Shown: positions 1 through 64,000 of the stretch, in pieces | Numbering within the stretch: position 1 is the first letter of the stretch | Layout of the letters: the number at the start of each line of letters is the position of its first letter | Origin: Ignavibacteriota bacterium | GTDB lineage: Bacteria; Bacteroidota; Ignavibacteria; UBA10030; UBA6906 | Direction of reading: 5' to 3' | Assembly: GCA_963837815.1 (NCBI GenBank) | Contig: CAWIOS010000012.1 | Coordinates: 783,005 to 847,004, forward strand | DNA: 64,000 nt | Translations under genes and position numbers: made by a program | Notes under the pieces: model-generated | Databases searched by the model: none | What the model was told of the DNA's origin: nothing | Seen by the model: the letters and a program-made list of their open reading frames with translations, nothing else

Positions 1-413
1 ACCGCCGTGATGTAATCCGCGTCGATTCCTGCCACAATGGGCGGGGGCGGCTCGGTGACGCTCCTGGGGATCCGGAGGACCTCGCTCACCGCGTCAACGA
101 CAAAACCCACGATCTTCCCGTTGAGCTCCACGACGACAATGCGTGTGTTCTTGTCGCTTTCTTTCCGCTCCATGCCGAAACGCCTTCGCAACGCGATGAT
201 CGGTATCACCTTCCCCCGAAGGTTGATGACGCCGTCCACGAATTCCGGAGCATTCGGCACGCGCGTCACTTCCAGCATGCGGTTGATCTCCTGCACCTTC
301 AGGATATCGACGCCGAATTCTTCATCGCCGATCTTGAAGCTCACAAGCTGCAGAAGTTCGTCGCTCCCCGCTGCCGCACGCGAACTTCCTTTGATATCGA
401 CTGTCTCATTCAT
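1..413 (-). CDS. cheW: CheW chemotaxis coupling protein (C-terminally truncated by window edge)
   Basis: Manual minus-strand translation from ATG at 413 gives MNETVDIKG...EFGVDILKVQEINRMLEVTRVPNAPEFVDGVINLRGKVIPIIALRRRFG...IVVVELNGKIVGFVVDAVSEV, a canonical CheW-domain sequence. Runs off the 5' edge, so it is absent from the ORF track. Lies directly downstream of the MCP on the same strand. Confidence 0.8.
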   Translation of the reverse strand, partial: MNETVDIKGSSRAAAGSDELLQLVSFKIGDEEFGVDILKVQEINRMLEVTRVPNAPEFVDGVINLRGKVIPIIALRRRFGMERKESDKNTRIVVVELNGKIVGFVVDAVSEVLRIPRSVTEPPPPIVAGIDADYITA

Positions 414-442
414 TGGTCTTAGTCCCAATTAAGGATCGTGAT

Positions 443-2212
443 CTACTCGTGCGGAACGATTGCCCCGTTCTCGCGTACCGCCAGGTTCGATTTCGGCACA
501 TTCGCAGAAGCCTTCCTTCCGCCTTGCTTCCCGCCGGCAGCGAGGGGTGTGCCGGATGCTCCATGAGCCGACCCGTGTCCGTCGACTTTGAATTTTCCCA
601 GAATCTGCTGCAGGTTTTCCGTCAGGCGGTTCAGGTCCTCCGCCGCGCGGGCGATCTGCTGGGTCCCCTGTGCCGTTTCCCCGGTCACCGTGCTTATCGC
701 CTCGACGTTCTTGCTTATCTGTTCGCTTGCGCTCGACTGCTCTTCGCTGGCGGCGGCAATCTGGGATACCATGTCCGTCAGGTTCTGGATCATCGCCACG
801 ATCTCCTTCAGGGACGCGCCCGCCCTGTCGGCCAGCTTGATCCCGTGGTCTACCTCCTGCGTCCCCTCCTGCATCGACGCCACGGCCCCGGTCGTGTCGC
901 CCTGTATCGTCTTGATCATTCCGGCAATCTCCTTCGTCGCCTTGGTCGTGCGTTCCGCGAGCTTTCTTACTTCATCGGCCACCACGGCAAACCCGCGCCC
1001 CTGTTCCCCCGCGCGTGCCGCTTCGATTGCGGCATTAAGCGCCAGCAGGTTCGTCTGGTCCGCGATATCGTCGATCACCCCGATGATTTCGCCGATCTGA
1101 TCGCTCGATTTGCCGAGCGCTTTCACGGTTTCCGCCGACCTGTTGACAACCTCGGCGATCCGCTTCATCCCGGCGACGGTCTCTTCCACAACGGCACCGC
1201 CCTGCTCCGCCGCTTCCTTCGCCTTCTTCGCCGTTTCGGCCGTATTCCCTGCATTCTTGGAGTTCTCGACGATCGTCTTCGTCATCTCCTCGACTGCCGA
1301 AGCCACCTCGCCGGCCTGGGAGGTCTGTTCCTGCGAACCCGCGGCCATTTGCTCGGTGCTGGAGGATATTTCCGTGCTTGCGCTTGCCACCGCAGACGAT
1401 GCCTCACCCACCTGACCGATCGTCTCCCGCAAATTCTCCACCATCTGCCTGAACGCCCCGGCAAGCTGCCCTATTTCGTCCGCGGAATGCGCCTCCACAT
1501 CCACCGTCAGATCGCCCGTCGCCACCGCCTGCGCCTTTCCTGCAAGCTCCCCGACCGGCTTGCTTATCACCTGTGCGATGAAGAAACCAAGCGCGATGGC
1601 CGCCAGAACCGACAGCGCCAGCACGATGAGCATGATTCGCTGCGCGCTTTCCGCGAGCGAAGTGTTTTCCCCGGAAGTCTTCTTTGCCGCTTCGACGTTC
1701 AACTGAACGAGCCTGTCAATCGCGGCCTGCTGCGCTTTCGCGGCGGCAATGGCCGCATCGCTGCGAAGCACAACGACCGATTCGGCGTGCTTATTCGCAA
1801 GCGCGAGCTCGACGATCTGGTTCTGGAACGGGAGGAACGCCTCATGAGATTTGACAAAGTCCTTGAAGGCATCCTTGATCTCCTGGGAGATTATTGCTTT
1901 TTCGAATTCCGTGTTGGCTTTTTCCATTTTCTGTTCGAAATCCTTGAGCGCGGCGGAGTATTTTTCCTGTTCGGCCGGGTTCCGGGCAAGTATGGCATCG
2001 CGGTAGCTGACGCGAACCTGCTGGAAATCCGTCGCCATCGATGTGAGCGTGGCGATCGGCAGTGTCATATTCTCGTACAGTCTGGTGTCGGCTGCGCTGA
2101 CATCCTTCAGGTCTGTTATCCCGATGTATCCGACCAGTGCCGCAAGGCATGCCACCAGGATGAAGCTCACGAGGAGCTTCACGCGCACCTTCAGATCAAA
2201 GAACCATTTCAT
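443..2212 (-). CDS. Methyl-accepting chemotaxis protein (N-terminal sensor with 2 TM, HAMP, MCP signalling domain)
   Basis: ORF 443..2332; likely true start [11 protein letters not shown] at 2212 (GGAGGA RBS about 12 nt upstream on minus strand). Highly conserved MCP signalling-domain signature in C-terminal half ([48 protein letters not shown]); HAMP-like region after second TM ([21 protein letters not shown]). Confidence 0.85.
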
Positions 2213-2627
2213 GACGCTCATCCTCCAGGTTATCCGATTGTGATGAGACCCGACACTTCGTCCTGATATACCTATTACGACGGAAGCGGGCCGTGAAGCC
2301 TTTGTGTGCGAGACAAGAGGCGCAAAGTCCATGCCACAACGTTTGGCTGTTTATGCACTTCGTTGCGAACGGAAGGAAGTCTCCGGTGTCCATGGTTGGC
2401 CACGTGGTCGGGATTCTCACGCGCCGGCCGTCCGCGCGACACCTCCCGCCAGTGGCAATGGTACAGAGATTCACTCCGTCCGCCCGGATTATGAAGAGAA
2501 TTCCGTCGCGGGAAGGGTTGGCACAGCAATTGTCATTCATCAACCACCTTCCATCCGACATGCCGGAAGGAGGATGTCAGGCTGTCACGGAAGCAACAGT
2601 GTAATCGCACCCCAGGAGGAACATCAG

Positions 2628-4937
2628 GTGATTACAGCTCGAAAGCATATGCGGCTCATGCACGCAATCGTGCTCTTCACCTTCACTTCTATGCTCGTTA
2701 CGGTGACGCTCCCTGCGAGCGCTCCGGCACAGGAACTCTCGGCGAGAGAAAAACTGCTGAAGCTCCTGGATGAATCCGGCACGGCGAAAACGAACGGACG
2801 AACGGCAACGGGCGCCACGGCAAAACCTGCGAGGAGCCCTGAGAAGAGTCCGGCCCCGCACCGTTCCACGCCTGCAACGCCGCAGGCGTTGACTGCAACG
2901 CCGCAGGCGTTTACTGCAACGCCGCAGGCGGTGACTGCAACGCCGCAGGCGGTGACTGCAACGCCGCAGGCGGTGACTGCAACGCCGCAGGCGGTGACTG
3001 CAACGCCGCAGGCGTTGACTGCAACGCCACAGGCGGTGCCCGCGACGCAGCAGGCGGCGCACGCCGCAATCGTGACTTCCGGACCCGCGGTCGAGATTGC
3101 GCAACAGCCGCAGGCAGCCGCGGCACCCTCCCCCGCACAGGAACAGGGCCACGGCTCTTTCCCGATGACCGCCGTGATTGCCGCTGCCGCACTGGGGGGA
3201 GTTGCGGCTCTTGCAATCGGCATCCGGAAGAAGAAGATACGCTCGTACAGGCACTGGAGTCTGTCCGCAAAGGTGTGTTTTGTGTCCGTTGCCGCCGTGA
3301 TACCTCTGCTCCTTGTCGTGCTCGTGTACATACTTCCGACAATCCGGGAGCGCCTGTATGCGGAAAAAATCCAGGCGACAAAACAGGTCGTCGACCTCGC
3401 GTATGCGGTCCTTGCCGATTCCAGGGCGCAGGCGGACCGGGGCATTCTCACCGACGCAGCGGCACGCGCGCAGGCAGTCGAAAACCTCAGGAGGCTCCGA
3501 TACAACAAGGAGGACTACTTCTGGATCAACGACCTCACGCCGACCATGATCATGCACCCGTTCAAACCCGAAATGAACGGCAAGAATCTGAACGACTACA
3601 AGGATCCCAACGGGAAGCGGTTTTTCGTCGATATGGCAAAGGTGTGCGAGGCGCAGGGTGAGGGGGCAGTGGACTACATGTGGCCCAAGCCCGGGTTCGA
3701 CCGGCCCGTTCCCAAGATCTCCTACGTAAAGCTCTTCACGCCCTGGGGCTGGATCGTCGGCAGCGGCATATACGTCGAAGACGTGGAAGCCCAGATCGAC
3801 TCGCTCCGGATGGGCATACTGGCGGGCGCCCTTGGCGCGCTCGCCCTGTCGACACTTCTCGGGCTCGTGGTAGGACGGTTCATCAGGAAGCCCTTGCTCG
3901 ATGTGGCCACCCAGATGGCCAACGCTGACCTAAACACGGAATTCCGATCCGATCTCGACAATGAGATAGGCGACCTGCTGCGCGCATTTGACAAGTTTGT
4001 CCACTCGATACGACACGCCCTCCTGCAGGTGAGGGAAGCCTCCTTCGCCCTGGCAAGCGCAAGTGCGGAAATCAGCAGCAGCACCGAAGAAATGGCGGCG
4101 GGCGCACAGGAGCAGAGTTCGCAGGCAACCGAGGTGGCAGGTTCGGTGGAGGAGATGACAAAGACAATACTTGAGAACTCGCGGAATGCGGCCGGGACTG
4201 CCGAGATCGCGAAGCACGCGCGGCAGGCCGCCGAGGAGGGAGGGCGACTCGTGCAGGAGACCGTGGAAGGAATGAAGGGGATCGCGGAAGTCGTCAACGC
4301 CAGCGCGGGAATCGTCAGGGAACTCGGGAAATCGAGCGGCCAGATCGGCACGATCGTCACCGTGATTGACGAAATCGCAGACCAGACAAATCTCCTTGCC
4401 CTGAACGCCGCCATCGAAGCGGCCCGGGCAGGCGATCAGGGACGCGGATTCGCCGTTGTCGCGGACGAGGTGCGCAAGCTGGCTGAACGGACAACAAATG
4501 CCACAAAGGAAATTGCCGGGATGATCAAGAGGATTCAGTCGGATACCTCGGAGGCGGTGAAGTCCATGGGCGACGGCGCGGAGCGGGTCACCAGGGGGTC
4601 CGATCTGGCTGACCGGGCGGGCTTATCGCTTCGCGACATCGTGCAGACATCCCAGAAAGTCACGGACATGGTGGCACAGATCGCGGCGGCAAACGAGGAG
4701 CAGTCGGCCGCAAGTGAACAGATCTCAAAGAACGTCGAGACGATAACCATGGTCACCGGCCAGACCGCCGAGGGAACGACACAGATCGCAAAGGCGGCCG
4801 AAGACCTCAACCGGCTGACGGAAAACCTCCGCTCGCTTGTAGGGACGTTCGCACTCGACGACTCCCCCGCTCCGGCCCAGCAGCAACGCACCGGATCCCG
4901 GAAGCACGAACAGGAGCTCGCAGAACATGAAGCATGA
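2628..4937 (+). CDS. Methyl-accepting chemotaxis protein with signal peptide, TPQAxTA low-complexity repeat, periplasmic Cache-like sensor, HAMP and MCP domain
   Basis: ORF 2304..4937. Probable start GTG 2628 (AGGAGGA RBS 2613-2619) or ATG 2649 ([25 protein letters not shown] signal-like). Cache-like motif [45 protein letters not shown]...YMWPKPG; MCP signature [43 protein letters not shown]. Divergent from the upstream MCP. Confidence 0.8.
2871..3045 (+). repeat. Tandem 21-bp direct repeat (about 8 copies of actgcaacgccgcaggcggtg) encoding (TPQA[VLF]TA)n inside the MCP gene
   Basis: Directly visible in sequence 2871-3045; in-frame, translating to [26 protein letters not shown]...; minor unit variants (ttg/ttt/gtg at one codon). 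Confidence 0.85.
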
Positions 4938-4974
4938 TACCGACCCCACTCATACACTATCGCAGCGAGCGGAA

Positions 4975-6384
4975 ATGAAAACAATTGCGGTGTGGAGTTT
5001 TGCCCTCCTCGTGGCAGTCTGCCAGGCGTCCTACGCGCAGGACCTGCGCAAAGTCATCGACATCGTCGGACAGCTTGAGGATTCCCTGCGGGCCAAAATC
5101 AAGGACGAGACAAGGGAGAGGAACGGTGACGTGGCCGCCCTCCGCGCGGAGGTGACGGAACTGAGGAGGCAGCTTGAACACGCGCGGGAGGATCAGGCCC
5201 GCCACACAAAGGACACCGTTGTGCTCCAGCAGGTGGCAATGCCGCCGGCTCCGGCCGCGGTAATTCCCGACGGCTTTCCCACGCTCAAAGTCGGCGCGCT
5301 GGCCCAGGTCCAGGCATTCGGATCGTCGGAACAGACCACAGCGGCGGAGGACGCAGATCCGAACTACCACTCTCACTGGCAGCGGCAACTCGATGTTCGC
5401 AGAATGAGGGTACTTGTCGGCGGGAATGTCTCCAAGGCCACGTCGGTCTTCTTCGAATCGGACGCGCCCAACATCGGGAAAGTCTCCGCCAATGGAACCA
5501 AACTCTCCGGCGTCTCAATGTACGTGCAGGACGCTTACGTGCAGCATGTGTTCTGCCCCGAGGCCGGACTCGTGGCCGGTTTGCAGCTCGTCGGGATCAC
5601 ACGGAACAGCCTGCAGAGCGCCGCGTCACTCATGGCACTGAACTATGGCACATACTCCTTTGTGCAGACGGGACCGCTTGACAATTCCGTCGGGCGCGAC
5701 GTGGGATTTAATGCACGCGGGTTCCTGCTGGACGAGCGGCTGGAATACCGCGCGGGCGCCTTCTCCGGGAAAAATCTCAACATGTATTCCCCCCTGCGAT
5801 ACACGTTCCGGCTCAACTATGACTTTCTCGACAGGGAGAAGGGATTCTTCTACACCGGAACGACGCTCGGGAAAGGCCAGATTCTCGCGGTGGGGGGAGG
5901 AGCTGATCTCCAGGGGTCATACGGGGGGTATGCCATCGATGCAATGGCGGATTTGCCCCTCTTCGAGGCTGGTTCAGCGACCGTTTCCGCATCGTTCAGC
6001 CACCTGGACGGCGGCGGGTCGGCCACGGATTCCACGTTCTTCACCGGGCAGATCCCCCGGCAGAACATACTCTTTGCGGAGGCGGGATATTTTCTCGGGC
6101 AATGGGGGTTGCAACCTTACGTGAAATACGAAGCGGAGATCGTGGACGCACAGGTGTGGAAACAGGTCGGCGCCACCTCGCCCGCATCGCTCGACCTTCA
6201 GAACAAACTACGCACCGGACGCCGCTACGGCGGCGGGCTGAATTACTATCTCAACGGACACGGGGCGAACTTCAAGCTGCTCTATGAGCACGTGCTGCGC
6301 AACAGGCTCACGCTGGACAAGACGAGCTGGGAATCAGCCGGATCAAACGAGATTTCATTTCAAGTGCAATACTATGTCTACTGA
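4975..6384 (+). CDS. Outer-membrane beta-barrel protein, porin-like (possibly phosphate-selective porin O/P family) with N-terminal coiled-coil
   Basis: ORF 4927..6384; likely start MKTIAVWSFALLVAVCQASYAQ (signal peptide) at 4975. N-terminal coiled-coil (DLRKVIDIVGQLEDSLRAKIKDE...). Alternating amphipathic beta-strand pattern; C-terminus ends in aromatic residues (QVQYYVY) typical of OM barrels. Family assignment from memory only. Confidence 0.5.
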   Translation: MKTIAVWSFALLVAVCQASYAQDLRKVIDIVGQLEDSLRAKIKDETRERNGDVAALRAEVTELRRQLEHAREDQARHTKDTVVLQQVAMPPAPAAVIPDGFPTLKVGALAQVQAFGSSEQTTAAEDADPNYHSHWQRQLDVRRMRVLVGGNVSKATSVFFESDAPNIGKVSANGTKLSGVSMYVQDAYVQHVFCPEAGLVAGLQLVGITRNSLQSAASLMALNYGTYSFVQTGPLDNSVGRDVGFNARGFLLDERLEYRAGAFSGKNLNMYSPLRYTFRLNYDFLDREKGFFYTGTTLGKGQILAVGGGADLQGSYGGYAIDAMADLPLFEAGSATVSASFSHLDGGGSATDSTFFTGQIPRQNILFAEAGYFLGQWGLQPYVKYEAEIVDAQVWKQVGATSPASLDLQNKLRTGRRYGGGLNYYLNGHGANFKLLYEHVLRNRLTLDKTSWESAGSNEISFQVQYYVY

Positions 6385-6472
6385 TGGCGCGGCGGACGCC
6401 ACACTTGTTCTTATGCACTGAGCACGTTCCGGGGGACGGATCAGATACTCCGGCGAGGTCTGGAGGAAGGGC

Positions 6473-6832
6473 ATGAGAAAAACAAACTGCTGGGAATATT
6501 TGAATTGCGGGAGGGGACCCGGAGCGAATGCGGGCCAGCCCTGGGGACCATGCCCCGCAGCATCCGAGAGGCGGGCACACGGTGTGAACGGCGGACGGAA
6601 CGGCGGGAGGGCCTGCTGGGCGCTCGCGGGATCGTTTTCCGGACGGGGTGTATGCGGGACACTTGCCGCGAAGATCTCAGATTGCATGGATTGCAGTTTC
6701 TTCGGGCTCGTCGGGTCAGAGGAGGGGAGCGACTATATGGGGGCGAAAGCAATATTCGCGCGGATCCATATGCATCATCCCTCGCATGCCCGCAGCACGC
6801 GGCCGCACCTGATTCACAGGATCGCCCGTTGA
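6473..6832 (+). CDS. Small Cys/Trp-rich protein resembling the 'two-CW domain' family
   Basis: ATG 6473 preceded by GGAGGA (6461-6466). N-terminus MRKTNCWEYLNCGRGPGANAGQPWGPCPAASERRAHGVNGGRNGGRACWALAGSF...CGTLAAKISDCMDCSFF shows two C-W pairs and a paired-Cys pattern recalled for two-CW domain proteins of anaerobes. C-terminal His-rich tail. Lies in an otherwise 460-bp gap between convergent genes. Confidence 0.5.
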   Translation: MRKTNCWEYLNCGRGPGANAGQPWGPCPAASERRAHGVNGGRNGGRACWALAGSFSGRGVCGTLAAKISDCMDCSFFGLVGSEEGSDYMGAKAIFARIHMHHPSHARSTRPHLIHRIAR

Positions 6833-6842
6833 CTCCCCGGCT

Positions 6843-7937
6843 TTACCTGAAGAGCCAGAGGAAATTGCCGTATCCCTCCTTCTGCATCTCGTCGGAGGGA
6901 ATGAATCTCATGGACGCGGAATTCATGCAGTAGCGAAGCCGGGTGGGAGGTGGACCGTCATAGAACACGTGCCCGAGGTGGGAATCGCCGTACCGGCTCC
7001 TGACCTCCACCCTCGTTTCCTCAAGCGATCTGTCGATCTTCTTCACAAGCATCCGCGGATCGATCGGTTTCGTGAAGCTCGGCCAGCCCGTCCCCGAATC
7101 GAACTTGTCCGTTGAGCTGAAGAGCGGCTCCCCCGAAACGACGTCGACATAGATGCCGGTTCTCCTGTTATCGTCGTACTCATTCTCGAACGGCTTCTCC
7201 GTCCCCTCATGCTGTGTCACCAGGTACTGCACCGGAGTGAGCCGTTTCCGCAACTCGTCGTCCGGCGGCTTCGTGAAATCCGTCCAGGCGATCTTCCCCC
7301 AGGTCTTCGCGATATAGGCGTCCCTCCCGGAGCCGGTCCTGTACGAATGGTAGCGGTCCGCACTCGTCTTGCAGTAATGCTGGTGGTAGTCTTCCGCGGG
7401 ATAGAACGACTCGAATGGAACGATCTTCGTGACGATGGGTCCGGCGAACAGGCCGGAGCGGCCAAGGAGCTCTTTTGTCGCCCCGGCAATCGCCCGCTGC
7501 GTCCCGTCGTGATAGAATATCGCCGAGACGTACTGCGATCCCCTGTCGTAGAATGATCCGCCGGCGTCTGTCGGGTCGAACTCCCTCCAGTAAACGTCCA
7601 GTATCTCCGCATACGAAATCACCTGCGGGTCGAACGTGACCTGCACGGTCTCAACGTGACCCGTCGAACCGGTGGAGACCTGCTCGTACGTCGGATTCCT
7701 GACGCTCCCCCCCGCATACCCGGAGACCACTTTCCGCACGCCGTCGAGATCCTCAAACGGCGCATCGATGCACCAGAAGCATCCGCCGGCAAACGTCGCG
7801 GTCTCGAGCCCGGCATCGGGCGCGACCGCGGCCCCGCCCCCGAGGGCGGTGCGCCCGTCTCCCTGCGTCCCCGCATCGCCGCTTCTGACGCACCCGGAGA
7901 AGGAGAGAAGCACACACAAAGACACAATCCTGATCAT
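6843..7937 (-). CDS. msrAB: Bifunctional peptide-methionine sulfoxide reductase MsrA-MsrB, lipoprotein
   Basis: ORF 6843..8000; start [16 protein letters not shown] (lipobox) at 7937 with AGGAGG RBS. MsrA active-site motif GGCFWC; MsrB motifs ([17 protein letters not shown]). Confidence 0.9.
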
Positions 7938-8165
7938 GAAAACCTCCTGTCGGGAGATATCGGGATTTCCGCCGCGGCGGACCGGAACGCCCCACTGCAT
8001 ATGAAACGTCCCGCACGAGCGCGGAGGTTCCCCGCCGGGGCGATACAGGCAGAATTCCTGGGGGGCGCGGGGGATCGCGGGGACTCCGCGGGATTTGTCA
8101 TCTCCCGTTCTGGCAACACGCGCCGGATTTCGTTATGTTGGGCGGTCGACGTGAAAGGAACAGCC

Positions 8166-8678
8166 ATGAATACACTGCTGAGAGATCTCTATTCGCACCA
8201 GGCGTGGGCGGATGCGCTGCTCTGGAAAGGTCTGGAGGCGTTCCCGCCCGCACTCAAGGACACCGCGATACGCAACCGCCAGCATCACTATCATCTTACA
8301 CAGACCGCGTTCCTCTGGGTGGCCAGGGGATCGGGGGAGCCATTCAAAAGGACGAAGCCCGAGGATTACAGGACGGACGCCGAGCTCAAGGCGCTCGGAC
8401 GCGAAGTCAATGAAGCGTTCCGTGAATTCCTGCACGGTGTGACGGAATCGAGGATGCAGGAGGTCGTGGATATCCCCTGGGGACCGCCCAAGCCGCGGTC
8501 TTCCCTCACGCTGGAACTGGCCCTCACGCAGGGAGCGATGCACAGCCACCACCACAGGGCTCAGAATATCGCGAAGCTGCGTGAGCTGGGAGGGTCTCCC
8601 CTGCCGGAGGATTTCATATTCTGGCTCTGGAAAGGGAAGCCGGAACCGGACTGGGGAGAGGCGGGCATTCAGATGTAG
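8166..8678 (+). CDS. DinB/YfiT-like metal-dependent hydrolase family protein
   Basis: Start MNTLLRDLYSHQAWADALLW at 8166 (AAGGAA RBS). His-rich motifs (RQHHYH, MHSHHHRAQN) typical of the DinB_2/YfiT four-helix-bundle family. About 170 aa. Confidence 0.65.
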   Translation: MNTLLRDLYSHQAWADALLWKGLEAFPPALKDTAIRNRQHHYHLTQTAFLWVARGSGEPFKRTKPEDYRTDAELKALGREVNEAFREFLHGVTESRMQEVVDIPWGPPKPRSSLTLELALTQGAMHSHHHRAQNIAKLRELGGSPLPEDFIFWLWKGKPEPDWGEAGIQM

Positions 8679-10330
8679 AACCGCTCCGACGGCCAGAGGG
8701 CCTGGAACGTCGTGTTCATCCCCCTGCAGAGGAACAACAGGCGCCCGTTTTCGTACGGCATCGCATAACGGCACTCCGTGGTTCCCGCAAGCTCCACGCT
8801 CCTGTAACGCCGGTTCAGGTCGTTCAGGTTATCCTGAAGAAGCCTGTCGTGCCCGACGATGATGGCGATGTTTCCCGTCCGCTCACCCGGTCCCCACATC
8901 CAGTAGCTGTTGTGGGCGCAGAGCGCGGGGGGGAGCCCGTACTTCTTCCCGAAGAAATCCAGCGCCCCCGCCTCCCCGTAGTTGCGGACGAATATGACGC
9001 ACTGTTTCTGTTCCTCCGGAGAGAGCGTCCCGTAGATCTTCGCCACCCCGGCGGCAAACTCCTCCCATCCGAACTGATCCGCGTAATACTGCGGGAGCTC
9101 GCCCACCGAGCTCACTTCTTCTGATTTCGGCGCCCTGCCGAGCGCTTTCTCGTACGCGACGAACTTCTCCACCGGAAGGACCGGAAGCATGAACGGGAGA
9201 CCCACGGCAAGCAGGGCGACAATCAGCGCCGGGTAGACGACGCCGAGCGCACGCCAGACCCGGACGGCGGCACGCTCACGGAGGATCTTTTCCAGGAACA
9301 CCGCCCCCCCCGCAAGAAGCACGGGGTACGAGGCCGACATGTAGTACACCTTCCCGTTCCCCGCGATGATAATGCAGAAGAGGACGACGTACATCCACCC
9401 GAGAGCACGGAAGGGCTTCCCCCCCGGGTGGAAGAAAAAGAAGACGAGGCCGAGGATCCAGAGCGGCCCGTTCATGTAATTCATGCCATCGAACTGGCCC
9501 AGTATGAACTCTCCCAGGCCTATCTTCGCGTTCTTGATCTGGCTCGCGTTGTGCATGAACTCGAGCGAGGGGAATCCTTTCTGTATTTCCCAGACGACAT
9601 GCGGAAGGAAGATAAGGGCCGCGACGAGTACCCCCCCCCAGAATCTCGCCGTCGCCAGGTGCCTCCGGCCGGAGCTGAGAAGAAGTCCCGCGGCGATTCC
9701 CGCGCACATGAAGCCGATCGAGTACTTGTTGAGCAGACCAAGCCCCGCGACCGCGCCAAATGCCAGCCAGAGGTTCGGTGAGTCACCCGCAAGCACCCGG
9801 ACGCAGATGTAAAGTGAGGCCGTCCAGAGGAATACGTCGAGAGGGTTCATCGAATACGACCGCCCGCTCCCCAGGAGCATCCCGGCGGCTACAACCGAAA
9901 GAGATGACAGCCAGAGGGCAAACTTCCCGCCGCCGAGCCTCCGGGCCATCAGGGCCGTCAGGACCGAGGTGCCGCTTATCGCGAGCGCCGCGGGCACCCG
10001 GATGGCGTGGAGCGAGTCTCCGAAAAGCCATCGCCACGCGGCGAGGAATGCGATGGAAAGGGGAGGCTGATCGACGTATCCCCATGCAAGATGATCGGCA
10101 CACGCAAGGTAATAGAGCTCGTCCCTGAAGTAGCCGTAGGCCCCGTGAAAAGCCACCATGAGAAGGAATGCCGCGCAGGCAATCACAAGGGGGATCTTCA
10201 AATCCCCCGGCGCGGCTCCGGGGACAGGCGGGGAATCAATGCGGAAATCCATAAGACCTGGTACGTAACACGAGGGAAGGAGTTGCAGAGCCGGCAGCGG
10301 GAGAGGGGGCAAAGGCCGGGCTGCGGACAT
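8669..10330 (-). CDS. Integral-membrane glycosyltransferase, GT39/GT83 (PMT/ArnT-like) family
   Basis: 553-aa polytopic membrane protein with the conserved FRDELYY motif in the first periplasmic loop (DE motif of PMT/ArnT-type GT-C transferases); long soluble C-terminal domain. Alternative start at 10252 (MDFRIDSPP). 3' end overlaps the DinB-like gene convergently by 10 nt. Confidence 0.6.
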   Translation of the reverse strand: MSAARPLPPLPLPALQLLPSCYVPGLMDFRIDSPPVPGAAPGDLKIPLVIACAAFLLMVAFHGAYGYFRDELYYLACADHLAWGYVDQPPLSIAFLAAWRWLFGDSLHAIRVPAALAISGTSVLTALMARRLGGGKFALWLSSLSVVAAGMLLGSGRSYSMNPLDVFLWTASLYICVRVLAGDSPNLWLAFGAVAGLGLLNKYSIGFMCAGIAAGLLLSSGRRHLATARFWGGVLVAALIFLPHVVWEIQKGFPSLEFMHNASQIKNAKIGLGEFILGQFDGMNYMNGPLWILGLVFFFFHPGGKPFRALGWMYVVLFCIIIAGNGKVYYMSASYPVLLAGGAVFLEKILRERAAVRVWRALGVVYPALIVALLAVGLPFMLPVLPVEKFVAYEKALGRAPKSEEVSSVGELPQYYADQFGWEEFAAGVAKIYGTLSPEEQKQCVIFVRNYGEAGALDFFGKKYGLPPALCAHNSYWMWGPGERTGNIAIIVGHDRLLQDNLNDLNRRYRSVELAGTTECRYAMPYENGRLLFLCRGMNTTFQALWPSERFYI

Positions 10331-10382
10331 TCCGGCAAAGCTGCCTTTTCAGGCGAAACCGTGGGACTGGCCGAATTCGCGC

Positions 10383-10814
10383 TCAGACCCCGTGCTGCGG
10401 GACTGCTGACCAGTCCGCAGCGCCGAACGTGTCCTGTCCCGTTCTGAGAAGGAGGGCGAATTTCTTCACCGTTTCCACCGAGAGGAGGTAGTTTATTTCC
10501 GGCGCCTCCCAGGCATAGATGACCTTCGACACGAGCGAGCCGGTCGGCGTCCTCGGGTCCCAGGAAAACCGCTCGGACCTTACGAGCACCGTTGCGATGT
10601 CCTCGAGATGGCACGGCTTCACTTCCCTGAGGATCACCGCGTCACACAGCGCGGCGAGGTGGTCCGCGGTCACCACGAAGGCGGTGGAACGATCGTCCGC
10701 CAGCACAACGTCCGCCGCATCCCGCACGTCATTGTGCATCGTTTCGGCCTCTGCCGCCAGTACGGACGCTTTGATGCGTCCCTCAAAGAATCCTTTGATT
10801 GTCTCTGCGTTCAT
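10383..10814 (-). CDS. Hypothetical protein
   Basis: 143-aa ORF with coding-like composition, co-directional with neighbours; no family recognised. Confidence 0.35.
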   Translation of the reverse strand: MNAETIKGFFEGRIKASVLAAEAETMHNDVRDAADVVLADDRSTAFVVTADHLAALCDAVILREVKPCHLEDIATVLVRSERFSWDPRTPTGSLVSKVIYAWEAPEINYLLSVETVKKFALLLRTGQDTFGAADWSAVPQHGV

Positions 10815-11125
10815 TGTCCACCCCCCGCTGTGCGATCAATGGGTTTGTCGACCCAATGGATGCAGACACTGCGGCCAAGGGGAGAGCAGGAAGGTACAGA
10901 GAGAATCTCCGCAAATATCGAACGGGATCGGTGCGTGAAGACGCGGGAGAAGACGGAAGGAGGGATCCAGGGGCAGATTCAGCTTCTTCTGCACACACTC
11001 CCGGTTCGGATGGAGTGACGCAGTGTCAGCATAGGAAAGAACCTGGCCACTTTATGTTTCAACCTACACTTAATCCCCGCCAAAGTCAAGGCGCCGGTTG
11101 CGCCCGCACACCGGCACCGGAAGGC

Positions 11126-12301
11126 TCAATACCTCGGCATGTCGTTGTCGATGAGCTCAGCCCACGCGTCGATGCCGCCGACGAGGTTCTTCACCTTGCG
11201 GAACCCGAGCTGTTTAAGGAATTGAACGGCCTTCCCGCTCCGCACGCCGCTGTGACAGTAGACGACGATATCCTGTGACGAATCGAGCTCGTGAACACGC
11301 CGGGGAAGATCGTTCAGCGGGATCAGGTGACCGCCGAGATTCGCGATCTGGTATTCCTGGGGCTCGCGAACATCAAGAAGAAACAGATTCTCGCCACGAT
11401 CCAGTTTCTCCCTGACACCGGTGACAGTTATCGCGTATTCCCCGGACTCCGCTTCCGATTCTCGGGGGGTGATCCCGCAGAACGCCTCGTAATCGATAAG
11501 TTCCGTTATCGAGGGGTGCTCGCCGCACACCGGGCACTCCGGGTTCCGCCTCAATTTGAGCTCACGCGTCTTCATCGTGAGCGCGTCGATGAGAAGAAGT
11601 CTCCCCACGAGGGGTTCCCCGATTCCCAGTATGAGCTTGACCGTCTCAGCCGCCTGTATCGTCCCGACGATCCCCGGAAGAACTCCCAGCACTCCCCCCT
11701 CTGCGCAGCTCGGAACGAGCCCGGGAGGAGGAGGATCGGCATACAGACACCGGTAGCACGGACCGCCGGGAGCGGAAAACACGGAGACCTGCCCCTCGAA
11801 CCGGAAAATGCTCCCGTACACGTTCGGCTTCCGGAGGAGGACGCAGGCGTCATTGACAAGATACCGCGTCGGAAAGTTGTCAGTCCCGTCCGCGACGACA
11901 TCGTAGGCGCCAAGGATTCCCAGGGCGTTCCCCGACGTCAGGCGCGTGCCGAACAGCTCCACCTCCACGTGCGGGTTGAGGGAGTGAATTCTGTCCTTCG
12001 CGGAGTCCAGTTTCGGCCTGCCGACGTACGGTGTGGAATGAAGAACCTGGCGCTGGAGGTTCGATTCATCGACGACGTCGAAATCGACGATCCCGATTCT
12101 TCCGATTCCCGCCGCCGCGAGATAGAGCGCAAGGGGGGACCCGAGCCCTCCCGCACCGACGAGAAGAACGCTCGCGGATTTCAGCTTCACCTGCCCCTCA
12201 AGCCCCACCTCGGGAAGCATGAGGTGGCGCCCGTACCGCCGGATCTCTTCATGTGAGAGCCGGACGTCCGTCCGCACTCCCCTTCCGCCTGTTTCTCTCA
12301 T
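11126..12301 (-). CDS. moeZ: Sulfur-carrier-protein adenylyltransferase/sulfurtransferase MoeZ (ThiF/MoeB E1-like domain plus C-terminal rhodanese domain)
   Basis: Start MRETGGRGV at 12301 (GGAAGGAG RBS). ThiF/MoeB nucleotide-binding motif LLVGAGGLGSPLALYLAAAGIGRIGIVDFDVVDESNLQRQ; CxxC...CPVC zinc motifs; rhodanese active-site loop YCHSGVRSG. Directly downstream of cysO. Confidence 0.85.
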   Translation of the reverse strand: MRETGGRGVRTDVRLSHEEIRRYGRHLMLPEVGLEGQVKLKSASVLLVGAGGLGSPLALYLAAAGIGRIGIVDFDVVDESNLQRQVLHSTPYVGRPKLDSAKDRIHSLNPHVEVELFGTRLTSGNALGILGAYDVVADGTDNFPTRYLVNDACVLLRKPNVYGSIFRFEGQVSVFSAPGGPCYRCLYADPPPPGLVPSCAEGGVLGVLPGIVGTIQAAETVKLILGIGEPLVGRLLLIDALTMKTRELKLRRNPECPVCGEHPSITELIDYEAFCGITPRESEAESGEYAITVTGVREKLDRGENLFLLDVREPQEYQIANLGGHLIPLNDLPRRVHELDSSQDIVVYCHSGVRSGKAVQFLKQLGFRKVKNLVGGIDAWAELIDNDMPRY

Positions 12302-12302
12302 C

Positions 12303-12587
12303 TCAGAGGCTCCTTCCGCCTGCAATCGATGGAATGATGCTCACCGTGTCCTTTTCCGAGACCCGCGTCTGCTCCTTCTGCAGATAGCGGATATCCTCGT
12401 CGTTGACATACACGTTGACGAAGTTTCGCAGGGACCCCGTGTCGTCATAGAGGTGCCTCTTCAGAGGAGCGTACGTCGCCGTGAGTTTCCGCAGCAGCTC
12501 CCCGACGGTGCTCCCCTCCAGCGTCACGCTCTCCAGCTTTCCGGTGTACGTCCTGAGCGGCGTGGGAATCAAAACCTTTGTCGCCAT
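12303..12587 (-). CDS. cysO: MoaD/ThiS-family sulfur carrier protein CysO with C-terminal extension after the Gly-Gly motif (…IAGG-RSL)
   Basis: True start MATKVLIPTPLRTYTGKLESVTLEGSTVGELLRKL at 12587 (GGAGAAG RBS). 94 aa with ubiquitin-like beta-grasp pattern; ends …IIPSIAGGRSL. Flanked by the JAMM protease and MoeZ genes. Confidence 0.75.
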   Translation of the reverse strand: MATKVLIPTPLRTYTGKLESVTLEGSTVGELLRKLTATYAPLKRHLYDDTGSLRNFVNVYVNDEDIRYLQKEQTRVSEKDTVSIIPSIAGGRSL

Positions 12588-12609
12588 CGCTGTCTTCTCC
12601 CTGGAATAG

Positions 12610-13101
12610 TCACACTGTTTTTGAAATCGCGGCACCCGCCCGTTCGCGCACGGGCCGCACGGAGACGGTTTCGAGCGTATCGATGATCTCTTCATCGAAA
12701 CCCGACCGGTCCTCTTTCAGGACCCACGACTTTACCGCGGCGGGAATCCTCTGCTCGACTGCGGCGATGACATAGGAGCACCAGGGCCACGCATGATCGA
12801 GATCAAACTGCGACGGCCGGGCCGGATGATCGGGATGGGTGTGATAGAAGCCCATGACGCCGAGCCCTTCGGCCTCCGCGGCCGCCTCCGCCCTCCTGTA
12901 CTCTTCCGGCGTGATAAGGAACCGGCGCGTCCGGTTCTCTTCCTTCGCATTGCCGATGCGGAGGACGTCGTAGACCTCCTTCCCCTCCGCTTCCTCCAAC
13001 CCGATGAGAATGCCGCAACACTCCTCGGGGTACGATTCCATCGCGTGGACCTTTATCTTGTGCATCGCCGCGTGGGTTATCGCGATTTTCAATGCTGCCA
13101 T
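12610..13101 (-). CDS. mec: JAMM/MPN+ metalloprotease (Mec+-like CysO-cysteine hydrolase / C-terminal processing peptidase)
   Basis: Start MAALKIAITHAAMH at 13101 (GGGAGGA RBS). JAMM motif E(x)nHTHPDHPARPSQFD (H-x-H-x7-S-x2-D) plus upstream EECCG. Gene order cysM-mec-cysO-moeZ. Confidence 0.8.
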   Translation of the reverse strand: MAALKIAITHAAMHKIKVHAMESYPEECCGILIGLEEAEGKEVYDVLRIGNAKEENRTRRFLITPEEYRRAEAAAEAEGLGVMGFYHTHPDHPARPSQFDLDHAWPWCSYVIAAVEQRIPAAVKSWVLKEDRSGFDEEIIDTLETVSVRPVRERAGAAISKTV

Positions 13102-13105
13102 AGGA

Positions 13106-14035
13106 TCATTCCTCCCAGAACCGTTCACTCAGGTACCGGCTCCCGTGGTCGGGAAACACAGTCACGACGACCCCTTCGCTCAGTCTCCGGGCGACATGAA
13201 GGGCGGCGACCGCGGAGGCCGCGGAAGAGACTCCCACCAGAATCCCCGCCGTTTTCGCAAGGTGCCGCGCCATATCATGCGCCTCATCGGTTGAAATTTC
13301 AAGATGCTCGTCGGCAAGCTTCGTGTCGTAGATTCCGGGGACGATCGCCGTCTGGAGATGCTTCAGCCCCTCAAGACCGTGAAGGGGCGTATCGGGTTGA
13401 AAGGATATGCAGCGGACCGACGGGTTCAGCTCCTTCAAACGGCGGGCGGTTCCGACGAACGTGCCCGACGTCCCTATACCCGCCACGAAGTGGGTGACCC
13501 TTTCTCCCGCCTGGCCGTATATCTCGAGAGCTGTCGTCCTGTAGTGGGCCTGCCAGTTGGCCGGATTGTTGTACTGATCCGGATAGAAATATTCTTCCGG
13601 ACGCTCTGCAACAAGCTTTTTCACGTAGAGCTGCGCCCCGTCGGTCCCCTCCAGGGGATCGGTGTACGTGACCTCAGCCCCGTAAGCGGAGAGGATTCGT
13701 TTCCGCTCGGAGCCGGCATTGGCCGGCACGGCAAGCCTGACGCGGTATCCCAGGGCGGCGCCGATCATCGCATAGGCGATGCCGGTGTTGCCGCTCGTTG
13801 CATCCACTATCGTCTTTCCTTTCGTGAGCGCACCGGTCTTTTCCCCTTCCCGTATCATACTGAGCGCGGCCCTGTCCTTGACGGAACCGCCGGGATTGCA
13901 CCATTCCGCCTTGGCAACCACCTCCACGCGGGGGGAAATCCCCGGAAACGCCGGAAGTCTCAGGAGGGGCGTATTGCCGATCCTATCAATCAGGGGAGGC
14001 GCCCCTGCCGTCAGGTATGTCAAAGAATCTATCAT
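13106..14035 (-). CDS. cysM: PLP-dependent cysteine synthase, CysM-type (O-phosphoserine/CysO-thiocarboxylate dependent)
   Basis: ORF 13106..14071; probable start MIDSLTYL…IDRIGNTPLLRL at 14035. PLP-binding Lys motif SVKDRAAL, glycine-rich GNTGIAYA loop; fold-type II PLP enzyme of the CysK/CysM family. Operon context with CysO/Mec/MoeZ. Confidence 0.85.
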   Translation of the reverse strand: MIDSLTYLTAGAPPLIDRIGNTPLLRLPAFPGISPRVEVVAKAEWCNPGGSVKDRAALSMIREGEKTGALTKGKTIVDATSGNTGIAYAMIGAALGYRVRLAVPANAGSERKRILSAYGAEVTYTDPLEGTDGAQLYVKKLVAERPEEYFYPDQYNNPANWQAHYRTTALEIYGQAGERVTHFVAGIGTSGTFVGTARRLKELNPSVRCISFQPDTPLHGLEGLKHLQTAIVPGIYDTKLADEHLEISTDEAHDMARHLAKTAGILVGVSSAASAVAALHVARRLSEGVVVTVFPDHGSRYLSERFWEE

Positions 14036-14280
14036 TCGAAAAACTGTATATTCAATGAACAACGGAATCACACAGTGCGTTTCGTTTCAGCGGGAAGCAG
14101 GGCGTGTTACGTCAACAGGGGCGACAACAACAGCAGCACGGGAGTGGGGAACATGCGGGGCGACTGGCTCCGGCCGGTGCCGGGAAGGCCGCGTATGTGA
14201 ACCTTGTTCTCATTCAGTAATTAAGCGAAAAAGGGGGAATTGTCAAATCTGAATCCGTCCATTCACAGGGGGAACACAGA

Positions 14281-14973
14281 ATGGGCTTCACCGGTTCCAG
14301 GAAATCGCCCCAAAAGAGGAAGGGAAACGGGGCAGGGGGAGAAGCAACCGGAGCCGGCATCGAAGCGCTCATTATTTTCGCCACGCTCCCCAAACCGGGA
14401 GACGTGAAAAAGAGGCTCGCACGCGAGATCGGAGGGGAGCCTGCAGCCGCACTGTACAACGATCTCGCTCTTCATACGTTCCGGATCGGGCAGGAAGCGC
14501 TCGACAGGGGCTGGTCGGTGAACCTGTTTTATGATTCGAGGGTAAAAGAGGAAGAGGTCCGGGCGTGGGTCGGGAGAGGTTTTCACTTCGCGGCGGAGCG
14601 CGGAGGCGAGCCGGGAGAACGGATCCAGTATGCATTTGACTACACGTTTCACCGCCGCGCGGGGAAGGCGATCATCATCAGCAGCGACATACCGGGACTC
14701 GAATTCCCGCTCCTGGAGGAGGCCACAGAGACGCTTGACATCGTCGACGTCGTGATCGGACCGGCGAGCGACGGCGGGTGCTACCTCATCGGCATGAAAC
14801 CGCCCACGAAAGGCATTTTCCGGGACCTCCCGTGGGGGACATCGAACGTGTTCAGGGAAGCGTCAGAGAGGATTCACCGGCTCGGGCTGAAACAATCGAA
14901 TCTCACAAGGCTCAGCGACGTCGACACGGCGGAGTCGTACAGGAGCTATCTTCTGAAGAAGATGAAGAGATAG
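14281..14973 (+). CDS. DUF2064-family protein (glycosyltransferase-like/nucleotidyltransferase fold, TIGR04282-like)
   Basis: 230 aa; GGGGGAA RBS; motifs ALIIFATLPKPGDVKKRL and DGGCYLIGM recalled for DUF2064. Divergent from cysM. Confidence 0.55.
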   Translation: MGFTGSRKSPQKRKGNGAGGEATGAGIEALIIFATLPKPGDVKKRLAREIGGEPAAALYNDLALHTFRIGQEALDRGWSVNLFYDSRVKEEEVRAWVGRGFHFAAERGGEPGERIQYAFDYTFHRRAGKAIIISSDIPGLEFPLLEEATETLDIVDVVIGPASDGGCYLIGMKPPTKGIFRDLPWGTSNVFREASERIHRLGLKQSNLTRLSDVDTAESYRSYLLKKMKR

Positions 14974-15006
14974 AAGGCCCGGCATTGCCGAATGCAGGAC
15001 GGATTT

Positions 15007-17844
15007 TCATGAACCCGCTTTCGCCGTCGTGCATCTGTCGACGAGATAGACTATCGACTTGTAGCTCACGCCGCTGTGAAGCGAGAGCCCGATTTCACAC
15101 GTCCTGCTCGTCGAAAAGCCTTCCGCGCAGTCCCCGGGGATGCCCTCACGGAGAGCCGCAAGCGCGGATGCGTTCAATGCGGGGAACGTGAATCCACGAT
15201 CACCCGCCCATCCGCAGCAGCCGACGCCCTCAGGAACGACAACCCGCTCGGCGCACAATCCGGCAAGCTTCATGAAACTTGCCGAGAGACCCATCTTTTC
15301 CGCACTGCACGTGGTATGGATGGCCACGGTGACCGGCAGCTTACTGAACTCGAGCGTTTCCGGCAGGTACTTCAGGATGAATTCCACGGGCTCATACAGA
15401 CGAAGACGACTGTCGAGCGTCTCCTTCATCCGGTACAGGCAGGGGCTCATATCCACGTAGACGGGAAATTCGCCGTTGCGTGACGCGTCAAGGAGCGCCC
15501 GGTTAAGTTCGGCGGCCTTCATGGCCCCTTCCTCCCTGAATCCCTTGCTGTCAAAGGCCATTCCGCAGCAGAGACGGGAAAGATCCCGCGGGAACACGAC
15601 CTGATAGCCCGCCTTTTCCAGGAGCCCGACCGTCTTCTGCGTCAGCGCGGCTTCGTGAGCGTAATCGCGCGATCTCCCCATCGTCCGGTTTATGCAGCTC
15701 GGAAAATAGACGACCTTCCGCCGGAGTCCGGTTCCGGCACCGCGCACCCGCGGTATTCGGCCGGCACCGCGGGGCATGTATTCGTTCCAGAGGGGGATTC
15801 TGCCGCCCGAGAGGTTCCGTAACGCCCGCGCGGCGGCTCGCGTGTACGCCGTGCCGAACAGTGTGTGGCACACGCCGACAACCGACAACAGCGCACGCAT
15901 GAACAGGATAACAGCAGGGAAGTGCCGTGCGATCCGGCGCGCAACGGCACGGGGGAAGGGACCCGCATCCCGCCACCGGATTTCCTTTACCAGTTTTCCC
16001 GTGTCAATCCCGACGGGACATGCCATCGCGCAGAGACCGTCTGCAGCGCAGGTTTCAACGCCCGCGTAGAGGTACCCCGCGCGGAGCGCAGCGAGCCGGC
16101 CAGGGTTCTTCCCGGCCGCCTTGAGAAGCGACATCTCCCTGTACACCGCGATCCTTTGCCGCGGCGTGAGCGTAAGGTCCTTTGAGGGGCACCGGACTTC
16201 GCAGAAGCCGCATTCGATGCACCGGTCGATTATTGCGTGGGCTGCGGGGAGGGGTTTGAGATTCCGGATGTGAGCCAGGGGATCGTCGTTTATCACCACG
16301 CCGGGATTGAGGAGACCTTCCGGGTCGAATACCGACTTGATCTCCTTCATCAGGGCGTATGCTTCTGCGCCCCATTCGCGCTCGACGAACGGCGCCATGT
16401 TCCTCCCGGTGCCGTGTTCCGCCTTGAGCGAGCCGCCGTACTTCTGAACAACGAGCCGGGTCACGTCATCGATGAACTCCGCGTAGCGATCGACGCCCGA
16501 GGTTTCATTGAAGTCCTGGCTGAACACAAAATGGAGGTTCCCTTCAAGCGCATGGCCGAAGAGTATCGCATCGGCGTAGCCGTGCTTCACGAAGAGCTTC
16601 CTGAGATCCGCCGATGCCGCAGCCAGACCCGGGACGGGAAACGCGACATCCTCGATGATGACCGTCGTGCCGGTCCTCCGCATCGCCCCGATGGACGGGA
16701 AGAGTCCTTTGCGGATGTTCCAGAGGGTTTCATATTCGGCCTGGACGTCCGTGAAACGGAGCGGACGCACAAGCGGGCGACACTCCAGGGCGCGGGAGAT
16801 CTCCACAATGCTGCCTGCCAGGCCGGAAGGATCGCCCGAACGTGCCTCGACGAGAAGCGCGCAGACGTTTTCGTCAAGTCCCGGGAGATACTCCGGCATC
16901 CCCTCCTTCCCTTCCACGGAGCGGAGCGATGACCTGTCCATCAGCTCCACGGCGTCCGCTCCGCATGATCGCAGCGCCGGCACGGCGGCACACGCCGCAG
17001 CGATATCGGGGAAAAGGACGAGCGCGCTGGCTTTACAGGGAAGATCGGGGACGGTCCTATACGTCAGTTCCGCAATGAATCCGAGCGTCCCCTCCGAGCC
17101 AACCATCAGATGCTGTATGACGTCGACGGGATCATCAAAATCCACAAGGGCATTGAGGCTGTAGCCCGTCGTGTTCTTCATCCTGTATTTGTCGCGGATT
17201 CTGGAGGCAAGGGCGGGGTTGGATTTTATGCGGCGGGAGATTTCCGAGATCCGGCCGACAAGATCCGCGTGCCCGGCAGTGAACTCCTCCCTGCTTTTCC
17301 TGTCACCCGTGTCCAGGACGGATCCGTCGCCGAATATGATCCTCATGGACGCGAGGGTCCGGTAACTGTTCTGCGCGGTCCCGCAGCACATCCCGCTGGC
17401 GTTGTTCGCGGCAATCCCCCCGATCATTGCCGAATTGATCGAGGCGGGGTCGGGGCCGATCTTCCTCCCGTACGGGGCGAGAGCGGCGTTCGCGTGCGCG
17501 CCCACCACACCAGGCTGAAGCGTGATGCGGGAGCCGTCTTCCTGGATCGTGATCCGTGTCCAGGCACCGGCAAGGACGACCAGAATTGAATCGGAGACCG
17601 ACTGCCCGGAGAGACTTGTGCCTGCCGCGCGGAATGTCACGGGGAGCGAGAACCTCCGCGCTCCGGCGAGAACGCGGATGATCTCCGCCTCCGACTCGAC
17701 CCTGACGACGAGTTTCGGAATGAGCCTGTAGAAGCTGGCATCGGTGCCCCAGGCGAGCGTGCTCAGGTCATCGACGAGGAGCCGTGACGGGGGGAATGTA
17801 CTCTGCAGCGCTGAATGGATTTCGGCGTACCTGCCCGAAAGCAT
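15007..17844 (-). CDS. FAD-linked oxidase fused to Fe-S/CCG domain (D-lactate/D-2-hydroxyacid dehydrogenase, YdiJ/GlcD-GlcF-like)
   Basis: 945 aa. N-terminal FAD-binding PCMH-type domain (RAAGTSLSGQ); 4Fe-4S ferredoxin motif CIECGFCEVRCPS; C-terminal cysteine-rich CCG-type domains (GCCG). tatA lies immediately upstream on the same strand. Confidence 0.85.
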   Translation of the reverse strand: MLSGRYAEIHSALQSTFPPSRLLVDDLSTLAWGTDASFYRLIPKLVVRVESEAEIIRVLAGARRFSLPVTFRAAGTSLSGQSVSDSILVVLAGAWTRITIQEDGSRITLQPGVVGAHANAALAPYGRKIGPDPASINSAMIGGIAANNASGMCCGTAQNSYRTLASMRIIFGDGSVLDTGDRKSREEFTAGHADLVGRISEISRRIKSNPALASRIRDKYRMKNTTGYSLNALVDFDDPVDVIQHLMVGSEGTLGFIAELTYRTVPDLPCKASALVLFPDIAAACAAVPALRSCGADAVELMDRSSLRSVEGKEGMPEYLPGLDENVCALLVEARSGDPSGLAGSIVEISRALECRPLVRPLRFTDVQAEYETLWNIRKGLFPSIGAMRRTGTTVIIEDVAFPVPGLAAASADLRKLFVKHGYADAILFGHALEGNLHFVFSQDFNETSGVDRYAEFIDDVTRLVVQKYGGSLKAEHGTGRNMAPFVEREWGAEAYALMKEIKSVFDPEGLLNPGVVINDDPLAHIRNLKPLPAAHAIIDRCIECGFCEVRCPSKDLTLTPRQRIAVYREMSLLKAAGKNPGRLAALRAGYLYAGVETCAADGLCAMACPVGIDTGKLVKEIRWRDAGPFPRAVARRIARHFPAVILFMRALLSVVGVCHTLFGTAYTRAAARALRNLSGGRIPLWNEYMPRGAGRIPRVRGAGTGLRRKVVYFPSCINRTMGRSRDYAHEAALTQKTVGLLEKAGYQVVFPRDLSRLCCGMAFDSKGFREEGAMKAAELNRALLDASRNGEFPVYVDMSPCLYRMKETLDSRLRLYEPVEFILKYLPETLEFSKLPVTVAIHTTCSAEKMGLSASFMKLAGLCAERVVVPEGVGCCGWAGDRGFTFPALNASALAALREGIPGDCAEGFSTSRTCEIGLSLHSGVSYKSIVYLVDRCTTAKAGS

Positions 17845-17872
17845 GATGCACGGTGGGGGACGACTTGTGAGC

Positions 17873-18085
17873 TTACTTGCTTTCCGGCGGCTGGGGAGGG
17901 GGAGGCGGCGGAGGGTCCTTCATGGATTTCTCAACGCCGTCCTGAATATCCCTCATCGCGTTCTTGAATTCGCGGATCCCCTTGCCAAGATTCTTGCCGA
18001 GCTCGGGCATCTTCTTCGGACCGAAGAAAATCAGAATCACAAATAGGATGACAAGTAGCTCTCCGCCGCCGACGTTTTCGAACAT
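17873..18085 (-). CDS. tatA: Twin-arginine translocase subunit TatA/E with Pro-rich C-terminal tail
   Basis: Start MFENVGGGELLVILFVILIFFGPKKMPELGKNLGKGIREFK at 18085 (GGAGGGA RBS); classic TatA TM and amphipathic helix; tail …DPPPPPPPQPPESK. Confidence 0.8.
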   Translation of the reverse strand: MFENVGGGELLVILFVILIFFGPKKMPELGKNLGKGIREFKNAMRDIQDGVEKSMKDPPPPPPPQPPESK

Positions 18086-18171
18086 GTCCTTCCCTCCGTT
18101 TGCAGTATTAGACAAATATATTGCAGTTTCGGTTTATTTGCAAGAAATTGGAAAAAAGACCGGGATTGCCG

Positions 18172-19407
18172 ATGAAAAGAGTGCTGACACTTCTCTGTGC
18201 GATGACCGTCGCAAGCGCGACGTTTGCCCGCCCCCCACAGGTGATCACGGGAATCGAAGTCCTTCGCGAAGAGCATTTTGCCCCCCTGAAGGGGAAGAGG
18301 GTGGGACTCATCACGAACCCGACGGGGGTCGATTCGCGTCTCCGATCAACAATTGACATCCTCGCATCCGCCCCCGGGGTAACGCTCGCAGCCCTCTTCG
18401 GGCCCGAACATGGCGTGCGGGGGGATCACGCGGCGGGGGACCGGGTGGATTCAGACACCGACAGGGTAACGGGACTCCCCGTCTACTCGCTCTACGGCAG
18501 GACCCGGAAACCGACACCGGAAATGCTGAAAGGGATCGATATACTCGTGTACGACATACAGGATATCGGGTGCAGATCGTACACGTACATCAGCACAATG
18601 GGACTTGCCATGGAAGCGGCCGCCGGGAGCAACATTCCATTCCTCGTGCTTGACCGGCCGGACCCGCTCGGGGGGGTGAGAGTGGAAGGGAACCCCACGG
18701 AGAAGGGCTTCGAGTCGTTCGTAAGCCAGTATCCCGTCCCTTACGTCTACGGGCTCACGTGCGGAGAGCTGGCACAGTATCTCAACGGGGAAGGACTGCT
18801 TGCCGGCGGCGTCCGCTGCGCGCTGACGGTGATCCCGATGAAGGGGTGGAAACGGGGGATGACGTTTTCCGAAACCGGCCTCCCCTGGGTGCCGGCATCC
18901 CCGCATGTTCCGGAGGCCCACTCTCCCGCGTACTACGTCTCTTCGGGCCTCCTGGGGGAACTGGGGGTCATCTCGGAGGGAGTGGGATACACCGTCCCGT
19001 TCCAGGTGTTCGCCGCCGGGTGGATTGACGGGAATGCGCTCGCGAAAAAACTGAACAACCTCAATCTTCCCGGGGTTCTGTTTCGGCCGACAAGCTTCAC
19101 CCCGTTTTACGGCAGGTTCAAGGACGAGGAACTGCACGGGGTGCAGGTGCATATCGCGCCCGGGGCGGGCGCAAGCCTGATGAGCATCCAGTTTCTTATC
19201 ATGCAGGCACACAATGAACTGTATCCGGAGAAGAACCCTTTCGCGCTTGCGGATCCGGCCAGGCTCAAGACGTTCGACAGGGTCGCCGGGAGCGACAGCG
19301 TGAGAATCCTCTTCACGAAACGGATGACGTACGGAGACGTGAAGCCATTTCTCGAAAAAGAGATCGACGGATTCAGGAAGAGAGCAACAAAGTACATGCT
19401 GTACTGA
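18172..19407 (+). CDS. namZ: DUF1343-family exo-beta-N-acetylmuramidase-like protein (NamZ-like)
   Basis: ORF 18121..19407; start MKRVLTLLCAMTVASATFA (signal peptide) at 18172. DUF1343 signature region (GLITNPTGVD…LFGPEHGVRG…YDIQDIGCRSYTYISTM…LVLDRPDPLGG). Confidence 0.7.
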   Translation: MKRVLTLLCAMTVASATFARPPQVITGIEVLREEHFAPLKGKRVGLITNPTGVDSRLRSTIDILASAPGVTLAALFGPEHGVRGDHAAGDRVDSDTDRVTGLPVYSLYGRTRKPTPEMLKGIDILVYDIQDIGCRSYTYISTMGLAMEAAAGSNIPFLVLDRPDPLGGVRVEGNPTEKGFESFVSQYPVPYVYGLTCGELAQYLNGEGLLAGGVRCALTVIPMKGWKRGMTFSETGLPWVPASPHVPEAHSPAYYVSSGLLGELGVISEGVGYTVPFQVFAAGWIDGNALAKKLNNLNLPGVLFRPTSFTPFYGRFKDEELHGVQVHIAPGAGASLMSIQFLIMQAHNELYPEKNPFALADPARLKTFDRVAGSDSVRILFTKRMTYGDVKPFLEKEIDGFRKRATKYMLY

Positions 19408-19423
19408 CAGACGGAGAGCGATC

Positions 19424-21613
19424 ATGACAATGCCGAAAACAGCGATCCTCCTGTGTGCGATTGCCGGGCTGATTGCGGGCGGGTGCAGCAGGAAGAGCGA
19501 AGGACAGAAGACCGCGGCGCGTTCCGATTCGACGGCCGCCGCGCCGCCGGACACGGCGCTTGCCGCGGAGAGTAAGCCCGTGATCATCAAGTTCATCACG
19601 TGGCCCGATACGCTCACCCCCCAGATCGAGGACATTCCTTCGACGCTCACCTGGAACTATTTCGATTCCACGTCACGTCAGACACTGAGCCCGGCCGAAT
19701 TGAACATCCTCTCGCGGGAAGGATTCTTCGTCCGGGAAATCCCCCCCCGCCCGGACGTTTCAACGGACGACATGGTGGACCGCTACAACGAGCTGTACGT
19801 GTTCAACTACGGCCAGAGCTACAGCACGATCCCGGTGTTCATCTCCTCCGACTTCCTCATGCACGTGTTCCACGTCCTCTTCGACAGGATGTTCCAGAGC
19901 GTGGAACAGAAGAGGTTCCTGCCGATCCTCGATGACCTCACTGCCAGGCTCCTCCGGCAGAGCGTCGAACAGATGCGGAATGCACGCGCACCGCTTATGA
20001 AGGCCGCCGCAAGGGGAAACGTCGCGTTTCTTTCCGTTGCGGCGAAGATCCTGAACGATTCCGTGGACGTCCCGGAGGAAGCGAAGGAACTGACCGGATG
20101 GGAGCTCCGGCTCATCAACGACGCATCGGGGTTTCACGATTCCCCGCTGATGGGATTCCAGGAGGATTACTCCCAGTACAAGCCCCGGGGACATTACACG
20201 ATCAACAGCGACCTGACACGGTATTTCAAGGCCATGATGTGGTACGGACGGAGGTCGTTCACGACGAAATCCGACACGCTCACGCTCCAGGCGGTTCTCC
20301 TGACGCACTTCCTGAGCACACCGGAAAACCGGGAGTTGTGGGAGAAACTGTACAAGCCCACGGAATTCGTGGCGGGGGAATCGGACGACCTGAGTTTTTA
20401 CGACTACGCGGGCATGATGAGGACGACGTACGGGGAGATACTGAATACCGGCGAACTCGCCGATACCGCAAAGCTCCACCGGTTCATGGAGGACGCAACA
20501 CGGCACGCCTCTCCAACAATCTCCGGGAACAGGCTCCGGAATCCGGACAGCGCAAACACGATCGAGCGGGGATTCCGGTTCATGGGGCAAAGGGAAACGC
20601 CGGACGCCTACATATTCTCCGAGTTGACATCACCGCGCGTGGGATCCGACGTTCACCCCCGGAACATGCCCACGGTCCTCGACGTCATGAGCATTCTCGG
20701 TTCCCCCGTCGCGGACGAACTCCTCGAGAAGTACTCCTCCGTTCCGAATTACCCTGAACAGCTCGCAAAGTTGAAGGGTGAGTTCAATGCGTATCCCCCC
20801 GGGGCATGGACGCAGAACCTTTACCTGTGCTGGATCAACGCGCTCAGGCCGCTGATCCAGGAGAAGGGCCCGGGCTTTCCGTATTTCATGAGGGGCCGCA
20901 AGTGGGCAACCAAGGGGCTGCTGACAGCGGTGGGATCGTGGACCGAGCTGAAGCACGACACGTTTCTCCTGTCCAAACAGAGCTATGCCGAGCAGGGAGA
21001 GGGTGAAGACGAGACGGTGCCCACTCCGCCCCCGCAGCCGAAAAGCTACGTGGAACCGGATATCGAGTTCTTCAACAGGATCGTCTACCTTGCCGACAGG
21101 ACGCGCGTGAGATTTGCCGGCCTGGGGCTCCTTCCCGCCGAGTACGAAAAGAAGCTCGGCATTTTCTACGATCAGCTCGTCAATCTCCGCTCCATCGCGC
21201 AGAAAGAGCTTCTGAACGCCGAGATCTCGACGGATGAATACGAATCGATGCTCCTCTTTGCCCAGAAAATAAGCCCGATTATACTCCCCGAGGATGCAGG
21301 GGATATCATCGAGGACCGGTACAAGGAAATGGCGCTTGTCGCGGACACGCACACCGACGCGTTCCCGACAGAGATGCTGGCCCTGGAAGACGCCGTCGGT
21401 GCCCCCCAGCAGATCTACGTCGCCGTGAAAGACAACGGCGGCACGCGCATCTGCATCGGGTACGTTTACAGCGTTTATGAGTTCTCCGCACCGATAGCCA
21501 ACAGGCTCACGGACGAACAGTGGAAAGGGATCGTGTACGCGGCGAACAGGAAGCCCCTCGCACCGCGGGAGCCGGACTGGGCGCGCGGGCTTCGGTCCAT
21601 CGTCCGGCGTTGA
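19424..21613 (+). CDS. DUF3160-like lipoprotein (function unknown)
   Basis: 729 aa with lipoprotein signal (MTMPKTAILLCAIAGLIAGGCS). Size and composition match what I recall for DUF3160. 17 nt downstream of namZ, so probably co-transcribed. Confidence 0.5.
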   Translation: MTMPKTAILLCAIAGLIAGGCSRKSEGQKTAARSDSTAAAPPDTALAAESKPVIIKFITWPDTLTPQIEDIPSTLTWNYFDSTSRQTLSPAELNILSREGFFVREIPPRPDVSTDDMVDRYNELYVFNYGQSYSTIPVFISSDFLMHVFHVLFDRMFQSVEQKRFLPILDDLTARLLRQSVEQMRNARAPLMKAAARGNVAFLSVAAKILNDSVDVPEEAKELTGWELRLINDASGFHDSPLMGFQEDYSQYKPRGHYTINSDLTRYFKAMMWYGRRSFTTKSDTLTLQAVLLTHFLSTPENRELWEKLYKPTEFVAGESDDLSFYDYAGMMRTTYGEILNTGELADTAKLHRFMEDATRHASPTISGNRLRNPDSANTIERGFRFMGQRETPDAYIFSELTSPRVGSDVHPRNMPTVLDVMSILGSPVADELLEKYSSVPNYPEQLAKLKGEFNAYPPGAWTQNLYLCWINALRPLIQEKGPGFPYFMRGRKWATKGLLTAVGSWTELKHDTFLLSKQSYAEQGEGEDETVPTPPPQPKSYVEPDIEFFNRIVYLADRTRVRFAGLGLLPAEYEKKLGIFYDQLVNLRSIAQKELLNAEISTDEYESMLLFAQKISPIILPEDAGDIIEDRYKEMALVADTHTDAFPTEMLALEDAVGAPQQIYVAVKDNGGTRICIGYVYSVYEFSAPIANRLTDEQWKGIVYAANRKPLAPREPDWARGLRSIVRR

Positions 21614-22626
21614 AGGGATTGCCGGGGATATTCGCCGGAGCGACGGCGGCCGTTTGTTTTGCTCTCGCGGCGACATCATATCCGCCCGGCGCCGGCGCGC
21701 CGGTTGCTGAGATTCCTCAGGCGGCGGAGGCGGGCACCGGCACGGTCCCCCGCCCGTTCTGCCTCCATTACCAGTATGCATCATTTGCCGACGACACGGC
21801 GCTCTACGCAAATGCATACAGGGCTGCCGGGCTGGCGGCCCGAGACGCCTGCGGGAAGGGGACAAACGGCCGCACGGAATTGTCGGAGGGGGGAATCGGC
21901 AGTATCCGAGCCGGGACGATCTCGCACCATCTTTTTATACGGGATCTGATCGCCCGGTATTTCACCGGGCTGGCCCGGCGCGTTCACCCGGAGACGATCA
22001 TCCTTATCGGCCCGAACCATCATGCACGCGGACACTCCCCCATCGCGATTTCCGCGCTCCGCTGGAGGACCCCGTTCGGTTTCGTCGAACCCGACACCGC
22101 GAGAATCCGGAGGATATCCACCACCGGGCTCGCCTGCGTTGAGGAAGAACCGTTCGTCAACGAGCACTCGATCGGGGCGCTCGTACCGTTCGTGCGGCGG
22201 TCGTTCCCCGGAAGCCGGATCGTGCCAATCATATTCAAAAAAGCGGCAAACAGACGCGAGTGCATGGAGCTCGCCCGCGTCATCGCGTGTCAGATGGAGG
22301 ACGCGATCGTCCTCGCGAGCCTTGATTTCTCACATTACAAAACAAGCAGTGAGGCCGAGGCGGAGGACAGTGCAAGCATCAGCGTCCTCCGTTCATTCGC
22401 GGCGGACCGGATAGACGAGGCATTTGTCGATTCCCGCCCCGCCCTCCTGACGCTGATGTCAATCTGCGAGATTATCGGCGCCGGCAACATCGATGTCGTG
22501 GAGCATACAAATTCCGGGATACTCTCCCACAACGCCCGCGTCGCGTGCACGAGCTATATCAACACGTACATCGAAGAGGGGGGAAATATGGTTCACCTGC
22601 CACTCTTCCAGAGTGATCCTCCATGA
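21610..22626 (+). CDS. MEMO1-like protein (AmmeMemoRadiSam system protein B family; class-III extradiol-dioxygenase-like fold)
   Basis: ORF 21520..22626. Likely TTG start at 21610 overlapping the upstream TGA (TTGA, translational coupling), giving MKGLPGIFAGATAAVCFALAAT N-terminus. Memo-family motifs IILIGPNHH and NEHSIGALVPF (compare LGPSHH / DEHSIEMHLPY in MEMO1). Confidence 0.55.
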   Translation: MKGLPGIFAGATAAVCFALAATSYPPGAGAPVAEIPQAAEAGTGTVPRPFCLHYQYASFADDTALYANAYRAAGLAARDACGKGTNGRTELSEGGIGSIRAGTISHHLFIRDLIARYFTGLARRVHPETIILIGPNHHARGHSPIAISALRWRTPFGFVEPDTARIRRISTTGLACVEEEPFVNEHSIGALVPFVRRSFPGSRIVPIIFKKAANRRECMELARVIACQMEDAIVLASLDFSHYKTSSEAEAEDSASISVLRSFAADRIDEAFVDSRPALLTLMSICEIIGAGNIDVVEHTNSGILSHNARVACTSYINTYIEEGGNMVHLPLFQSDPP

Positions 22627-22738
22627 CGCGACAGATAACAGCGCTTCACTTCCTGTGGTTCGTCGTCACACTGACTCTTGAGGCAAGGCATTCCCGACTT
22701 TTCTTTTTCGCGGGCGGAAGCCTGACCGGAGGACTGAA

Positions 22739-23482
22739 GTGAATACAGATCGCCGCACTTCATGGATCCCGGCTCTCGTCCTGACCGCGTTACTGCCCCG
22801 GCTGGGGATCGCCGGCCCCCCGTTCAAAACGGACGATCCGCAGCCGGTCGATTTTCATCACTGGGAGTTTTACGTCGCTTCGGAACAGTCTTTCGCCAGA
22901 GCGGAAACCGACGCGACACTTCCCCATTTCGAAGTCAACTTCGGGGCATTCCCGAACGTCCAGCTCCACCTCGTCGTTCCCATGGGATACGTCCGCACCG
23001 GGAGCGGGAATGCGTACGGTTATTCGGATACTGAACTGGGGGTGAAGTACAGGTTCCTCGAAGAATCGGACGGATTCCCCCAGGCCGGCATATTTCCGCT
23101 CGTCGAAGTTCCCACCGGGGATGCCTCGCGTCAGCTCGGGCAGGGGAGCACACAGGTGTACCTCCCCGTCTGGCTCCAGAAAAGCTGGGGTGGATTCACG
23201 ACCTACGGGGGTGGCGGCTACTGGTACAATCCGGGATCCGGCCGCAGGAACTGGGTATTCGCGGGATGGGAAGCTCAGTATGACATCTCGGGAACATTCA
23301 CCGTGGGCGGAGAGCTCTTTTACAACACTGCGGAGGCATGGGACGGTACGTCGGGTGCCGGATTCGATATCGGCGGATATATCAACCTGAGCGAGAACGA
23401 TCACATACTCGTTTCACTCGGGCGCAGCTTCAGGGGGGAGGACGTCGTCGCGGGATACCTGGGGTTCCAGTATACGATCTGA
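22739..23482 (+). CDS. Outer-membrane beta-barrel protein (MetA-pathway/transporter-like OMP family)
   Basis: 247 aa; signal peptide; conserved FKTDDPQPVDFHHWEFY N-terminal region and alternating beta-strand pattern; ends GFQYTI. Confidence 0.5.
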   Translation: MNTDRRTSWIPALVLTALLPRLGIAGPPFKTDDPQPVDFHHWEFYVASEQSFARAETDATLPHFEVNFGAFPNVQLHLVVPMGYVRTGSGNAYGYSDTELGVKYRFLEESDGFPQAGIFPLVEVPTGDASRQLGQGSTQVYLPVWLQKSWGGFTTYGGGGYWYNPGSGRRNWVFAGWEAQYDISGTFTVGGELFYNTAEAWDGTSGAGFDIGGYINLSENDHILVSLGRSFRGEDVVAGYLGFQYTI

Positions 23483-23521
23483 ACAAATTTCCGGTTCAGT
23501 CGTGAAACGACCGGACGGGAT

Positions 23522-25858
23522 TCAATAGCTCACTCTCCCCGTCCCCCGCTGTTCTTTCCGCCAGTCGGCGGAGGTATGGACGTCACACGTCCCGGGACGG
23601 GTCTTGTCCGTAAAATACTCAACGGTCCTGCCGGGACACCACGGGGTCGCGAGTTTTTCCGTCAGCGTGCAGATCGTATCGGCATAGACGCTCGCCGGGC
23701 GTTCGAAGTACTCCAGGGGCATTGCGATCGAGGGATCATCGTAGACGTACCGCATGAACCTTCCCCAGACCGGCGCGGCGGCCCTCCCCCCCTGCCCGTC
23801 CCATGTCGTAAAGTGTACGCTCGGCTCGTCAAACCCCACCCAGACCGCCGCGGAGATCTGCGGCGTGTATCCCACGAACCACGCGTCCGCGAAATCGGTC
23901 GTCGTCCCCGTCTTCCCGGCGGCCGGGAGCTGGAAGTAATCGCGGACGCGGCTCCCCGTCCCGCCGTTGACTACCCCTTCCATCATGGAGGTCATGATGA
24001 AGGCGGTCGCGTCGCTGAAGACCTCGCGGCGCTCGGGGGAATTCTCTTCGATGACGTTTCCGTCCTTGTCCTCGATCCGGAGTATCGACATCGGCTCGAC
24101 GTGGACACCCCTGTCAGCGTAGACGGCGAATGCCGACGCCATTTCGATGGGGGAGATATCGCCGACCCCGAGCGCAAGCGACGTCACGGCCGGGAGGGGC
24201 GAGAAGATCCCCATGCTCTTCGCGTACGCAATAACCTGGTCGATCGGGGCAATTTTCCTCTCCACGGTCCGGACGGCGACCAGGTTGATCGAGTGCTTTA
24301 TCGCCTCCCGTATCGTGGTATCGGGCCCGAACGAACCGTCGAAATTGGACGGTGTCCAGCGCTTGCCGTCGGGCATCATGATTGTCACGGGCTGGTTCTG
24401 AATTTTGGTGACCGGGGAGTACCCGTTGTCGATCGCCACCGTGTACACGAACGGTTTGAACGCAGACCCGACCTGGCGGAATATCTGCGTCGCATGGTTA
24501 AGTCCGTACCGGAACGATCTGAAATTCGCGCCGCCGATCATCGCGAGTACCCCGCCGGTCTTCACGTCGAGCGCGACGAAACCGGTCTCGATCGACGAGG
24601 CCACGCGCCTGACGGAATCCTGGAATACCCTGCTCCTCAGGAGCTGTCTCCTGACGTTGTCCCGTTCGTCGGCAGTCACCGCCATGCGGAACCGGGGCGA
24701 CGAGATGATCGCCTGATCGATCACGCGGACGGCGGCGTCGTGCTGTTTCGACCAGTCCCACTGTTTGTCGAACAGCTTCTGGTAGAGCGCGAGATGCTCC
24801 CCGACCGCCCGGTTCGCGTACTTCTGCATGCGGCTGTCGAGCGTCGTGTACACGGTCAGGCCGTCCCTGTACAGGTCGAAGCCGTATTGTTCCGCCTTCT
24901 TTTTCATCTGCCTGCGAACGTACTCGACAAAATGCGGGGCGATTCCGGCCTCGCCAGCCGCATCCTCAGGGAGAACCTGGAGTTTTTCCGCGGTCCCCTC
25001 TTTCGCAAGCGCGGGAGTGATGTAATCGTATTTCAGCATCTGCGCGATGACAAGGTTCCTGCGGAGCAGGACACGCTCCGGGTGCTTTCCCGAAGGATCA
25101 TAGTAACCTGGCCCCTTCAGCATCGCGATGAGCGTCGCGGTTTCGCCGAGCGTCAGGTCCGCGGGCACCTTTCCGAAATAGACCTGCGAGGCCGAGGCAA
25201 TCCCGTAGGACCCGCGGCCGAAATACACGACATTCAGGTAAAACTCGAGGATTTCGTTTTTCGTAAACGTCCGTTCGAGCTCGATCGACGTCAGAAACTC
25301 ACGGAGCTTGCGTGTGACGGTGTCAAAGACGTTCCTGTCGTTGTGCCCCAGGTAGAGATTACGCGCGAGCTGCTGGGTGATCGTGCTGGCCCCTTCCTTC
25401 AGCCGGAAGGCGAACGCGTTCTTTACCATCGCCTTGGCGAACCGGACAAGGTCGACCCCCCAGTGGCCGTAGAAGTCCTTGTCCTCCGTCGCAATCAGGG
25501 CGTTCACGATCACGGGGGGAACCTCGGCGAAGGAAAGATGCGATCTGTTCTTGACGAAGAACTCGCCGATAACTTCACCGTCCGCAGAGACGACTTTCGA
25601 AGCGAGCTCCGCGCGGGGGTTTTCTATCCGCGAGAGGGAAGGGAGACCGGAGAGGAGATAGTTGAAGTAGACGCCCCCGGCGACGAGAAGAACGAACGCG
25701 ACGGCGGCGGCAGCCAGCGCGGCGCGTGAAAACCGCGCGCGGAGCCTGCTCCTGAGCCTGCGGTAGCGCGGATCGTTGAAATACCGCTCCATCTCCTCCG
25801 GAGTGTACTTCGCCGGTTCTTTTCCGCGCCGGTCCTCTTTCTTTCCTTCGTCAGGCAT
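23522..25858 (-). CDS. mrcA: Class A penicillin-binding protein 1A (transglycosylase + transpeptidase)
   Basis: 778 aa; N-terminal TM anchor; GT51 motifs (EDKDFYGHWGVD, GASTITQQLARN); transpeptidase SxxK (SAFKPF), SxN (KHSIN), KTG (AGKTGTT). Confidence 0.9.
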   Translation of the reverse strand: MPDEGKKEDRRGKEPAKYTPEEMERYFNDPRYRRLRSRLRARFSRAALAAAAVAFVLLVAGGVYFNYLLSGLPSLSRIENPRAELASKVVSADGEVIGEFFVKNRSHLSFAEVPPVIVNALIATEDKDFYGHWGVDLVRFAKAMVKNAFAFRLKEGASTITQQLARNLYLGHNDRNVFDTVTRKLREFLTSIELERTFTKNEILEFYLNVVYFGRGSYGIASASQVYFGKVPADLTLGETATLIAMLKGPGYYDPSGKHPERVLLRRNLVIAQMLKYDYITPALAKEGTAEKLQVLPEDAAGEAGIAPHFVEYVRRQMKKKAEQYGFDLYRDGLTVYTTLDSRMQKYANRAVGEHLALYQKLFDKQWDWSKQHDAAVRVIDQAIISSPRFRMAVTADERDNVRRQLLRSRVFQDSVRRVASSIETGFVALDVKTGGVLAMIGGANFRSFRYGLNHATQIFRQVGSAFKPFVYTVAIDNGYSPVTKIQNQPVTIMMPDGKRWTPSNFDGSFGPDTTIREAIKHSINLVAVRTVERKIAPIDQVIAYAKSMGIFSPLPAVTSLALGVGDISPIEMASAFAVYADRGVHVEPMSILRIEDKDGNVIEENSPERREVFSDATAFIMTSMMEGVVNGGTGSRVRDYFQLPAAGKTGTTTDFADAWFVGYTPQISAAVWVGFDEPSVHFTTWDGQGGRAAAPVWGRFMRYVYDDPSIAMPLEYFERPASVYADTICTLTEKLATPWCPGRTVEYFTDKTRPGTCDVHTSADWRKEQRGTGRVSY

Positions 25859-26299
25859 GCAGGCGTATCCCCATTACGAAAGATAGATATCGAACTCCAC
25901 TGGCGCAACGGGACCCTTTTCGAGAAGAACGTGTATATGGCGGCTCAGGCGGGGATCATTGAGAAAAGAGTCCAGAGTGCGAAAAGAATAATTCGAAGAC
26001 GAGTCCGCTGTGCGTGTGTCATCGCGCGCCCTCCCGAATACTCCTTGAAAGCTTCGCTCACTCCTGCATAGTTGCCGCTTGCCTTATCGTCGCACACGGG
26101 CGAGAACCACCTTCCGGCGTCATACACAAACCGGCCTCCCCCGGGTTGGGGAGACCATGATTACCCCATCCATCGGTCTGAACGGGAGTGAATCCCGGGG
26201 GAACAAAAAAACCCCACATCCGGAAGGACATGAGGCCTCTGAAAGAACGTACATGCACTCGTTGAATCTACAAATTTCGCGCCAGAACCGCAATCCGCG

Positions 26300-26956
26300 T
26301 CATTCCCCGGTGTCCTTCACAATAATCCCGAGGAGCGCTGCAATCTGGATGGCCTGCACCGAATCGATAATAATCCCCTTCAACTGGCGGCCTTCGACGC
26401 GCATACCGGCGAGGTCCGATCCTCTGAGGTCGACTCCCTTCAGTGTGGTCCCGGGAAAGTCCGCCCCGGACAGATCGCAGCCCTGGAATACCGCCCCGGT
26501 CAGGTCCATCTTCTCCATCAGGGCCCCGCGGAGGGCGCACTTCTCGAACCGAGCCGATCTGAGACGCCCCGACGTGAACATCGCGTTTTCCATCATGCAG
26601 TTCACGAAGAGGAGATCCGCGCCGTTGAATTCGAAGAGCTGCATGCCGGTGAGGCGGCAGCCGATGAATTCCACCCGGTGGCACCTCGCCTTCTGCAACG
26701 ACGCGCCCGAGAGGTCTGAAGCCTCAAACCGGGTGTCAGAGATCCTGGCGTTTGGCAGGCGTGCCCGGGTGAGCGACGCACGGCGGAGGAGAACCCCTTC
26801 AAATGCAATCCTGAGAGCGGATGCATCTCCAAGAACTGCGTCTTCGGAGACCATCGGGCCGTATTCTGATTCATCGTCGAGCGCCCGCAGGTCCCCGGAC
26901 GGAAGATCCGCGGGGAAGCGAGGCGCCTGGACCTGAGAATTCAGCGGAGACTTCAT
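26300..26956 (-). CDS. Pentapeptide-repeat protein
   Basis: 218 aa composed almost entirely of A(D/N)LxG-type pentapeptide repeats (…ADLSGASLQKARCHRVEFIGCRLTGMQLFEFNGADLLFVNC…GADFPGTTLKGVDLRGSDLAGMRV…). Last gene of the long minus-strand array. Confidence 0.75.
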   Translation of the reverse strand: MKSPLNSQVQAPRFPADLPSGDLRALDDESEYGPMVSEDAVLGDASALRIAFEGVLLRRASLTRARLPNARISDTRFEASDLSGASLQKARCHRVEFIGCRLTGMQLFEFNGADLLFVNCMMENAMFTSGRLRSARFEKCALRGALMEKMDLTGAVFQGCDLSGADFPGTTLKGVDLRGSDLAGMRVEGRQLKGIIIDSVQAIQIAALLGIIVKDTGE

Positions 26957-26964
26957 TTGACGGG

Positions 26965-28062
26965 TCAGTCCGCAGGAGCGACGAGAGGCAAATCGATCCA
27001 GGCGAGCCCGATATCGCGCCCCATGTGCGACGTGCTCGATCCTTCCCTGCCGTCATACAGCAACGCGAGGCGTGAACCGACCGGAATGACGCAGGGCATG
27101 CCTATCGTCCCCTTTGCCCACAAGCAATTCCGGGTGTCGAACACAATCGCCCTGTCGTTCACATTCCAGTGGTTCAGATCCTTCGACCAGTAGACCCAGA
27201 TCGCATCGGTGTACTCCACCCCCTTCTCATCGAGGCCGATGTGATTCGTAAAGAGAAACCAGGTGCTGTCCTTCGGCTCGCAGTACAGAGAGGAGTTTTC
27301 GATCTGTTCCGAAAGCGGGACGATCGGCACCGGGTCAACAGACCACCTGCCGTCAATATTGTTCGTGCGCGCGATACCGAGCGTCCGTTTTGTATTATGG
27401 AGCTCGTCGAATATCGAAGCGCTGAAGAACTGGAGATACCCGGCCCCCGATCTAACGATGAACCCGGGGCTTGCCGTTATCGAATAGTAGGTGCCTTCGG
27501 TGGGTTTGAACGGCACAACGTTGTACTCCTTTTCCCACGGGCCCTCCGGTGAAGCGGAACGGGCCTTCAGCGTCATGTACGGAAACGAGGGAATCCTGTC
27601 GGGAGGAGGGGAGGTGTTGGGCGTCCCCATGTAGAACATGTGCCAGGTTCCCCCCTCCCTGTATACCCAGGGCGCGGAGGCGCTTTTCGCGTCAGGCATC
27701 CCGTCTCCCCCCAGACGGAGTGCGGGACCGTGTTTTGTCCAGTGCACCAGATCGGTACTCGTGGCCAGGCACGCAAGCCAGCCGGCCGGGCCGGCGCCGT
27801 CGTAGTGCATGTAATACATACCGCCCGTTTCGAATGCAATCGCCTCCCTCGCTCCGTAGACATCGCAACTGTCGGGCCCGCCTCCGTGCCTGAGGACGAC
27901 GCCGGCGTCGCGCGCCGGCATCCGCCGCGAAGCGTTCGGCCGCCCGTCGGCGTACTTCTTGAAAACGTACTGCGCGTTCTCTCCGGCGGAACCCTCCGCG
28001 CCCCGTCGGCAGGAAACGAATATCACGGACGAGACGAAGAGCATGACGAGACACCGGCTCAT
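26965..28062 (-). CDS. Lipoprotein with five-bladed beta-propeller glycosidase-like fold (GH43/GH32/GH130-DUF377-like)
   Basis: 365 aa; lipobox MSRCLVMLFVSSVIFVSC; repeated blade-like motifs (GGMYYMHYDGAG…LACLATSTDLVHW; GGTWHMFYMG). Family assignment tentative. Confidence 0.5.
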   Translation of the reverse strand: MSRCLVMLFVSSVIFVSCRRGAEGSAGENAQYVFKKYADGRPNASRRMPARDAGVVLRHGGGPDSCDVYGAREAIAFETGGMYYMHYDGAGPAGWLACLATSTDLVHWTKHGPALRLGGDGMPDAKSASAPWVYREGGTWHMFYMGTPNTSPPPDRIPSFPYMTLKARSASPEGPWEKEYNVVPFKPTEGTYYSITASPGFIVRSGAGYLQFFSASIFDELHNTKRTLGIARTNNIDGRWSVDPVPIVPLSEQIENSSLYCEPKDSTWFLFTNHIGLDEKGVEYTDAIWVYWSKDLNHWNVNDRAIVFDTRNCLWAKGTIGMPCVIPVGSRLALLYDGREGSSTSHMGRDIGLAWIDLPLVAPAD

Positions 28063-28108
28063 CTATGCTGTCCTTGAACGTGTTTTCGAAGGTATGGATG
28101 CGGAGAGG

Positions 28109-28801
28109 TCAGGACCGGCACTCCCGCACAATCGCGTCGACGTGAAGACGGGACGGGTTGATGCAGTGGATCGACAGGTCCTTCTGCGAGAGAATGAGCG
28201 GCAGCTCCGTGCACCCGAGTATCACCCCCTCGACCCCCGAGGCCTTTTTGATCCGGTTGACTATGGTCACGAGTTCGCTCCGCGATTTGTCCTTGATAAT
28301 CCCCAGCTCGATCTCCTTCATGAGTATGTGCTGGATGCGGGCGATCTCCTCCGGTTCCGGGGTCGTGAGACGGATGTTGAACCTGTCAAATTCGTCCTGG
28401 TAATAATCCGACGTCATCGTGAACCGGGTGCCGAGGAGGCAGAGCGAGCGGACGTTGAGCGTCCGGGCGTATTCCGCGGTGACCGACACGATGCTCAGGA
28501 GGGGGAGATCCGTCTTCGCCTGAATTGCGTCGAACACCGCATGGGGGGTGTTTGAGGCCATCGCACCGATCCCGGCGCCGCACCGCCTGAGCAGCTCGCA
28601 CCGTATGGCAATACGCTGGATCACAGACTCCCATTTCCCCGCGTCGACAAGCGCGTTGAAAGCTGCAAGGTCGATGCTCTCGATCACCATCTCGGGAAAT
28701 CCGGTCTTCTCGTACGAATCCCTGAACGCGGCGATGATGTTCCTGTAATAGTCGAGCGTCGATTCGGGACCGATGCCGCCGATAAGGCCGATTTTCTTCA
28801 T
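28109..28801 (-). CDS. Aspartate/glutamate racemase-family protein with Ser in place of the first catalytic Cys (SNT…GCTE)
   Basis: 230 aa; MKKIGLIGGIGPESTLDYY N-terminus typical of Asp racemases; first active-site motif reads AMASNTPH (canonical CNT), second motif ILGCTELPL retained. Confidence 0.8.
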   Translation of the reverse strand: MKKIGLIGGIGPESTLDYYRNIIAAFRDSYEKTGFPEMVIESIDLAAFNALVDAGKWESVIQRIAIRCELLRRCGAGIGAMASNTPHAVFDAIQAKTDLPLLSIVSVTAEYARTLNVRSLCLLGTRFTMTSDYYQDEFDRFNIRLTTPEPEEIARIQHILMKEIELGIIKDKSRSELVTIVNRIKKASGVEGVILGCTELPLILSQKDLSIHCINPSRLHVDAIVRECRS

Positions 28802-28835
28802 GGGGTATCCGGGAACAGAGTGGAGTGACGATCCG

Positions 28836-29858
28836 TCAGCGCGGCGAGAGATTGGCCGCGAGGTTGTCGCAAAACCTGAAAAACAGATCCCCTGCGAGGA
28901 AAATCTCGCCGAACATCACGCGCAGGTTTTCCTCCGTGAGGCGGTTGAAGTCCTTCTCAAGAGGCGTCGTCAGGACACCGCCGCAATCCACCGCCGCGGG
29001 ACTGAGGAGTATCTTCTCCTCCCCCTGCGCAAAGTAGGCGGAGGGCCTGTGCCTGGCGCGGGGAAACACAACTACCGTCCACTCCCCGGAACCGTACCAC
29101 GCGAGTATGTTCATCATCGGCTCCTCCTTCTCCCCCGTCGTTCCCGCAAGGGCCGACTCCAGGGCGCCAAGGGCCACAATAAGCGACTCCCTATCCGCGG
29201 ACCTGAGCACGATGAACCGGCGGAGCCCTCCTTCGGCGGCGACAACGCGCATCGTTTTCGTATCGGAGAGGACCCTACCCCCCGCCTCCAGGACGCCGAG
29301 CTCGTTTTCTATTGGGAGGAAGCCCTTCTCCCCGGCCTGGAAATGGAGATGGTCCGGCGCCGACGCGCCGCTTCGCGGACCGTTGTACGTCACCAGGTAC
29401 CGCTTCTGCATCGCGTGGGTCAGATCGAGCATCGTCGCGAACGAGGGACCGATCCGCTGGTCGGTGTGAGAAGTGTGGGGAATCGTGAAATGCTCACCGA
29501 ATATCGGGAACGGATTGCAGAGAACGACGTAGCTTCCGGCAAAGAGTATCCCCCGCTGACCTTCGGGAAGGTTCGCCGCGCAGAGGAAGCATTTCCGGTG
29601 GCTTATCGATTCCGCGTCGGTGTTCGCCGAGGAGGAGACGATCCTGGCCGGGTTCCACTGGATGTGAAGTGAACACCCCTCAAGTTCGATCGTCCGGGAG
29701 CGGACATCCTGCAGTCCCGCGTAACCCGTCCGGAGGAGCGGCCATGTTTCCTTTTGCTGCCGGAGGAGCAGGCGCGCGCGGGTGGCAAGATCACTCCCGC
29801 CGCGGAGAGGGAGCTCCCTGTCGGACAGGAGAATGCGCTGAATGGAGGGTTCCATCAT
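28836..29858 (-). CDS. DUF4922/HIT-like (GalT/VTC2-type) sugar-phosphate nucleotidyltransferase or NDP-sugar phosphorylase-like protein
   Basis: 340 aa; CFLC…(zinc-knuckle-like) and HLHFQA (H-phi-H-phi-Q HIT-type) motifs as in GalT/GDP-hexose phosphorylases. Overall resemblance to DUF4922 is from memory. Confidence 0.5.
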   Translation of the reverse strand: MMEPSIQRILLSDRELPLRGGSDLATRARLLLRQQKETWPLLRTGYAGLQDVRSRTIELEGCSLHIQWNPARIVSSSANTDAESISHRKCFLCAANLPEGQRGILFAGSYVVLCNPFPIFGEHFTIPHTSHTDQRIGPSFATMLDLTHAMQKRYLVTYNGPRSGASAPDHLHFQAGEKGFLPIENELGVLEAGGRVLSDTKTMRVVAAEGGLRRFIVLRSADRESLIVALGALESALAGTTGEKEEPMMNILAWYGSGEWTVVVFPRARHRPSAYFAQGEEKILLSPAAVDCGGVLTTPLEKDFNRLTEENLRVMFGEIFLAGDLFFRFCDNLAANLSPR

Positions 29859-29907
29859 GTAGTATCAACGTTTGAAAGGCAATGCGCGTTCCAGTCCCGG
29901 CGTACCC

Positions 29908-31401
29908 TTACGGCGCGCGGTGCAGCCGGCGGGCGCGGATCTCGATCGTGCGTATTTTATCCTTGTACAGATTGTTCAGGTTCATCTTCGCAATCCCCGG
30001 GTCCGCGTCCGAATTCCCGTCCCACCTCCGGCAGAGGTAGATCGGCTCATAAATCCGGCCGACGCGGTACCGGCGCGAAACGGCAAGCCCGACCGCGTAG
30101 TCCTCGCCGTAGCTCACGTTCGGGATATTCAGGCGCCTCAGGACCGGGGTGAAGAACGCCCTGGGCGCGCCGAAACCGTTGACGCGGAGCGCGTTGTTCG
30201 GCCCGTTTTCGGGGGTCCACTCCCTGTGATCGACGACTCCCGGGGGGATCTCCCTGAGGTTGAAATCCGTCATCCGGTAGCTCCCGACGACCATCGCGCA
30301 CCTGTCCCGCCGGAACCTGTCGACGATCCTGCTCAGCGTCGAATCATCGAGATACAGGTCATCACTGTCAAGCTGCGCCGCGAACCGGCCGCAGGAGGCG
30401 GAGTGCACCGCTTCGTTCCAGCACCCGCCGATCTGAAGGTCGTGCGCTTCCGGAACGATGTGGATCAGACGGGAGTCACGCGACGCGAACGTCCGGAGGA
30501 TATCGGTCGTCCCGTCCGTCGAATGATTGTCGACGACGATGACGTTGAACGGGAACGAGGCCTGCTGGCGCAGGGCGGAGGTCACGGCGTCGCCGATCGT
30601 GTTGGCCCGGTTGCGCACCGGGATCACGATCGATGCCGTGACGGGAAATTTCCCCTCGTCCAGGTCGACCGTCTCCCTGACAGGCTTCAGCCAGCCCCCG
30701 GTCTTCTTCAGGTGGTGCGTAACGGCTTTCTCCATCTCGAGCTGGACGACGCGATTCTTCGGATCGACGTAGTCGAAAAGCCTGGCCCCCTCCTTCCTTG
30801 TGTCGGGCTCGGTCTTCGTGTAGAGCATTTCGGCGATCCTGAAGACTCCTTTCTTCCTCGCAACGGCAAGCCGGAGGGCGAAGAAGCCGGCGTGGCGGGA
30901 GTCGCCGATCTCCCCGGCCGCCGCCTTCAGCGCGGATGCCTCCAGGGCGACGACGGAGCCGAAGTCGAAATCGTCACGCACGCTCCCCTCCTGGCAGTCG
31001 ATCAGGGGATGCGGGGCCGGGGAGAGACCCTTCACTTCGATGAAATCGCTGTACACCATCCCCTCACCCGTCGCGCCGGCGACGGAGGCCATCCGCTCAA
31101 GGGCGAACTGCCCGAGCCGGAGGGCGACGTCGTGGAGAACCAGGAGCGCATAGGGGGTCACCGTTTTCGCCGCGATCTTCCTCATCGTCGCGGAGGAGTT
31201 CAGCGCGTTGACGCGAAGCGGCGTGCATCCTTTGAACGGGACGGGCGCGCTCCCCGGGGCGAGGACGTACACCTTCCCGACGATGGCGGACCCGGCGAGC
31301 TGCGCGATCGTATGCCCGGCGGCATCGCTTCCGCCGTACGGAACAAACGCCGTGAAGACAGGTTTCGCTCCCGCGGCGGCTTTCGTGTGAGGACGTTTCA
31401 T
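29908..31401 (-). CDS. Two-domain protein with C-terminal family-2 glycosyltransferase (GT-A) domain
   Basis: 497 aa; GT2 signature [21 protein letters not shown]…[12 protein letters not shown]…DSDD (DxD) in C-terminal half; N-terminal about 240 aa of unknown function. Confidence 0.7.
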
Positions 31402-31411
31402 CAGGGTTCCT

Positions 31412-32689
31412 TCAGGTTTTCTTGCCGAAATCCTTGTCGATGGTGATGAGCGCGGTAACGATGAATCCGGGGATGGTGGAGAGCATCACCCAGAGGTAGA
31501 AAGTCGGATACCCGAGCCATTCCTGGAGCGCGCCGCTGAACATGCCGGGGACCATCATCCCCAGAGCCATGATTCCCGTGCAGATCGCGTAGTGCGCGGT
31601 CTTGTGTTCCCCCTCGGAGACCATGATCATATACAGCATGTACGCGGTGAATCCGAATCCGTACCCGAACTGCTCGAGAGCCACGGCGACGTTAATCAGC
31701 AGGAAATTGTCCGGCTGCACCTGCGACAGATAGACGAACATCAGGTCCGGCAGATGCATGACGATGACCATCGGCCAGAGCCAGAACCTGAGCCCCCTGC
31801 GGGGGATGACGAATCCCCCGAGAAGCCCGCCGGCCGTCAGCGCGACGATGCCTACCGTCCCGTACACGATTCCCACATCGCTCGTCGAAAGACCGAGCCC
31901 TCCCTTTGTCCTCGGATCGAGAAGGAACGGCGAGACGAGCTTGATGAGCTGCGACTCGGCAAACCTGTAGAGGAGAAGGAAAGCGAGCGTCGAGAGGATG
32001 CGGGGTCTTGTGAAGAACGCCCCGAAGACTTTGAAGAAATCCGCCAGAGGGGTCGTCACTCCCCCGCTCCGGACCCGGGCGTCGCCGGCAGGGTACGGAA
32101 GCATCAACCTGTGATAGAGGAAGAAGGCGAAGAACATCACGGCAAGTATGCCGAATGTCAGCGACCAGGCGAGCGCCGTATTCCCCCCCGTGTGCGTCTC
32201 GACTGTCCCTGCAAAGAACACGAGCGCACCCTGTCCGGTCACCATCGCGATCCTGTAGAACGTTGAGCGTACGCCCACGAATGCCGCCTGCTCGTGCTCC
32301 TGCAGACCCAGCATGTAGAAGCCGTCCGCCGCGATGTCGTGGGTGGCGGAAGCGAATGCCATGAGCCAGAACAGGACGAGCGTGGCACGGAAGAAGCCCT
32401 GCACCGGGATCGTGAATGCGACCGCGGCGAGCGCAATGCCCAGGATGAGCTGAAGCGTGACGATCCAGAGCCTCTTCGTGCGGACCAGGTCAACAACCGG
32501 TCCCCAGAGCGGCTTGATCACCCAGGGAAGGTAGAGCAGGCTCGTGTAGAGTGCGATATCGGTGTTGGATATGCCCATCCGCTTGTACATGATCACCGAT
32601 ACATTCAGGGCGATGACATACGGGAGCCCTTCGGCAAAGTACAGGGAGGGAATCCAGGCCCACGGGTTGCGTCGTTCAGGCCGGTTCAT
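31412..32689 (-). CDS. ampG: MFS muropeptide permease AmpG family
   Basis: 425 aa, 12-14 TM; AmpG-type N-terminus (…[56 protein letters not shown]…). Confidence 0.8.
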
Positions 32690-33282
32690 GCGCCGGCCCC
32701 TTTTTCGCCGGCCGATGCGGACGGAGGATCAGGCGGCGGGACCGGTGGGACGAGCAGCCTGAATCCGATCAGGTGATTGACTGTCGTTTTCCCCATCGTG
32801 AACGGGGATTCTTCCACAAATGTGAATCCGAGCGCCTTATACCACGCAATCGTCGGGGCGTTTTCGGACATGACGCCGAGCCAGACCCTGTCGTAGCCGG
32901 CCCCCCGTGCGGCGCGGAAAGCCTCCTCCATGAGCTTCGATCCAAGCCCGTGCCCCTGGCACGCGGGCAGGACATAGATCGAGGCGACGTGACAGCGCCC
33001 GGAATCCCGATCGGACGACATGATCATGTACCCGCCCGGATTCCCGTCCAGGAACGCGATGTACCCGCTCGTGGAGGGTTTCCGGAGGTTCCGGACGAGC
33101 GCGTCCGTCGAATAATGCTCGTCGTGGTAGGCCCGGAGGTCCGCCTCGGGGATGAACATTCCGTACGCGGCCTTCCATGTCTCCCAGCCGATTCGCCGGA
33201 CGTCGGGTATGTCACCTTCGGTCCAGGGCCTGATCAACGCAGTGTGAACACCGGGCCCGCTCTCACTCATCGCATCCGTCAA
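32686..33282 (-). CDS. GNAT family N-acetyltransferase
   Basis: 198 aa; acetyl-CoA binding motif (VLPACQGHGLGSKLMEEAFRAARGAGYDRVWLGV). Overlaps ampG start by 4 nt and the amidase 3' end by 20 nt, so translationally coupled. Confidence 0.75.
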   Translation of the reverse strand: MTDAMSESGPGVHTALIRPWTEGDIPDVRRIGWETWKAAYGMFIPEADLRAYHDEHYSTDALVRNLRKPSTSGYIAFLDGNPGGYMIMSSDRDSGRCHVASIYVLPACQGHGLGSKLMEEAFRAARGAGYDRVWLGVMSENAPTIAWYKALGFTFVEESPFTMGKTTVNHLIGFRLLVPPVPPPDPPSASAGEKGAGA

Positions 33283-35056
33283 GAAAATCGTCTATGCCGT
33301 CGACGATCCGACCGGCAATCCTGTGCCGGAACTCCGGATCAATCAGGTTCATCTCATCGGAAGGATTGGAAACAAACGCCATTTCGACAAGGACATTCGG
33401 GAGCTCCGTGGGCGCATTCATCGAGAAATTGAAGCTCCCGACGTTGCCGAAGAGCGGAAGTCCGGTTTTCAGCATATTCCTGATGATCGCCATCGCGAGG
33501 GGACGGTAGCAGATGTATTTATAGAACGTCGCGGTCCCCCGCGTGTTCTCCGGATTTGTCGTCAGTCCGATCGAATTGGAGTGGATGCTTATCAGGATAT
33601 CCGCCCCCGACGAGAGGACCTTCCGCACGCGGTCGGCCATTGGAACGTCGGGATCCCCGTCCCTCGTGAGGATCACGCGGGCGCCGCGGTCCTCGAGCAT
33701 GGATTTAAGATCTTTCACGACGGCAAGATTTATCTCCTTCTCGAGGGCACCGGTTGACCCGAGCGCACCGAGGTTGTCCCCGCCGTGACCCGCGTCCAGC
33801 GCGAACGTGAGCGCCTTGATTTTGAGTTTCTCCGGCTGGCGGCGGACCTTGATGACGAGTCCCGCGGGGTTGTAGCCGATTTCATATCCCCAGATCTGCC
33901 TGTGCTTGAGCTCGATCGTGATCCGGAAGACGCCCGCGGAGGGCTCTGTGTAGTACACGTTCTGGATCTCGCGGGTCGTGAGTTGCTGTATGATCCAGTT
34001 CGTGTTCGACGTCGCGCCGTAGAGATCCACGTTGATCCGCGTCGGTCCGGTCTCCGTCGTCGAAGAGTACGGAAGCCGCAGCGGGATCCCGACCGTCACG
34101 TAGTCGTACTTTTCGTCCCCGTACACCATGCAGTTCTCCGTGAGGGCCGCGGGAAGACGGGCGCCCTTCGGGATCAGGTCCACGTTTTCCGCGGCGATCC
34201 AGGCTTCCTGGCCCGGAGCCAGCGCCACGCGGTACGCGCTCCCGTGCTTCCCCGTAATCGCAAGACGTATCCCGGGATTGATGAACGACATCTTCGCGCC
34301 CCCCAGCCGATCCTCGCCGAGGCCGTAGGCGAGCGCGGGCCGCTCCCCCTTTGTGACGCCGATGTACGGAAAGTCGGCCGGCCTCATCGTGACGGTTCCC
34401 TTCGAGACCGTCTCCAGGGCCGCGCCCGAGCCGTTCTCCAGCCTGAACCTGACCTGATGAGAAGAAAGGGTATCATCATCCCGCACGGTGTACACACCCC
34501 GGTAAATTCCCCCCAGGCCATGGGCGTACGCGGGCTTCACTTCCGTCATCGGGATCCCCAGGTCGCATGACGCTTTGCATCCCGGCGTCCCCTTGAACTG
34601 CACCTCCAGCCGGTCATCTTCGTTCAACCAGACGTCGTCAGAGGGTTCCGTCATGATCGTGTCAATGACAAGGACGGAATCCGGTGAAGTCTCCGGCGGC
34701 GCTTCGCGGATGACAAGGAACGACTTTGAAATGGAATCCCCCTTCGCACCCGTCGCAGTAAGCGTGAACCGGTTTTCGCCGACATTCAGCGTAAGGAGGC
34801 CCGCCGTGGCCCCCGAGGGATAGACCTTCAGGGGGGAGCCGTTGATCGTGAGCCTGTTCCCCGGCACGGTACCCGCGGAGAGCCTGTATGTGCCCGTGGA
34901 AGCCCGAACCGTGTCCGACTCCGGAACGACAAGGCGGATAAAATTCGGGTGCGGGGGAGGGGATTGCTGGGCATCGGCGGAGGCGATCATCGTCAGAGAG
35001 AGGACGAGTGCCACACTCAACGACGCCAGAGGTGTGCGCATGTCAATGGTTTTCAT
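33263..35056 (-). CDS. Periplasmic N-acetylmuramoyl-L-alanine amidase (Amidase_3 / AmiC-like) with N-terminal accessory beta-rich domains
   Basis: 597 aa; signal peptide MKTIDMRTPLASLSVALVLSLTMIASADA (GAGGGA RBS). C-terminal Amidase_3 motifs ALDAGHGGDN…EKEINLAV…ISIHSNS…(Zn ligands H/E/H). Confidence 0.8.
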   Translation of the reverse strand: MKTIDMRTPLASLSVALVLSLTMIASADAQQSPPPHPNFIRLVVPESDTVRASTGTYRLSAGTVPGNRLTINGSPLKVYPSGATAGLLTLNVGENRFTLTATGAKGDSISKSFLVIREAPPETSPDSVLVIDTIMTEPSDDVWLNEDDRLEVQFKGTPGCKASCDLGIPMTEVKPAYAHGLGGIYRGVYTVRDDDTLSSHQVRFRLENGSGAALETVSKGTVTMRPADFPYIGVTKGERPALAYGLGEDRLGGAKMSFINPGIRLAITGKHGSAYRVALAPGQEAWIAAENVDLIPKGARLPAALTENCMVYGDEKYDYVTVGIPLRLPYSSTTETGPTRINVDLYGATSNTNWIIQQLTTREIQNVYYTEPSAGVFRITIELKHRQIWGYEIGYNPAGLVIKVRRQPEKLKIKALTFALDAGHGGDNLGALGSTGALEKEINLAVVKDLKSMLEDRGARVILTRDGDPDVPMADRVRKVLSSGADILISIHSNSIGLTTNPENTRGTATFYKYICYRPLAMAIIRNMLKTGLPLFGNVGSFNFSMNAPTELPNVLVEMAFVSNPSDEMNLIDPEFRHRIAGRIVDGIDDFLDGCDE

Positions 35057-35140
35057 TCGGTTTGTATTCCCTCAGAATGTGGGAGATATCATTCATGACC
35101 CGGAAAGACGCTTTCCGTGCAGATTTCCTCAACGACGGGT

Positions 35141-36490
35141 TCAGTATATGTTCGCAATGGACGTGCCGGGAAAGTAATGAGAAAGTATGGAGTCGGACTC
35201 GTACCCGAGATCGCCCATGACGGCTGCGCCGATCTGGCAAAGGCCCACCCCGTGCCCCCATCCCGCTCCCGTGAGAACGAAACGGCCGGGAACGCCGCCT
35301 TTGATTTCACTCCTGTCGACCACGAATGCCGAGCTGTACAGGTGCGACGGCGAGAGCGTCCGGCGGATCTCGAGCTCCTTGCCGATCGTCAATACCCTCT
35401 TTTCCCCGACGATCTTCAGGAGCGTGAGCCGCCCCGACGGACCCCGCTCGACCGGCGCAAGGTCAAGAATAGCCCCGAAATCGATGCCGGTTTTCTCCCT
35501 GATGAGCGCGGCGATGTTCTCCTGATCATACTCAGCTTTCCACCGGTAGAAATCGGCCGTTTCCTGATCGTACTTGAGGAGAACCTGTGAGAGGATGCGG
35601 GAGTCCGCCGTGTTGCAGAATGCGCGCGGGGAGCTCCTGATCCATCGGTCCGCCAGATCCTCCCGGCTGACATCGGGGAGAGAAAGAAAGCCGGGAAGGC
35701 GGTCAGACGGGGGAATGTCGGCCACGTTGACAAGGTACGGGATCCCGACGGGCTGCCAGACATTGCCAAACGGCTCGGTGATTCCTCCGCAGGATTTCGA
35801 GAACCGGGCATCGCAGATGCGGCCGTCGTGCATGACCACCTGTCCCCGTGTCAGGTTCACGGCCTGACTGACCGCCGCCGTGTTCGACTTCGTTACACCC
35901 TGGTACCGCTGGCAATGGTCGTCTGCGCAGACGTCGAAGAGCTCGTGTTCCTCCCTGTCGTACCACCTGACAAGGCGATCGCTTTCCCCTGTAATCGCCG
36001 GGAGACGAATTCCCTCCTCTTTCAGCCGGCGCGACCGTTCAATCTGCGCCAGGAGCCAGCTTCGGGAGGTGATCGCGTGCGCCTTCAGGAGATTCATGGA
36101 ACTCCCGGCGCTCATTTCCGACGAGATGACGCTCTCAAGATAGTCTTCGACCGGGACGACATTGATCGCCACGACATCGCTCCCCTTCGTCACGAGCCGC
36201 AGGGCCCCCGTGAACCGCTGGTCTTCTTTCCGCTCCCAGTGGAAGCGGATACCGATGACGACGCTGCGGATGACGAACGAGACCCCCGCCCCCCCGGACT
36301 GAGTCAGGAGAACCCCGGAATCGAACAGGGAACGTTTGCCGCCGCACTCTATGAGTATGGAAGCCCCGGAGACCGAGGCCCGGATCCGCCCGCGGAGAGT
36401 CCCCCCCGATCCCGGGACGTCAAAATCCCCTTCCACGTCCACAGCCGACGCCGTGAGAATGCCGACGGTTATTGTTGGTTCTGCCGTCAT
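35141..36490 (-). CDS. SpoIID/LytB-domain protein (amidase enhancer / lytic transglycosylase-type)
   Basis: 449 aa; hallmark C-terminal SpoIID motif GAGWGHGVGLCQIGAAVMG; start abuts stop of NagZ fusion gene (36490/36492). Confidence 0.8.
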   Translation of the reverse strand: MTAEPTITVGILTASAVDVEGDFDVPGSGGTLRGRIRASVSGASILIECGGKRSLFDSGVLLTQSGGAGVSFVIRSVVIGIRFHWERKEDQRFTGALRLVTKGSDVVAINVVPVEDYLESVISSEMSAGSSMNLLKAHAITSRSWLLAQIERSRRLKEEGIRLPAITGESDRLVRWYDREEHELFDVCADDHCQRYQGVTKSNTAAVSQAVNLTRGQVVMHDGRICDARFSKSCGGITEPFGNVWQPVGIPYLVNVADIPPSDRLPGFLSLPDVSREDLADRWIRSSPRAFCNTADSRILSQVLLKYDQETADFYRWKAEYDQENIAALIREKTGIDFGAILDLAPVERGPSGRLTLLKIVGEKRVLTIGKELEIRRTLSPSHLYSSAFVVDRSEIKGGVPGRFVLTGAGWGHGVGLCQIGAAVMGDLGYESDSILSHYFPGTSIANIY

Positions 36491-36491
36491 G

Positions 36492-39431
36492 TTACTGCCC
36501 GGTTCCTGTCACCCCGAGAGCCCGCATCACGGCATCGTTGACGGCGGGGCGGACCCTGGCGATCTTCTGGTTGGCGCGTGTCGGAAAGACCCGGTTTGTG
36601 AGGAATATGACCGCAAGATTGCGTGACGGATCAGCCCAGATGCAGCACCCGGTGAAGCCGGTGTGCCCGAACGACGCGCCGGAGAAGAGTGCTCCGGCGG
36701 ACGAGCCATGCGGCGACTTCATCTCCCATCCGAGCCAGCGTTCCTGTCCCGGGGCGCGCTTCTCGATGAAATCCGAAACGGTTTTCTCGCTCAGGTAACG
36801 CCTGCCGGCGTAGACTCCCCTGTTGAAGAGCATCTGCATGTATATCGCCAGATCGCTCGCAGTGGAGAAGAGTCCGGCGTTTCCCGACACGCCCCCCATG
36901 AACGCGGCGTTCTCGTCATGGACGGCTCCCCGGACAATGGTCTTCCGCCAGGAAGTATCAAGCTCCGTCGGCGCGCAGCGGGCACGGAGGGATTCCGGGG
37001 GGACGTATGTCGTGTTCCTCATGCGGAGGGGAACGAAGAATTCCCTCTTCACGAAGGCATCGAGCGTCATTCCGGTGACTTTTTCGACGAGTTTCCCGAG
37101 CGTGATGAACCCGAGATCGCTGTACACGGTGGAGTCGCCCGGCGCTGCGACGAGGGCTGTCGCGGCGATCGTGTCGATCACCCCGGCAGGGTCCGGGCAT
37201 TCGAGCCAGAGCCTGCGGAAGGGGGGAAAGCCTCCCCTGTGGAGCAGCAGGCTGCGGATTGTGACTCCGGCCTTCTGCCCGGTTTCAAACCGGGGGAGGT
37301 ACTTTGCGACCGGATCATCAAGCCCGATCCTCCCGCTGTCGACAAGTTTCATGACGGCCGACGTCGTTGCAATGACTTTCGTGACGGATGCGAGATCGTA
37401 CATCGTCCCCTCGTCCACAGGAGGCGAGGCAGGATCGTATGTCAGCCTCCCGAACGACCTGTCGTAGACGAGCAATCCGTCTTTGACGATGGCGAGCTGG
37501 CCCCCGGGAAACGCCGAATCCGCCACGGCGCTGTTGACGATGCCGTCCACTCGCTGCAGGTCTTCGGGATCAAATCCCGCCAGGGACGGGTCATCGCGCC
37601 TGAGCTGCGTCTGCGGAAGATCCAGGCCGGTTCCGAAGGGGTATTTCCCCGGAATGGAGACAGGGAGCCGGCCGTGCACCGGGATCTCGCCGAAGAGAGC
37701 TTCGGCCGCCGCTTCGCTTACAGGCTCGTCGTCGCCGTAGAGGCAGACGATCGATCCGGCATCCGGGATGCTCCCGGCGATATACGGGTTCCCGAATGCA
37801 AGGACAACGAGGGGGGTGTTCGTCTCCGCGACACGGGCGGCGAACGTGCGGAGGTAGTCGGGAAGCTCGATTCTCCCCGATGCCGTGCGGACTTTCACAA
37901 ACAGGGCCAGTATTGCCGCGTCTCCTTTCCGTATGCGTGTGACCGCGTCGTTCAGCTCGCGCACGTCGCTCCCGGGGGTAAGGCGGAGTATGTCGCTCCC
38001 CGGCGAGCGGTGCCGGAGGAGCTGGGCGAAGTAGGCCCCGACGGGTTCGCTTGTGGCAGGGCTGCCCGGCCTGTCCACGTCAGTCCTGTCATCCTCCGTG
38101 TCCCCGGCAAGAACGGCGACGATGTGCATGGGGCCGTCAGGGGGGAGGGGAAGCAGGCCGTTTTTGTTTCTGAGAATTGTGACGGCGTCCTGGGCGATCT
38201 CACGGGCAAGATGCCGGTTCGGCCTCGTGCCGATATGTGCGCCAATGGCGTCAATATCAACGGTCCGCCCCCTGTCAAGCCCGAGCTGATGCTTCATTGC
38301 GAGTATCCGGCGAACGGACTCGTCCACCCGCTCCCGGGGTATTTCCCCCCGCCGGACGGCAGCCACCACGGCGTTCACCGCCAGATCGGGATCCGGGGGA
38401 ACGAGGAGGATGTCCGCCCCCGCCCGGACGGCAAGAACCGCCACGGTATCCGCCGGGTACCCGCGCGTGAGCGCCCGCATCTCCAGTCCATCGGTGACGA
38501 TCAGCCCGTTGAACCCGAGTTCCTTCCTGAGGAGGCTCGTCACCATCGCCGCGGAGAGGGAGGCGGGGAGGCCGAGTGAATCAAGCGCGGGAACCGCAAG
38601 ATGGCCGATCATGACGGACTGGACGCCGGCGTCGACGGCCGCCCGGAACGCGGCCAGCTCCACCGTGTCGAGACGGGCGCGTGAAAGATCAATGACGGGG
38701 AGTTCGATATGCGAATCGGTTCCCGTGTCACCGTGTCCCGGAAAATGTTTCACGGTGGCAATGCAGCCGCCGTCGATTGTCCCCCGGATGAACGATGCCA
38801 CCATCGTGCGGACGAGCGCCGGGTCATCGCCGAACGAACGGGTGTTGATGACCGGGTTGAGAGGATTATCGTTGATATCGGCAACCGGCGCATAGTTCTG
38901 GTGTATTCCGATTGTGCGCGCTTCCACAGCCACCGCTTTCCCCATCCGGTAGGCGTACTCTGCATTCCGCGTCGCCCCGAGCGCCATGGCATCCGGAAAC
39001 CGTGTCCCCCTCCTGACGCGCATGGCGATCCCCCGCTCGAAGTCGGACGCGACAAGGAGGGGTATCCGGGAGAGGGACTGCAGCCGGTTGAGGAGGACCG
39101 CCTCGGAATAGACGTCCCCCTGGGCCATGATGATGCCGCCGACCCTGCGGACCGTGACGAGCCGCTCGAGGCGCTCAAAGAGGTCGCTGTCGGTGCTGTA
39201 GTAGTGACCGAACGCGCGCACCATGACCATCTGGGAAACCTTCTCTTCGAGCGACATCGAGGAGAGAAGCGAGTCGAGTGCTCCCGGGGTCCCCCAATCG
39301 GAGGGGACGGCGGGCTGGAGCGGCGCGGCGCGTCTCTGCAGCTGCGCGGGGATCGTTGCAGGGGGAGGTGCACATGCGGAGAGCAATCCGGAGAGAACGG
39401 CAGCCGAAAGGAAGAGGAGATGTCTTTTCAA
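36492..39431 (-). CDS. Lipoprotein fusion: GH3 beta-N-acetylhexosaminidase (NagZ-like) + serine beta-lactamase/PBP-like (AmpH/class C-type) domain
   Basis: 979 aa; TTG start at 39431 with AAGGAGGA RBS; lipobox LLSAC. GH3 N-terminal motifs (KHFPGHGDTGTDSH, IVTDGLEM); C-terminal domain with S-x-x-K (LASVTKVIATTSAVMKL) and penicillin-binding fold; ends HTGFTGCCIWADP. Confidence 0.8.
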   Translation of the reverse strand: MKRHLLFLSAAVLSGLLSACAPPPATIPAQLQRRAAPLQPAVPSDWGTPGALDSLLSSMSLEEKVSQMVMVRAFGHYYSTDSDLFERLERLVTVRRVGGIIMAQGDVYSEAVLLNRLQSLSRIPLLVASDFERGIAMRVRRGTRFPDAMALGATRNAEYAYRMGKAVAVEARTIGIHQNYAPVADINDNPLNPVINTRSFGDDPALVRTMVASFIRGTIDGGCIATVKHFPGHGDTGTDSHIELPVIDLSRARLDTVELAAFRAAVDAGVQSVMIGHLAVPALDSLGLPASLSAAMVTSLLRKELGFNGLIVTDGLEMRALTRGYPADTVAVLAVRAGADILLVPPDPDLAVNAVVAAVRRGEIPRERVDESVRRILAMKHQLGLDRGRTVDIDAIGAHIGTRPNRHLAREIAQDAVTILRNKNGLLPLPPDGPMHIVAVLAGDTEDDRTDVDRPGSPATSEPVGAYFAQLLRHRSPGSDILRLTPGSDVRELNDAVTRIRKGDAAILALFVKVRTASGRIELPDYLRTFAARVAETNTPLVVLAFGNPYIAGSIPDAGSIVCLYGDDEPVSEAAAEALFGEIPVHGRLPVSIPGKYPFGTGLDLPQTQLRRDDPSLAGFDPEDLQRVDGIVNSAVADSAFPGGQLAIVKDGLLVYDRSFGRLTYDPASPPVDEGTMYDLASVTKVIATTSAVMKLVDSGRIGLDDPVAKYLPRFETGQKAGVTIRSLLLHRGGFPPFRRLWLECPDPAGVIDTIAATALVAAPGDSTVYSDLGFITLGKLVEKVTGMTLDAFVKREFFVPLRMRNTTYVPPESLRARCAPTELDTSWRKTIVRGAVHDENAAFMGGVSGNAGLFSTASDLAIYMQMLFNRGVYAGRRYLSEKTVSDFIEKRAPGQERWLGWEMKSPHGSSAGALFSGASFGHTGFTGCCIWADPSRNLAVIFLTNRVFPTRANQKIARVRPAVNDAVMRALGVTGTGQ

Positions 39432-39434
39432 GCG

Positions 39435-40373
39435 TCAATCCTCCTTCATGCCGGCCATCGCCAGCAGGAGGGCGCCGTGCGCCGGTCCGTTCATGGGCGG
39501 GTCGATATGCGCCGCGGGAACGCTCTTCCTGATCTCCGCTTCCAGCATGCGCGAATAGATCGAACCGTGGTCGATAAGACCGCCGATCATCACAACCCCG
39601 GCCCCGCCCCGCATGCCGAGCCGGTCGATGGCGGCAACCACCTGGAGGGCAAGGGCCCCCGAGGCGCGGGAGAGTATGTCCAGCGCCACAGCATCGGATG
39701 ATTCCGCCGCTTCAAGAACCGCCGGCGCAATCGATGGTATGTCGAATTTCTCCCTGTACACGGCTGCAATGATCCTCTCGCGCGTTGCGAGGCCGAACCG
39801 GGACGAGAGGACCATGCGAAGCCGGCCGGCCTCCCCCCTTCCGTCGATCTCCCTCGAGACCGCCTTGATGGCCTCGAGTCCGATACGGTAGCCGCTCCCT
39901 TCATCCCCGATCACTCTTCCCCACCCGCCGATCGAGATTGTCTCGCCGGCGGGCGATTTTCCCATGACGACCGAGCCGGTCCCCGCGACGGCGACGACAC
40001 CGGGGCCCCCGTTGAACGCCCCCTCGAGCGCGACGCGGCCGTCGGACTGGATGGAGATGGGAACGGGAGGAAGTCCCATCATACGGAACCGGGCGTGGAT
40101 CGCATCGGTCAGGACCTGACGGTCCCGTTCGGACCCCGCCCCCGCGAGTCCCAGCACGGCGGAGCCGATATCGGCAACGGGTCGGGCGGCGGTCTTTGCG
40201 AGACCTGCTATAAGCTCCGCCAGATTCAGCGCGACAATGTCGATGCCGAACACATTCTGATTGGAGCCGTTCCCCCTGCCGCGCGCGAGAACCGTGCCGG
40301 TACCATCGGCGAGGAGACCCGTGGTCTTGGTGCCGCCGCCGTCAACGCCGAGCACGAGAGAGTGATGTGCCAA
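39435..40373 (-). CDS. BadF/BadG/BcrA/BcrD-type ATPase: N-acetylglucosamine / N-acetylmuramic acid kinase (MurK/NagK-like)
   Basis: 312 aa; N-terminal ASKHA phosphate-1 motif LGVDGGGTKT; overall BadF-type sugar kinase pattern. Confidence 0.75.
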   Translation of the reverse strand: MAHHSLVLGVDGGGTKTTGLLADGTGTVLARGRGNGSNQNVFGIDIVALNLAELIAGLAKTAARPVADIGSAVLGLAGAGSERDRQVLTDAIHARFRMMGLPPVPISIQSDGRVALEGAFNGGPGVVAVAGTGSVVMGKSPAGETISIGGWGRVIGDEGSGYRIGLEAIKAVSREIDGRGEAGRLRMVLSSRFGLATRERIIAAVYREKFDIPSIAPAVLEAAESSDAVALDILSRASGALALQVVAAIDRLGMRGGAGVVMIGGLIDHGSIYSRMLEAEIRKSVPAAHIDPPMNGPAHGALLLAMAGMKED

Positions 40374-40378
40374 TGGGA

Positions 40379-42913
40379 TTATTTCAGAAGTTCTATTTTT
40401 GTTGTCCTGACAAATCGGATTCCCCCCCCCGCATCCGATGCGATCATGCGGACGAAGTACACCCCGCTCCCGAACGAGGCGGCGTTCCAGACCGCCGAAT
40501 GCGAGCCGGCCGCCACCTGACCGTCCACGAGGCTCGCGACCTCCTGGCCCAGCAGGTCATACACTCTCAGCGAGACGCGCACGCCGGCCGGGACGCGGTA
40601 GGCGATGACCGTCGACGGGTTGAACGGGTTCGGGTAGTTCTGGCTCAGGGCATACTCCGCAGGAATCGCGGGAGCCGGCGGCGGGACGGAAACGATCACG
40701 GACCTCAAGAGTTGAAGCTGGTCGACGAGGACCAACCCCGATCGCGCGCTCACCCCGGGGAGATAGCGGAACTGGAACGCGTCAAAGCGCATCTGCCCGC
40801 CGAGGTTCGGAGCGCCGAGCCAGGAACCGACGGAGTCGTTGGCAAGATCCCATTCCACCAGCCTCCATCCAACCCAGTCGAGCGGGTACCAGCGGCTCAC
40901 CTTGTGGTTTTGTGGCCTCCCCCCGGGATAGATGTCGACGCTGTCCTCGATGCCAAACCGGAACTGGCTCAGATCGCCCTCGTTGTACACGAACGCCTCA
41001 AGCACCGTCCCCTGTTTCTGAAAGAGGATCGAGCGCTCCGGAGCGAGAGTATCGAGCGGCACGCGCAGGAGCCAGGACGACGCGGCCGTGTCCCATGCGT
41101 ACCTGAGCAATCCGGCGACCGGATCGCCCGCCAGTGCAGGGAACGCGGTGCTCTCGATAGAGTCGAACGACGCCGTGTCGACGCCCGTCGTGTAGGGCGC
41201 GGTCATCGGCTGCCTCCACTGCACCGGGCGCGTATTGAACGAGTCAATCGTCGTTGTGATGCGCGACAGGGGCTGGACGGAAAATGACCAGACGAGCGGT
41301 GAAGTGCCCGGGATGATGTTCCCCGTCATATCCTTCGCGCCGCTCACGCTTACCGTATAGGATGCGCCGGGCTCAAGTCCTCCGGTGACGAAGATATTGA
41401 CGCCGCTCCTGGAGGGCGTCCCGATGTACATGACGGTCCGCGCGAGCGAGGGGAGACCGCCGATTTGTCCGATCCTGAAATTCGCCGTGGTGACCGTCGC
41501 CGGGTTCAGCGGTTCATCAAACGTGATGTTGACCGTGGTGTACGGCGTCGCCACCGTCATCGCGGAATCCGGGAACCGGGAGAGGATGACGGGCGGGTTC
41601 AACCGGACAATTTTCGTCCGGAAGCCGAGAATGAACGGATGGCCGGGAGTCCCGACGCCGGTCCCGTCAACAGGCTGGCCCGAGGCGCTGCGGGCGTTCG
41701 TATCGACCTTCACGGTGAAATTGACAGGAAACGGGAACGGAGCGACCGGCGTGAACGTCAGGATCGTGTTGTCCGGGTCCCACGAGAGACTCCCGGTGAC
41801 CGCGGGGGCGATCGAAAAGGCCGCGCGGACGGATGCGGTGTCCATCGGTGCGGAGAAGTGTATCCCAACCGCCGTCCTCGGGTCCACGGACGTATCCCCG
41901 TTCACCGGACTCGTCGAGAGGACAACCGGGAACCCGGTCGATGCGAGCGTCCGGTCAACGAACACGGTGGCGCCGGTTCCCACGACAACGGCGATGGAAT
42001 CCGTCCTGTAGCCGGGAGTCTCGAAACGGACGGTGTAGGAACCGGGAGCGAGGCTGTCGAACATGAAGAAGCCGTTCTTGAACGCGTCCCCGCCGTACAC
42101 CCTGCCGGAAGGAAGCAGTCTCACGCGGGTATTGTTCACGGGAGCCCCGCCGGCAACATCGGTCTGTATCCCCGCGATGATGCCGCGCGGATCGGCCGGA
42201 ACGCCGAAGTACTGCATGAAGGCGTTCCGGATGGCATAGGCTTCCATTTTGTGGTAATCGTTGTTCAGGAGACGCCGGCACTCCGGATAGAAGTCATGGA
42301 ACGAACCCTCGGAGAGCTCTCCCGGCATCAGAAGGCCGCTCAGCACGCCCAGGTTGTACCCGCCCGCCGGACCTCCGTAAAATGTGTAGTCAAGCCAGGT
42401 GCTCGTGCTGCTCGTCCGGAGCATCCCCTGTATCGCCGGACCGATCAGATTCGACATCGTGACGTCCTGCGGGAACGCGGCAGTGCGCGTCGGGATGTCT
42501 TCCTTCACGAGCATCAGTGTATAATTGATGCTCGTGTTGTCCGCCAGCCCGCTCGCGTTGGAGTGTATCGAGTGAAACCAGTCGACGTTGTTCGCGTTGG
42601 CGAGCTGCCAGCGCGCCGTGAGGCTCGGCTCGTCGTTCCCGTCGGGATACGTCGTGTCGTTCGACGTCCGGGTCAGTATGACCGTCGCCCCCTGCCGCCA
42701 CAGCAGCTCCCTGAGGAGGAGCGCCTTCTCGAAGTTGCTTTCCGATTCCCAGAAATTCACACCCGGATCCGGCTGGACATTCCGGTCGTCACTCGAATAC
42801 CCGCCGTGCCCCGGATCGATGCAGAATTTCAACCCCGAGAGGTCGGACCTCTGCGCCACCGCGAGAGACGCAGAAAGGACGACGATGCATGTCAGAGGAA
42901 GTCTCCTGCTCAT
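40379..42913 (-). CDS. T9SS-secreted N-acetylmuramoyl-L-alanine amidase (N-terminal Amidase_3 catalytic domain, Ig-like/beta-sandwich repeats, C-terminal Por-secretion sorting domain)
   Basis: 844 aa; signal peptide; Amidase_3 motifs CIDPGHGGYSSDD…NFEKALLLREL…FHSIHSNA. C-terminal about 80 aa …QNYPNPFNPSTVIAYRV…VYDLLGQEVASLVDG…GSGVYFVRMIASDAGGGIRFVRTTKIELLK matches type-A T9SS CTD. Confidence 0.75.
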   Translation of the reverse strand: MSRRLPLTCIVVLSASLAVAQRSDLSGLKFCIDPGHGGYSSDDRNVQPDPGVNFWESESNFEKALLLRELLWRQGATVILTRTSNDTTYPDGNDEPSLTARWQLANANNVDWFHSIHSNASGLADNTSINYTLMLVKEDIPTRTAAFPQDVTMSNLIGPAIQGMLRTSSTSTWLDYTFYGGPAGGYNLGVLSGLLMPGELSEGSFHDFYPECRRLLNNDYHKMEAYAIRNAFMQYFGVPADPRGIIAGIQTDVAGGAPVNNTRVRLLPSGRVYGGDAFKNGFFMFDSLAPGSYTVRFETPGYRTDSIAVVVGTGATVFVDRTLASTGFPVVLSTSPVNGDTSVDPRTAVGIHFSAPMDTASVRAAFSIAPAVTGSLSWDPDNTILTFTPVAPFPFPVNFTVKVDTNARSASGQPVDGTGVGTPGHPFILGFRTKIVRLNPPVILSRFPDSAMTVATPYTTVNITFDEPLNPATVTTANFRIGQIGGLPSLARTVMYIGTPSRSGVNIFVTGGLEPGASYTVSVSGAKDMTGNIIPGTSPLVWSFSVQPLSRITTTIDSFNTRPVQWRQPMTAPYTTGVDTASFDSIESTAFPALAGDPVAGLLRYAWDTAASSWLLRVPLDTLAPERSILFQKQGTVLEAFVYNEGDLSQFRFGIEDSVDIYPGGRPQNHKVSRWYPLDWVGWRLVEWDLANDSVGSWLGAPNLGGQMRFDAFQFRYLPGVSARSGLVLVDQLQLLRSVIVSVPPPAPAIPAEYALSQNYPNPFNPSTVIAYRVPAGVRVSLRVYDLLGQEVASLVDGQVAAGSHSAVWNAASFGSGVYFVRMIASDAGGGIRFVRTTKIELLK

Positions 42914-43833
42914 CGGGGGGTTTCGGCATACGTTATCACGAGTATCCCGCCTTCGAGAGTGCTGAAGGCAATTTCGTCAGCGACCGGAGAGCACTGGGGG
43001 AACATCCCGTTGATGTGTGAAGCGGAGGTGAGATCCCCTTCCGTTTTTCCGTCGGGGGAGACGAACGCAATGGCGGATGACCGTATCCTATGCCCGTCAT
43101 CCCTGTCCGCCATATAGATGAGCCACCTTCCGTCCCGGGTCCAGGCCGGGGCGTCCCGGCGCCCGATCCTGAGTGGATGACTCCCGTCGGCGCCACAGAC
43201 AAATGTCCCCCTGTCCATCTCGTACGCGACGAGCTTCGAGCCGTCGGGGGAAAGTGAGGGCCAGACGTAGCTTCCGTTGCCGAGCGGATCGACGAGCGAT
43301 TTCACACCGTCACGGACCACGGCGATTTTCGTATCCTCGACGCCGAGGACCGAGACGACGCCCGGGGGCTGAATGGCCGGCTTCACGCCCTGGATTTCGC
43401 CGGCAACGGAGAACACGACATCGGATCTGACAAATGAGGGGAGCGAAAGTGATCTTCCCGAGGCAAGGACCGACGGGGGGCCGCCGGAGAGATTGCGGAC
43501 GACGACTTCCTGCACCCGTTCACCCGGCAGGGCCCCCGGGAGCGTCCGGCGCCAGGCGATCTGAGATCCGTCGGGGGATATCGTGAAGCCGTACCCCGAT
43601 CCCCTGTCGGCGGTTATCTGCACTGCATCTCCCCCGGCCCCGGGACACGCCCATATGCCGCCGAAATCCGAGGCGGTGTAGTAGATCGTTTTCCCGTCGG
43701 GCGACCAGCGGGGTGCAGACCAGAGGCGGGCGCTCCCCAGGGGGAGTGTCCGGACGGTCAGTACTTTTATCTGAGCTTCCAGCGGGAGAGAGACGACAAA
43801 GAGGAGCAGTGCAATCAGACTGCGCATACCCAC
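42910..43833 (-). CDS. TolB-like periplasmic beta-propeller (PD40 repeats) protein
   Basis: 307 aa; signal peptide; repeated SPDGK/SPDGS blades (WSPDGKTIYYT, ISPDGSQIAW, LSPDGSKLVAY, VSPDGKTEGD). Start overlaps upstream gene stop by 4 nt. Confidence 0.65.
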   Translation of the reverse strand: MGMRSLIALLLFVVSLPLEAQIKVLTVRTLPLGSARLWSAPRWSPDGKTIYYTASDFGGIWACPGAGGDAVQITADRGSGYGFTISPDGSQIAWRRTLPGALPGERVQEVVVRNLSGGPPSVLASGRSLSLPSFVRSDVVFSVAGEIQGVKPAIQPPGVVSVLGVEDTKIAVVRDGVKSLVDPLGNGSYVWPSLSPDGSKLVAYEMDRGTFVCGADGSHPLRIGRRDAPAWTRDGRWLIYMADRDDGHRIRSSAIAFVSPDGKTEGDLTSASHINGMFPQCSPVADEIAFSTLEGGILVITYAETPR

Positions 43834-43967
43834 TTCTCCGGAGAAAAAAGCGTGGTTCAGTTCGCCCTGGCGAGAGCGGCGTCACGGGCCCTGCGTCCGC
43901 AATGACAGGGGCCGCCCGCGAACACGCCATACCTCCCAATATAGGAAAAACGGAGGAAAGGGGCTTT

Positions 43968-46328
43968 TCAGCTCCGGTCCTCCGTGACTTTCCTGAGCTC
44001 CCTGACCATCTCATAGAATTCGGCAAGCGCCATCTCCCGGAGGAATATCATCCCGCGTGCGGCGCGAAGCCTCGGATGCCCGTTCTTCAGGAAGAAGTCC
44101 GTCCCCAGTATCGTCTTGATCATCCCGTACTGGCCGACCTGGATCTTTTGCGCAAGCTCGGAGAACGGACCGTCGTGCTCATAGCTCGGAAAGGATGCCG
44201 CGCTCTGCGAGCCGAAGCAGTTCATGAATGCCGTGTGGAGCATCGTGATGGAGTTGATCGACACCGGGACAAACAGGTTCGCCTCCGCCGGGCGGTACCT
44301 GTACCAGACGTTCCTGTATCCCCACACCCGCAGCGTGGAATCGCCGCTCTCTTTCTCGTAGAGCTTCAACGCCTCGGCCACGGCCTGGAGGGCTTTGTAA
44401 TGCGTGTCGGGCCCGCTCCCTTCCGGGTCGAATGCGACGGAGACGACGTTCGGCCGGACTTTACTGATCAGCTCGAAGATCGGCACGACGTCCCTGTGGA
44501 CTTCGGGTTCCGGCGAGAATATGTCGCCCGTGTAGAAACCGAGCCTCAGCGGATGGATCGCGTACGATTCGATGCCGAAATACGCCCAGAGGAGCTCCAC
44601 CTCCCATTCGCGCGTCATCCCCTTGAGGAGCTGGACCTGCTGCGGGTCCTTGGCGCCGCTGTACTGCGAGCGGCAGTAGCCGATGAGCTCCTGAACACGG
44701 TTGCGCAGCGTGTGGAGGTCATGCGTCTGGTACAGGCCGACGAGATTGCGGAGCAGGCGCCTCGCTTCCGCCTCGTCCTTCATCTCCTGGCTGTTCGCCG
44801 CGGCCCCGTCGAGATAGAGATAGACGTCCTCCATGCGGGAGGCGTTTTCATGCGTGTCGAAGTACCCCTGCACCAGCAGGGCGAAAAGCGTGCCGGTCTC
44901 GAGATGGCTTTCGAGCTTCACGAGGATCGAGAGGAAATACGGGTTCGAGACCGATGTGAAACCGGAGGTCAGGTTGGCGAAATAGTGCTTGTTGCTTGGA
45001 TCGCGGACGAGATGGTAGATGTGCGCGAGGTAGCCGAGCATGATGTCATCGTGATGGGGCTCGGTGTGCAGGAATGTCGTATTCGACACGTGGTCGAGAC
45101 CCTTCTCGATCTTCCCGATGATCCTGTTGCGCGCTTCCGTGGCGAGGTCGACGGGCATCTTCCCGCTCTTGCGCAGCAGCTCGGAGGCAAACCGGTCCCC
45201 CTCGAAATCCTCTTTCGTGAGCTGGACGAGCTGCTTCCCCGATTTCAGGGCGAGCGTCGTCACGACGTCCTCGGAGCGCGCGGGCGTGAGCGTGGTCTCC
45301 CTGCAGAAATCCTCGAACTGCCGCTCCGTAAGGAGGCTCGCGGCACCACGCGTGAGGTAGAACCGGGCATTGGGGAGATCCTGGAGAACGGAGGCGGGAT
45401 ACTGCGGCCCCTTTTCGTTCTCGACGGCGAGCCGGACGATCGCGGCCTTCGCGTCCCCGGCGGCGATAATGATCGCGACGGCCCCGGGGTTGTACGTGAT
45501 CGTCGCAAGCCCGATCGTAATCACAAGCCGCGTCCGGGAAATCTCGATCCCGCCCAGATCCGTGGCGGCGGCCGCCTGCGTCTCGTAGTTGGTGCCCGTC
45601 AGCCGCGTCACCGAATAGACGCTCGACCCCCTCACGTTGAACGCGATGTGTCCGTCCGGCCCGATCCCGCCCAGGAAAAACCCGATACCCCCCATCTCCC
45701 GGACCTTTGTCTCGTATTCCATGCAGAATTCGTCCACCCGGTTGATGACGTCTTTCTGCAGGAGCTCGAGATCCGAGCGGCACTGCCTGACGCGGAGCGA
45801 GAGATCGACGACGCTGCCGGGGAACACCTCGTCCATGGTCTTGCCGGGGGGAAGCCCCAGCGACGTGGCGTTGATGAGCAGGGCCCTGGAGGGGGACATG
45901 CCGAACCCCTTGATGTAGAATTCGTTGACGTACCAGTGGAAGCTGTTATGCTGCGCCGCGTTGATCGGATAGAATTCGTCGATCTGGACGAAGCTGAGCG
46001 ACCTCATGTCCGGCGGCTTCGACCCGTCGATCTCCGCGGCCGCGAGGAGAGACTGGATGTCCTTCGTCTCCCACCGTTCCAGGATGCGCGTCACCCACTT
46101 GATGAAATGCTCGGGTGTCTTTCCGGTGGGGAGCGATATCACCCCGCCGGGATTCCTGATGACCCACTCGATAAACCGGAGCGCGGTGAGCTTCCCGAGC
46201 TGCGGGAAATTCGCAACCTCCACGATTCCGATCTTTTCCGTGGGCGCATACATGGGTTTGCGTCCGCTCCGCTGGAGCTCCATTTCTTCGATCCGGGATG
46301 TCCCGTCATACTGCCTGAGGTTTGCCAT
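43968..46328 (-). CDS. Fusion protein: glucosamine-6-phosphate deaminase/isomerase-like (NagB) domain + LmbE/PIG-L-family N-acetylglucosaminyl deacetylase domain
   Basis: ORF 43968..46406; probable start MANLRQYDG at 46328. N-terminal NagB-like region (…VISLPTGKTPE…FVQIDEFYP…GIGPDGHIAFN…); central LmbE motif FLHTEPHHDDIMLGY (AHPDDE-type). Confidence 0.7.
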   Translation of the reverse strand: MANLRQYDGTSRIEEMELQRSGRKPMYAPTEKIGIVEVANFPQLGKLTALRFIEWVIRNPGGVISLPTGKTPEHFIKWVTRILERWETKDIQSLLAAAEIDGSKPPDMRSLSFVQIDEFYPINAAQHNSFHWYVNEFYIKGFGMSPSRALLINATSLGLPPGKTMDEVFPGSVVDLSLRVRQCRSDLELLQKDVINRVDEFCMEYETKVREMGGIGFFLGGIGPDGHIAFNVRGSSVYSVTRLTGTNYETQAAAATDLGGIEISRTRLVITIGLATITYNPGAVAIIIAAGDAKAAIVRLAVENEKGPQYPASVLQDLPNARFYLTRGAASLLTERQFEDFCRETTLTPARSEDVVTTLALKSGKQLVQLTKEDFEGDRFASELLRKSGKMPVDLATEARNRIIGKIEKGLDHVSNTTFLHTEPHHDDIMLGYLAHIYHLVRDPSNKHYFANLTSGFTSVSNPYFLSILVKLESHLETGTLFALLVQGYFDTHENASRMEDVYLYLDGAAANSQEMKDEAEARRLLRNLVGLYQTHDLHTLRNRVQELIGYCRSQYSGAKDPQQVQLLKGMTREWEVELLWAYFGIESYAIHPLRLGFYTGDIFSPEPEVHRDVVPIFELISKVRPNVVSVAFDPEGSGPDTHYKALQAVAEALKLYEKESGDSTLRVWGYRNVWYRYRPAEANLFVPVSINSITMLHTAFMNCFGSQSAASFPSYEHDGPFSELAQKIQVGQYGMIKTILGTDFFLKNGHPRLRAARGMIFLREMALAEFYEMVRELRKVTEDRS

Positions 46329-46341
46329 AGCGTCCGTCGTG

Positions 46342-48096
46342 TCACTCCTTTGTTGTGAGTTTCCATTCGGCCGGAAGCTCCGAAAGCCACCGGGCAAAGA
46401 ATACATTCGGCACCATGTCGTGCTCGACCCCCGCCGGGGTCATGGACCAGCGCGATCCCGCGGCGGCGACGCTCGCGGCGACGTCAGCGTGCTCCTTCGC
46501 AAGGTGGTCCGTGTACGCGGCCCTGATGATCCCCTTCCCTTTCAGGAGCCAGTCGCGGAAGTACTCGTGCTGCCCGTACAGAGCGTCAAAAAGGAACACG
46601 TGCGTTATCAGGCCGGACATGCCTCCGCGGTCAAGAACGAACCCCGCGGGGCGGTAGCCGCCGCTGTGGGCGGTGACGATCACGCGCGCGACCTCCGTTG
46701 ACGGCACGACGTTCTCTTTCTGCATCGTCGCCATGACGTCTTCCACCATCCTGCGGAAGCCCCCTTCGTCCTCCATCTTCCCGCCGAACGAATCCCTGGC
46801 CCTGTACGGCCCCTGGGGGATCACAAGCAGCGCGTTGATATTCTGCGCGATCATTGACTGGGGGAGAAGGTACTGCTCGAGGACTCCCAGGTCGTCGTTC
46901 ATGTGCCCGTGGAAATGCACAATCACGTTCGCCCCGCCTTTGACCGCATGAAACCCGTCGGGGACGAAGACGACGATGCTGCTGTCGGCATAATGAGGGA
47001 AAAACGGGTAGACCGTCCCGTCTCCCCCCGTGTATCCGTCCTGTCTCGCGGGATGGGGGAAGGGAGCGGCCGCCGAGCGGTAGATTCCCCACTTCCCCCC
47101 CTTGAACGCCGTCCAGTCGACGCCGGACGTGCTGACCGGCCCCCTGTCGTACCCCGTCATCCCGGTGAACTGGTTCCAGACGGCCCGGGCAGCGTATGCG
47201 CCGAGAAGCGTGGCCGCATCCGCGCCGTCGTCCAGATGGTCGGGGGACTTATCGACGTAGATCGCGATCGCGAACTTCACCCTGTCGGTAAGAACAAGAG
47301 CGACGTCGGCTTTGGTTTCGGTGATGCTTCCCGTCTTGTGGGCGACCGCAAACGACGTGCATGCCCACTGCGGGAGAAGCCGCGGGACCATGTCGGCATA
47401 GAACTGGTTCTCCAGTATCCCGATCATCGACGCGCAGGAGGCGGAATCACAGAGGGTGCCCCTGAAGAGTTTTTCCATGAGGAGGGCCATGTCTTCCGGG
47501 GTCGTCACGCCGATTCCGTACCGCATCGCTTCCGGCGTCTCCTGTTTTGTCTCGAGCGTGAAGAGACGGTTGAGTATGCGCGTGTTCTTCAGCCCCCGCG
47601 AGGCGATAAAATCGTTCACGTTCGCCAGCCGCGCCTGATGCGTCCCGGCGAGCCGGTCGAGGACGAGATTCGTCGCCGTGTTGTCGCTCATCGTGATCAT
47701 GAGCGTCACGGCGTCATGCAGCGTGATCACCGCGCCGTCATCCAGGAACTGCAGGACGCCCGATCCGGGTTTCCTGTCTCCGGCGCGGAGCGTGATCCGG
47801 GCCCCGGGATCGATCTCCTTCTTTCTGACCATGTCGAAATACGCCGTCATCACGGGGAGCTTGATCGTGCTCGCGGTCGGGAAACAGTCGGTCGCATTGT
47901 ACGAGACTATTTCCCCCGTGGACAGATTCTTCGCCATCACTCCCATATGCCCGCCGAACCGGGCGTTGAGCGCGCGCAGCTCCGCCATGACGTCCGCGCG
48001 GGCGGGGAGATTTCCCGCAAGAGAGAGGAAACAAAGGAGCGCAAGGGTCCGTTTGCCGGCCGCCGCGGGCCAGCAGCGATCATTCACAGATGCCAT
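46342..48096 (-). CDS. Secreted fusion: class A beta-lactamase-fold serine hydrolase (possible DD-carboxypeptidase) + C-terminal alpha/beta-hydrolase (esterase-like) domain
   Basis: 584 aa; signal peptide; N-terminal domain with S-x-x-K (PTASTIKLPV), SDN (MSDNTATN), KTG (HKTGS) motifs; C-terminal domain with oxyanion-type HFHGH and nucleophile elbow GxSxG (TAHSGGY). Confidence 0.7.
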   Translation of the reverse strand: MASVNDRCWPAAAGKRTLALLCFLSLAGNLPARADVMAELRALNARFGGHMGVMAKNLSTGEIVSYNATDCFPTASTIKLPVMTAYFDMVRKKEIDPGARITLRAGDRKPGSGVLQFLDDGAVITLHDAVTLMITMSDNTATNLVLDRLAGTHQARLANVNDFIASRGLKNTRILNRLFTLETKQETPEAMRYGIGVTTPEDMALLMEKLFRGTLCDSASCASMIGILENQFYADMVPRLLPQWACTSFAVAHKTGSITETKADVALVLTDRVKFAIAIYVDKSPDHLDDGADAATLLGAYAARAVWNQFTGMTGYDRGPVSTSGVDWTAFKGGKWGIYRSAAAPFPHPARQDGYTGGDGTVYPFFPHYADSSIVVFVPDGFHAVKGGANVIVHFHGHMNDDLGVLEQYLLPQSMIAQNINALLVIPQGPYRARDSFGGKMEDEGGFRRMVEDVMATMQKENVVPSTEVARVIVTAHSGGYRPAGFVLDRGGMSGLITHVFLFDALYGQHEYFRDWLLKGKGIIRAAYTDHLAKEHADVAASVAAAGSRWSMTPAGVEHDMVPNVFFARWLSELPAEWKLTTKE

Positions 48097-48114
48097 CGGG
48101 AGTTCTCCGGTCGG

Positions 48115-49263
48115 TCACACTTTAATGAACCACTTTCTCTTCCACATCGCCCAGACGACCAGGTACATCACCAGGATGAACGCAATGGCAAACGCTGCCG
48201 AGGCGTTCACCGGACTGAAGTAGGGAACGAAGAGGTTGTCGTAGATAAGGCCTTTCAGCGTCACCGGGTTGCCGTCGGATCCCGTGAACCTGATGAGCGT
48301 CAGGAGGCGCCCGACGATCCCCGAGAGGACGAACACCGCGATCGCGTTCATCCCGTAGATAACGAACGGGCGTGCCCACTTCGTATGCCCCTTCACGTCC
48401 ATCAGCCAGTAAAATACGGAGAAGCACACAAGGGCCCAGCCGGCCATGAACACGACGTACGAGCTCGTCCAGAGATTCTTGTTGATCGGCAGCCAGATAT
48501 CCATGATCGCCCCCGCAAGAAGGAAGAAATTCCCGAAGACGAACATCCATGCCGTCTTCTCTTCGCGCGAATGATTCGAGCGGAGCCAGTGACCCGTGAG
48601 TATACCGAGAAGCGTCGTCGCAATCGCGGGGACCGTGCTGAGTATTCCTTCGGGATCAAATCCGGGAGCAGGCGCACCACTCCAGGTATGTCCTGCAAGC
48701 AGGTGTGAATCAATGTACCAGGGGAGACAGCCGGTCGGCTGGAGGACGCCTGGGCCGAAGCCGGGGACGGGGATGAGCATCACCGCGGCCCAGTACGAGG
48801 CCAGGAGCCCCACGACCCACCAGACCTGCGCCTTCCACCCCGTGTAGAGGAATATCGTGCTCGCCGCAAGATAACAGACCGCAATCCTCTGGAGGACGCC
48901 GGGTATGCGCATCGTCGAGAGTGAAAAGTTGCCGACAATCAGGCCGAACGGGAACCCGTTCAGGAACGTCCCCAGCGCGAATATGATCACGGCCCTGCGG
49001 AGGACGTGAAGGAGGAGCTTCCCGCTGTCCTCGCCCCGGTCCTTCCTCTTCTGGAAGGAGAGCGTCATGGCGACGCCGACGATCCAGAGAAAGAACGGGA
49101 ATATCCAGTCGGTGAACGTCCACCCGTTCCACCGTGCATGCTCGAGCTGCGGGTAGATAAAGTTCCAGGAACCGGGATTGTTGACAAGTATCATGCCGGC
49201 AATCGTGGCGCCGCGAAATGCGTCGAGTGAACCGAGGCGGGAGGAGGAATCCGTGGTGGTCAT
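48115..49263 (-). CDS. nagX: Polytopic membrane protein of the DUF1624/DUF5009 HGSNAT-like family (NagX-like, amino-sugar uptake/acyl transfer)
   Basis: 382 aa, about 10 TM; conserved N-terminal RLxSLDxFRGxTIxxMILVN motif (RLGSLDAFRGATIAGMILVNNPG) characteristic of this family. Confidence 0.65.
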   Translation of the reverse strand: MTTTDSSSRLGSLDAFRGATIAGMILVNNPGSWNFIYPQLEHARWNGWTFTDWIFPFFLWIVGVAMTLSFQKRKDRGEDSGKLLLHVLRRAVIIFALGTFLNGFPFGLIVGNFSLSTMRIPGVLQRIAVCYLAASTIFLYTGWKAQVWWVVGLLASYWAAVMLIPVPGFGPGVLQPTGCLPWYIDSHLLAGHTWSGAPAPGFDPEGILSTVPAIATTLLGILTGHWLRSNHSREEKTAWMFVFGNFFLLAGAIMDIWLPINKNLWTSSYVVFMAGWALVCFSVFYWLMDVKGHTKWARPFVIYGMNAIAVFVLSGIVGRLLTLIRFTGSDGNPVTLKGLIYDNLFVPYFSPVNASAAFAIAFILVMYLVVWAMWKRKWFIKV

Positions 49264-49305
49264 GGGCTATGGTGTCGTGGGCAATTGTTTCGGGTTGCCG
49301 CGTGG

Positions 49306-49400
49306 CGCCTGCGGCGGGATGCAAAAAGCGCTCCCCGCCTGTGGCGGGATGCAAAAAGCGCTCCCCGCCTGTGGCGGGATGCAAAAAGCGCACATTGATT
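49306..49400. repeat. Tandem array of three 30-bp direct repeats (ggcgggatgcaaaaagcgctccccgcctgt), each an imperfect palindrome/hairpin; third copy degenerate
   Basis: Visible at 49313-49342, 49343-49372, 49373-49395 (plus a partial leader copy from 49306). Each unit has arms ggcggga / tccccgcc around an A5-containing loop. Lies 5 nt downstream of the epimerase stop and about 40 nt upstream of the nagX start on the minus strand. Confidence 0.8.
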
Positions 49401-50539
49401 CATAGTTTGGTGATGCCGAGGCCGGGGCCGTCGGTCAGCGTGACCTTCCCGTCGACGATCGCGGCTCCTTTGAAGAGGTCGTTGCTTATCAGGAGAGCGC
49501 CGTCCAGGTCCGCATAATCCGCCAGCGGTGAAAGCTGCGCCGCGGCGGAGATCGCGCACGAGGTCTCCGTCATGCACCCGATCATCACCTTCATGCCGAG
49601 CGCCCGGGCGGCCGCGATCATCTTGTACGCTTCGTGCATGCCGGTGGATTTCATCAGCTTGATGTTGATGCCGTCGAATACGCCGATCGCGTTCTTGATG
49701 TCCGACATCCGGACGACGCTCTCGTCCCCGATGAGGGGGAGCGGGCTGCGCGACCGGAGCCAGGCGATATCATCCGGTTGCTCTTTCGGCATCGGCTGCT
49801 CCACGAACTCCACCCCCTTCGTCGCGAGCCATTCGATCTCCTTCAGGGCGGCTTCCCTGTCCTTCCATCCCTGGTTCACGTCCACGCGGATCGGCTTGTC
49901 CGTCACCTCCCGTATCGTCTCGATCATCTCCTTGTCATTCGCGAGTCCCATCTTGACTTTGAGGACCCTGTATATTTCCGCCTCCTTCACCTTCTGCCTC
50001 ACCACATCCGGCTTGTCGATCCCGATCGTGAACGTCGTGACGGGGGCTTTCGACGGGTCGAGCCCCCAGATCCTGTACCACGGGCATCCCATCTTCTTCC
50101 CTATCCAGTCGTGGAGCGCGATGTCAACGGCGGCTTTCGCGGCATTGTTCCCGGGCGCGATCGCGTCAACATCGCGGAGTATGTCTTCGAGACGGAACGG
50201 GTCGGCGTATTTTGCCATGTCCACCTTCGAAAGAAACGCTGTCGCGCTCGCGTGGCTCTCGCCGAGATAGGGGGGCATCGAGGCCTCACCGTACCCGACG
50301 ATCCCGTCCTGTTCGACCTCCACCATCATGACGGGGGTCGTGCTGCGCGAATACGTGGCCACCGTGAAGACGTGTTTCAGTTCGAGCGTGTAGGGATAGA
50401 ATCTGAGTTTCATGGGATTCCCCGTTGTTGATCCCGTGACGGCGCTTCGACCGAGCGACAAGAGAGCGCTCCGGCCGAGCGCGAGCGACGCCCCTGCGAG
50501 GGCCGACCGTTTGAGAAATGTCCGTCTGTCAGTGTTCAT
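49400..50539 (-). CDS. L-Ala-D/L-Glu dipeptide epimerase (enolase superfamily, MLE subgroup; YkfB/YcjG-like) with Tat-type signal
   Basis: ORF 49400..50578; start MNTDRRTFLKRSALAGASLALG (twin-Arg) at 50539. Enolase-superfamily KxK motif (LKVKMG), metal ligands (DVNQGW…E…D). Paired with NlpC/P60 endopeptidase gene upstream. Confidence 0.75.
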   Translation of the reverse strand: MNTDRRTFLKRSALAGASLALGRSALLSLGRSAVTGSTTGNPMKLRFYPYTLELKHVFTVATYSRSTTPVMMVEVEQDGIVGYGEASMPPYLGESHASATAFLSKVDMAKYADPFRLEDILRDVDAIAPGNNAAKAAVDIALHDWIGKKMGCPWYRIWGLDPSKAPVTTFTIGIDKPDVVRQKVKEAEIYRVLKVKMGLANDKEMIETIREVTDKPIRVDVNQGWKDREAALKEIEWLATKGVEFVEQPMPKEQPDDIAWLRSRSPLPLIGDESVVRMSDIKNAIGVFDGINIKLMKSTGMHEAYKMIAAARALGMKVMIGCMTETSCAISAAAQLSPLADYADLDGALLISNDLFKGAAIVDGKVTLTDGPGLGITKL

Positions 50540-51770
50540 AGCCGCCGTAGTACGGGAGTGATGCAAGCCGGCGGACACCCGAGGATTCCCGGGCGCCGAT
50601 GATCCTGCGTGCCCTTATGAAATTCACCGAACGGAAATCGCTGTAGTCTGAATCGGCCGGGTCCAGGCTGTTAAAATGGACGTCGGCGGACGAATGGATG
50701 AAACGCTTTCCCCCGAGCGAGATGGCAACGTGCGTTATCCTCTCCGGCTTCTCACCCGAGGCGCGAGCCCCGAAAAACATGAGGTCGCCCGGTTCCAGGT
50801 TCATGTTCCCCCCGGGAACGTCCACGGGGTCCCCCACGGCAGCCTGCTGGTCGGCGTCCCGCGGAAGAAGGACACCGTTGAGAGCATAGACCGTCTTCGT
50901 GAATCCCGAGCAGTCCATCCCCTTCGCGGAGGTCCCCCCCCAGAGGTAGGGGACGCCGAAGAACCGTTTCGCCGTTGCGACGATCCGTTCCGGTGTATCC
51001 TTCGCCCGGGCAAGCCATGTCTCACACGGTTCAGACTGGTCCCTCCCGATGAAACCCGCGCGGCCGTCCGGATATTCCACCTCGTACAACGAGCCGGAGA
51101 TCCCCCGGAAGCCAAGGAGCGAACCCGCCACGACATCGCTCACGGGCTGAGAGGATTTCTCATTCGTGGAGCGGACCCAGGCGAATTCGGCGGTGACGAT
51201 GAGTTTCGGCATCCGCGCCCAGGCGTCGTACCGGTCGTTCGCCATACAGACAATCCTGTCATCGGTCCATCCCAGGTATTCATCCGGCGTCTGGACGAGA
51301 TACCATCCGTCGTTCTTTTTCAGAATCTTCACAGGCGTGCCAAGCAGAGCCTGGGATGCCAGTTCGGCCGGGTGCATCGGTTTGCTCCGGAGGTTGGCAA
51401 CGCTCACGTTGATGACGCCGAGTGTCTTTTCCCCCACAGACGGTCCGGGGAGGGAAATGATGCTATCGATGATTGCATAGCCCCCTTTCCCGCGGAGGAA
51501 CCCGAGGAGCCGTTCGTGCATCTGCGCGTCCTGTATTTCGCCCGTCAGTGTCAGCGTCATGCCGGACACCGTTCCATGCACGTCAAACACCGCCGTGCGG
51601 TGGTCGGGGGCGAGGTTCTCCCGTGCTTCATTCAGGAGTGCGTTTGCCATCGGGGAGTCCGTTGTCCGTGTGCACGCCGCGACGAGAGACACACATGCCG
51701 CAGCCAGGAGGATCCGCCATTGGGTCCGCGGATGCGGAATGATGACGACCGATGTGCGCGCGCGGGTCAC
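50529..51770 (-). CDS. NlpC/P60-family gamma-D-glutamyl-(L)-diamino-acid endopeptidase with SH3b domains (YkfC-like)
   Basis: 413 aa; lipoprotein-like N-terminus (…LLAAACVSLVAAC); NlpC/P60 catalytic motif FGVPYLWGGTSAKGMDCSGF plus His (ITHVAISLG). Confidence 0.8.
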   Translation of the reverse strand: MTRARTSVVIIPHPRTQWRILLAAACVSLVAACTRTTDSPMANALLNEARENLAPDHRTAVFDVHGTVSGMTLTLTGEIQDAQMHERLLGFLRGKGGYAIIDSIISLPGPSVGEKTLGVINVSVANLRSKPMHPAELASQALLGTPVKILKKNDGWYLVQTPDEYLGWTDDRIVCMANDRYDAWARMPKLIVTAEFAWVRSTNEKSSQPVSDVVAGSLLGFRGISGSLYEVEYPDGRAGFIGRDQSEPCETWLARAKDTPERIVATAKRFFGVPYLWGGTSAKGMDCSGFTKTVYALNGVLLPRDADQQAAVGDPVDVPGGNMNLEPGDLMFFGARASGEKPERITHVAISLGGKRFIHSSADVHFNSLDPADSDYSDFRSVNFIRARRIIGARESSGVRRLASLPYYGGYEH

Positions 51771-54149
51771 TTATTTGATGAGGAGCATTTTTTTCGTCAT
51801 TGTAAACGCGGCGGCGGTCATTCGCACGATGTACATGCCGCTCGCCCGGTTTGACCCGTTCCACGGGACGGCGTACCTCCCGGGGGCCTGCACACCGTCG
51901 ACAAGCCGCTCCACCTCCTGGCCGAGCATGTCGTACACGATTATCGTCACCCTGCCCGACACAGGGAGCTGATAGCCGATCGTTGTCGAGGGGTTGAACG
52001 GGTTCGGATAATTCTGATCCAGCCCGAACGTCGACGGGACTCCGGGCGGGGTTTCCACGCCCGTGACCTGCACGGTGCGGAACTTGTACACCGGAGACCA
52101 TGCGCTCGTCCCGATAGAGTTGGTCGCCCGGACCCTCCAGAAATAGATCGTGAAATACTCGAGCGGGGGAGCACCCAGCGCCGTGTCGGCGACGCCGGCC
52201 GAGTCCATGACGGGAGAGGCGAAATCCGCGCTCTTTCCGATCTGCAGACGGTACGATACGGGGCCGGTCGAGAGGGCCGGACTCCACCGGAGCGACAGGA
52301 ACACAGGGAGGTCGGGCTGCATGTTCGCCGGATACAAGAGAGACGGCGTCGCCGGGAAACCTGTCCGGAAATTCGACGCCGCGGACCAGGAGCTTGTCCC
52401 CCCGCCACTTGAAGCCCGCACACGCCAGTAATACAATGCCTGCCCCTGGAACCCCTTTACGAGCCGGAACGTGTCCGTAAGGGCCGACTCATTCCAGACC
52501 AGGCCCGACGCAAACGCCGGGTCCGTCCCGACCTGAAGCTGGTAGCCCGATGCAAGGAGCGATGAACGCCATGTGACGCTCAGGCTTTCGGCCACGTCGG
52601 ACGTGCCGCTCAGGGGCGCAGAGAGAAGCGGAGCGGGAGGAGCTGAGAGTATTATGATGTTGCTCGTGTCGCTCTCGACATAGTTCCGGCTGAGGGCTGT
52701 GACGAGATAGTACCAGGGTCCACCCGGGGACGGGGGAGCCGGAGGGACGAAATATCTATTTCCTTCGACGGAGAGTATGTTCAGCGGGTTCGCAAGCTCG
52801 GACGCCGCCGGGCGGTGGTCAAAACGATACACGACATACCGGTACGCGGTATCGCCGTTCGGCGAGACAATGGGAAGGTCCCACTGGATCGCGGCGGGAG
52901 CCACGCCGGGAAGCGCCGCGTAACGGATGCCGCGTGGCATATAGGGAGGGGTCATATCCTTCCACGGCATCGGCGCGATGAGCGCCGGGTACGCGTACAC
53001 GCTGTTCCGGAGTGTGTCGGCGATCCCGCCCAGGTTCCCCGAAGTAATATCGTTCGTCGTGAACTGAATGTTCCCCTGCGTGTTCACGTCGGCCCTTGAG
53101 AACCGGATCTGTTGTGCGATCTGGGAGGCGTCACCGAACGAGCTCGTCCCAATCCTGTACGTCGCAAGCCCCGGGTACGAGTGCCGCCCGTGCGCCGCCA
53201 CCGAGTCGGACCACCAGGGCTCGAGTGTCGCGTAGTCCTGCGGCCCGCCGAACTTCCAGTAGAGCTGCTGGGCCAGGTAGTCGACATACTGGCCGTCGAG
53301 CCAGGCCATAGGGTCGCAGTAGATAACGGAGTAGTTGTCGTTTCCGCTCGTGTTCGGGGGCATACCGTCCTTCCAAATACCCGCAGGGCTCATGCCGAAC
53401 TTCACCCAGGGTTTAATCGCCTTTATGCTGTCGTAAATCGCCTGAAGGAGTATATTGACGTTGTCGCGCCGCCAGTCACCCCTGTCGGAAATTCCGCGCC
53501 AGTTGAGGCCGTAGGAGGAATCGTCCTGGTGCGCGGTGATCCCCTCGGCGTAGAAATAGTCGTCCATATGTATCCCGTCAACGTCGTAGCGGCGGGTCAC
53601 ATCGAGTAGGACGCTGGTGACGTACGCCCTGACATCCGGCAGCCCCGGGTCGAGCATCTCGAGGTTTCCGATCGTGAGTATCCACCCGGGATGCCGGACC
53701 GAGACATGCATGGAGCTAATGGGATATGCCCCGATGGAATTGACCGCCCTGTAGGGATTGAACCACGCGTGCAGCTCCATCCCCCTCTTGTGAGCCTCAT
53801 CGACGGCAAACTGGAGCGGGTCGAACGGGGACTGGGGAGGGGTCCCCTGCGACCCGGTCAGCCAGTATGACCAGGGCTCGATCGAGGACTGATAGAAGGC
53901 GTCGCACTCCGGGCGCACCTGAAATATCACCGCATTGAACCCCTCCGCGCGGAGGCTGTTGAGTATCGATACCAGCGAGTCCTTCTGCCTCTGGACCGGA
54001 CCGCCAAGAACCGGGGGCCAGTCGGTGGCCCCCACAGTCGTGAGCCAGACGCCCCGGAACTCATGCTTCGGCAAGACCTGGGAAGTGCAGGTCAGTACCA
54101 CCGACAGGAGGAGTGCGCCGACGGCCAACGGCAGATGAAGAGGTTTCAT
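51771..54149 (-). CDS. T9SS-secreted GHL10 (glycoside-hydrolase-like family 10 / YngK-type TIM barrel) protein with FN3-like repeats and Por-secretion C-terminal domain
   Basis: ORF 51771..54200; start MKPLHLPLAVGALLLSVVLTCTS at 54149. GHL10 N-terminal motif EFRGVWLTTVGATDWP…NAVIFQVRP…HAWFNPYR; middle FN3-like repeats; C-terminal …DQNYPNPFNPSTTIGYQL…VYDMLGQEVERLVDG…GMYIVRMTAAAFTMTKKMLLIK type-A CTD. Confidence 0.7.
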   Translation of the reverse strand: MKPLHLPLAVGALLLSVVLTCTSQVLPKHEFRGVWLTTVGATDWPPVLGGPVQRQKDSLVSILNSLRAEGFNAVIFQVRPECDAFYQSSIEPWSYWLTGSQGTPPQSPFDPLQFAVDEAHKRGMELHAWFNPYRAVNSIGAYPISSMHVSVRHPGWILTIGNLEMLDPGLPDVRAYVTSVLLDVTRRYDVDGIHMDDYFYAEGITAHQDDSSYGLNWRGISDRGDWRRDNVNILLQAIYDSIKAIKPWVKFGMSPAGIWKDGMPPNTSGNDNYSVIYCDPMAWLDGQYVDYLAQQLYWKFGGPQDYATLEPWWSDSVAAHGRHSYPGLATYRIGTSSFGDASQIAQQIRFSRADVNTQGNIQFTTNDITSGNLGGIADTLRNSVYAYPALIAPMPWKDMTPPYMPRGIRYAALPGVAPAAIQWDLPIVSPNGDTAYRYVVYRFDHRPAASELANPLNILSVEGNRYFVPPAPPSPGGPWYYLVTALSRNYVESDTSNIIILSAPPAPLLSAPLSGTSDVAESLSVTWRSSLLASGYQLQVGTDPAFASGLVWNESALTDTFRLVKGFQGQALYYWRVRASSGGGTSSWSAASNFRTGFPATPSLLYPANMQPDLPVFLSLRWSPALSTGPVSYRLQIGKSADFASPVMDSAGVADTALGAPPLEYFTIYFWRVRATNSIGTSAWSPVYKFRTVQVTGVETPPGVPSTFGLDQNYPNPFNPSTTIGYQLPVSGRVTIIVYDMLGQEVERLVDGVQAPGRYAVPWNGSNRASGMYIVRMTAAAFTMTKKMLLIK

Positions 54150-54223
54150 AGGAAATGATGGTTCCGATTGACGCGCGGCGGATTTCAAGGATCCCGGCAC
54201 ACTGGAATCTACTGAATTTCCCG

Positions 54224-54263
54224 AATAAATGAAAAGGCATCCCGCACATTTGCGCGGGATGCC
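54224..54263 (-). terminator. Putative rho-independent terminator (10-bp GC stem ggcatcccgc/gcgggatgcc, 8-nt loop, followed on minus strand by TTTTCATTTATT)
   Basis: Perfect inverted repeat at 54236-54263; on the transcribed (minus) strand it is followed by a T-rich tract; located 43 nt downstream of the stop of gene 54306..55769. Confidence 0.55.
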
Positions 54264-54305
54264 CTCTCAATCCTCAACCCCCGGTCAGCAAGGGGGGGCG
54301 AATAG

Positions 54306-55769
54306 CTACTTCAACAGCATCATCTTCTTCGTGATCCGGGCGTCGCCCGATGTGAACGTGTAGAGGTACGTCCCTGAGGCAAGGTTCGTGCCGTCAAGTT
54401 TCGCCGTGAACGTCCCGGGATTCATGTTCTGGTTGACGAGAGTCGCCACCACCCTCCCGATAACGTCATAGACCTTGAGCGTCGTCATACCGGCCTTCGC
54501 AACCTTGAACTCGATTTCCGTCGAGGGGTTGAAAGGGTTCGGGTAGTTCTGCTGCAACGCATAGCCTGAGGGAACGTTGTTGTTCACGACGCTGATGCTC
54601 GTGACAGTGCGCGTGTACATACGGAGCGAAGGATTCCCGTGTCCGGTGAGACCGAACACTCCGACGTAGGCCGTGTCGCCGCCCGGGCTGAATGCAATCG
54701 CACGGGGGCGTTCGTTCGCATCATTGGCGATGAAGAATGTCCACTTGATGCTGTCCCTCACCGCGCAGTTGCCGGTGGTGTCGATGGCATACCACGTTCC
54801 GGGGGTGTAATATGTCGTAAGACCGGGCCAGTCGTTCGGCACGTCGTTATACGAACCGCAGCTCGCCCAGAGGTATGCATTCGTTCCGCTCTTCTTCTTG
54901 TTCCAGCCGATCGACTCGCAGTGGAATCCCTTCAGGATCGTGTCAATGCGCGTATAGAACGAGCCGAGAAGCCCGGCCGGCGAACGATAGCGATAGATGG
55001 CACGGTCCGTGTAGCCGGGGAAATAGATGTCATTACCGTCCTTGGAGACTTCGACGGCCCGGCAGTACGAGTTCGGATCGAGCGTATCAACGGCATTCTC
55101 ATTGAACGTCAGGTCCGGGTTGAACACCGCCAGGGGGGCGGCGCCGGAGGCAACCTTTGTCGCATACACGTAGCCATTGGCGTCGACACCGACGGACACC
55201 GTCGATGCGCCCGCGGTGTTTTCGAGACCCTTCGCCATCCCCGCACCGGTCTTGTAGTTGATCCGGTAGAAGATATTGAACATCGATGCGATGATATTGC
55301 CGTCCTGGTCACAGCGGAGTCCGCGACCCGAGTTCGGGCTGCTCGACGGATTCCAGAGCCAGGGACCGCCGGTATACGCCTGCAGAGAAGCGCCGCCGAT
55401 CGTGTCCTGTTTCCCGTTGACCGTCAGGAACTTTATCGGCGAGAATGACACCTGCGTGCCGTCCGGATTGTACACGCGGATCACGCGCACAGCAACCTCT
55501 TGCTGCGTGATGCTGTCCGTGATCGTCTTTCCGTCCCCGATACGCGCGCCGTAGTTCTTGACAAGTATCGTATCCTCGGGATACGCATAATAGCTCAGGA
55601 CCCAGATCTTCCCGTCAGGGTCAACCGCCAACCCGTGTACCCCGTAGTGAATCGTGTCTCCCGCAACCTTACCCGCCGGGGGAAATATCCCCCGATCCTG
55701 CCACTGACCGAAGGCTGTAACAGCGGCGAGTATGGAGAGCAGGATGACTGCTGTAACTGTTTTCTTCAT
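54306..55769 (-). CDS. T9SS-secreted beta-propeller protein of unknown function
   Basis: ORF 54306..55868; start MKKTVTAVILLSILAAVTAFGQ at 55769 (AGGAG RBS). C-terminal …QNYPNPFNPSTEIEFKV…VYDVIGRVVATLVN…GTYLYTFTSGDARITKKMMLLK type-A CTD. Confidence 0.65.
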   Translation of the reverse strand: MKKTVTAVILLSILAAVTAFGQWQDRGIFPPAGKVAGDTIHYGVHGLAVDPDGKIWVLSYYAYPEDTILVKNYGARIGDGKTITDSITQQEVAVRVIRVYNPDGTQVSFSPIKFLTVNGKQDTIGGASLQAYTGGPWLWNPSSSPNSGRGLRCDQDGNIIASMFNIFYRINYKTGAGMAKGLENTAGASTVSVGVDANGYVYATKVASGAAPLAVFNPDLTFNENAVDTLDPNSYCRAVEVSKDGNDIYFPGYTDRAIYRYRSPAGLLGSFYTRIDTILKGFHCESIGWNKKKSGTNAYLWASCGSYNDVPNDWPGLTTYYTPGTWYAIDTTGNCAVRDSIKWTFFIANDANERPRAIAFSPGGDTAYVGVFGLTGHGNPSLRMYTRTVTSISVVNNNVPSGYALQQNYPNPFNPSTEIEFKVAKAGMTTLKVYDVIGRVVATLVNQNMNPGTFTAKLDGTNLASGTYLYTFTSGDARITKKMMLLK

Positions 55770-55854
55770 GACGCACTCCTGTGTTGGTGATTGGTGATGT
55801 GGAACCGCGTGCCAATGTGAAACGGTGAAGCGATGGTGCCAGTGAACACAACGT

Positions 55855-57081
55855 CTACCGCAAACCATAATACGGAGCGCTCAGTTTCAGCGTGTTTATC
55901 ACGAGCATCTCGTGAGTGGTCGTCGTCCCGAGGAGCGAGACGTACAGGTTCGGTCCCTTCCCCCAGGCAAACGCAGCCGGCATCGGGGTGAGCGTGCCCG
56001 GATAGAGCGGCTGGCTCGAGCCCCCCGGATGGACAACGACAACTCCCTCGGGTGCATCCGTCCCGATGTACAGGTCGCCGTCGGAGGAGAACGTAATGCA
56101 CTGGACGCCCGGCCCGTTCGGTGTGTACAATCCAGAAAAATCGAAGTATTTCGAGGCGGGGCCGAGACTGTCGGATGAGACGATGGGAAATTGCCAGACA
56201 CTTTCAACCGAGTCGGTTTTCGCGCCAACATAGAGCGACCCGTTGTAGACACGGAACGAGCGGCATGTTGCGACGAACGGGAATGCCGTGACAATGCCGG
56301 CGGGCGTCACGCTGTATATGGCATTGTTTGCGCCCCCGGCCCATATGGTGCCGTTCGCATCGAAATCGAAGTCCACGATCTTGACTCCCCCCGGAAAGAG
56401 AACCCAGATCGCCGCTGCTCCCCCGCCGGCAGGGATCTTGTAAATGACCTGGAGGTTCCGCGCGGCATACAGGACGCCCCCGGGACCCATCTTCAATCCG
56501 GTCCACTTGGTAACGCCCGGAGTCGTCGAGTACGCCGCCGACTGCCTCGTGCCGTCGGGCGCGATCTTCCAGGTGCCGAGCCCGGTCCCGGATGCAGTCG
56601 ACACGAGCGAGACGTAGACGTTGCCGGCGGTGTCGCAGGCAATGCCATTGGGGTCTTCCCCGCTCTTCTGCACGCTGAAACCGGCCGCCGCGGACTTGAG
56701 GCTGTACACGACATAGTTGCTGAAGGCCTCGGCGCCCTGGACGGCCACAGTCACGAGCAGGGAGTCCTGCACGACCAGGGGAGCCCGTACGGTAAGTGTC
56801 GTCGCGGAGGCGGTGAGTATGGCAGCGGGGGTCGTGCCGAAATAGACGAGATCGTTGGCAACCACCGGCGAGAAATTCGTCCCCTTTATCGTAATTACCG
56901 TCACGCCCGAAAAGGCGGTATTGGGCGGCAGGGCGGGATTGTCCGCAGTGAGTGACGTGATCGTGGGAGTGGGAAGGCTCTGCCAGTTGGGATCAAAGAG
57001 GCTCGGTTCGGGCTTCTTCGCACAACCGGAAAACGCGCCCACCAGCGCCGCCAGGCCAAGGATGAATACGGAATGTTTCAT
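55855..57081 (-). CDS. Lipoprotein with IPT/TIG-like domain and NHL/beta-propeller-like repeats (unknown function)
   Basis: 408 aa; lipobox FSGC; IPT-like segment (SGVTVITIKGTNFSPVVANDLVYFG); repeated blade-like motifs (GNVYVS, GVLYAA, GTIWAG, GSLYVG, GDLYIG). Confidence 0.55.
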   Translation of the reverse strand: MKHSVFILGLAALVGAFSGCAKKPEPSLFDPNWQSLPTPTITSLTADNPALPPNTAFSGVTVITIKGTNFSPVVANDLVYFGTTPAAILTASATTLTVRAPLVVQDSLLVTVAVQGAEAFSNYVVYSLKSAAAGFSVQKSGEDPNGIACDTAGNVYVSLVSTASGTGLGTWKIAPDGTRQSAAYSTTPGVTKWTGLKMGPGGVLYAARNLQVIYKIPAGGGAAAIWVLFPGGVKIVDFDFDANGTIWAGGANNAIYSVTPAGIVTAFPFVATCRSFRVYNGSLYVGAKTDSVESVWQFPIVSSDSLGPASKYFDFSGLYTPNGPGVQCITFSSDGDLYIGTDAPEGVVVVHPGGSSQPLYPGTLTPMPAAFAWGKGPNLYVSLLGTTTTHEMLVINTLKLSAPYYGLR

Positions 57082-57122
57082 GAGTTCGCCGTTTCCATTA
57101 TGCTGTCACGAAAAGACTGCAC

Positions 57123-58139
57123 CTACATTGCAAACTGTAAGGAGAGCCGGTGGACGCTGCCGAACACCCCGAAAGGCGTGTATGCGTAGTCCAGCCCGAG
57201 CCCGAGCATCCCCATGATATCCAACTTGCGGAGACCGATGCCGTACGTCCATTTTGTCTCATCCTGGGGAGAGACGTACCCCACGCGCAGCGCGATCATG
57301 TCCTGGAACCTGTACTCCACACCGAAGCGGACCATTTCGGCATAGTCCCGCGGATGCTCGGCGTCGAGCGTCACGAGGAGCGCATGAACCGATCCGTCAA
57401 CCCGCGTCAGGTCGAGCACGTTCATCGATATCCCGATCTTGAACGTGAGCGGGAGCTGGAAGGGTTCTTTCTCGTATTCCACCTCGCGCGAGAAATTCTG
57501 AACCACCATCCCGAAATTCAGGCTCTTGAAGCCGGTCTTGTAGATGAGGCCGAAATCAAACGCCAGCACGTCCACGGTGTTGCTCGACTCCGTGCGCGCC
57601 CCGCTGTTCGGGTCAATTTCCGTGACCGCGAGGCCGAGCGACTGGCGCACGTATTTCGCAGTCCCGCCGATGGAGAACTTGTCATTGATGGCCCGCGCGT
57701 AGCTCAGCCCGAGAGACAGGCCGGAGGGATGAAACGGACCCGTGTCCTGGTATCCCTGTGAGGCGGAAGGATCGACGATGGTCCCCTCAAACGTGCCATA
57801 ATCGACAAAATGGAGGGAAAGCCCGAATACCCCGTAGTCGCCGCCGGAAGGCGCGATGGCGATCGCCCCGCCGTAGTGGTCGATGTCGGCGATGTATTTC
57901 GTGTCGCTCAGCGTGACGCTTACCGGGCTGGAGAGCCGGGACATCGTCGCCGGATTGAAGAACATCGCAGACGCATCCCCTTCCACCGAGGTCAGCGCCT
58001 CGCCGAGCCCCTCGGCCCTGGCTTCCGTCCCGACTTCCAGGAATTTCATGCCGGTCTGTGCGAGCTTTTGCTGTCCGGAGGCCGTCCAGGCGCAGAGAGC
58101 ACACAGAAGGATGAGCAGTCTGAGTTGTGTCGTTCTCAT
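57123..58139 (-). CDS. FadL-superfamily outer-membrane beta-barrel, PorV/PorQ-like (T9SS-associated) candidate
   Basis: ORF 57123..58175; start MRTTQLRLLILLCALCAWTASGQQ at 58139. N-terminal motif GTEARAEGLGEALTSVEGDASAMFFNPATMS resembles the conserved G-ARA-G-GGA…DASA…NPAGL box of FadL/PorV-type barrels. Directly downstream of a T9SS cargo gene. Confidence 0.5.
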   Translation of the reverse strand: MRTTQLRLLILLCALCAWTASGQQKLAQTGMKFLEVGTEARAEGLGEALTSVEGDASAMFFNPATMSRLSSPVSVTLSDTKYIADIDHYGGAIAIAPSGGDYGVFGLSLHFVDYGTFEGTIVDPSASQGYQDTGPFHPSGLSLGLSYARAINDKFSIGGTAKYVRQSLGLAVTEIDPNSGARTESSNTVDVLAFDFGLIYKTGFKSLNFGMVVQNFSREVEYEKEPFQLPLTFKIGISMNVLDLTRVDGSVHALLVTLDAEHPRDYAEMVRFGVEYRFQDMIALRVGYVSPQDETKWTYGIGLRKLDIMGMLGLGLDYAYTPFGVFGSVHRLSLQFAM

Positions 58140-58158
58140 TGAATACCCCGGTTCAGTT

Positions 58159-60264
58159 TTAGCGAATGACGGCAAGTTTCTTTATCGCCCGCTCGCCGGT
58201 CTTCATGTTCTCAAACACCACGATATAGACGCCGCTCACAACGACCTGCCCTGACGAGGTGTTGGAATTCCAGTACTCGTCGCCGCTCCCGTTTGTGTGG
58301 AGGATCTCCTTGATCAGCTCTCCCACCTCGGTGTAGATCCGGATCCTGCACTGCCCCGGAATGTTGAAAAACGCGATCCTGTCACCAACCGTCGCCCCGA
58401 ACCGGAGGGTCGCAATGTCGGAAGCGATGCTGAAGGGATTCGGAACAATGCGGATGCTTGAAAGCGGAGTCTCCACGGACGCCCTGAGGAGATTCACCTT
58501 GTCATACGTCTGCGCCATAAGCCTGTTGCTCGTGAGGAGGGCTCCGGCGGGGGTCGAACCGGTGGGGTCGCTTGTGACAGCGGAGCCAACGCTCAACAGG
58601 TAGTAATAGTAATCGAACCCCCTGGAGAGTGCCGTGTCTTTGTAGCTCCTTTCCGCGGCACCCACGGTTGCGACGAGTGAATATGTGCCGTCAGAGCGGT
58701 CACGCGCACGGTAGATCTGGAATCCTTTCAGCAGCGGATCTCCGGGGTAGACGTCCCAGCTCAGGTTCACCCCGTCCCCGGCGGACTGGGCGGTGAACGT
58801 CTTCGGGGGAAGGGGGGGCTGCGGAATATTATATCCGGAGTTGTAGTTCGCGAGCGCCCTCCGGAATGTCTGGAAAAGCGAGTCTCTCCCGGTAAGGACG
58901 GAGTCATTTTTGGCCTTCGTTCCAGCGGCAACCGTCGCGGGCACACCTGAAGACACAGCCGCCTTGAACGCGTGCCCGACAGAGAGGCATGCCGTGCGGC
59001 TGAGACCGGAGGCACCCTCGGCGCAGACGATATGGATGCTCTGCCCCGGTCCGAGCGTGTACGGGCCGTACCCGTCGGCGTTTGTGAATCCGCCGGTCGT
59101 ACCGAGCGACGGGTCACCGGTGGGCACGTCGAAGGCCCCGTCAGGCTGCACTTTGTCCGCGTGACGCGGCGACGCGTGGCCCGATGACATCACGGCGTAC
59201 TCTGCCGCCATATACGGGACATTGAACTGGCTGTTATTCGACGTCGGAGGATTCAGCTTTTCGTCGGAGCCGAAATATGTCGTCGTCGAAGGCTGTGACG
59301 GATCGTCCGTGGTGTCGGTCGCCGATTTGTCGGCGTGAAGCGTCTCGGTCCCGATGAACTGGGCGGCCGCCAGGCGTCCGACCGTATCGGCGGGATCATC
59401 TGCGGGAAGGGCGGGGGTGAACATCGGCGCCCCGATATTGCTGTACGCGGTAAATGTGGGAAACAATCCCTGCCAGGTGTAGCGGCAGCGGAATTGCTGT
59501 CCCGCGGGGTCGGGCTTCACGCCGTCTCCCCGCGCATCATTCATCGAGTTAATCCCCCACGACGTCGGATTGCCGATTTCCTGGCTCCCGTCGTACGTGC
59601 AGGCATACCGTGACTGTATGAATATGCGGAGGCCGTTGAGCGTCTGGCCTGCAAGCGGAGCGGCGGTCGTACCGTCGATCTGACCGGTATTCGTGAACGT
59701 GTATTCGTAAATAAAGTAGTTGTCGTTGTACGTCTGGCACCAGGCGAGGATTTTCCGCGTCATTGTGACGCCGATGGCGGTATTGTCCGTGTTGATTATC
59801 ATCCGGTCGCATTTCAATGTCGGATCGGTTGTCGAGCTCGAAAGCGGCGCTCCTCCTACCGAAACGACACCGTCTGCATACACGGTGGGGGGATCAAACC
59901 GGTTTATCGTCTTGAACGTGACAGGGAAGAACTCGCCGAGACCGTTGACGCGCGGTCCGACGTGGACCACCTTCTGCAGCCACGTCGTTCCGGTCTGGTC
60001 CGTCCAGTTCGTCACGCCGATCCAGAGGCCCGACGCCGCTTCCATGTCCTGGTATTTGTAGTACGCGGGCCACTGGAGGCCGTCCTGCTGCACGGAGACC
60101 CGTCCTTCCTCGATCTCATGACCCGTAGAGGCAAACCAGTGGTTCAGCGAACCGACCGCCATCCACCGTATCTCAACCTGCGCCCGCGCGGGCACGGCCA
60201 ATGCAAGAAGGGCCGCAAGGGAGAAGGCGACCCCGGAATGTGCATACTGACGATGACGCATCAT
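58159..60264 (-). CDS. T9SS-secreted protein of unknown function (cell-surface, adjacent to TonB-dependent receptor)
   Basis: ORF 58159..60480; start MMRHRQYAHSGVAFSLAALLALAVPARAQ at 60264 (GAGGAAA RBS). C-terminal about 95 aa (…IVPNPFSIASDIATLRF…GVYIVVFENMKTGERAIKKLAVIR) resembles a variant T9SS CTD. Confidence 0.6.
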   Translation of the reverse strand: MMRHRQYAHSGVAFSLAALLALAVPARAQVEIRWMAVGSLNHWFASTGHEIEEGRVSVQQDGLQWPAYYKYQDMEAASGLWIGVTNWTDQTGTTWLQKVVHVGPRVNGLGEFFPVTFKTINRFDPPTVYADGVVSVGGAPLSSSTTDPTLKCDRMIINTDNTAIGVTMTRKILAWCQTYNDNYFIYEYTFTNTGQIDGTTAAPLAGQTLNGLRIFIQSRYACTYDGSQEIGNPTSWGINSMNDARGDGVKPDPAGQQFRCRYTWQGLFPTFTAYSNIGAPMFTPALPADDPADTVGRLAAAQFIGTETLHADKSATDTTDDPSQPSTTTYFGSDEKLNPPTSNNSQFNVPYMAAEYAVMSSGHASPRHADKVQPDGAFDVPTGDPSLGTTGGFTNADGYGPYTLGPGQSIHIVCAEGASGLSRTACLSVGHAFKAAVSSGVPATVAAGTKAKNDSVLTGRDSLFQTFRRALANYNSGYNIPQPPLPPKTFTAQSAGDGVNLSWDVYPGDPLLKGFQIYRARDRSDGTYSLVATVGAAERSYKDTALSRGFDYYYYLLSVGSAVTSDPTGSTPAGALLTSNRLMAQTYDKVNLLRASVETPLSSIRIVPNPFSIASDIATLRFGATVGDRIAFFNIPGQCRIRIYTEVGELIKEILHTNGSGDEYWNSNTSSGQVVVSGVYIVVFENMKTGERAIKKLAVIR

Positions 60265-60295
60265 GAGTTTCCTCGTTAAGGGTTGAAACAGGCTC

Positions 60296-63200
60296 TCATA
60301 TGTCATAGGACAATCGCAGGCCGAAGAAATACTGTGCCGGGTTGAGGAACGTGAACGTGGTCTGGTTCGGCATGACGATATATGCCTTGTTGTCCAGAAC
60401 ATACTGTTTGTGCGAGGGGCTCGGGTCGTTCGGATCATACGGCTCATACGGCACCGTGCGGTAATCGCCCGGGCGGTCATTCCCCGGTATGTTGACGTAC
60501 CCGAGCTGCGTATTGTATGATGCCGGGAACGCCGGGAGATGGAGCGACTTTATGTACGCGTCGAAGTCGGTCCCCAGAACGAACCCGTCCTGCGACATGT
60601 ATTTCAGGTTGAGGACATTGTACATGTCCATATAGAGCTCGATGTTCAGCTTGGCGATCTTGATATTCTTGCTTATCCGAAGGTCGAGATCGTAATAATC
60701 GCGCCACTGGAGATTGTTCTGGACGCCGGGGATCGAAGAACCGCCGCCCCCCGCCCAGGTGAAGTAAAACCCGGACTGCCAGTTGCCGATGAGATCAAGA
60801 CGCCAGTCCCCGAGAAGGCTCACCGGACCGAGCGCGGGCCCGAGGCTCGGGGGGGTAAAGAAATAAATATTCGCACGCGCATAGGGCTGGGGAATCGGCT
60901 GGTTTATCACGGGGTTTGCCTGCTCAAATGCGGCCTGCTCGCTCGCGTTCTGATAATATGTCGAATATCCAAAGTGTCCGTTTGTGCGGACGTCGTACGT
61001 ATAGTTGATGAACCCCTGGATCCAGCTCCCCTGCTTTTTGTCCACGGTCACTTCAAAACCGCGTATATCGCGATACAGGTTCGGGGTCGTCGTGCTGTAG
61101 TTGATTGTCCCGTCGTTGGAGACGTAGGTCACCGGGTACGGCTCGTCCGTCACGTCCTTGTAATACGCGGCGACCCGGACCAGCAGCATGTCGAAGAGAT
61201 TCTGTTCGTACCCGAGCTCGTACGCAATTGTCTTCGGCGCGGCCATATTCGGGTCAGACATGCGAAGAAGCGCGTGCGTGAAGAGGTCGAAGCGGGCCAG
61301 GAACAGGTTGTCCGGCGTCGGCAGGGACCGCATGTGGCCGTAGTTGAAATAGAGTTTCGAGTCCTCACTGATCGGGAATGCGATACCCAGGCGGGGGCTG
61401 ATATCGACCTGTCTCTTGGTGCGGACCTGTGCGATGAGAGTGTCAATCCCCCCCGAATAGGCCCCGGAGAACGCGGAATTGTACGGGTCAGTGTAGTTGT
61501 ACCAGGAGCCGCTCGGGTCAAGGTAGTCGAGGCGCACGCCGAGGTTCGCGATCATACCCTCGAACTCGAGCTTGTCCTGCAGGTAGGCTGCACCGCGTTT
61601 CGGGAATGTGTGAAACTTCGACCAGTAGCGCCCACCCGCCGGAAGGAATGCATCAACGGACGCGTAGTCGATGTTGTCGTCGGTCAACACCCACTCGGCG
61701 CCCGCCTTGAACTGATTGAAGTGGTCGATCTGGCTTGTGATGTCGAATTTCGCCGTGTACGTCGTCACCTTGCTTGAATCGCGCGAGTCGCTCATCCCGA
61801 CGCCCATGCGGAGTCCGGTGATGCCCGTGCTCGGCGCCGGCTCGTATCCGAAAGGAGCCATGTCGACGAGATACCCGTTCCCGAACGACATGATCGGTGT
61901 AGTGTTGCGGAGCGCGGCAGGGTTCGTGCTGTACTTCGACTGGAACACGAAGAAGCTCGCGTCGTAAAACGTCTCCCCGCCCAGCACATGCGTCACCTTC
62001 GCGCCGCCGGATTTGTAGTCGATCGTCGTCGGCGCCCAGTAATCGGTCGAAAAAATCCGGGAGTCGATATAGCTCAGCCCGTTGGACATGGAGCTTGCGA
62101 TTTCGTCCGGATTTCCCGTAAACACACCGTTGTTCGACGCATCGCTCGTCGTCGTCGCCGCATTGCCGGTTCCGGCGTTGTTGTTGTTTGTCCCCGTCGT
62201 GCGCCCTGCCAGTCCTTCCACGAGAAGCTTGAGCGTGGGTGTGATGTCCGACGTGACACGGGCCTGGCCGTTGTAGTTCCGGTACGCGTTGTCCGACAGG
62301 GGGATGATATATGCGCTCTGTGATTGTTTATACGCGGCAAAGAACCGGAGATTTCCGAGCGCTTCCCCGCCGGGAATGGGGCCGCCGATCCCGCCGTCAA
62401 AGTCGTAATCGGGGATGTTGATTTCCGCCTGCTTCCGGTACTCCCAGAGGAAAACCTGCTGGGCCGCAGTCGGCGTGAGGTGATTGGCCGGGTTGGGGTC
62501 TTTCATCGTCGCCTGCGAGACGGCATTCCAGCCCTGGAACTGGGCGTACTGTTGCTGCATGGCCGCATTCCAGGCGCCGTTCTGCGTCCCCGTCCAGCAG
62601 ACTGACGGATCGATGTAGGGACGGATCCAGTACGAGTTCGGGTCGTAGATCGACGGGCCGAAGTGCTTCGGCCGGGGGTTGGCATAGCGGCCGTTGAAGG
62701 AGAAGCTGTAATCGGATTTGCCGCCTTCCTTCGTTATCACGTTAACGAGGCCGGAGCGGAGGTCGCCATATTCAGCGTTGAACCCGCCGGTCTGCACCTG
62801 GACGTCCTGGATGGAGCTGAGCGCGATCCCCGTGTACGGGAGGTTCGTCCGCTCATCGCGCAGCGTGAGTCCGTCCACCATAAAGGCGGTCTGATCGGGG
62901 GTGCTTCCGCGGATGACGGGACCGGTCGGCGTCGCCTGAACACCGGCCTGCAGGCCGATCGCGTTTGTCACATTCGCAACGGGAAGCCGGTCAACCTCTG
63001 CGATCTGCATGTTCGCCGTGCTCGCGGAGATATCCCTCTGAACGACGGGTCTCTGTGCGGTGATGACAATTTCCTGCCCCTGGACCGTCTCTTCGCTCAG
63101 CTTGAAGTTCAGTGTCGTCGTCTGGTCAATTTCGACGCGCACATCGATCTCCGTCACGGTCGTATAGCCGACGAGCGACGCCCTGACACGGTATGACCCC

Positions 63201-63406
63201 GGAGGGATGTTCACGATAGCGTAGAAGCCGTCGACATTCGTCGCCGCACCCGTGGTCAACCCCTCAACCACGACGTTCGCAGAGAGCAGCTTCTCGCCGC
63301 TCCTGGCGTCGGTGACGATCCCGGCAATTTTGCCTGTGGTTCCAGCGAAGAGGGAGGTGGAAATCAAGAGGGGTAAAAGGACGGGCAAGCACCTGATTGC
63401 CTTCAT
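60296..63406 (-). CDS. TonB-dependent outer-membrane receptor with N-terminal carboxypeptidase-regulatory-like (CarbopepD_reg) domain, SusC-like
   Basis: ORF 60296..63448; start MKAIRCLPVLLPLLISTSLFAGTTG at 63406. CarbopepD_reg-like KIAGIVTDARSGEKLLSANVVVEG; plug region (…GLTLRDERTNLPY…FNAEYGDLRSGLVNV); C-terminal barrel ending in LRLSYDI (aromatic C-terminal strand). Confidence 0.75.
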   Translation of the reverse strand: MKAIRCLPVLLPLLISTSLFAGTTGKIAGIVTDARSGEKLLSANVVVEGLTTGAATNVDGFYAIVNIPPGSYRVRASLVGYTTVTEIDVRVEIDQTTTLNFKLSEETVQGQEIVITAQRPVVQRDISASTANMQIAEVDRLPVANVTNAIGLQAGVQATPTGPVIRGSTPDQTAFMVDGLTLRDERTNLPYTGIALSSIQDVQVQTGGFNAEYGDLRSGLVNVITKEGGKSDYSFSFNGRYANPRPKHFGPSIYDPNSYWIRPYIDPSVCWTGTQNGAWNAAMQQQYAQFQGWNAVSQATMKDPNPANHLTPTAAQQVFLWEYRKQAEINIPDYDFDGGIGGPIPGGEALGNLRFFAAYKQSQSAYIIPLSDNAYRNYNGQARVTSDITPTLKLLVEGLAGRTTGTNNNNAGTGNAATTTSDASNNGVFTGNPDEIASSMSNGLSYIDSRIFSTDYWAPTTIDYKSGGAKVTHVLGGETFYDASFFVFQSKYSTNPAALRNTTPIMSFGNGYLVDMAPFGYEPAPSTGITGLRMGVGMSDSRDSSKVTTYTAKFDITSQIDHFNQFKAGAEWVLTDDNIDYASVDAFLPAGGRYWSKFHTFPKRGAAYLQDKLEFEGMIANLGVRLDYLDPSGSWYNYTDPYNSAFSGAYSGGIDTLIAQVRTKRQVDISPRLGIAFPISEDSKLYFNYGHMRSLPTPDNLFLARFDLFTHALLRMSDPNMAAPKTIAYELGYEQNLFDMLLVRVAAYYKDVTDEPYPVTYVSNDGTINYSTTTPNLYRDIRGFEVTVDKKQGSWIQGFINYTYDVRTNGHFGYSTYYQNASEQAAFEQANPVINQPIPQPYARANIYFFTPPSLGPALGPVSLLGDWRLDLIGNWQSGFYFTWAGGGGSSIPGVQNNLQWRDYYDLDLRISKNIKIAKLNIELYMDMYNVLNLKYMSQDGFVLGTDFDAYIKSLHLPAFPASYNTQLGYVNIPGNDRPGDYRTVPYEPYDPNDPSPSHKQYVLDNKAYIVMPNQTTFTFLNPAQYFFGLRLSYDI

Positions 63407-63593
63407 GTCAAGCTCCTGGATGATGCGTACGGGATAGCAAAAACTCATAGACAGAGGAAAGAAGAGATAAGAAGGATAGCAATAGGCGCGGCCGTCAAAG
63501 AGAGGTGAGCCATTGCGGCCAAACCAGTGTAGGGGAATGTATGAAACAGCGATTGGAGTGTCAAGTGGTGCAACTAAATATCCTTCTCCCCAA

Positions 63594-64000
63594 CTAATTC
63601 CTCTGCTCTGGAAGTCTCTGTGGAACCGACCGGGGGGAAATCCGTGAGGAGAGATTCCCTGTTATTATAGATACCGCACAGCCTATCATCGTGTGCCAGA
63701 CGAAGTCGATATTCGTGAAGGAGATAACGCCGGCCATCGCACACAGACCGGCGACGAACCCCAGGAGCGCGTCCCTCCCGTTCGTGCGTGCGAAGAAGAA
63801 GCCAAGGAGAAACGTCCCCAGAAGACCCCCGTACGTGAAGGATGCGATCTTCAGACCGATTTCCACGACGGGGTTCCTCGTGTCGGTGAAGAGCATGGCC
63901 CCGCCGATCAGAGCGATCCCCCAGAAGAGCGTCAGGAGCCGGGAAGCCCGGATCTCTCCGGGTTTATCAAGCGACCGGCCCCACGGCGTGAGCCGGAACA
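63594..64000 (-). CDS. Sodium:solute symporter-family-like membrane protein, C-terminal portion (5' end beyond window)
   Basis: Minus-strand frame is open from window edge (64000) to stop at 63594: …FRLTPWGRSLDKPGEIRASRLLTLFWGIALIGGAMLFTDTRNPVVEIGLKIASFTYGGLLGTFLLGFFFARTNGRDALLGFVAGL…; hydrophobic TM helices typical of SSF/other transporters. Confidence 0.45.
   Translation of the reverse strand, partial: FRLTPWGRSLDKPGEIRASRLLTLFWGIALIGGAMLFTDTRNPVVEIGLKIASFTYGGLLGTFLLGFFFARTNGRDALLGFVAGLCAMAGVISFTNIDFVWHTMIGCAVSIITGNLSSRISPRSVPQRLPEQRN

Follow-up and report, generated by a model that had tools for sequence, protein, structure and literature searches.

A gene on the minus strand of the window (the whole stretch of 64,000 nucleotides of Ignavibacteriota DNA that was analyzed) encodes a single lipoprotein of 979 aa that is probably, at about 0.62, a lipid-anchored bifunctional exo-enzyme of periplasmic peptidoglycan turnover or salvage, a predicted NagZ followed by an AmiE-like amidase. 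To the same degree it would represent a Rosetta-stone join of NagZ (YbbD) and AmiE (YbbE), which are the products of neighboring genes in Bacillus subtilis. Removal of the stem peptide from MurNAc is the likely second step because of the kinship of the C-terminal domain with AmiE and PBP4B, the fusion of its relatives to NamZ and AnmK, and the peptidoglycan-turnover island in which the gene lies. The original prediction also had a β-N-acetylhexosaminidase joined to a PBP/β-lactamase fold, the two halves acting one after the other on periplasmic muropeptides, and this remains plausible, the C-domain being catalytically intact by its motifs. Its second activity, trimming of D-Ala-D-Ala stems, is not what the nearest characterized relatives (AmiE/YbbE and PBP4B) or the NamZ and AnmK fusions favor.

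The gene is real and its product is a periplasmic lipoprotein comprising a GH3 NagZ and a β-lactamase-fold domain. The coordinates given for it, 36492–39431, hold; the strand had been left unstated, and the ORF runs from 39431 to 36492, with a TTG start codon at 39431–39429, a TAA stop at 36494–36492 and a GC3 of 77.6% in the minus-strand frame. A plus-strand reading of the same interval has many stops and was rejected, as was a 638-aa plus-strand ORF (36663–38579), a shadow ORF. The anticipated ribosome binding site is present as a Shine-Dalgarno-like AAGGAGGA (39439–39446, minus strand; read off the sequence) 7 nt 5′ of the TTG; it falls within the 3′-terminal part of the kinase gene upstream, whose TGA stop occupies 39437–39435. 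Spacing is tight, 3 nt from that gene and 1 nt to the SpoIID gene downstream. The N-terminus, LKRHLLFLSAAVLSGLLSAC, is a signal peptide with a lipobox, L-S-A-C (residues 1–20, 39372–39431, minus strand), and all 41 aligned sequences have its Cys20; a strict lipobox regular expression matches 55 of 93 N-terminally complete homologues, and in most of the 40 homologue N-termini inspected the signal peptide ends in Cys. In an AF2 model (pLDDT 85.1, pTM 0.83) residues 21–41 form a disordered tether and the inter-domain junction is ordered.

Pfam finds GH3_N, GH3_C and Beta-lactamase (PF00144) in the protein, domain searches being one of the checks suggested for it. At E ≤ 1e-20 there are 6348 matching database proteins, the best 120 of which all have the same fusion (one is without a precomputed GH3_C match and one is a fragment), and so the fusion gene is far beyond chance. 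Though it had been treated as unusual, this is a common architecture, spread widely among bacteria of the Bacteroidota group, and it has been published for a Rhodothermus marinus GH3 β-N-acetylglucosaminidase, RmNag3 (Rmar_0925), which has an extra C-terminal β-lactamase domain and hydrolyses pNP-GlcNAc and chitobiose (PMC6987092). Both proteins have GH3 domain 1, then domain 2, then a β-lactamase domain, a signal peptide and an FCB-group host, and a part in periplasmic peptidoglycan turnover has been proposed for RmNag3 also; the likeness described here is one of architecture. The neighbors of the R. marinus gene encode an rRNA methyltransferase, an ATPase and a regulator, in contrast to the peptidoglycan island of the window. 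The RmNag3 paper, in which the activity measured is that of a GlcNAc-ase, links the β-lactamase domain loosely to β-lactamase induction and not to AmiE; it is the only description of the architecture found in the literature searched, where no explicit description of a ‘NagZ-AmiE fusion’ was encountered.

The GH3 half consists of an N-terminal TIM-barrel catalytic domain (residues 61–378, 38298–39251, minus strand), which matches PF00933 (Glyco_hydro_3) with 291.8 bits (E 1e-86, profile positions 2–315 of 316), and a C-terminal α/β sandwich (residues 418–596, 37644–38180, minus strand), which matches PF01915 (Glyco_hydro_3_C) with 42.5 bits (cut-off 31; E 9e-11), as in the two-domain YbbD-type NagZ; the alignments with the PDB entries 6k5j and 3bmx extend over this second domain. 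The signature KH(F/I)PG(H/L)GxxxxD(S/T)H with its Asp-His dyad sets NagZ apart from GH3 glucosidases. Here it reads K228-HFPGHGDTGTD239-S-H241, aligned with the same motif in B. subtilis YbbD/NagZ (3bmx), and the nucleophile, Asp314, lies in IVTDGLEM, opposite VIVTDALNM of YbbD in the alignment (D318 in BsNagZ); 119 of 120 homologues have both KHFPGHGxxxxDSH and the nucleophile unchanged. By sequence the closest solved relatives are the GH3 β-N-acetylglucosaminidases 6k5j and 3sql and then BsNagZ (3bmx), itself a two-domain lipoprotein with the Asp-His dyad (E 7e-70), and BsNagZ, including its GlcNAc-MurNAc complex 4gyj, is the top Foldseek match. Assignment as a two-domain NagZ-type β-N-acetylglucosaminidase is strongly supported on these sequence and structural likenesses, as is removal of GlcNAc, given the homology and an assayed relative in RmNag3; cleavage of muropeptides is predicted.

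The C-domain (residues 629–958, 36558–37547, minus strand; PF00144, E 7e-66) carries S682-V-T-K685, the SVTK motif noticed at the outset, together with Y770-S-D772, H838-D-E840 and H923-T-G925, a set different from the SxN and KTG motifs for which a search had been advised. These motifs are invariant or nearly so in 120 homologues (Thr924 in 112 of them), and so the C-domain is not a mere binding module bereft of catalytic residues, the finding that was to count against the original prediction. Its best NCBIfam match, PBP4B (NF002968), scores 190.7 bits and the next PF00144-type family 74.6. The equivalog cut-off is 385 bits, and Bacillus AmiE and E. coli YfeW score 762 and 890 bits, so by this sequence measure the C-domain is a related but distinct subfamily of AmiE/PBP4B and not an equivalog. 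Identity is 34% to E. coli YfeW/PBP4B (E 7e-58) and 32% to the Bacillus AmiE orthologue encoded between murP and nagZ (E 5e-54), the latter taken from B. stercoris (its NagZ is 97% identical) as the 80 loci returned did not include B. subtilis 168. AmiE/YbbE and PBP4B/YfeW, 53% identical, are orthologues of each other. All three share SxxK/YSD/HDE/HTG, while neither AmpH nor AmpC of E. coli has YSD or HDE; in those two the third motif was not matched by the search pattern used. Two segments common to AmiE and YfeW are missing from the C-domain, an insert of ~10 residues before VHDE and another of ~10 residues in the C-terminal tail, and its specificity could differ on that account. A PDB search with the C-domain returned neither AmiE nor PBP4B as a solved structure, its best matches being esterases and Pab87 at ~100 bits or less. 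A resistance role as a class C β-lactamase was rejected, the class C models scoring ≤47 bits against cut-offs of ≥415 (46.6 against 415 for the class C β-lactamase family itself).

AmiE is a PF00144 protein (PMC10653849), and it is this Bacillus orthologue of PBP4B that has been shown biochemically to be a MurNAc-L-Ala amidase (PMC8054146, PMC5061867). The partners to which the C-domain is fused elsewhere point the same way. Among its 150 closest 50%-identity cluster representatives, 94 have GH3 followed by the C-domain and one the reverse order; there are two fusions to NamZ (one per order), two to AnmK and one to an AmiA-like domain, and 12 representatives have unassigned N-terminal extensions in which no further Pfam domain was found save a partial GH3_C in one. 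NagZ, NamZ and AnmK all act on MurNAc or anhMurNAc directly before or after removal of the stem peptide, and the NamZ and AnmK fusions fit an amidase, not a DD-carboxypeptidase.

The fusion gene lies in a peptidoglycan-turnover island. Directly upstream, as in all eight loci compared, is a gene for a BadF/BadG-family sugar kinase, NagK/MurK-like (39435–40373, minus strand; PF01869, E 2.5e-40), whose best NCBIfam match, NagK_SO3507 at 99.7 bits, is under the cut-off. Immediately downstream is a SpoIID/LytB-family protein, a putative lytic transglycosylase (35141–36490, minus strand; PF08486), found in the same position in two other loci (L083 and L084), and then come an AmiC-like zinc amidase with AMIN and Amidase_3 domains (33263–35056, minus strand) and a candidate muropeptide permease of the AmpG family (31412–32689, minus strand; MFS_1/BT1, with TIGR00901 at 171.7 bits, below its cut-off of 350). 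AmpG-like MFS, SpoIID, Amidase_3, GNAT, GT2 and DUF4922 genes cluster near the fusion gene, and the island also encodes a YkfC-like NlpC/P60 peptidase, an L-Ala-D/L-Glu epimerase-like enzyme and a racemase. A NamZ (GH171) exo-β-N-acetylmuramidase homologue (18121–19407, plus strand; NamZ_N E 4e-84, NamZ_C E 8e-35), 69% identical by tblastn to the NamZ of locus L085, is 17 kb away in the window; in three loci a NamZ gene adjoins that of the fusion. Amidase_3 zinc amidases in the island number two, so that it would have an amidase step even without the fusion. The peptidoglycan-salvage cluster of Tannerella forsythia, Tanf_08345–08385, encodes Gtf, Gtf, LytB, AmpG, NamZ1, MurT, MurK and MurQ, and the neighborhood of the fusion shares with it glycosyltransferase(s), a SpoIID/LytB-like protein, an AmpG-like permease, NamZ and a sugar kinase; T. 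forsythia MurK is of the BadF/BadG type. As described, the Tannerella cluster is without a NagZ-AmiE fusion, and neither MurT nor MurQ was found among the window ORFs scanned.

In the proposed pathway, the GH3 half, with Asp314 as nucleophile and the Asp239-His241 dyad, would take off the GlcNAc at the non-reducing terminus of GlcNAc-MurNAc(-peptide) or GlcNAc-anhMurNAc(-peptide). Ser682, Lys685 and Tyr770 of the C-domain may then hydrolyse the N-acetylmuramoyl-L-alanine amide of the newly exposed MurNAc-peptide, setting the stem peptide loose in its entirety and leaving either free MurNAc or a glycan that ends in MurNAc, and the fusion would keep the amidase beside the only enzyme making its substrate. 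From the context, NamZ would remove the terminal MurNAc left by the amidase step, with sugar import via the AmpG-like MFS protein and phosphorylation by the co-transcribed BadF/BadG kinase, and the freed peptides would be degraded by the YkfC-like peptidase, the epimerase-like enzyme and the racemase. The logic proposed is that of B. subtilis, NagZ to AmiE to NamZ, where NagZ and AmiE are separate secreted exo-enzymes encoded in a murQ-murR-murP-amiE-nagZ-namZ operon (PMC8054146, PMC5061867); there as in the window NamZ and a kinase or transporter handling MurNAc or GlcNAc are encoded nearby. In contrast to the two Bacillus enzymes, with amiE preceding nagZ, the window has one polypeptide with NagZ first and the AmiE-like domain after it. 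The host, unlike B. subtilis, is a Gram-negative bacterium of the Bacteroidota group, and the AmpG-like permease and BadF/BadG kinase stand in place of the MurP phosphotransferase system and MurQ.

The C-domain could instead be a DD-carboxypeptidase or endopeptidase, of the low-molecular-mass class C type of PBP, cutting the terminal D-Ala from pentapeptide stems either once GlcNAc has been removed or at the same time. This is unlikely, even with a PBP/class C β-lactamase fold, SxxK, a Tyr motif and HTG, the last as in the R61 DD-peptidase. Weak NCBIfam matches to AmpH and D-aminopeptidase families lean toward it, yet the AmpH model gives 58.5 bits (cut-off 266), an invariant Asp stands where the AmpH-like Y-x-N motif has Asn, and the invariant HDE is missing from AmpH and AmpC. 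In its favor there is also the best-scoring characterized family of the C-domain: E. coli YfeW, the last gene product of the murQ-murP-yfeW operon and so, as with the fusion, encoded alongside MurNAc catabolic genes, has the same motifs, bears the name PBP4B and is given as a DD-carboxypeptidase (PMC5061867 ref. 19; PMC4916385), the original report (Vega & Ayala 2006) being taken here as cited in those two papers. YfeW is a stand-alone protein of 434 aa annotated as a penicillin-binding DD-carboxypeptidase, in contrast to the fused C-domain, which is not its equivalog and is just 32–34% identical to AmiE and YfeW. Against the DD-carboxypeptidase are the amidase activity of the Bacillus orthologue of PBP4B and the small or null part of PBP4B in pentapeptide trimming in vivo (PMC4916385). 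Fusion to NamZ and to the cytoplasmic AnmK would also be senseless for such an enzyme, as both partners need peptide-free MurNAc or anhMurNAc.

It is quite improbable that the C-domain is an esterase or other non-amidase hydrolase (family VIII carboxylesterase-like, EstG-like or an O-acetyl-MurNAc esterase) that cooperates with the NagZ half or narrows its specificity. Its closest solved relatives are carboxylesterases or esterase-like, 4ivi, 7pp3, 1ci8 and 7uda/7u1b, the last of which we take to be Caulobacter EstG. There are weak NCBIfam matches to LipL and LipE, and the RmNag3 authors speculated that the β-lactamase domain affects substrate specificity (PMC6987092). However, these matches reach at most ~100 bits (PDB) and 75 bits (NCBIfam) against 173–190 bits for AmiE/PBP4B, and the genomic context is all one of muropeptide, MurNAc and stem-peptide catabolism. 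Since anhMurNAc is without a free C6 hydroxyl, the AnmK fusion disfavors an O-acetyl esterase in particular. Less probable again, and very unlikely, is a GH3 half mainly serving nutrient acquisition from chitin oligosaccharides with an accessory C-domain, non-catalytic or regulatory; RmNag3 cleaves chitobiose and chitopentaose (PMC6987092), and in three loci (L089–L091) housekeeping genes surround the kinase-fusion pair and no further cell-wall genes are close by. Near invariance of the C-domain catalytic residues would be unexpected in a binding module, and the window, with its dense peptidoglycan-turnover island, has no chitinase or chitin-utilization genes. Activity on chitobiose does not discriminate, as BsNagZ too reportedly cleaves artificial GlcNAc-sides.

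A wider and more tentative proposal, which we hold somewhat less probable than not to be correct, is that the C-domain defines a large subfamily of serine-type exo-MurNAc-L-Ala amidases (SxxK/YSD/HDE/HTG; thousands of cluster representatives), repeatedly fused to NagZ, NamZ and AnmK, that the NagZ-amidase fusion and NamZ make up a periplasmic exo-lytic line in Bacteroidota-group bacteria that strips peptidoglycan strands from their non-reducing end one residue at a time, and that E. coli PBP4B is a misnamed amidase. Such stripping has so far been shown only in B. subtilis. A known pathway is refined here and no new principle is involved, the value being one of annotation correction and not of discovery: an AmiE-like amidase in the fusion would mean correcting a very common annotation, one carried by hundreds of Bacteroidota-group proteins at the least and probably by thousands. 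For resistome surveys, the abundant ‘β-lactamase-family’ matches of this kind would be cell-wall recycling enzymes, not resistance genes. If the amidase assignment is right, the fusions would be independent evidence that the family of E. coli ‘penicillin-binding protein 4B’ consists of MurNAc-peptide amidases, and the exo-lytic recycling route of B. subtilis NagZ, AmiE and NamZ would also exist, as a fusion, in the periplasm of FCB-group Gram-negative bacteria.

The ORF predicted at window positions 36492-39431 is real but its strand needed correction: the gene, which the ORF listing of the window gives as 979 aa with a TTG start, is on the minus strand. The plus-strand reading is ruled out by a translation full of stops, and a plus-strand ORF 638 aa long is only a shadow ORF in a genome with a GC content of 61%. 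GC3 in the minus-strand frame is 77.6%, marking it as the coding frame. Around the start the minus strand reads ...ATGAAGGAGGATTGACGCTTGAAAAGA..., with a Shine-Dalgarno-like element, AAGGAGGA, at 39446-39439 (-) and the TGA stop codon of the gene upstream at 39437-39435 (-). The TTG, at 39431, is 7 nt past this element. The N-terminus, LKRHLLFLSAAVLSGLLSAC, comprises a signal peptide and the lipobox L-S-A-C. Cys20 is without variation in a 41-sequence alignment, a strict lipobox regular expression picks out 55 of the 93 homologues with complete N-termini and most of the homologue N-termini printed have a signal peptide ending in Cys, all of which supports the TTG start and also the earlier lipoprotein call; by homology the product is predicted to be exported as a lipoprotein. 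Homologue forms of 921 aa result from placement of the start at Met59 by some gene callers.

A domain HMM check with Pfam divides the single ORF into Glyco_hydro_3 (residues 61-378, E 1e-86), Glyco_hydro_3_C (418-596, E 9e-11) and Beta-lactamase PF00144 (629-958, E 7e-66). The solved proteins nearest in sequence to the GH3 half are GH3 beta-N-acetylglucosaminidases (6k5j, E 5e-78; 3sql, E 7e-77), and B. subtilis YbbD/NagZ, 3bmx, matches it at E 7e-70. With its Asp-His dyad, the NagZ-specific signature K228-HFPGHGDTGTD239-S-H241 lines up with that of YbbD, as does the nucleophile Asp314, and both are kept in 119 of 120 homologues. The top PDB structural matches of an AlphaFold2 model of the fusion (pLDDT 85.1, pTM 0.83) are BsNagZ chains, including the GlcNAc-MurNAc complex 4gyj. 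With signature, nucleophile and structural matches all of NagZ type, the assignment of this half to NagZ stands, and its active site is predicted by homology to be that of a NagZ. The junction between the modules, residues ~596-628, is well ordered in the model (pLDDT about 87-95) and this, together with the high pTM, suggests that the two catalytic modules are held in a fixed arrangement behind a tether of 20 residues that is modeled as disordered.

The C-terminal domain does not lack catalytic motifs, the case set out beforehand as refuting the original proposal: S682-x-x-K685, Y770-S-D772, H838-D-E840 and H923-T-G925 vary little or not at all among 120 homologues (52-87% identity), and by homology its Ser/Lys/Tyr active site is intact and of the AmiE/PBP4B type. 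The top NCBIfam model is PBP4B (NF002968, 190.7 bits), with the next beta-lactamase-fold family at 74.6, AmpH at 58.5 and class C beta-lactamase at 46.6 bits. Aligned over 376 residues with E. coli YfeW/PBP4B, whose sequence comes from the murQ-murP-yfeW operon of K-12 (yfeW at K-12 2548102-2549406), the domain shows 34% identity (E 7e-58); with a Bacillus orthologue of AmiE (YbbE) it shows 32% (E 5e-54). This orthologue, of 441 aa, is encoded by the PF00144 gene that separates murP from nagZ in the B. stercoris murQ-murR-murP-amiE-nagZ-namZ locus (4548-5870 of that locus), whose NagZ has 97% identity to the YbbD query from B. subtilis. It shares 53% identity with YfeW (E 2e-170), and the PBP4B equivalog model gives it 762 bits. 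AmiE and PBP4B are thus, judged by sequence, one orthologous family, to which the C-terminal domain of the fusion is more distantly related. The family has conflicting labels, penicillin-binding protein/DD-carboxypeptidase in E. coli and MurNAc-L-Ala amidase in Bacillus. In a five-way alignment YSD, VHDE and GVSGxAGLFS are common to the domain, AmiE and YfeW, whereas E. coli AmpH (YSN) and AmpC (YAN) lack them, and the HTG region aligns poorly with the latter two. Unlike AmiE and YfeW, the domain has neither their ~10-residue insert before VHDE nor their ~10-residue C-terminal insertion.

At a threshold of E<=1e-30, an exhaustive HMMER search with the C-terminal domain yielded 4,655 cluster representatives. 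Among the best 150, which were classified, GH3 precedes the domain in 94 and follows it in one (P0226), another 32 stand alone at no more than 470 aa, a class that includes shorter fragments, and 23 have other extensions; stand-alone proteins of ~380-450 aa are 42-47% identical. Pfam matches on the extensions reveal AnmK + Beta-lactamase (P0251 and P0246, apparently cytoplasmic as they have no signal peptide), Beta-lactamase + NamZ (P0148), NamZ + Beta-lactamase (P0252) and Beta-lactamase + AmiA-like PF07313 (P0216), and all of these keep SxxK, YSD, HDE and HTG but for P0252, which has no exact HDE. NamZ requires a terminal MurNAc free of peptide, and AnmK free anhMurNAc. An amidase would supply both and a DD-carboxypeptidase would not, so that the AnmK and NamZ fusions lend independent support to a putative amidase role for the domain. 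Three other proteins of 1256-1617 aa (P0130, P0134 and P0138) have tandem AmiE/YfeW-type domains, about 50% identical to AmiE, and two of them also have FIVAR or fn3 modules.

The fusion gene belongs to a compact minus-strand operon, in which the spacing between genes ranges from -20 to +84 nt and the order is PD40, Amidase_3/Big_5/T9SS-tail, BadF/BadG kinase, fusion, SpoIID, AMIN-Amidase_3, GNAT, AmpG-family MFS, GT2, DUF4922 and Asp/Glu racemase. Further along the same strand are genes for a class A PBP, a class-A-beta-lactamase-like protein, an L-Ala-D/L-Glu-epimerase-like enzyme, a YkfC-like NlpC/P60-SH3 peptidase and a GHL10 protein. Together they form a peptidoglycan turnover and salvage island of roughly 30 kb (23522-54200, mostly minus strand) that has two Amidase_3 proteins, with a NamZ gene upstream on the other strand (18121-19407, +). 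The kinase gene is directly upstream of the fusion in all seven other loci (homologues 52-82% identical); NamZ, AmpG-like MFS, GT2, DUF4922, GNAT and Amidase_3 accompany the pair in four of these, and in three it is amid housekeeping genes. The component set is like that of the Tannerella forsythia salvage cluster (Gtf, Gtf, LytB, AmpG, NamZ1, MurT, MurK, MurQ), in which two unexplained "glycosyltransferases" beside AmpG recall the GT2 and DUF4922 (GDPGP1_C-like, nucleotidyl-transferase/phosphorylase-like) pair here (28836-31401, -). This pair adjoins the AmpG-like permease in five cluster-type loci, the window and the relatives L083/L084, L085 (5031-7660), L086 (5121-7643) and L092 (3558-6115), and might be involved in cytoplasmic processing of imported disaccharide.

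Other features of the region deserve mention. Two minus-strand ORFs, of 812 aa (43968-46406) and 382 aa (48115-49263), have no Pfam match; the former has a 786-aa counterpart at the same position in L083/L084, also without Pfam matches. In a 584-aa protein (46342-48096, -) a Beta-lactamase2/class-A-beta-lactamase-like domain, whose 108 bits fall short of the class A cut-off of 200 bits, is joined by a weak Peptidase_S11 match and a long C-terminal extension; the protein is likelier to act on the cell wall as a peptidase than to confer resistance. Type IX secretion sorting domains at the C-terminus (Por_Secre_tail) occur among the proteins at 40379-42913, 51771-54200, 54306-55868 and 57123-58175 (all minus strand) and, with a PorV/PorP-like gene also in the window, place the host in the FCB/Bacteroidota group; the Amidase_3 + Big_5 cargo suggests a secreted or surface amidase scavenging foreign peptidoglycan. 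In L085 an unrelated group II intron reverse transcriptase/maturase (RVT_1 + GIIM, 21161-21746) is ~8 kb downstream of the fusion.

AmiE (YbbE, O05213) is a PF00144 member (PMC10653849), and, working from the non-reducing end, NagZ takes off GlcNAc, AmiE then the stem peptide and NamZ lastly MurNAc (PMC8054146, PMC5061867, bioRxiv 10.1101/2021.12.02.470905). The fusion would be a Rosetta-stone joining of enzymes known to act consecutively. Since NagZ and AmiE act in turn and the C-terminal domain is AmiE-like, its step is expected to be removal of the whole peptide, and the original prediction of D-Ala-D-Ala stem trimming gives way in light of the affinity to AmiE/PBP4B and of the NamZ and AnmK fusions. 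The one positive argument for a DD-carboxypeptidase, an unlikely identity for the domain, is the name under which E. coli PBP4B was published, and PBP4B in vivo adds little or nothing to pentapeptide trimming (PMC4916385). That it is an esterase, the activity of the solved structures nearest to it, is quite improbable, as those matches score far below the one to AmiE/PBP4B. The invariant catalytic residues and the genomic context both contradict a chitin-oligomer glycosidase with an accessory C-terminal module, for which the chances are slight indeed. With the NagZ-amidase reading, the most probable of these, the GH3 half would remove GlcNAc and the C-terminal domain would then cleave the MurNAc-L-Ala bond of the NagZ product. 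The products would next pass to NamZ, to the kinase, to the AmpG-like permease and to enzymes of peptide catabolism.

The GH3 + PF00144 architecture is already published and is abundant. RmNag3 of Rhodothermus marinus has it and its GlcNAc-ase activity was shown experimentally, but its beta-lactamase domain was related to beta-lactamase induction and AmiE was named only as a separate Bacillus enzyme (PMC6987092). A database search gave 6,348 homologues at E<=1e-20, the named matches being Bacteroidota and Ignavibacteriota MAGs, and the best 120 are all GH3 + PF00144 fusions, though one is without a precomputed GH3_C match and one is an N-terminally truncated fragment. No link between the beta-lactamase domain of this architecture and AmiE was found in the available literature. 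What is contributed here, rather than a new kind of system, is a better-founded functional assignment.

Follow-up and report, generated by a model that had tools for sequence, protein, structure and literature searches.

The window analysed here is a stretch of 64,000 nucleotides from an Ignavibacteriota bacterium. Its minus strand carries at 40379..42913 a gene with an ATG start, the 844-aa product of which is, judging by sequence and structural model, a predicted zinc-dependent N-acetylmuramoyl-L-alanine (MurNAc-L-Ala) amidase with several additional domains and a tag for the type IX secretion system (T9SS); the open reading frame, its coordinates and its length agree with an earlier note on this DNA. 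The protein consists, in this order, of a signal peptide, an Amidase_3 domain, a CarboxypepD_reg domain, two Big_5 domains, a CBM11-like domain and a T9SS type-A C-terminal sorting domain (CTD), and the mean pLDDT of its AF2 model is 89.2. The CarboxypepD_reg domain (251-322), both Big_5 domains and the CBM11-like domain, 190 residues without a family match, are absent from the earlier note. By inspection, residues 1-20 (42854..42913, minus strand) form a signal peptide of the Sec type, MSRRLPLTCIVVLSASLAVA with Q following the cleavage site; a basic n-region, a hydrophobic core and an AVA-Q site can be read by eye, and the same pattern is present in the orthologues.

The catalytic domain (residues 29-238; 42200..42829, minus strand) matches the Pfam model PF01520 (Amidase_3) over residues 31-231 with E 6.5e-14 and 52.8 bits, above the gathering cut-off of 27, and the identity proposed earlier is thus upheld at the HMM level. 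In an alignment with CwlD (7rag), the candidate zinc ligands fall on the His of GHGG (H36), the Glu of SEKD (E56) and the His of SIHLNA (H117), and the catalytic E202 on the Glu of LIECGF; none of the four varies in 90 orthologues. The loss of zinc ligands by which the earlier note would have recognised a pseudo-amidase is thus not seen. The pLDDT over this domain is 70-96 per 10-residue block, and its best Foldseek matches are CwlV, CwlD, AmiC2 and LytH (TM 0.80-0.87, E about 1e-10, 20-22% identity). It is also the most conserved domain of the protein, with a median identity of 69% in distant orthologues. One could suppose that the target of the Amidase_3 domain is a different amide-linked glycoconjugate, or that this domain is vestigial and the protein chiefly an adhesin. 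We consider this highly improbable: the four catalytic residues are invariant in the part of the protein that is conserved best, all characterised relatives that we found are MurNAc-L-Ala amidases, and the gene neighbourhood described below is specific to peptidoglycan.

The compact amidases CwlV (1jwq), CwlD (7rag), Nostoc AmiC2 (5emi) and S. aureus LytH (7tj4) share the fold of our protein together with its His/Glu/His set and the additional Glu; however, they act on the wall of the producer, fixed in the cytoplasmic membrane or the wall or close to them, and have neither the T9SS CTD nor the Ig-like stalk nor the CBM11-like module. Their partners GerS and ActH are unrelated to the PD40 propellers discussed below. 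E. coli AmiA, AmiB and AmiC, with the activators EnvC and NlpD, belong to the same enzyme family. Our protein differs from them in its lower structural similarity (TM 0.61-0.70 for AmiA/AmiB), in having no match to the AMIN and Tat models of Pfam and NCBIfam, and in bearing an outer-membrane export tag.

This tag, the last domain of the protein (residues 759-844; 40382..40639, minus strand), matches TIGR04183 over residues 760-826 at 34.3 bits (the NCBIfam cut-off is 23) and PF18962, Por_Secre_tail, at 24.6 bits, slightly under the gathering cut-off of 27. The earlier assignment to type-A sorting domains therefore passes the HMM check, and the two strings quoted in its favour are found at 759-768 (NYPNPFNPST) and 839-844 (KIELLK). 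None of P761-N765, G789, G817 and Y819 varies in 90 orthologues, and amidase orthologues down to 28-31% identity retain the domain. It occupies the extreme C-terminus, with six AF2 strands over 767-842, behind a linker (741-749) with pLDDT below 50. Two other proteins with T9SS C-terminal domains are encoded in the window, as is a PorV/PorQ-family T9SS outer-membrane protein (57123..58175, minus strand; NF033709, 196.7 bits against a cut-off of 90; PF19572). The latter is the only component of the system seen within the 64 kb, where none of the core genes sprA/sov, porK-N and porU is found. Export of the amidase by the T9SS is a prediction from sequence.

Between the catalytic and the sorting domains lie a CarboxypepD_reg-like beta-sandwich (residues 244-323; 41945..42184, minus strand; PF13620, 34.5 bits against a cut-off of 32.3), which is all-beta in the AF2 model, and two bacterial Ig-like domains of the Big_5 type (residues 331-433 and 443-546; 41276..41923, minus strand; PF13205, E 4.3e-22 in two stretches), also modelled as strands. 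The Big_5 domains probably serve as a stalk or spacer. They are followed by a CBM11/CIA30-like beta-sandwich (residues 551-738; 40700..41263, minus strand), which has the beta-sandwich fold of carbohydrate-binding modules and conserved Trp residues (W607, R652, D657, W675, W680, G682, W683 and W688 are conserved); it has no match in Pfam or NCBIfam at E <=1 and so belongs to no curated CBM family.

The family comprises more than 800 full-length orthologues, all of them from uncultured members of the Ignavibacteriota and of related phyla of the FCB group, and looks like a single, highly conserved orthologue; among species representatives, an Ignavibacteriota MAG comes closest, with 83% identity. 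Our search of the literature on T9SS-exported amidases and peptidoglycan hydrolases, on peptidoglycan-utilisation loci and on Ignavibacteria in connection with peptidoglycan yielded nothing on the family and no characterised member.

Directly upstream, the gene at 42910..43833 (minus strand) encodes a PD40 (TolB-like) beta-propeller of about 305 aa (PF07676, E 1.9e-17), and its stop overlaps the start of the amidase gene (ATGA). Since the PD40 family is about 305 aa long, the true start is likely the ATG at 43827. The protein has a Sec signal, bears no C-terminal sorting domain and is not a lipoprotein. The PD40 gene adjoins the amidase gene in 38/38 loci of at least 18 kb and in 72/80 loci overall; in all the long loci the two genes have the same orientation and overlap or nearly abut. 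De novo clustering of the neighbours showed PD40 to be the sole universally conserved one. Fusions of PD40 with the amidase, which could have indicated an interaction, do not occur among the top 120 PD40 homologues. This conserved partner was not mentioned in the earlier note.

A precedent for such a pair is offered by Tannerella forsythia, where potempin inhibitor genes lie directly upstream of T9SS cargo hydrolases, the KLIKK peptidases (PMC9890683); there, too, a gene for a small exported partner immediately precedes that for a T9SS-tagged hydrolase. Potempins are peptidase-inhibiting outer-membrane lipoproteins of 98-132 residues (PMC9890683), whereas PD40 is a non-lipoprotein propeller of about 305 residues, and its inhibition of the amidase is putative. 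By this analogy, PD40 would most plausibly be a dedicated partner that holds or inhibits the amidase during its transit through the periplasm.

The pair is flanked on the same strand by genes of peptidoglycan catabolism: AmpG, NagZ-like, NagK, NagB-like, NagX, NlpC/P60 and epimerase-like. Most of the matches are below the equivalog cut-offs, and the names denote likeness at the family level; the exported or cytoplasmic placement of the products was read from their N-termini. Upstream of PD40 are encoded, all on the minus strand, a NagB-like protein of 812 aa (43968-46406), an exported class-A beta-lactamase-fold protein (46342-48096) and a NagX-like membrane protein (48115-49263), each named from NCBIfam and Pfam, with all NCBIfam matches under the equivalog cut-offs. 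Further upstream are an L-Ala-D/L-Glu epimerase-like MR/MLE enzyme (49400-50578, minus strand) with a Tat signal (TIGR01409, 19.4 bits, cut-off 16.7) and an NlpC/P60+SH3 lipoprotein (50529-51770, minus strand), both assigned to stem-peptide processing. An Asp/Glu racemase gene is also among the neighbours, and a NamZ gene lies 21 kb from the pair on the opposite strand.

The gene at 51771..54200 (minus strand), 9 kb upstream of the amidase gene, encodes a DigH/YddW-like GHL10 glycosidase (PF02638, E 1.4e-64) with fn3/Ig domains and a T9SS CTD (TIGR04183, 36.9 bits). Its identity to E. coli DigH, which also matches PF02638, is 37% over 366 aa (E 1e-74). E. coli DigH is specific for denuded, i.e., peptide-stripped, glycans and is reported at the division septum of the producer (PMC12288456). 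The homologue in the window would keep the same logic, with the amidase acting first and DigH second; its fn3/Ig domains and T9SS CTD, however, lead us to predict action outside the cell, unlike that of E. coli DigH. We propose that it cuts denuded glycans there. A DigH-type homologue is found at most 10 kb upstream of the amidase in 11/38 loci, and the presence of several equal-sized longest contigs in both match lists suggests that the two families share contigs. The view of the earlier note that the amidase would act on exogenous murein is strengthened by this T9SS-tagged homologue and by the catabolic neighbours, neither of which that note had mentioned, the activity itself being predicted.

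Downstream of the amidase gene, also on the minus strand, follow the genes for a NagK-like kinase (39435-40373), a lipoprotein in which a GH3 NagZ-like domain is fused to a beta-lactamase/PBP4B-like domain (36492-39431), a SpoIID/LytB protein (35141-36490), a second amidase (33263..35056), a GNAT protein (32686-33282) and an AmpG-family permease (31412-32689). The intergenic gaps among the genes of 31412..40373 range from -20 to +84 bp, and no credible minus-strand terminator-like site is found among them; a sigma-70 promoter scan was uninformative (4 sites against 3.9 expected).

The second amidase, as proposed earlier, is exported and encoded on the same strand about 5 kb away (5.3 kb); no credible terminator-like site separates the two amidase genes, the minus-strand matches there being weak and inside coding sequence. 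Its description as a conventional AmiC-like enzyme can be retained in part. It has an Amidase_3 domain (420-589, E 3.3e-35) and resembles the AmiA/B/C type in its AMIN-like region; however, the protein is 597 aa long, about 300 of its N-terminal residues have no domain match, and the AMIN match of 19.9 bits is under the cut-off of 20.5. The argument for a division of labour between the outside and the periplasm turned out to be weak, as a second amidase is found at most 10 kb from the target family in only 3/38 loci. Since the SpoIID/LytB frame as called has no signal-peptide-like N-terminus, it is uncertain that this protein and the second amidase form a periplasmic pair.

It might be argued here that the T9SS-tagged amidase itself works on the producer's own wall, where it would serve turnover or the separation of cells and be regulated by the TolB-like PD40. 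In E. coli, Tol-Pal, the amidases and DigH are linked in division, and the present set of amidase, TolB-like partner and DigH homologue mirrors the one that processes septal peptidoglycan there (PMC12288456). The recycling genes AmpG and NagZ are close by, and the closest structural relatives CwlD, LytH and AmiB each require a protein activator. The family is widespread in these phyla, and its catalytic domain is very highly conserved, unusually so for a scavenging exoenzyme, which could point to a housekeeping role. Nevertheless, we regard such a role as quite unlikely. The sorting domain is strongly conserved in all the orthologues examined, down to 28-31% identity, and the DigH homologue also bears one; septal work could be done by the separate exported amidase of the AMIN type; the combination of a long Ig stalk and a CBM-like module typifies surface enzymes; and the fold is closer to CwlV, AmiC2 and LytH (0.80-0.87) than to the helix-regulated AmiA and AmiB (0.61-0.70).

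We searched 80 related loci by tblastn for the neighbours of the pair. Conservation of the catabolic array with the amidase throughout had to be rejected: the NagX-like, beta-lactamase-fold and NagB-like genes accompany the PD40-amidase pair in about 7 of the 38 long loci. The other recurrent neighbours (an MFS transporter, an iron repressor, a TPR protein, DUF4159, a transglutaminase and prolyl-tRNA synthetase) look unrelated. The catabolic neighbourhood is thus lineage-specific, and a nutritional reading may fail for the family as a whole.

It is at this point that antagonism or predation should be considered, in which the amidase would be a bacteriolytic weapon against neighbours, especially Gram-positive ones, nutrition would be secondary, and PD40 would be an immunity protein. 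Such a role would draw on the same evidence of export and catalysis as foraging does; in most lineages the pair is not beside catabolic genes, a long Ig-like stalk with a binding module fits an enzyme that reaches the wall of another cell, and a partner gene that is always adjacent and has an exported product recalls the gene pairs of effectors and immunity proteins. Stand-alone Amidase_3 endolysins are able to lyse Gram-positive cells. Type VI amidase effectors (Tae), mostly of NlpC/P60-like folds, and their periplasmic immunity proteins (Tai) are similar in that the gene for the exported peptidoglycan amidase has beside it that of a partner with a signal peptide, but they differ in the amidase folds, in the secretion route and in the site of delivery, the periplasm of the target cell. 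We nonetheless believe that a weapon is unlikely. The gene is located inside a catabolic array both in the window and in 7 related loci, the family looks like one highly conserved orthologue and not like a variable toxin, an amidase acting from outside cannot get to the wall of Gram-negative neighbours that are intact, and a producer whose enzyme is beyond its own outer membrane needs protection in transit only.

The reading that we favour, with fair though far from full confidence, is that the amidase works at the cell surface or outside the cell and begins the foraging of foreign peptidoglycan by removing its stem peptides. It would leave the cytoplasm by Sec, fold in the periplasm and cross the outer membrane via the T9SS using its type-A CTD, to end up attached to the surface of the cell or released into the medium. 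The three Ig-like or beta-sandwich spacers would keep the enzyme at a distance from the producer cell, the CBM11-like domain would bind it to the peptidoglycan glycan strands of other bacteria, dead or living, and the catalytic domain would release stem peptides from MurNAc. The co-encoded DigH homologue with its T9SS tag would then act on the denuded glycans so made. In this lineage, exported NagZ-like and NamZ glycosidases may then act on the sugars, an AmpG-family permease with NagK-like and NagB-like enzymes may take up and catabolise the products, and the P60 endopeptidase, the Tat-exported L-Ala-D/L-Glu epimerase-like enzyme and the Asp/Glu racemase may also handle them.

A precedent for extracellular foraging of this kind is the AmiE/NagZ/NamZ set of B. 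subtilis, an amidase plus exo-glycosidases that digest peptidoglycan sequentially outside the cell to importable sugars and peptides (PMC8054146); the window, too, has NagZ-like and NamZ genes. B. subtilis is Gram-positive and has no outer membrane, so its set needs no T9SS, DigH-type enzyme or PD40 partner. AmiE belongs to a different amidase family with a beta-lactamase fold.

An active amidase that crosses the producer's own periplasm poses a problem of self-protection. We presume that PD40, made together with the amidase from an overlapping frame, would remain in the periplasm and hold or inhibit the enzyme in transit, thereby sparing the wall of the producer. It is tempting to go further and to propose that PD40 is a new class of periplasmic holdase or inhibitor dedicated to a peptidoglycan amidase on its way to the T9SS, and that the pair and the DigH homologue constitute a conserved extracellular 'strip then cut' module for harvesting peptidoglycan across Ignavibacteriota and allied FCB phyla; we put this forward only tentatively, as possible but rather doubtful.

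In soils, sediments and sludge, a large amount of organic carbon and nitrogen is tied up in peptidoglycan, the extracellular degraders of which are poorly understood. If the foraging reading is true, a widespread uncharacterised enzyme family (more than 800 sequences) would provide the entry point to peptidoglycan foraging in Ignavibacteriota-like bacteria. The amidase would be the first T9SS cargo in the literature that we searched to be aimed at bacterial cell walls, working in tandem with a DigH-type glycosidase, and the invariably co-encoded PD40 protein would be a candidate answer to the problem of self-protection. Should the 'strip then cut' module be real, it would represent a route of bacterial necromass turnover by abundant uncultured heterotrophs.

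The open reading frame of 844 aa begins with ATG and occupies 40379..42913 of the minus strand, as the earlier note had it, and both domains proposed there were recovered by profile search. The Amidase_3 domain (Pfam) covers residues 31-231 (E 6.5e-14, 52.8 bits, cut-off 27), and the type-A T9SS sorting domain is recognized by NCBIfam TIGR04183 (34.3 bits, cut-off 23); Por_Secre_tail (Pfam, residues 760-825) gives 24.6 bits, slightly below its cut-off of 27. Pfam also reports CarboxypepD_reg (residues 251-322) and two Big_5 Ig-like domains (E 4.3e-22). By inspection, the N-terminus MSRRLPLTCIVVLSASLAVA, followed by QR..., reads as a predicted Sec signal peptide. The AlphaFold2 model, built from an alignment of 90 orthologues (mean pLDDT 89.2), is divided into the signal peptide (residues 1-20), the amidase domain (29-238), a CarboxypepD_reg sandwich (244-323), the Big_5 domains (331-433 and 443-546), an additional all-beta domain (551-738), which is called CBM11-like here after its fold, a disordered linker (741-749) and a C-terminal beta-sandwich domain (767-842).

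The N-terminal domain aligns with the solved structures of CwlD, Cwp6 and LytH. The alignment identifies H36 (the His of GHGG), E56 (the Glu of SEKD), H117 (the His of SIH(L)NA) and E202 (the Glu of LIECGF), all invariant among the 90 orthologues. The best fold matches of the modelled catalytic domain are CwlV, CwlD, Nostoc AmiC2 and LytH (TM 0.80-0.87), and the match to the helix-regulated division amidases AmiA and AmiB is weaker (TM 0.61-0.70). A pseudo-amidase, which the earlier note had considered, is not borne out, since the four catalytic residues are intact and the confident model matches solved amidases. The same invariance, together with the gene neighbourhood, makes a substrate other than peptidoglycan unlikely.

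The protein search returned 815 relatives; nearly all of the best 120 are full-length, at 815-908 aa, and share one domain list, and the only names they carry at source are 'N-acetylmuramoyl-L-alanine amidase', 'Ig-like domain-containing protein' or 'hypothetical protein'. A relative is encoded in 467 stretches of species-representative genomes, and 80 of these loci were fetched. All 80 come from MAGs, labelled Ignavibacteriota/Ignavibacteria, 'Bacteroidota bacterium', Kryptoniota, Neomarinimicrobiota, Calditrichota, Zhuqueibacter or Melioribacteraceae; the nearest relative among them belongs to an Ignavibacteriota MAG (83% identity). In the more distant orthologues the median identity is highest in the amidase domain (69%), with 46% in the C-terminal domain and 30% in the linker. 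Even orthologues of 28-36% identity keep a signal peptide, the catalytic motifs and a C-terminal 'NYPNPFNP ... K-x-x-L-x-K' sorting domain; judging by this persistence, the export tag belongs to the protein as a conserved, integral component and is no chance match.

Two independent comparisons, tblastn of the window proteins against the 80 loci and clustering of every ORF in the 38 loci of at least 18 kb, single out the same universal neighbour, the gene 42910..43833 (minus strand) of an exported TolB-like beta-propeller protein (PD40). It is found in all 38 long loci and in 72 of the 80 overall, nearly always directly upstream of the amidase gene and abutting it; in two loci, L075 and L078, it closely follows the amidase gene instead. 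The two genes overlap in the window, where the PD40 stop codon and the amidase ATG share the sequence ATGA. The protein of ~305 aa has a signal peptide, neither a lipobox nor a C-terminal sorting domain, and is annotated by JGI as 'Tol biopolymer transport system component'.

This pair lies in a nearly continuous minus-strand array running from 63448 down to 26965, whose genes are assigned at the family level only because most equivalog-level scores are below the cut-offs. It starts at 63448 with a TonB-dependent receptor, a PorV/PorQ-family T9SS protein (NF033709, 196.7 bits, cut-off 90), a TIG-domain lipoprotein and a protein of 520 aa that has a strong T9SS C-terminal domain and matches propeller repeats faintly. 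These four genes (54306-58175 and 60296-63448) precede the gene of a DigH-like GHL10 protein with fn3/Ig and T9SS C-terminal domains (51771..54200); the layout resembles a polysaccharide-utilisation locus, although no SusD-like gene is present there. The next two genes encode an NlpC/P60+SH3 lipoprotein (50529-51770) and an MR/MLE (enolase-superfamily) L-Ala-D/L-Glu epimerase-like enzyme (49400-50578) with the Tat signal RRTFLK (TIGR01409 above cut-off). They resemble YkfB/YkfC, but the apparent export of both points to the periplasm as the site of stem-peptide processing. Then come a NagX-like membrane protein, an exported class-A beta-lactamase-fold protein, a NagB-like protein, the pair itself, a NagK-like kinase and a 979-aa lipoprotein (36492-39431). 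In the latter, GH3 NagZ-like N- and C-terminal domains are fused to a class-C beta-lactamase/PBP4B/AmpH-like domain, which would combine glycosidase and DD-peptidase-like functions in one exported protein. The SpoIID/LytB-domain protein (35141-36490; TIGR02669, 164.8 bits) has, as called, neither a signal-peptide-like nor a transmembrane N-terminus, an unexpected feature in an enzyme that should work on peptidoglycan. The second amidase anticipated in the earlier note is indeed encoded at 33263..35056 (597 aa, Amidase_3 E 3.3e-35); it has a signal peptide and a sub-threshold AMIN match. A GNAT acetyltransferase, an AmpG-family permease, a GT2 glycosyltransferase (29908-31401), a DUF4922 protein (28836-29858), an Asp/Glu racemase and a GH43-like lipoprotein complete the array. 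On the plus strand, a NamZ exo-beta-N-acetylmuramidase (GH171) is encoded at 18121-19407, with a 729-aa DUF3160 protein directly 3' of it (19424-21613, plus strand); NamZ also recurs close to the pair in L005, L013, L015, L039 and L040.

The stretch 49333-49395 (minus strand), which separates the epimerase gene from NagX, holds ~2.7 tandem copies of a 30-bp unit, GCGCTTTTTGCATCCCGCCACAGGCGGGGA. Two of the copies yield GC-rich hairpins, identical to each other and each followed by a T run, and no other terminator-like structure is convincing. This may reflect duplication of a terminator or attenuator, with the array divided there into two transcription units. Considering that the intergenic gaps from NagX to AmpG are short (-65 to +134 bp) and that convincing hairpins occur only upstream of NagX, it is plausible that both amidases belong to one operon, as previously proposed. 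The second amidase is near the pair in only 3 of the 38 loci. The upstream block (NagX, beta-lactamase-fold, NagB-like) accompanies the pair in about 7 of 38 (L001, L005, L013, L017, L020, L021, L040), and the downstream block (NagK-like, GH3 fusion, GNAT, AmpG-family) in about as many (~7/38), a largely overlapping set. The DUF4922 gene accompanies the cluster in L005, L013, L020, L021 and L040. That many lineages have no catabolic genes flanking the pair would suit an antagonistic or predatory weapon; we find this doubtful, given the catabolic setting in this window and a family that is a single, highly conserved orthologue.

The GHL10 protein shares 37% identity over 366 aa (E 1e-74) with E. 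coli DigH (YddW, b1491), both match PF02638, and it passes TIGR04183 (36.9 bits). DigH is reported to be a hydrolase specific for denuded glycans, i.e., strands whose peptides were removed by amidases (PMC12288456). The T9SS-tagged form is a large, widespread family (~790 aa) from the same uncultured lineages as the amidase, and several of the longest contigs are of equal size in both match lists, which suggests that the families share contigs. In 11 of the 38 loci the 10 kb upstream of the pair include a DigH-type homologue, which is within 1 kb in L024 and L033 and directly adjoins the pair in L057. A periplasmic housekeeping role would account for the strong conservation of the amidase and would echo the E. 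coli set of Tol, amidase and DigH; we regard it as still less probable than a weapon, considering the conserved C-terminal sorting domains of both the amidase and the DigH homologue and an architecture of the surface-enzyme type.

We infer instead a digestion of foreign peptidoglycan outside the cell, for which the AmiE/NagZ/NamZ system of B. subtilis is a precedent of sequential action (PMC8054146). The amidase would pass the inner membrane via Sec and the outer membrane via T9SS, be kept at a distance from the producer's surface by the Ig-like stalk, use the CBM-like module to attach to foreign peptidoglycan, and remove the stem peptides. The DigH-type cargo would then cut the denuded strands into fragments. 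Sugars and peptides would be trimmed by the exported NagZ-like, NamZ, P60 endopeptidase and beta-lactamase-fold (DD-peptidase-like) proteins and the Tat-exported epimerase; the AmpG-family permease would import the sugars, and the NagK-like and NagB-like enzymes of the cytoplasm would, with the racemase, channel the products into metabolism. What the analysis establishes is the domain content, the catalytic residues, the folds, their conservation and the gene order; where the proteins act, on which substrates and in what sequence is inferred.

T9SS cargo folds in the periplasm, so the amidase would already be active on its way past the sacculus of its producer. The invariant coupling would be explained most simply if PD40, made in stoichiometric amounts with the amidase, bound it in the periplasm and kept it inactive. 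The near-invariant motifs of its family (DDGH, GNGSYxWP and GRRDAPxWTRDG in the homologue alignment A4) match no catalytic or binding signature known to us, and no PD40-amidase fusion occurs among the top 120 PD40 homologues. An analogy for the inhibitor is provided by potempin genes, located directly upstream of T9SS KLIKK peptidase genes (PMC9890683). PD40 may also have the opposite role, that of an activator, by analogy with CwlD-GerS, LytH-ActH and AmiB-EnvC: the amidases structurally nearest to this domain all depend on activation by a partner.

The Amidase_3 catalytic family and the T9SS secretion signal are well known, and many members are auto-annotated as amidases. In the searchable literature we found no description of a peptidoglycan amidase as T9SS cargo, of its fixed architecture with the CBM11-like module, of its obligate PD40 partner, or of its pairing with a T9SS-tagged DigH homologue. 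The newest aspect of this amidase system is the question of the role of PD40.

Follow-up and report, generated by a model that had tools for sequence, protein, structure and literature searches.

The gene at 46342..48096 of the window (the whole stretch of DNA that was analysed, 64,000 nucleotides) encodes a 584-aa exported protein in which a penicillin-binding-type N-terminal domain (N-domain) is fused to a C-terminal alpha/beta hydrolase (C-domain) from a family not described before. The fusion recurs across phyla, and here it lies within a large peptidoglycan-catabolic operon. With moderate confidence, we favor the view that the protein is a Sec-exported, probably periplasmic bifunctional processor of peptidoglycan fragments, with the N-domain acting as a DD-carboxy/endopeptidase and the C-domain as a serine esterase.

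The 584-aa Protein Is a Two-Domain Fusion With a Predicted Signal Peptide

The open reading frame given in the preliminary description was recovered unchanged. The fusion of two domains claimed there was likewise confirmed, since the N-domain matches PF13354 and the C-domain is modeled as an alpha/beta hydrolase. The gene and its main parts are:

46342..48096, minus strand: whole gene (from the open reading frame list), ATG start, 584-aa two-domain exported protein, stop codon at 46342-46344
47995..48096, minus strand: predicted Sec signal peptide, aa 1-34
47164..47991, minus strand: N-terminal class-A-beta-lactamase-like / PBP-A-like penicillin-binding domain, aa 36-311
46345..47121, minus strand: C-terminal alpha/beta-hydrolase domain of an undescribed family, aa 326-584

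An identical protein (P0001) was recovered, along with over 100 clusters of full-length homologs with 54-91% identity. The full-length AF2 model reached a pLDDT of 91.6 and a pTM of 0.76. The signal peptide, read from the sequence, consists of KR, the hydrophobic segment TLALLCFLSLAG and then ARA directly before DV; in the model this region has low pLDDT and forms a lone helix (14-26). A Pfam scan revealed no T9SS C-terminal sorting domain in the 584-aa protein, whereas such domains are present in the neighboring GHL10 and Amidase_3 proteins. The protein is probably located in the periplasm. Residues at the domain junction (R304, W307, N308, W328, G334, and W336) are strongly conserved in 104 homologs, which suggests a fixed interface.

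The N-Domain Resembles PBP-A More Closely Than True Class A Beta-Lactamases

Three class A motifs had been reported for the N-domain, and all of them are present:

47860..47871, minus strand: S76-T-I-K79 (Ser70-x-x-Lys73 equivalent, with the nucleophile); S76 and K79 invariant in 104 homologs and kept across phyla
47680..47688, minus strand: S137-D-N139 (SDN loop); S137 and N139 invariant in 104 homologs, and the same across phyla
47329..47337, minus strand: K254-T-G256, preceded by His253 (HKTG); K254 and G256 invariant in 104 homologs

These motifs align with those of TEM, SHV, CTX-M, and KPC, and cross-phylum homologs carry HKTG or NKTG at the KTG site. Pfam scanning gave a match to Beta-lactamase2 (PF13354, aa 52-281, E = 6.9e-58) that is far beyond chance. 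However, the NCBIfam model for class A enzymes (NF033103, bla_class_A) scored only 108.1 bits against a curated cut-off of 200, and the named class A sub-families gave at most 59 bits each against cut-offs of 320-670. The nearest solved structures are 4EWF and PBP-A with 30-33% identity, whereas true class A enzymes reach 20-24%.

PBP-A (Tll2115 of Thermosynechococcus elongatus, PDB 2J7V/2J9O) has the SxxK, SDN, and HKTG motifs in common with the N-domain, and neither protein is recognized as a true class A enzyme. It was experimentally shown to be a DD-carboxypeptidase/DD-endopeptidase on muropeptides that works without an omega-loop Glu (PMC11189452, PMC7514474), and its family is stated to be restricted to cyanobacteria (PMC11189452). 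PBP-A is a single-domain protein, while the 584-aa protein adds the C-terminal alpha/beta hydrolase and a catabolic operon. The second relative, 4EWF, is a structural-genomics entry described as a “beta-lactamase” of Sphaerobacter thermophilus, and differs in being single-domain (275 aa) and in having a shorter omega-region. Ambler class A enzymes (TEM, SHV, CTX-M, and KPC) share the fold and the motifs S70xxK73, S130DN132, and K234TG, but have Asp/Glu before KTG where the N-domain has His, and they differ further by the second catalytic domain and the murein-catabolic operon of the protein described here.

The Omega-Like Loop Is Long and Lacks an ExxxN Pair

47512..47574, minus strand: omega-like loop, aa 175-195 (alignments, residue counts, and cross-phylum conservation); K184, E189, R192, and G194 invariant, no ExxxN

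The loop is 6 residues longer than that of TEM-1 and 12 residues longer than that of PBP-A. From the Thr of the conserved NT(R/V) to the TT motif we counted 14 residues in PBP-A, 20 in TEM-1, and 26 in the 584-aa protein. In PBP-A six residues of the omega loop are deleted (PMC7514474). Thus, the shortened loop without a Glu166 equivalent that marks PBP-A is not found here, where the loop is longer and carries the invariant Glu189.

A check of this loop for the Glu166 equivalent had been proposed in order to tell a peptidase from a beta-lactamase, and it gave a clear answer in one respect only. Under none of five alignments did the N-domain contain a Glu166-x-x-x-Asn170 pair. The residue at position 166 itself differed with each alignment: Leu178 with HMMER to wild-type PBP-A, Thr180 with MAFFT, Glu182 with hhalign (a Glu in only 38 of the 104 homologs), Thr187 by the x-P-acid motif, and the invariant Glu189 in an ungapped C-anchored alignment to PBP-A (L158E mutant). 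Four residues downstream of Glu189 stands Tyr193, and at the same distance from Glu182 the residue is variable. Since the ungapped alignment sets Glu189 on Leu158 of PBP-A, i.e., on the Glu166 site of TEM, Glu189 may act as a beta-lactamase-like deacylation base. In PBP-A, exchange of Leu158 to Glu increased deacylation 90-fold (PMC11189452, PMC7514474), yet real beta-lactamases still exceed the mutant by five orders of magnitude (PMC11189452).

As a family assignment, class A beta-lactamase was rejected because the score lies below the cut-off and the Glu166/Asn170 pair is absent. The preliminary description had preferred a DD-peptidase to a true beta-lactamase, and we come to the same preference given the missed class A cut-off, the lack of an ExxxN diad and PBP-A as the closest characterized structural relative. 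The N-domain is probably a cell-wall peptidase, and very probably does not serve as an antibiotic-resistance beta-lactamase.

The C-Domain Is Modeled as an Esterase-Type Alpha/Beta Hydrolase

Sequence searches with the C-terminal half gave no Pfam match (E up to 10) and no PDB sequence match; the single sequence and a 66-sequence profile returned only chance-level hits, and a profile from alignment A1 found no PDB member at E < 0.5. The domain was therefore identified by structure. Its model has a pLDDT of 92.9 and shows an alpha/beta-hydrolase fold with the following elements:

47044..47064, minus strand: P345-F-P-H-P-x-R351, family-specific motif ahead of the core sheet and candidate substrate-binding element; invariant in alignment A1, kept in S13 fusions and stand-alone forms
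46903..46917, minus strand: H394-F-H-G-H398; H396-G397 invariant, at the end of strand 388-396 of the model, the usual position of the oxyanion-hole “HG”
46768..46812, minus strand: G429-P-x-x-A-x-D-S-x-G-G-K-x-E-D443, loop after the next strand; G429, P430, D435, and G439 invariant
46657..46671, minus strand: A476-H-S478-G-G480, nucleophile elbow between strand 469-477 and helix 481-490 of the model; S478 invariant in 104 homologs
46585..46587, minus strand: Asp504 (LFDA motif), predicted triad acid, directly after strand 497-503 of the model; invariant
46420..46422, minus strand: His559, predicted as base of the triad, in the loop that joins strand 550-554 to helix 559-572; invariant in alignment A2 and nearly so in A1, with Arg instead only in two Terriglobia homologs

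Two sequence motifs had been named for this domain. HFHGH was found at aa 394-398, but the nucleophile motif reads AHSGG (476-480), the wider family having GHSGG as its consensus. In the model, the Ser-Asp-His order, the nucleophile elbow and the oxyanion motif are those of the alpha/beta-hydrolase superfamily. The triad and the HG motif are kept in 19 of 21 cross-phylum fusions, and also in S13 fusions and stand-alone proteins. Two Terriglobia homologs (L032 and L033) have lost the triad (Ser478 to Gly, Asp504 to Glu or Asn, His559 to Arg) and keep all N-domain motifs.

The top structural neighbors are carboxyl-/thio-esterases and acyltransferases of the esterase D/CE1 group, with serine peptidases (S9/S10) only lower down in both neighbor lists; at 10-15% identity, a fold similarity of this kind is common to alpha/beta hydrolases in general, peptidases included. 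The closest three-dimensional similarity is to the PF00756 group (esterase D / CE1 / Ag85). PF00756 itself matched weakly in 20 of the 66 C-domain family members (best E = 0.003), and did not match the 584-aa protein even at E = 10. Members of this group (feruloyl esterases, EstA, S-formylglutathione hydrolase, enterobactin esterases, and mycolyltransferases) resemble the C-domain in the Ser-Asp-His order, in an elbow of GxSxG type and in an HG oxyanion motif that follows the third core strand. They are set apart by the low identity and by the C-domain's own PFPHPxR and GPxxAxDSxGGKxED motifs and DD-peptidase fusions. Together, the high-confidence model and the esterase-group neighbors uphold the earlier view of an esterase-type domain. 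We conclude that the C-domain is predicted to be a catalytically competent Ser478-Asp504-His559 hydrolase and a distant relative of esterase D / CE1 (PF00756).

The Gene Belongs to a Conserved Peptidoglycan-Catabolic Operon

28109..63448, minus strand for all genes: peptidoglycan-uptake/catabolism gene array (Pfam and NCBIfam scans)

The murein-degradation operon noted around the gene is real and larger than first described, covering approximately 28-63 kb of the window. From 63448 downward it comprises genes for a TonB-dependent receptor, PorV-like, TIG, T9SS cargo, GHL10-T9SS, NlpC/P60-SH3, L-Ala-D/L-Glu epimerase and NagX-like proteins. Then follow the fusion gene at 46342..48096 and genes for NagB-like, PD40, Amidase_3-T9SS, NagK-like, GH3+PF00144, SpoIID, Amidase_3, MFS, GT2, DUF4922 and Asp/Glu racemase proteins. 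The same gene order was found in 34 other species-level loci. Since the epimerase carries a Tat signal, the chemistry of the operon is apparently periplasmic. Among the genes scanned we recognized no further esterase, with a 773-aa and a 520-aa protein remaining without assignment, and saw no S66 LD-carboxypeptidase. A literature search returned nothing specific on a peptidoglycan-utilization locus of this type or on this fusion.

In B. subtilis, YkfA is an S66 LD-carboxypeptidase, YkfB an L-Ala-D/L-Glu epimerase and YkfC an NlpC/P60 gamma-D-Glu-L-Lys endopeptidase. Compared with ykfABCD and nagZ-amiE of this organism, the operon shares YkfB-like and YkfC-like genes and a GH3+PF00144 (NagZ+AmiE-like) fusion, which points to the same stepwise breakdown of stem peptides. 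It differs from ykfABCD by TonB-dependent uptake, T9SS-secreted lytic enzymes, the apparently periplasmic chemistry and the lack of an S66 gene among those scanned.

The C-Domain Is Joined to Unrelated DD-Peptidases in Different Phyla

Of the 80 best-matching species loci, 48 carry the fusion of N- and C-domain. In 34 of these 48 it stands in the same operon (GHL10-NlpC/P60-epimerase-NagX-[gene]-NagB-like-PD40-Amidase_3); indeed, in Ignavibacteriota/Bacteroidota MAGs the fusion always lies within this peptidoglycan-catabolic operon. The other 14 loci, from other phyla, contain a solitary gene with uninformative neighbors. A Pfam scan of the neighbors in MAGs of Acidobacteriota, KSB1, Lentisphaeria, and “Cytophagia” yielded unrelated genes with housekeeping functions or without a known one (PFK, Era-like GTPase, BNR/sortilin, M14). 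For these solitary genes, housekeeping wall remodeling is as plausible as scavenging.

The same C-domain, with its motifs intact, is fused to S13/PBP4 DD-peptidases in at least 120 Verrucomicrobiota clusters. The S13 partner is non-orthologous, and this fusion arose independently of the class-A-like one. The Verrucomicrobiota S13 fusion adjoins the muramidase NamZ. In cluster L085 it occurs with GH25, an S66 LD-carboxypeptidase, a PF13354 protein and a PF00144 protein, and HGSNAT-like and epimerase genes lie nearby on the opposite strand. The stand-alone PF13354 protein of L085 was considered as an unfused counterpart of the N-domain and ruled out, as the two show no significant similarity. 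A further relative (P0368) combines the C-domain with a GDSL/SGNH esterase domain. Altogether, the C-domain family comprises approximately 1000 representative clusters, mostly stand-alone proteins of approximately 300 aa, and has no Pfam model; it occurs in Ignavibacteriota/Bacteroidota, Verrucomicrobiota, Acidobacteriota, KSB1, Calditrichota, Marinimicrobia, and Lentisphaerota. At 34 loci of stand-alone homologs, neighbors were clustered by all-against-all BLAST, and none recurs beyond the synteny of close relatives.

A Proposed Role in Processing Imported Peptidoglycan Fragments

We propose that the TonB/T9SS-linked operon imports peptidoglycan fragments, which the 584-aa enzyme would then process. 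The N-domain, of PBP-A / class-A-like lineage and with Ser76, Lys79, Ser137, Asn139, and Lys254 as its putative active site, would trim terminal D-Ala and/or open D-Ala-mDAP cross-links. Stem peptides would thereby become substrates for the NlpC/P60 gamma-D-Glu-diamino-acid endopeptidase and the L-Ala-D/L-Glu epimerase. For the C-domain, the most likely reaction would be removal of an ester-linked group from murein. First among the candidates is the 6-O-acetyl of MurNAc, which blocks lytic transglycosylases and would also be expected to hinder exo-muramidase action and 6-phosphorylation. De-O-acetylation is needed before lytic transglycosylases act (PMC1199599; bioRxiv 10.1101/2021.09.23.461501), and GHL10 (Cwp19) is a lytic transglycosylase (PMC6016235). 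O-acetylated murein as the substrate is a reasonable guess.

Such a role, i.e., removal of 6-O-acetyl groups from MurNAc for lytic transglycosylases in a periplasmic murein setting, would resemble that of Ape1 (PMC1199599; bioRxiv 10.1101/2021.09.23.461501). Ape1 has an SGNH/GDSL fold and motifs wholly unlike those of the alpha/beta-hydrolase C-domain, and the 584-aa protein gave no GDSL Pfam match. If the C-domain has Ape-type activity, it is an analog of Ape1 and not a homolog.

The C-domain could instead be a peptidase, such as an LD-carboxypeptidase that shortens tetrapeptides to tripeptides, or a different stem-peptide hydrolase that works directly after the DD-peptidase. It would then fill the missing YkfA-like step of an operon that has YkfB-like (epimerase) and YkfC-like (NlpC/P60+SH3) proteins and no S66 among the genes scanned. 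Fusion to two unrelated DD-peptidase families suggests consecutive steps on one stem peptide, the invariant Arg351 could bind a carboxylate, and the superfamily holds the serine carboxypeptidases and S9 peptidases seen lower in the fold lists. Nevertheless, we regard a peptidase as unlikely, because esterases, thioesterases or acyltransferases rank first among the structural neighbors and account for the sole Pfam signal, a weak one (PF00756), and a fusion to a GDSL esterase also exists. Moreover, the S66 LD-carboxypeptidase encoded beside the S13 fusion in L085 means that the C-domain is not simply an LdcA substitute there. Assignment to the LdcA/YkfA-type (S66) family itself was rejected, since PF02016 did not match the 584-aa protein and the S66 fold and Ser-His-Glu triad are absent from what is modeled as an alpha/beta hydrolase with a Ser-Asp-His triad. 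A mainly non-catalytic C-domain, binding or scaffolding for the peptidase with hydrolysis dispensable, would fit the conserved junction and the two Terriglobia proteins that retain the domain without its triad. We give this idea hardly any weight, as the catalytic triad and the HG motif do not vary among 104 close homologs and are kept in nearly all cross-phylum fusions, and the predominance of stand-alone proteins is hard to square with an accessory module.

The wall context would be incidental if the N-domain were a true class A beta-lactamase with a protective role, for example while the cell feeds on antibiotic-producing neighbors. All three motifs, the strong PF13354 match and Glu189 on the Leu158 site, where a Glu sped up deacylation of PBP-A, speak for it. 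We find it very improbable, given a score below the 200-bit class A cut-off and far below every named family, higher identity to PBP-A/4EWF than to true enzymes, and the missing Asn170 partner. In four of the five alignments, position 166 is taken by Leu, by Thr (twice) or by a variable residue, and even the L158E mutant of PBP-A is a poor beta-lactamase. The strict conservation of the operon with its murein-degrading genes and the obligate fusion to a second hydrolase also argue against it. Only a slim chance remains for an esterase/amidase N-domain similar to FmtA, a D-Ala-teichoic-acid esterase, or to the ORF12 cephalosporin esterase, which would give the protein two ester-/amide-directed activities. 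The unique omega-like loop with invariant K184, E189, and R192 would suit such a function. However, the closest kin are found with the DD-peptidase PBP-A and with class A enzymes and not on the esterase branches, and the analogous S13 partner belongs to a classical DD-carboxy/endopeptidase family.

Implications

Tentatively, and with some doubt, the C-domain may found a new family of murein-directed serine hydrolases that evolution joined to DD-peptidases on no fewer than two occasions, with a class-A-like PBP as the partner in one case and S13/PBP4 in the other. As a peptidoglycan O-acetylesterase it would represent a second, non-homologous solution beside the SGNH-type Ape, and would physically couple de-O-acetylation of the glycan and trimming of the stem peptide in murein scavenging and recycling. 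Should it instead cleave stem peptides, at LD or other bonds, it would define a new family of peptidases and complete DD-to-LD trimming in one polypeptide. The C-domain represents a sizeable unnamed alpha/beta-hydrolase family that two independent DD-peptidase fusions link clearly, and testably, to peptidoglycan.

Annotation pipelines label the 584-aa protein “beta-lactamase class A” or “serine hydrolase,” and resistome surveys of soil and sediment metagenomes could therefore count an abundant family as resistance genes. With its longer omega loop and invariant Glu, this PBP-A-like scaffold is a natural comparison for the evolution from PBP-A to beta-lactamases. The operon provides a compact and widely conserved blueprint for how Ignavibacteriota-like bacteria may consume bacterial necromass, with T9SS-secreted lytic enzymes at the surface, TonB-dependent uptake, and dismantling of peptides and glycans in the periplasm, and thus bears on carbon and nitrogen turnover in soil and sediment.

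The two-domain protein and its N-terminal domain

The open reading frame at 46342..48096 (-) was recovered exactly as in the preliminary description, with an ATG start and 584 aa. Direct translation located the motifs STIK (aa 76-79), SDN (aa 137-139) and KTG (aa 254-256) in the N-terminal domain, and HFHGH (aa 394-398) and AHSGG (aa 476-480) in the C-terminal domain. The last motif had been called "GHSGG-type"; GHSGG is indeed the consensus of the wider family, but the protein itself carries Ala in place of the first Gly. At its N-terminus, KR, TLALLCFLSLAG and ARA|DV in succession form a putative Sec signal peptide. Pfam and domain scans found no type-IX (T9SS) C-terminal sorting domain, which is present on two neighbouring enzymes, and on these two grounds the protein is predicted to be periplasmic.

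Pfam assigned aa 52-281 to PF13354 (Beta-lactamase2, E = 6.9e-58), with a weak, sub-threshold match to PF00768 (S11 DD-carboxypeptidase). Against the curated class A model of NCBI the domain reached 108 bits and failed the cut-off of 200, and the named beta-lactamase families all scored far under their own cut-offs. By sequence, the best solved relative is 4EWF from Sphaerobacter (E = 6e-31); Tll2115/PBP-A matches at about 1e-21, and true class A enzymes enter the list only from about 1e-13.

Comparison of the N-terminal domain with solved relatives (relative; value; % identity)
4EWF; 35.5; 33
PBP-A (2J7V); 34.2; 30
true class A enzymes; 30-33.6; 20-24

Experiments on PBP-A established DD-carboxypeptidase and DD-endopeptidase activity towards muropeptides, and the protein has no catalytic omega-loop glutamate; when this Glu was introduced, beta-lactamase activity rose 90-fold, yet real enzymes remain more active by five orders of magnitude (PMC11189452; PMC7514474).

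Aligning the omega loop, as the preliminary description had proposed, gave a clear answer on the class A Glu166/Asn170 pair, but not on position 166 itself (Leu158 in PBP-A), for which five approaches yielded five candidates. Between the conserved anchors NT(R/V) and TT, the loop counts 20 residues in TEM-1, 14 in PBP-A, in agreement with the published six-residue deletion (PMC7514474), and 26 in the two-domain protein, and these extra residues render the alignment unstable. HMMER against wild-type PBP-A placed Leu178 on Leu158, MAFFT placed Glu166 over Thr180 and Asn170 over Lys184, and hhalign placed Glu166 over Glu182, a position that is Glu in just 38 of 104 homologs. The x-Pro-acid motif (E166-P-E168 in TEM, L158-P-D160 in PBP-A) corresponds to Thr187-Pro188-Glu189, and an ungapped, C-anchored alignment to PBP-A brought the invariant Glu189 onto Leu158, which is also HMMER's own choice for the L158E mutant. 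Whatever the alignment, no loop Glu is followed by Asn at +4 (Glu189+4 is Tyr193, Glu182+4 is variable) and hence the Glu166/Asn170 pair is absent. The omega-like loop has invariant residues of its own that are kept across phyla, namely Lys184, Glu189, Arg192, Gly194 and Gly196.

We conclude from these comparisons that the N-terminal domain represents a distinct PBP-A-like lineage. It would resemble PBP-A in its proposed working mode, but strictly speaking does not belong to the PBP-A family, since it has a lengthened omega loop instead of a shortened one. That it is a true beta-lactamase, as its fold and motifs might suggest, is very improbable: it does not qualify as a class A enzyme, lies closer to 4EWF and PBP-A, and lacks the catalytic pair. 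Of the two options raised initially, the DD-peptidase is thus favoured, and the domain is very probably not a resistance beta-lactamase. Beta-lactamase-fold esterases exist, but they are not its nearest relatives, and an esterase or amidase function of this domain is highly improbable.

The C-terminal domain

Residues 300-584 found no Pfam match even at E = 10 and no real match in a PDB sequence search, and a profile of 66 family members returned no significant PDB match. An exhaustive HMMER search revealed 1016 representative clusters at E <= 1e-3, most of them stand-alone proteins of about 300 aa. In the structural model, the invariant residues coincide with the canonical catalytic positions of the alpha/beta-hydrolase fold. 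His396-Gly397 ends the strand 388-396 at the oxyanion position, Ser478 lies at the nucleophile elbow between strand 469-477 and helix 481-490, Asp504 directly follows strand 497-503, and His559, among the invariant or near-invariant catalytic residues, comes after strand 550-554. The triad looks functional in this model. Together with two signatures of the family's own, PFPHPxR (aa 345-351) and GPxxAxDSxGGKxED (aa 429-443), these positions place the domain in a predicted, undescribed alpha/beta-hydrolase family, a distant kin of the esterase D/CE1 group, with which it has the fold in common although it stays below the PF00756 threshold. The known O-acetyl-peptidoglycan esterases are SGNH hydrolases, whose fold is unrelated.

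The murein operon

The "murein-degradation operon" suspected earlier held up in domain scans and proved larger, extending on one strand (-) from 63448 down to about 28100. In this order, it encodes:

54306-63448 (-), five genes: TonB-dependent receptor, 1050 aa; 773-aa protein with no Pfam match, at the place expected for a SusD-like partner; PorV/PorP-like protein; TIG-domain protein; T9SS cargo protein, 520 aa
51771-54200 (-), GHL10 (lytic-transglycosylase-type) with Ig-like domains and T9SS sorting tail
(-), NlpC/P60 and SH3 domains, called a lipoprotein
49400-50578 (-), L-Ala-D/L-Glu-epimerase-like enolase-superfamily protein
48115-49263 (-), NagX/HGSNAT-like multi-pass membrane acetyltransferase (NCBIfam NagX, 193 bits, cut-off 480)
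46342..48096 (-), the two-domain protein
43968-46406 (-), long NagB-like protein, 812 aa (PRK02122-like, 191 bits, cut-off 384)
(-), PD40 propeller
40379-42913 (-), Amidase_3 with Ig-like domains and T9SS sorting tail
(-), NagK-like kinase
36492-39431 (-), GH3 (NagZ-type beta-N-acetylglucosaminidase, N- and C-domains) fused to PF00144, 979 aa
(-), SpoIID
(-), second Amidase_3
(-), MFS permease
(-), GT2
(-), DUF4922
28109-28801 (-), Asp/Glu racemase

The operon looks like a complete system for peptidoglycan capture, import and dismantling. The five-gene receptor block is also found in three relatives (L019, L021, L026). In Cwp19, the GHL10 domain acts as a lytic transglycosylase (PMC6016235). 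The Ig-like and type-IX sorting domains of the GHL10 and Amidase_3 proteins indicate a probable attack on foreign peptidoglycan at the surface or outside the cell. Tat export is unusual in the L-Ala-D/L-Glu-epimerase-like family. Here, a textbook Tat motif (DRRTFLK, with the RRTFLK core) and a TIGR01409 match above cut-off suggest that the protein is exported folded to the periplasm, which points to periplasmic stem-peptide catabolism. The NagX-like gene lies directly upstream of the two-domain gene, with an 18-nt gap, and is so placed in all operon-type loci. The 812-aa protein has a weak match to NagB (glucosamine-6-P deaminase) in its centre and none elsewhere, so that the greater part is unassigned; its longest ORF reaches 65 nt into the end of the two-domain gene. 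The PF00144 part of the GH3 fusion (class-C-type beta-lactamase fold, E = 7e-66) is the second "beta-lactamase" of the locus and probably a murein amidase or peptidase; the whole protein looks like NagZ and AmiE of B. subtilis joined into one chain.

About 25 kb from the operon and on the opposite strand, a NamZ exo-beta-N-acetylmuramidase gene (18121-19407, +) is followed by one for a DUF3160 protein (E = 1e-173; together 18121-21613, +); both probably belong to the same murein-utilisation regulon. A bifunctional class A PBP (transglycosylase and transpeptidase, 23522-25858, -) and the Asp/Glu racemase flank the catabolic array, so that wall synthesis and scavenging genes are adjacent.

Recurrence and independent fusions

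The two-domain architecture is common to more than 100 full-length homolog clusters (54-91% identity). Among the 80 best-matching loci, taken from one genome per species, 48 encode both domains in one ORF. The operon order of the window recurs in 34 of these 48, all from Ignavibacteriota/Bacteroidota MAGs; the other 14 carry a solitary fusion with uninformative neighbours (Acidobacteriota, KSB1, Caldithrix, Lentisphaeria, Marinimicrobia and 'Cytophagia'-labelled MAGs). Both active sites are kept across these phyla, except in two Terriglobia MAGs (L032, L033; gene at about 9113-10855). There the architecture and all N-domain motifs persist, while the C-terminal triad is wholly gone (Ser to Gly, Asp to Glu or Asn, His to Arg; HFHGE), leaving what is by its residues a naturally 'dead' esterase domain.

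The C-terminal domain also occurs behind Peptidase_S13 (PBP4-type DD-carboxy/endopeptidase), as in the representative P0286. This fusion of about 790 aa comprises at least 120 clusters (P0286 and P0406-P0524 among them), with query coverage of 74-100% (>=91% in all but three), and those with names are mostly Verrucomicrobiota. The C-domain motifs are all intact. On two long verrucomicrobial contigs (fusion gene at 8001-10385 in L084 and at 8001-10343 in L085), NamZ lies one gene off and directly adjacent, respectively. The L085 cluster further includes GH25, an S66 LD-carboxypeptidase and one protein each with PF13354 and PF00144; HGSNAT-like and MR_MLE genes are close by on the other strand, and there is an MFS gene at the edge of the locus. 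In P0368 (504 aa, representative library), a GDSL/SGNH esterase domain precedes the C-domain; other relatives (P0357, P0379, P0397, P0358, P0367 and P0383) have further N- or C-terminal extensions in common, with no Pfam match.

One and the same domain is thus joined to two non-orthologous DD-peptidases, each time in a murein-catabolic setting, and no other argument speaks as strongly for a C-domain that works on peptidoglycan in concert with a DD-peptidase. It might itself be a peptidase, for instance an LD-carboxypeptidase, and would then fill the YkfA step missing from the operon. This is unlikely, since esterases, thioesterases or acyltransferases head the list of its fold neighbours, and an S66 enzyme already stands alongside the S13 fusion in L085. 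A purely non-catalytic module is contradicted by the conservation of the triad and is very improbable. The pseudo-enzymes of Terriglobia show a structural importance of the domain as well.

Proposed role

The folds, motifs, conservation, fusions and genomic context have been shown; the course described next is inferred. Outside the cell, T9SS-displayed GHL10 and Amidase_3 would cut foreign murein into fragments, to be imported by the TonB-dependent receptor. In the periplasm, the N-domain of the two-domain protein may remove terminal D-Ala and/or open 4-3 cross-links, and the stem peptide would pass on to NlpC/P60, a lipoprotein, and to the epimerase exported by Tat; SpoIID, GH3 and NamZ would dismantle the glycan. 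The C-domain would strip an ester decoration. The best candidate for this decoration is the MurNAc 6-O-acetyl group, since lytic transglycosylases require prior de-O-acetylation (PMC1199599; bioRxiv 10.1101/2021.09.23.461501). Domain scans of the operon genes recognised no second esterase. More speculatively, the NagX-like acetyltransferase could re-N-acetylate glucosamine residues of imported murein, and together with the C-domain would equip the operon to deal with both of the common modifications that confer lysozyme resistance.

Murein hydrolases with several domains are common. Apparently undescribed, however, are the family of the C-domain, the recurrent joining of this domain to DD-peptidases, and the conserved operon, as we found no description of them in the searchable literature. 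The two-domain protein provides a hypothesis that is clear and testable, and it helps to correct annotations as 'class A beta-lactamase' in metagenomes from the environment.
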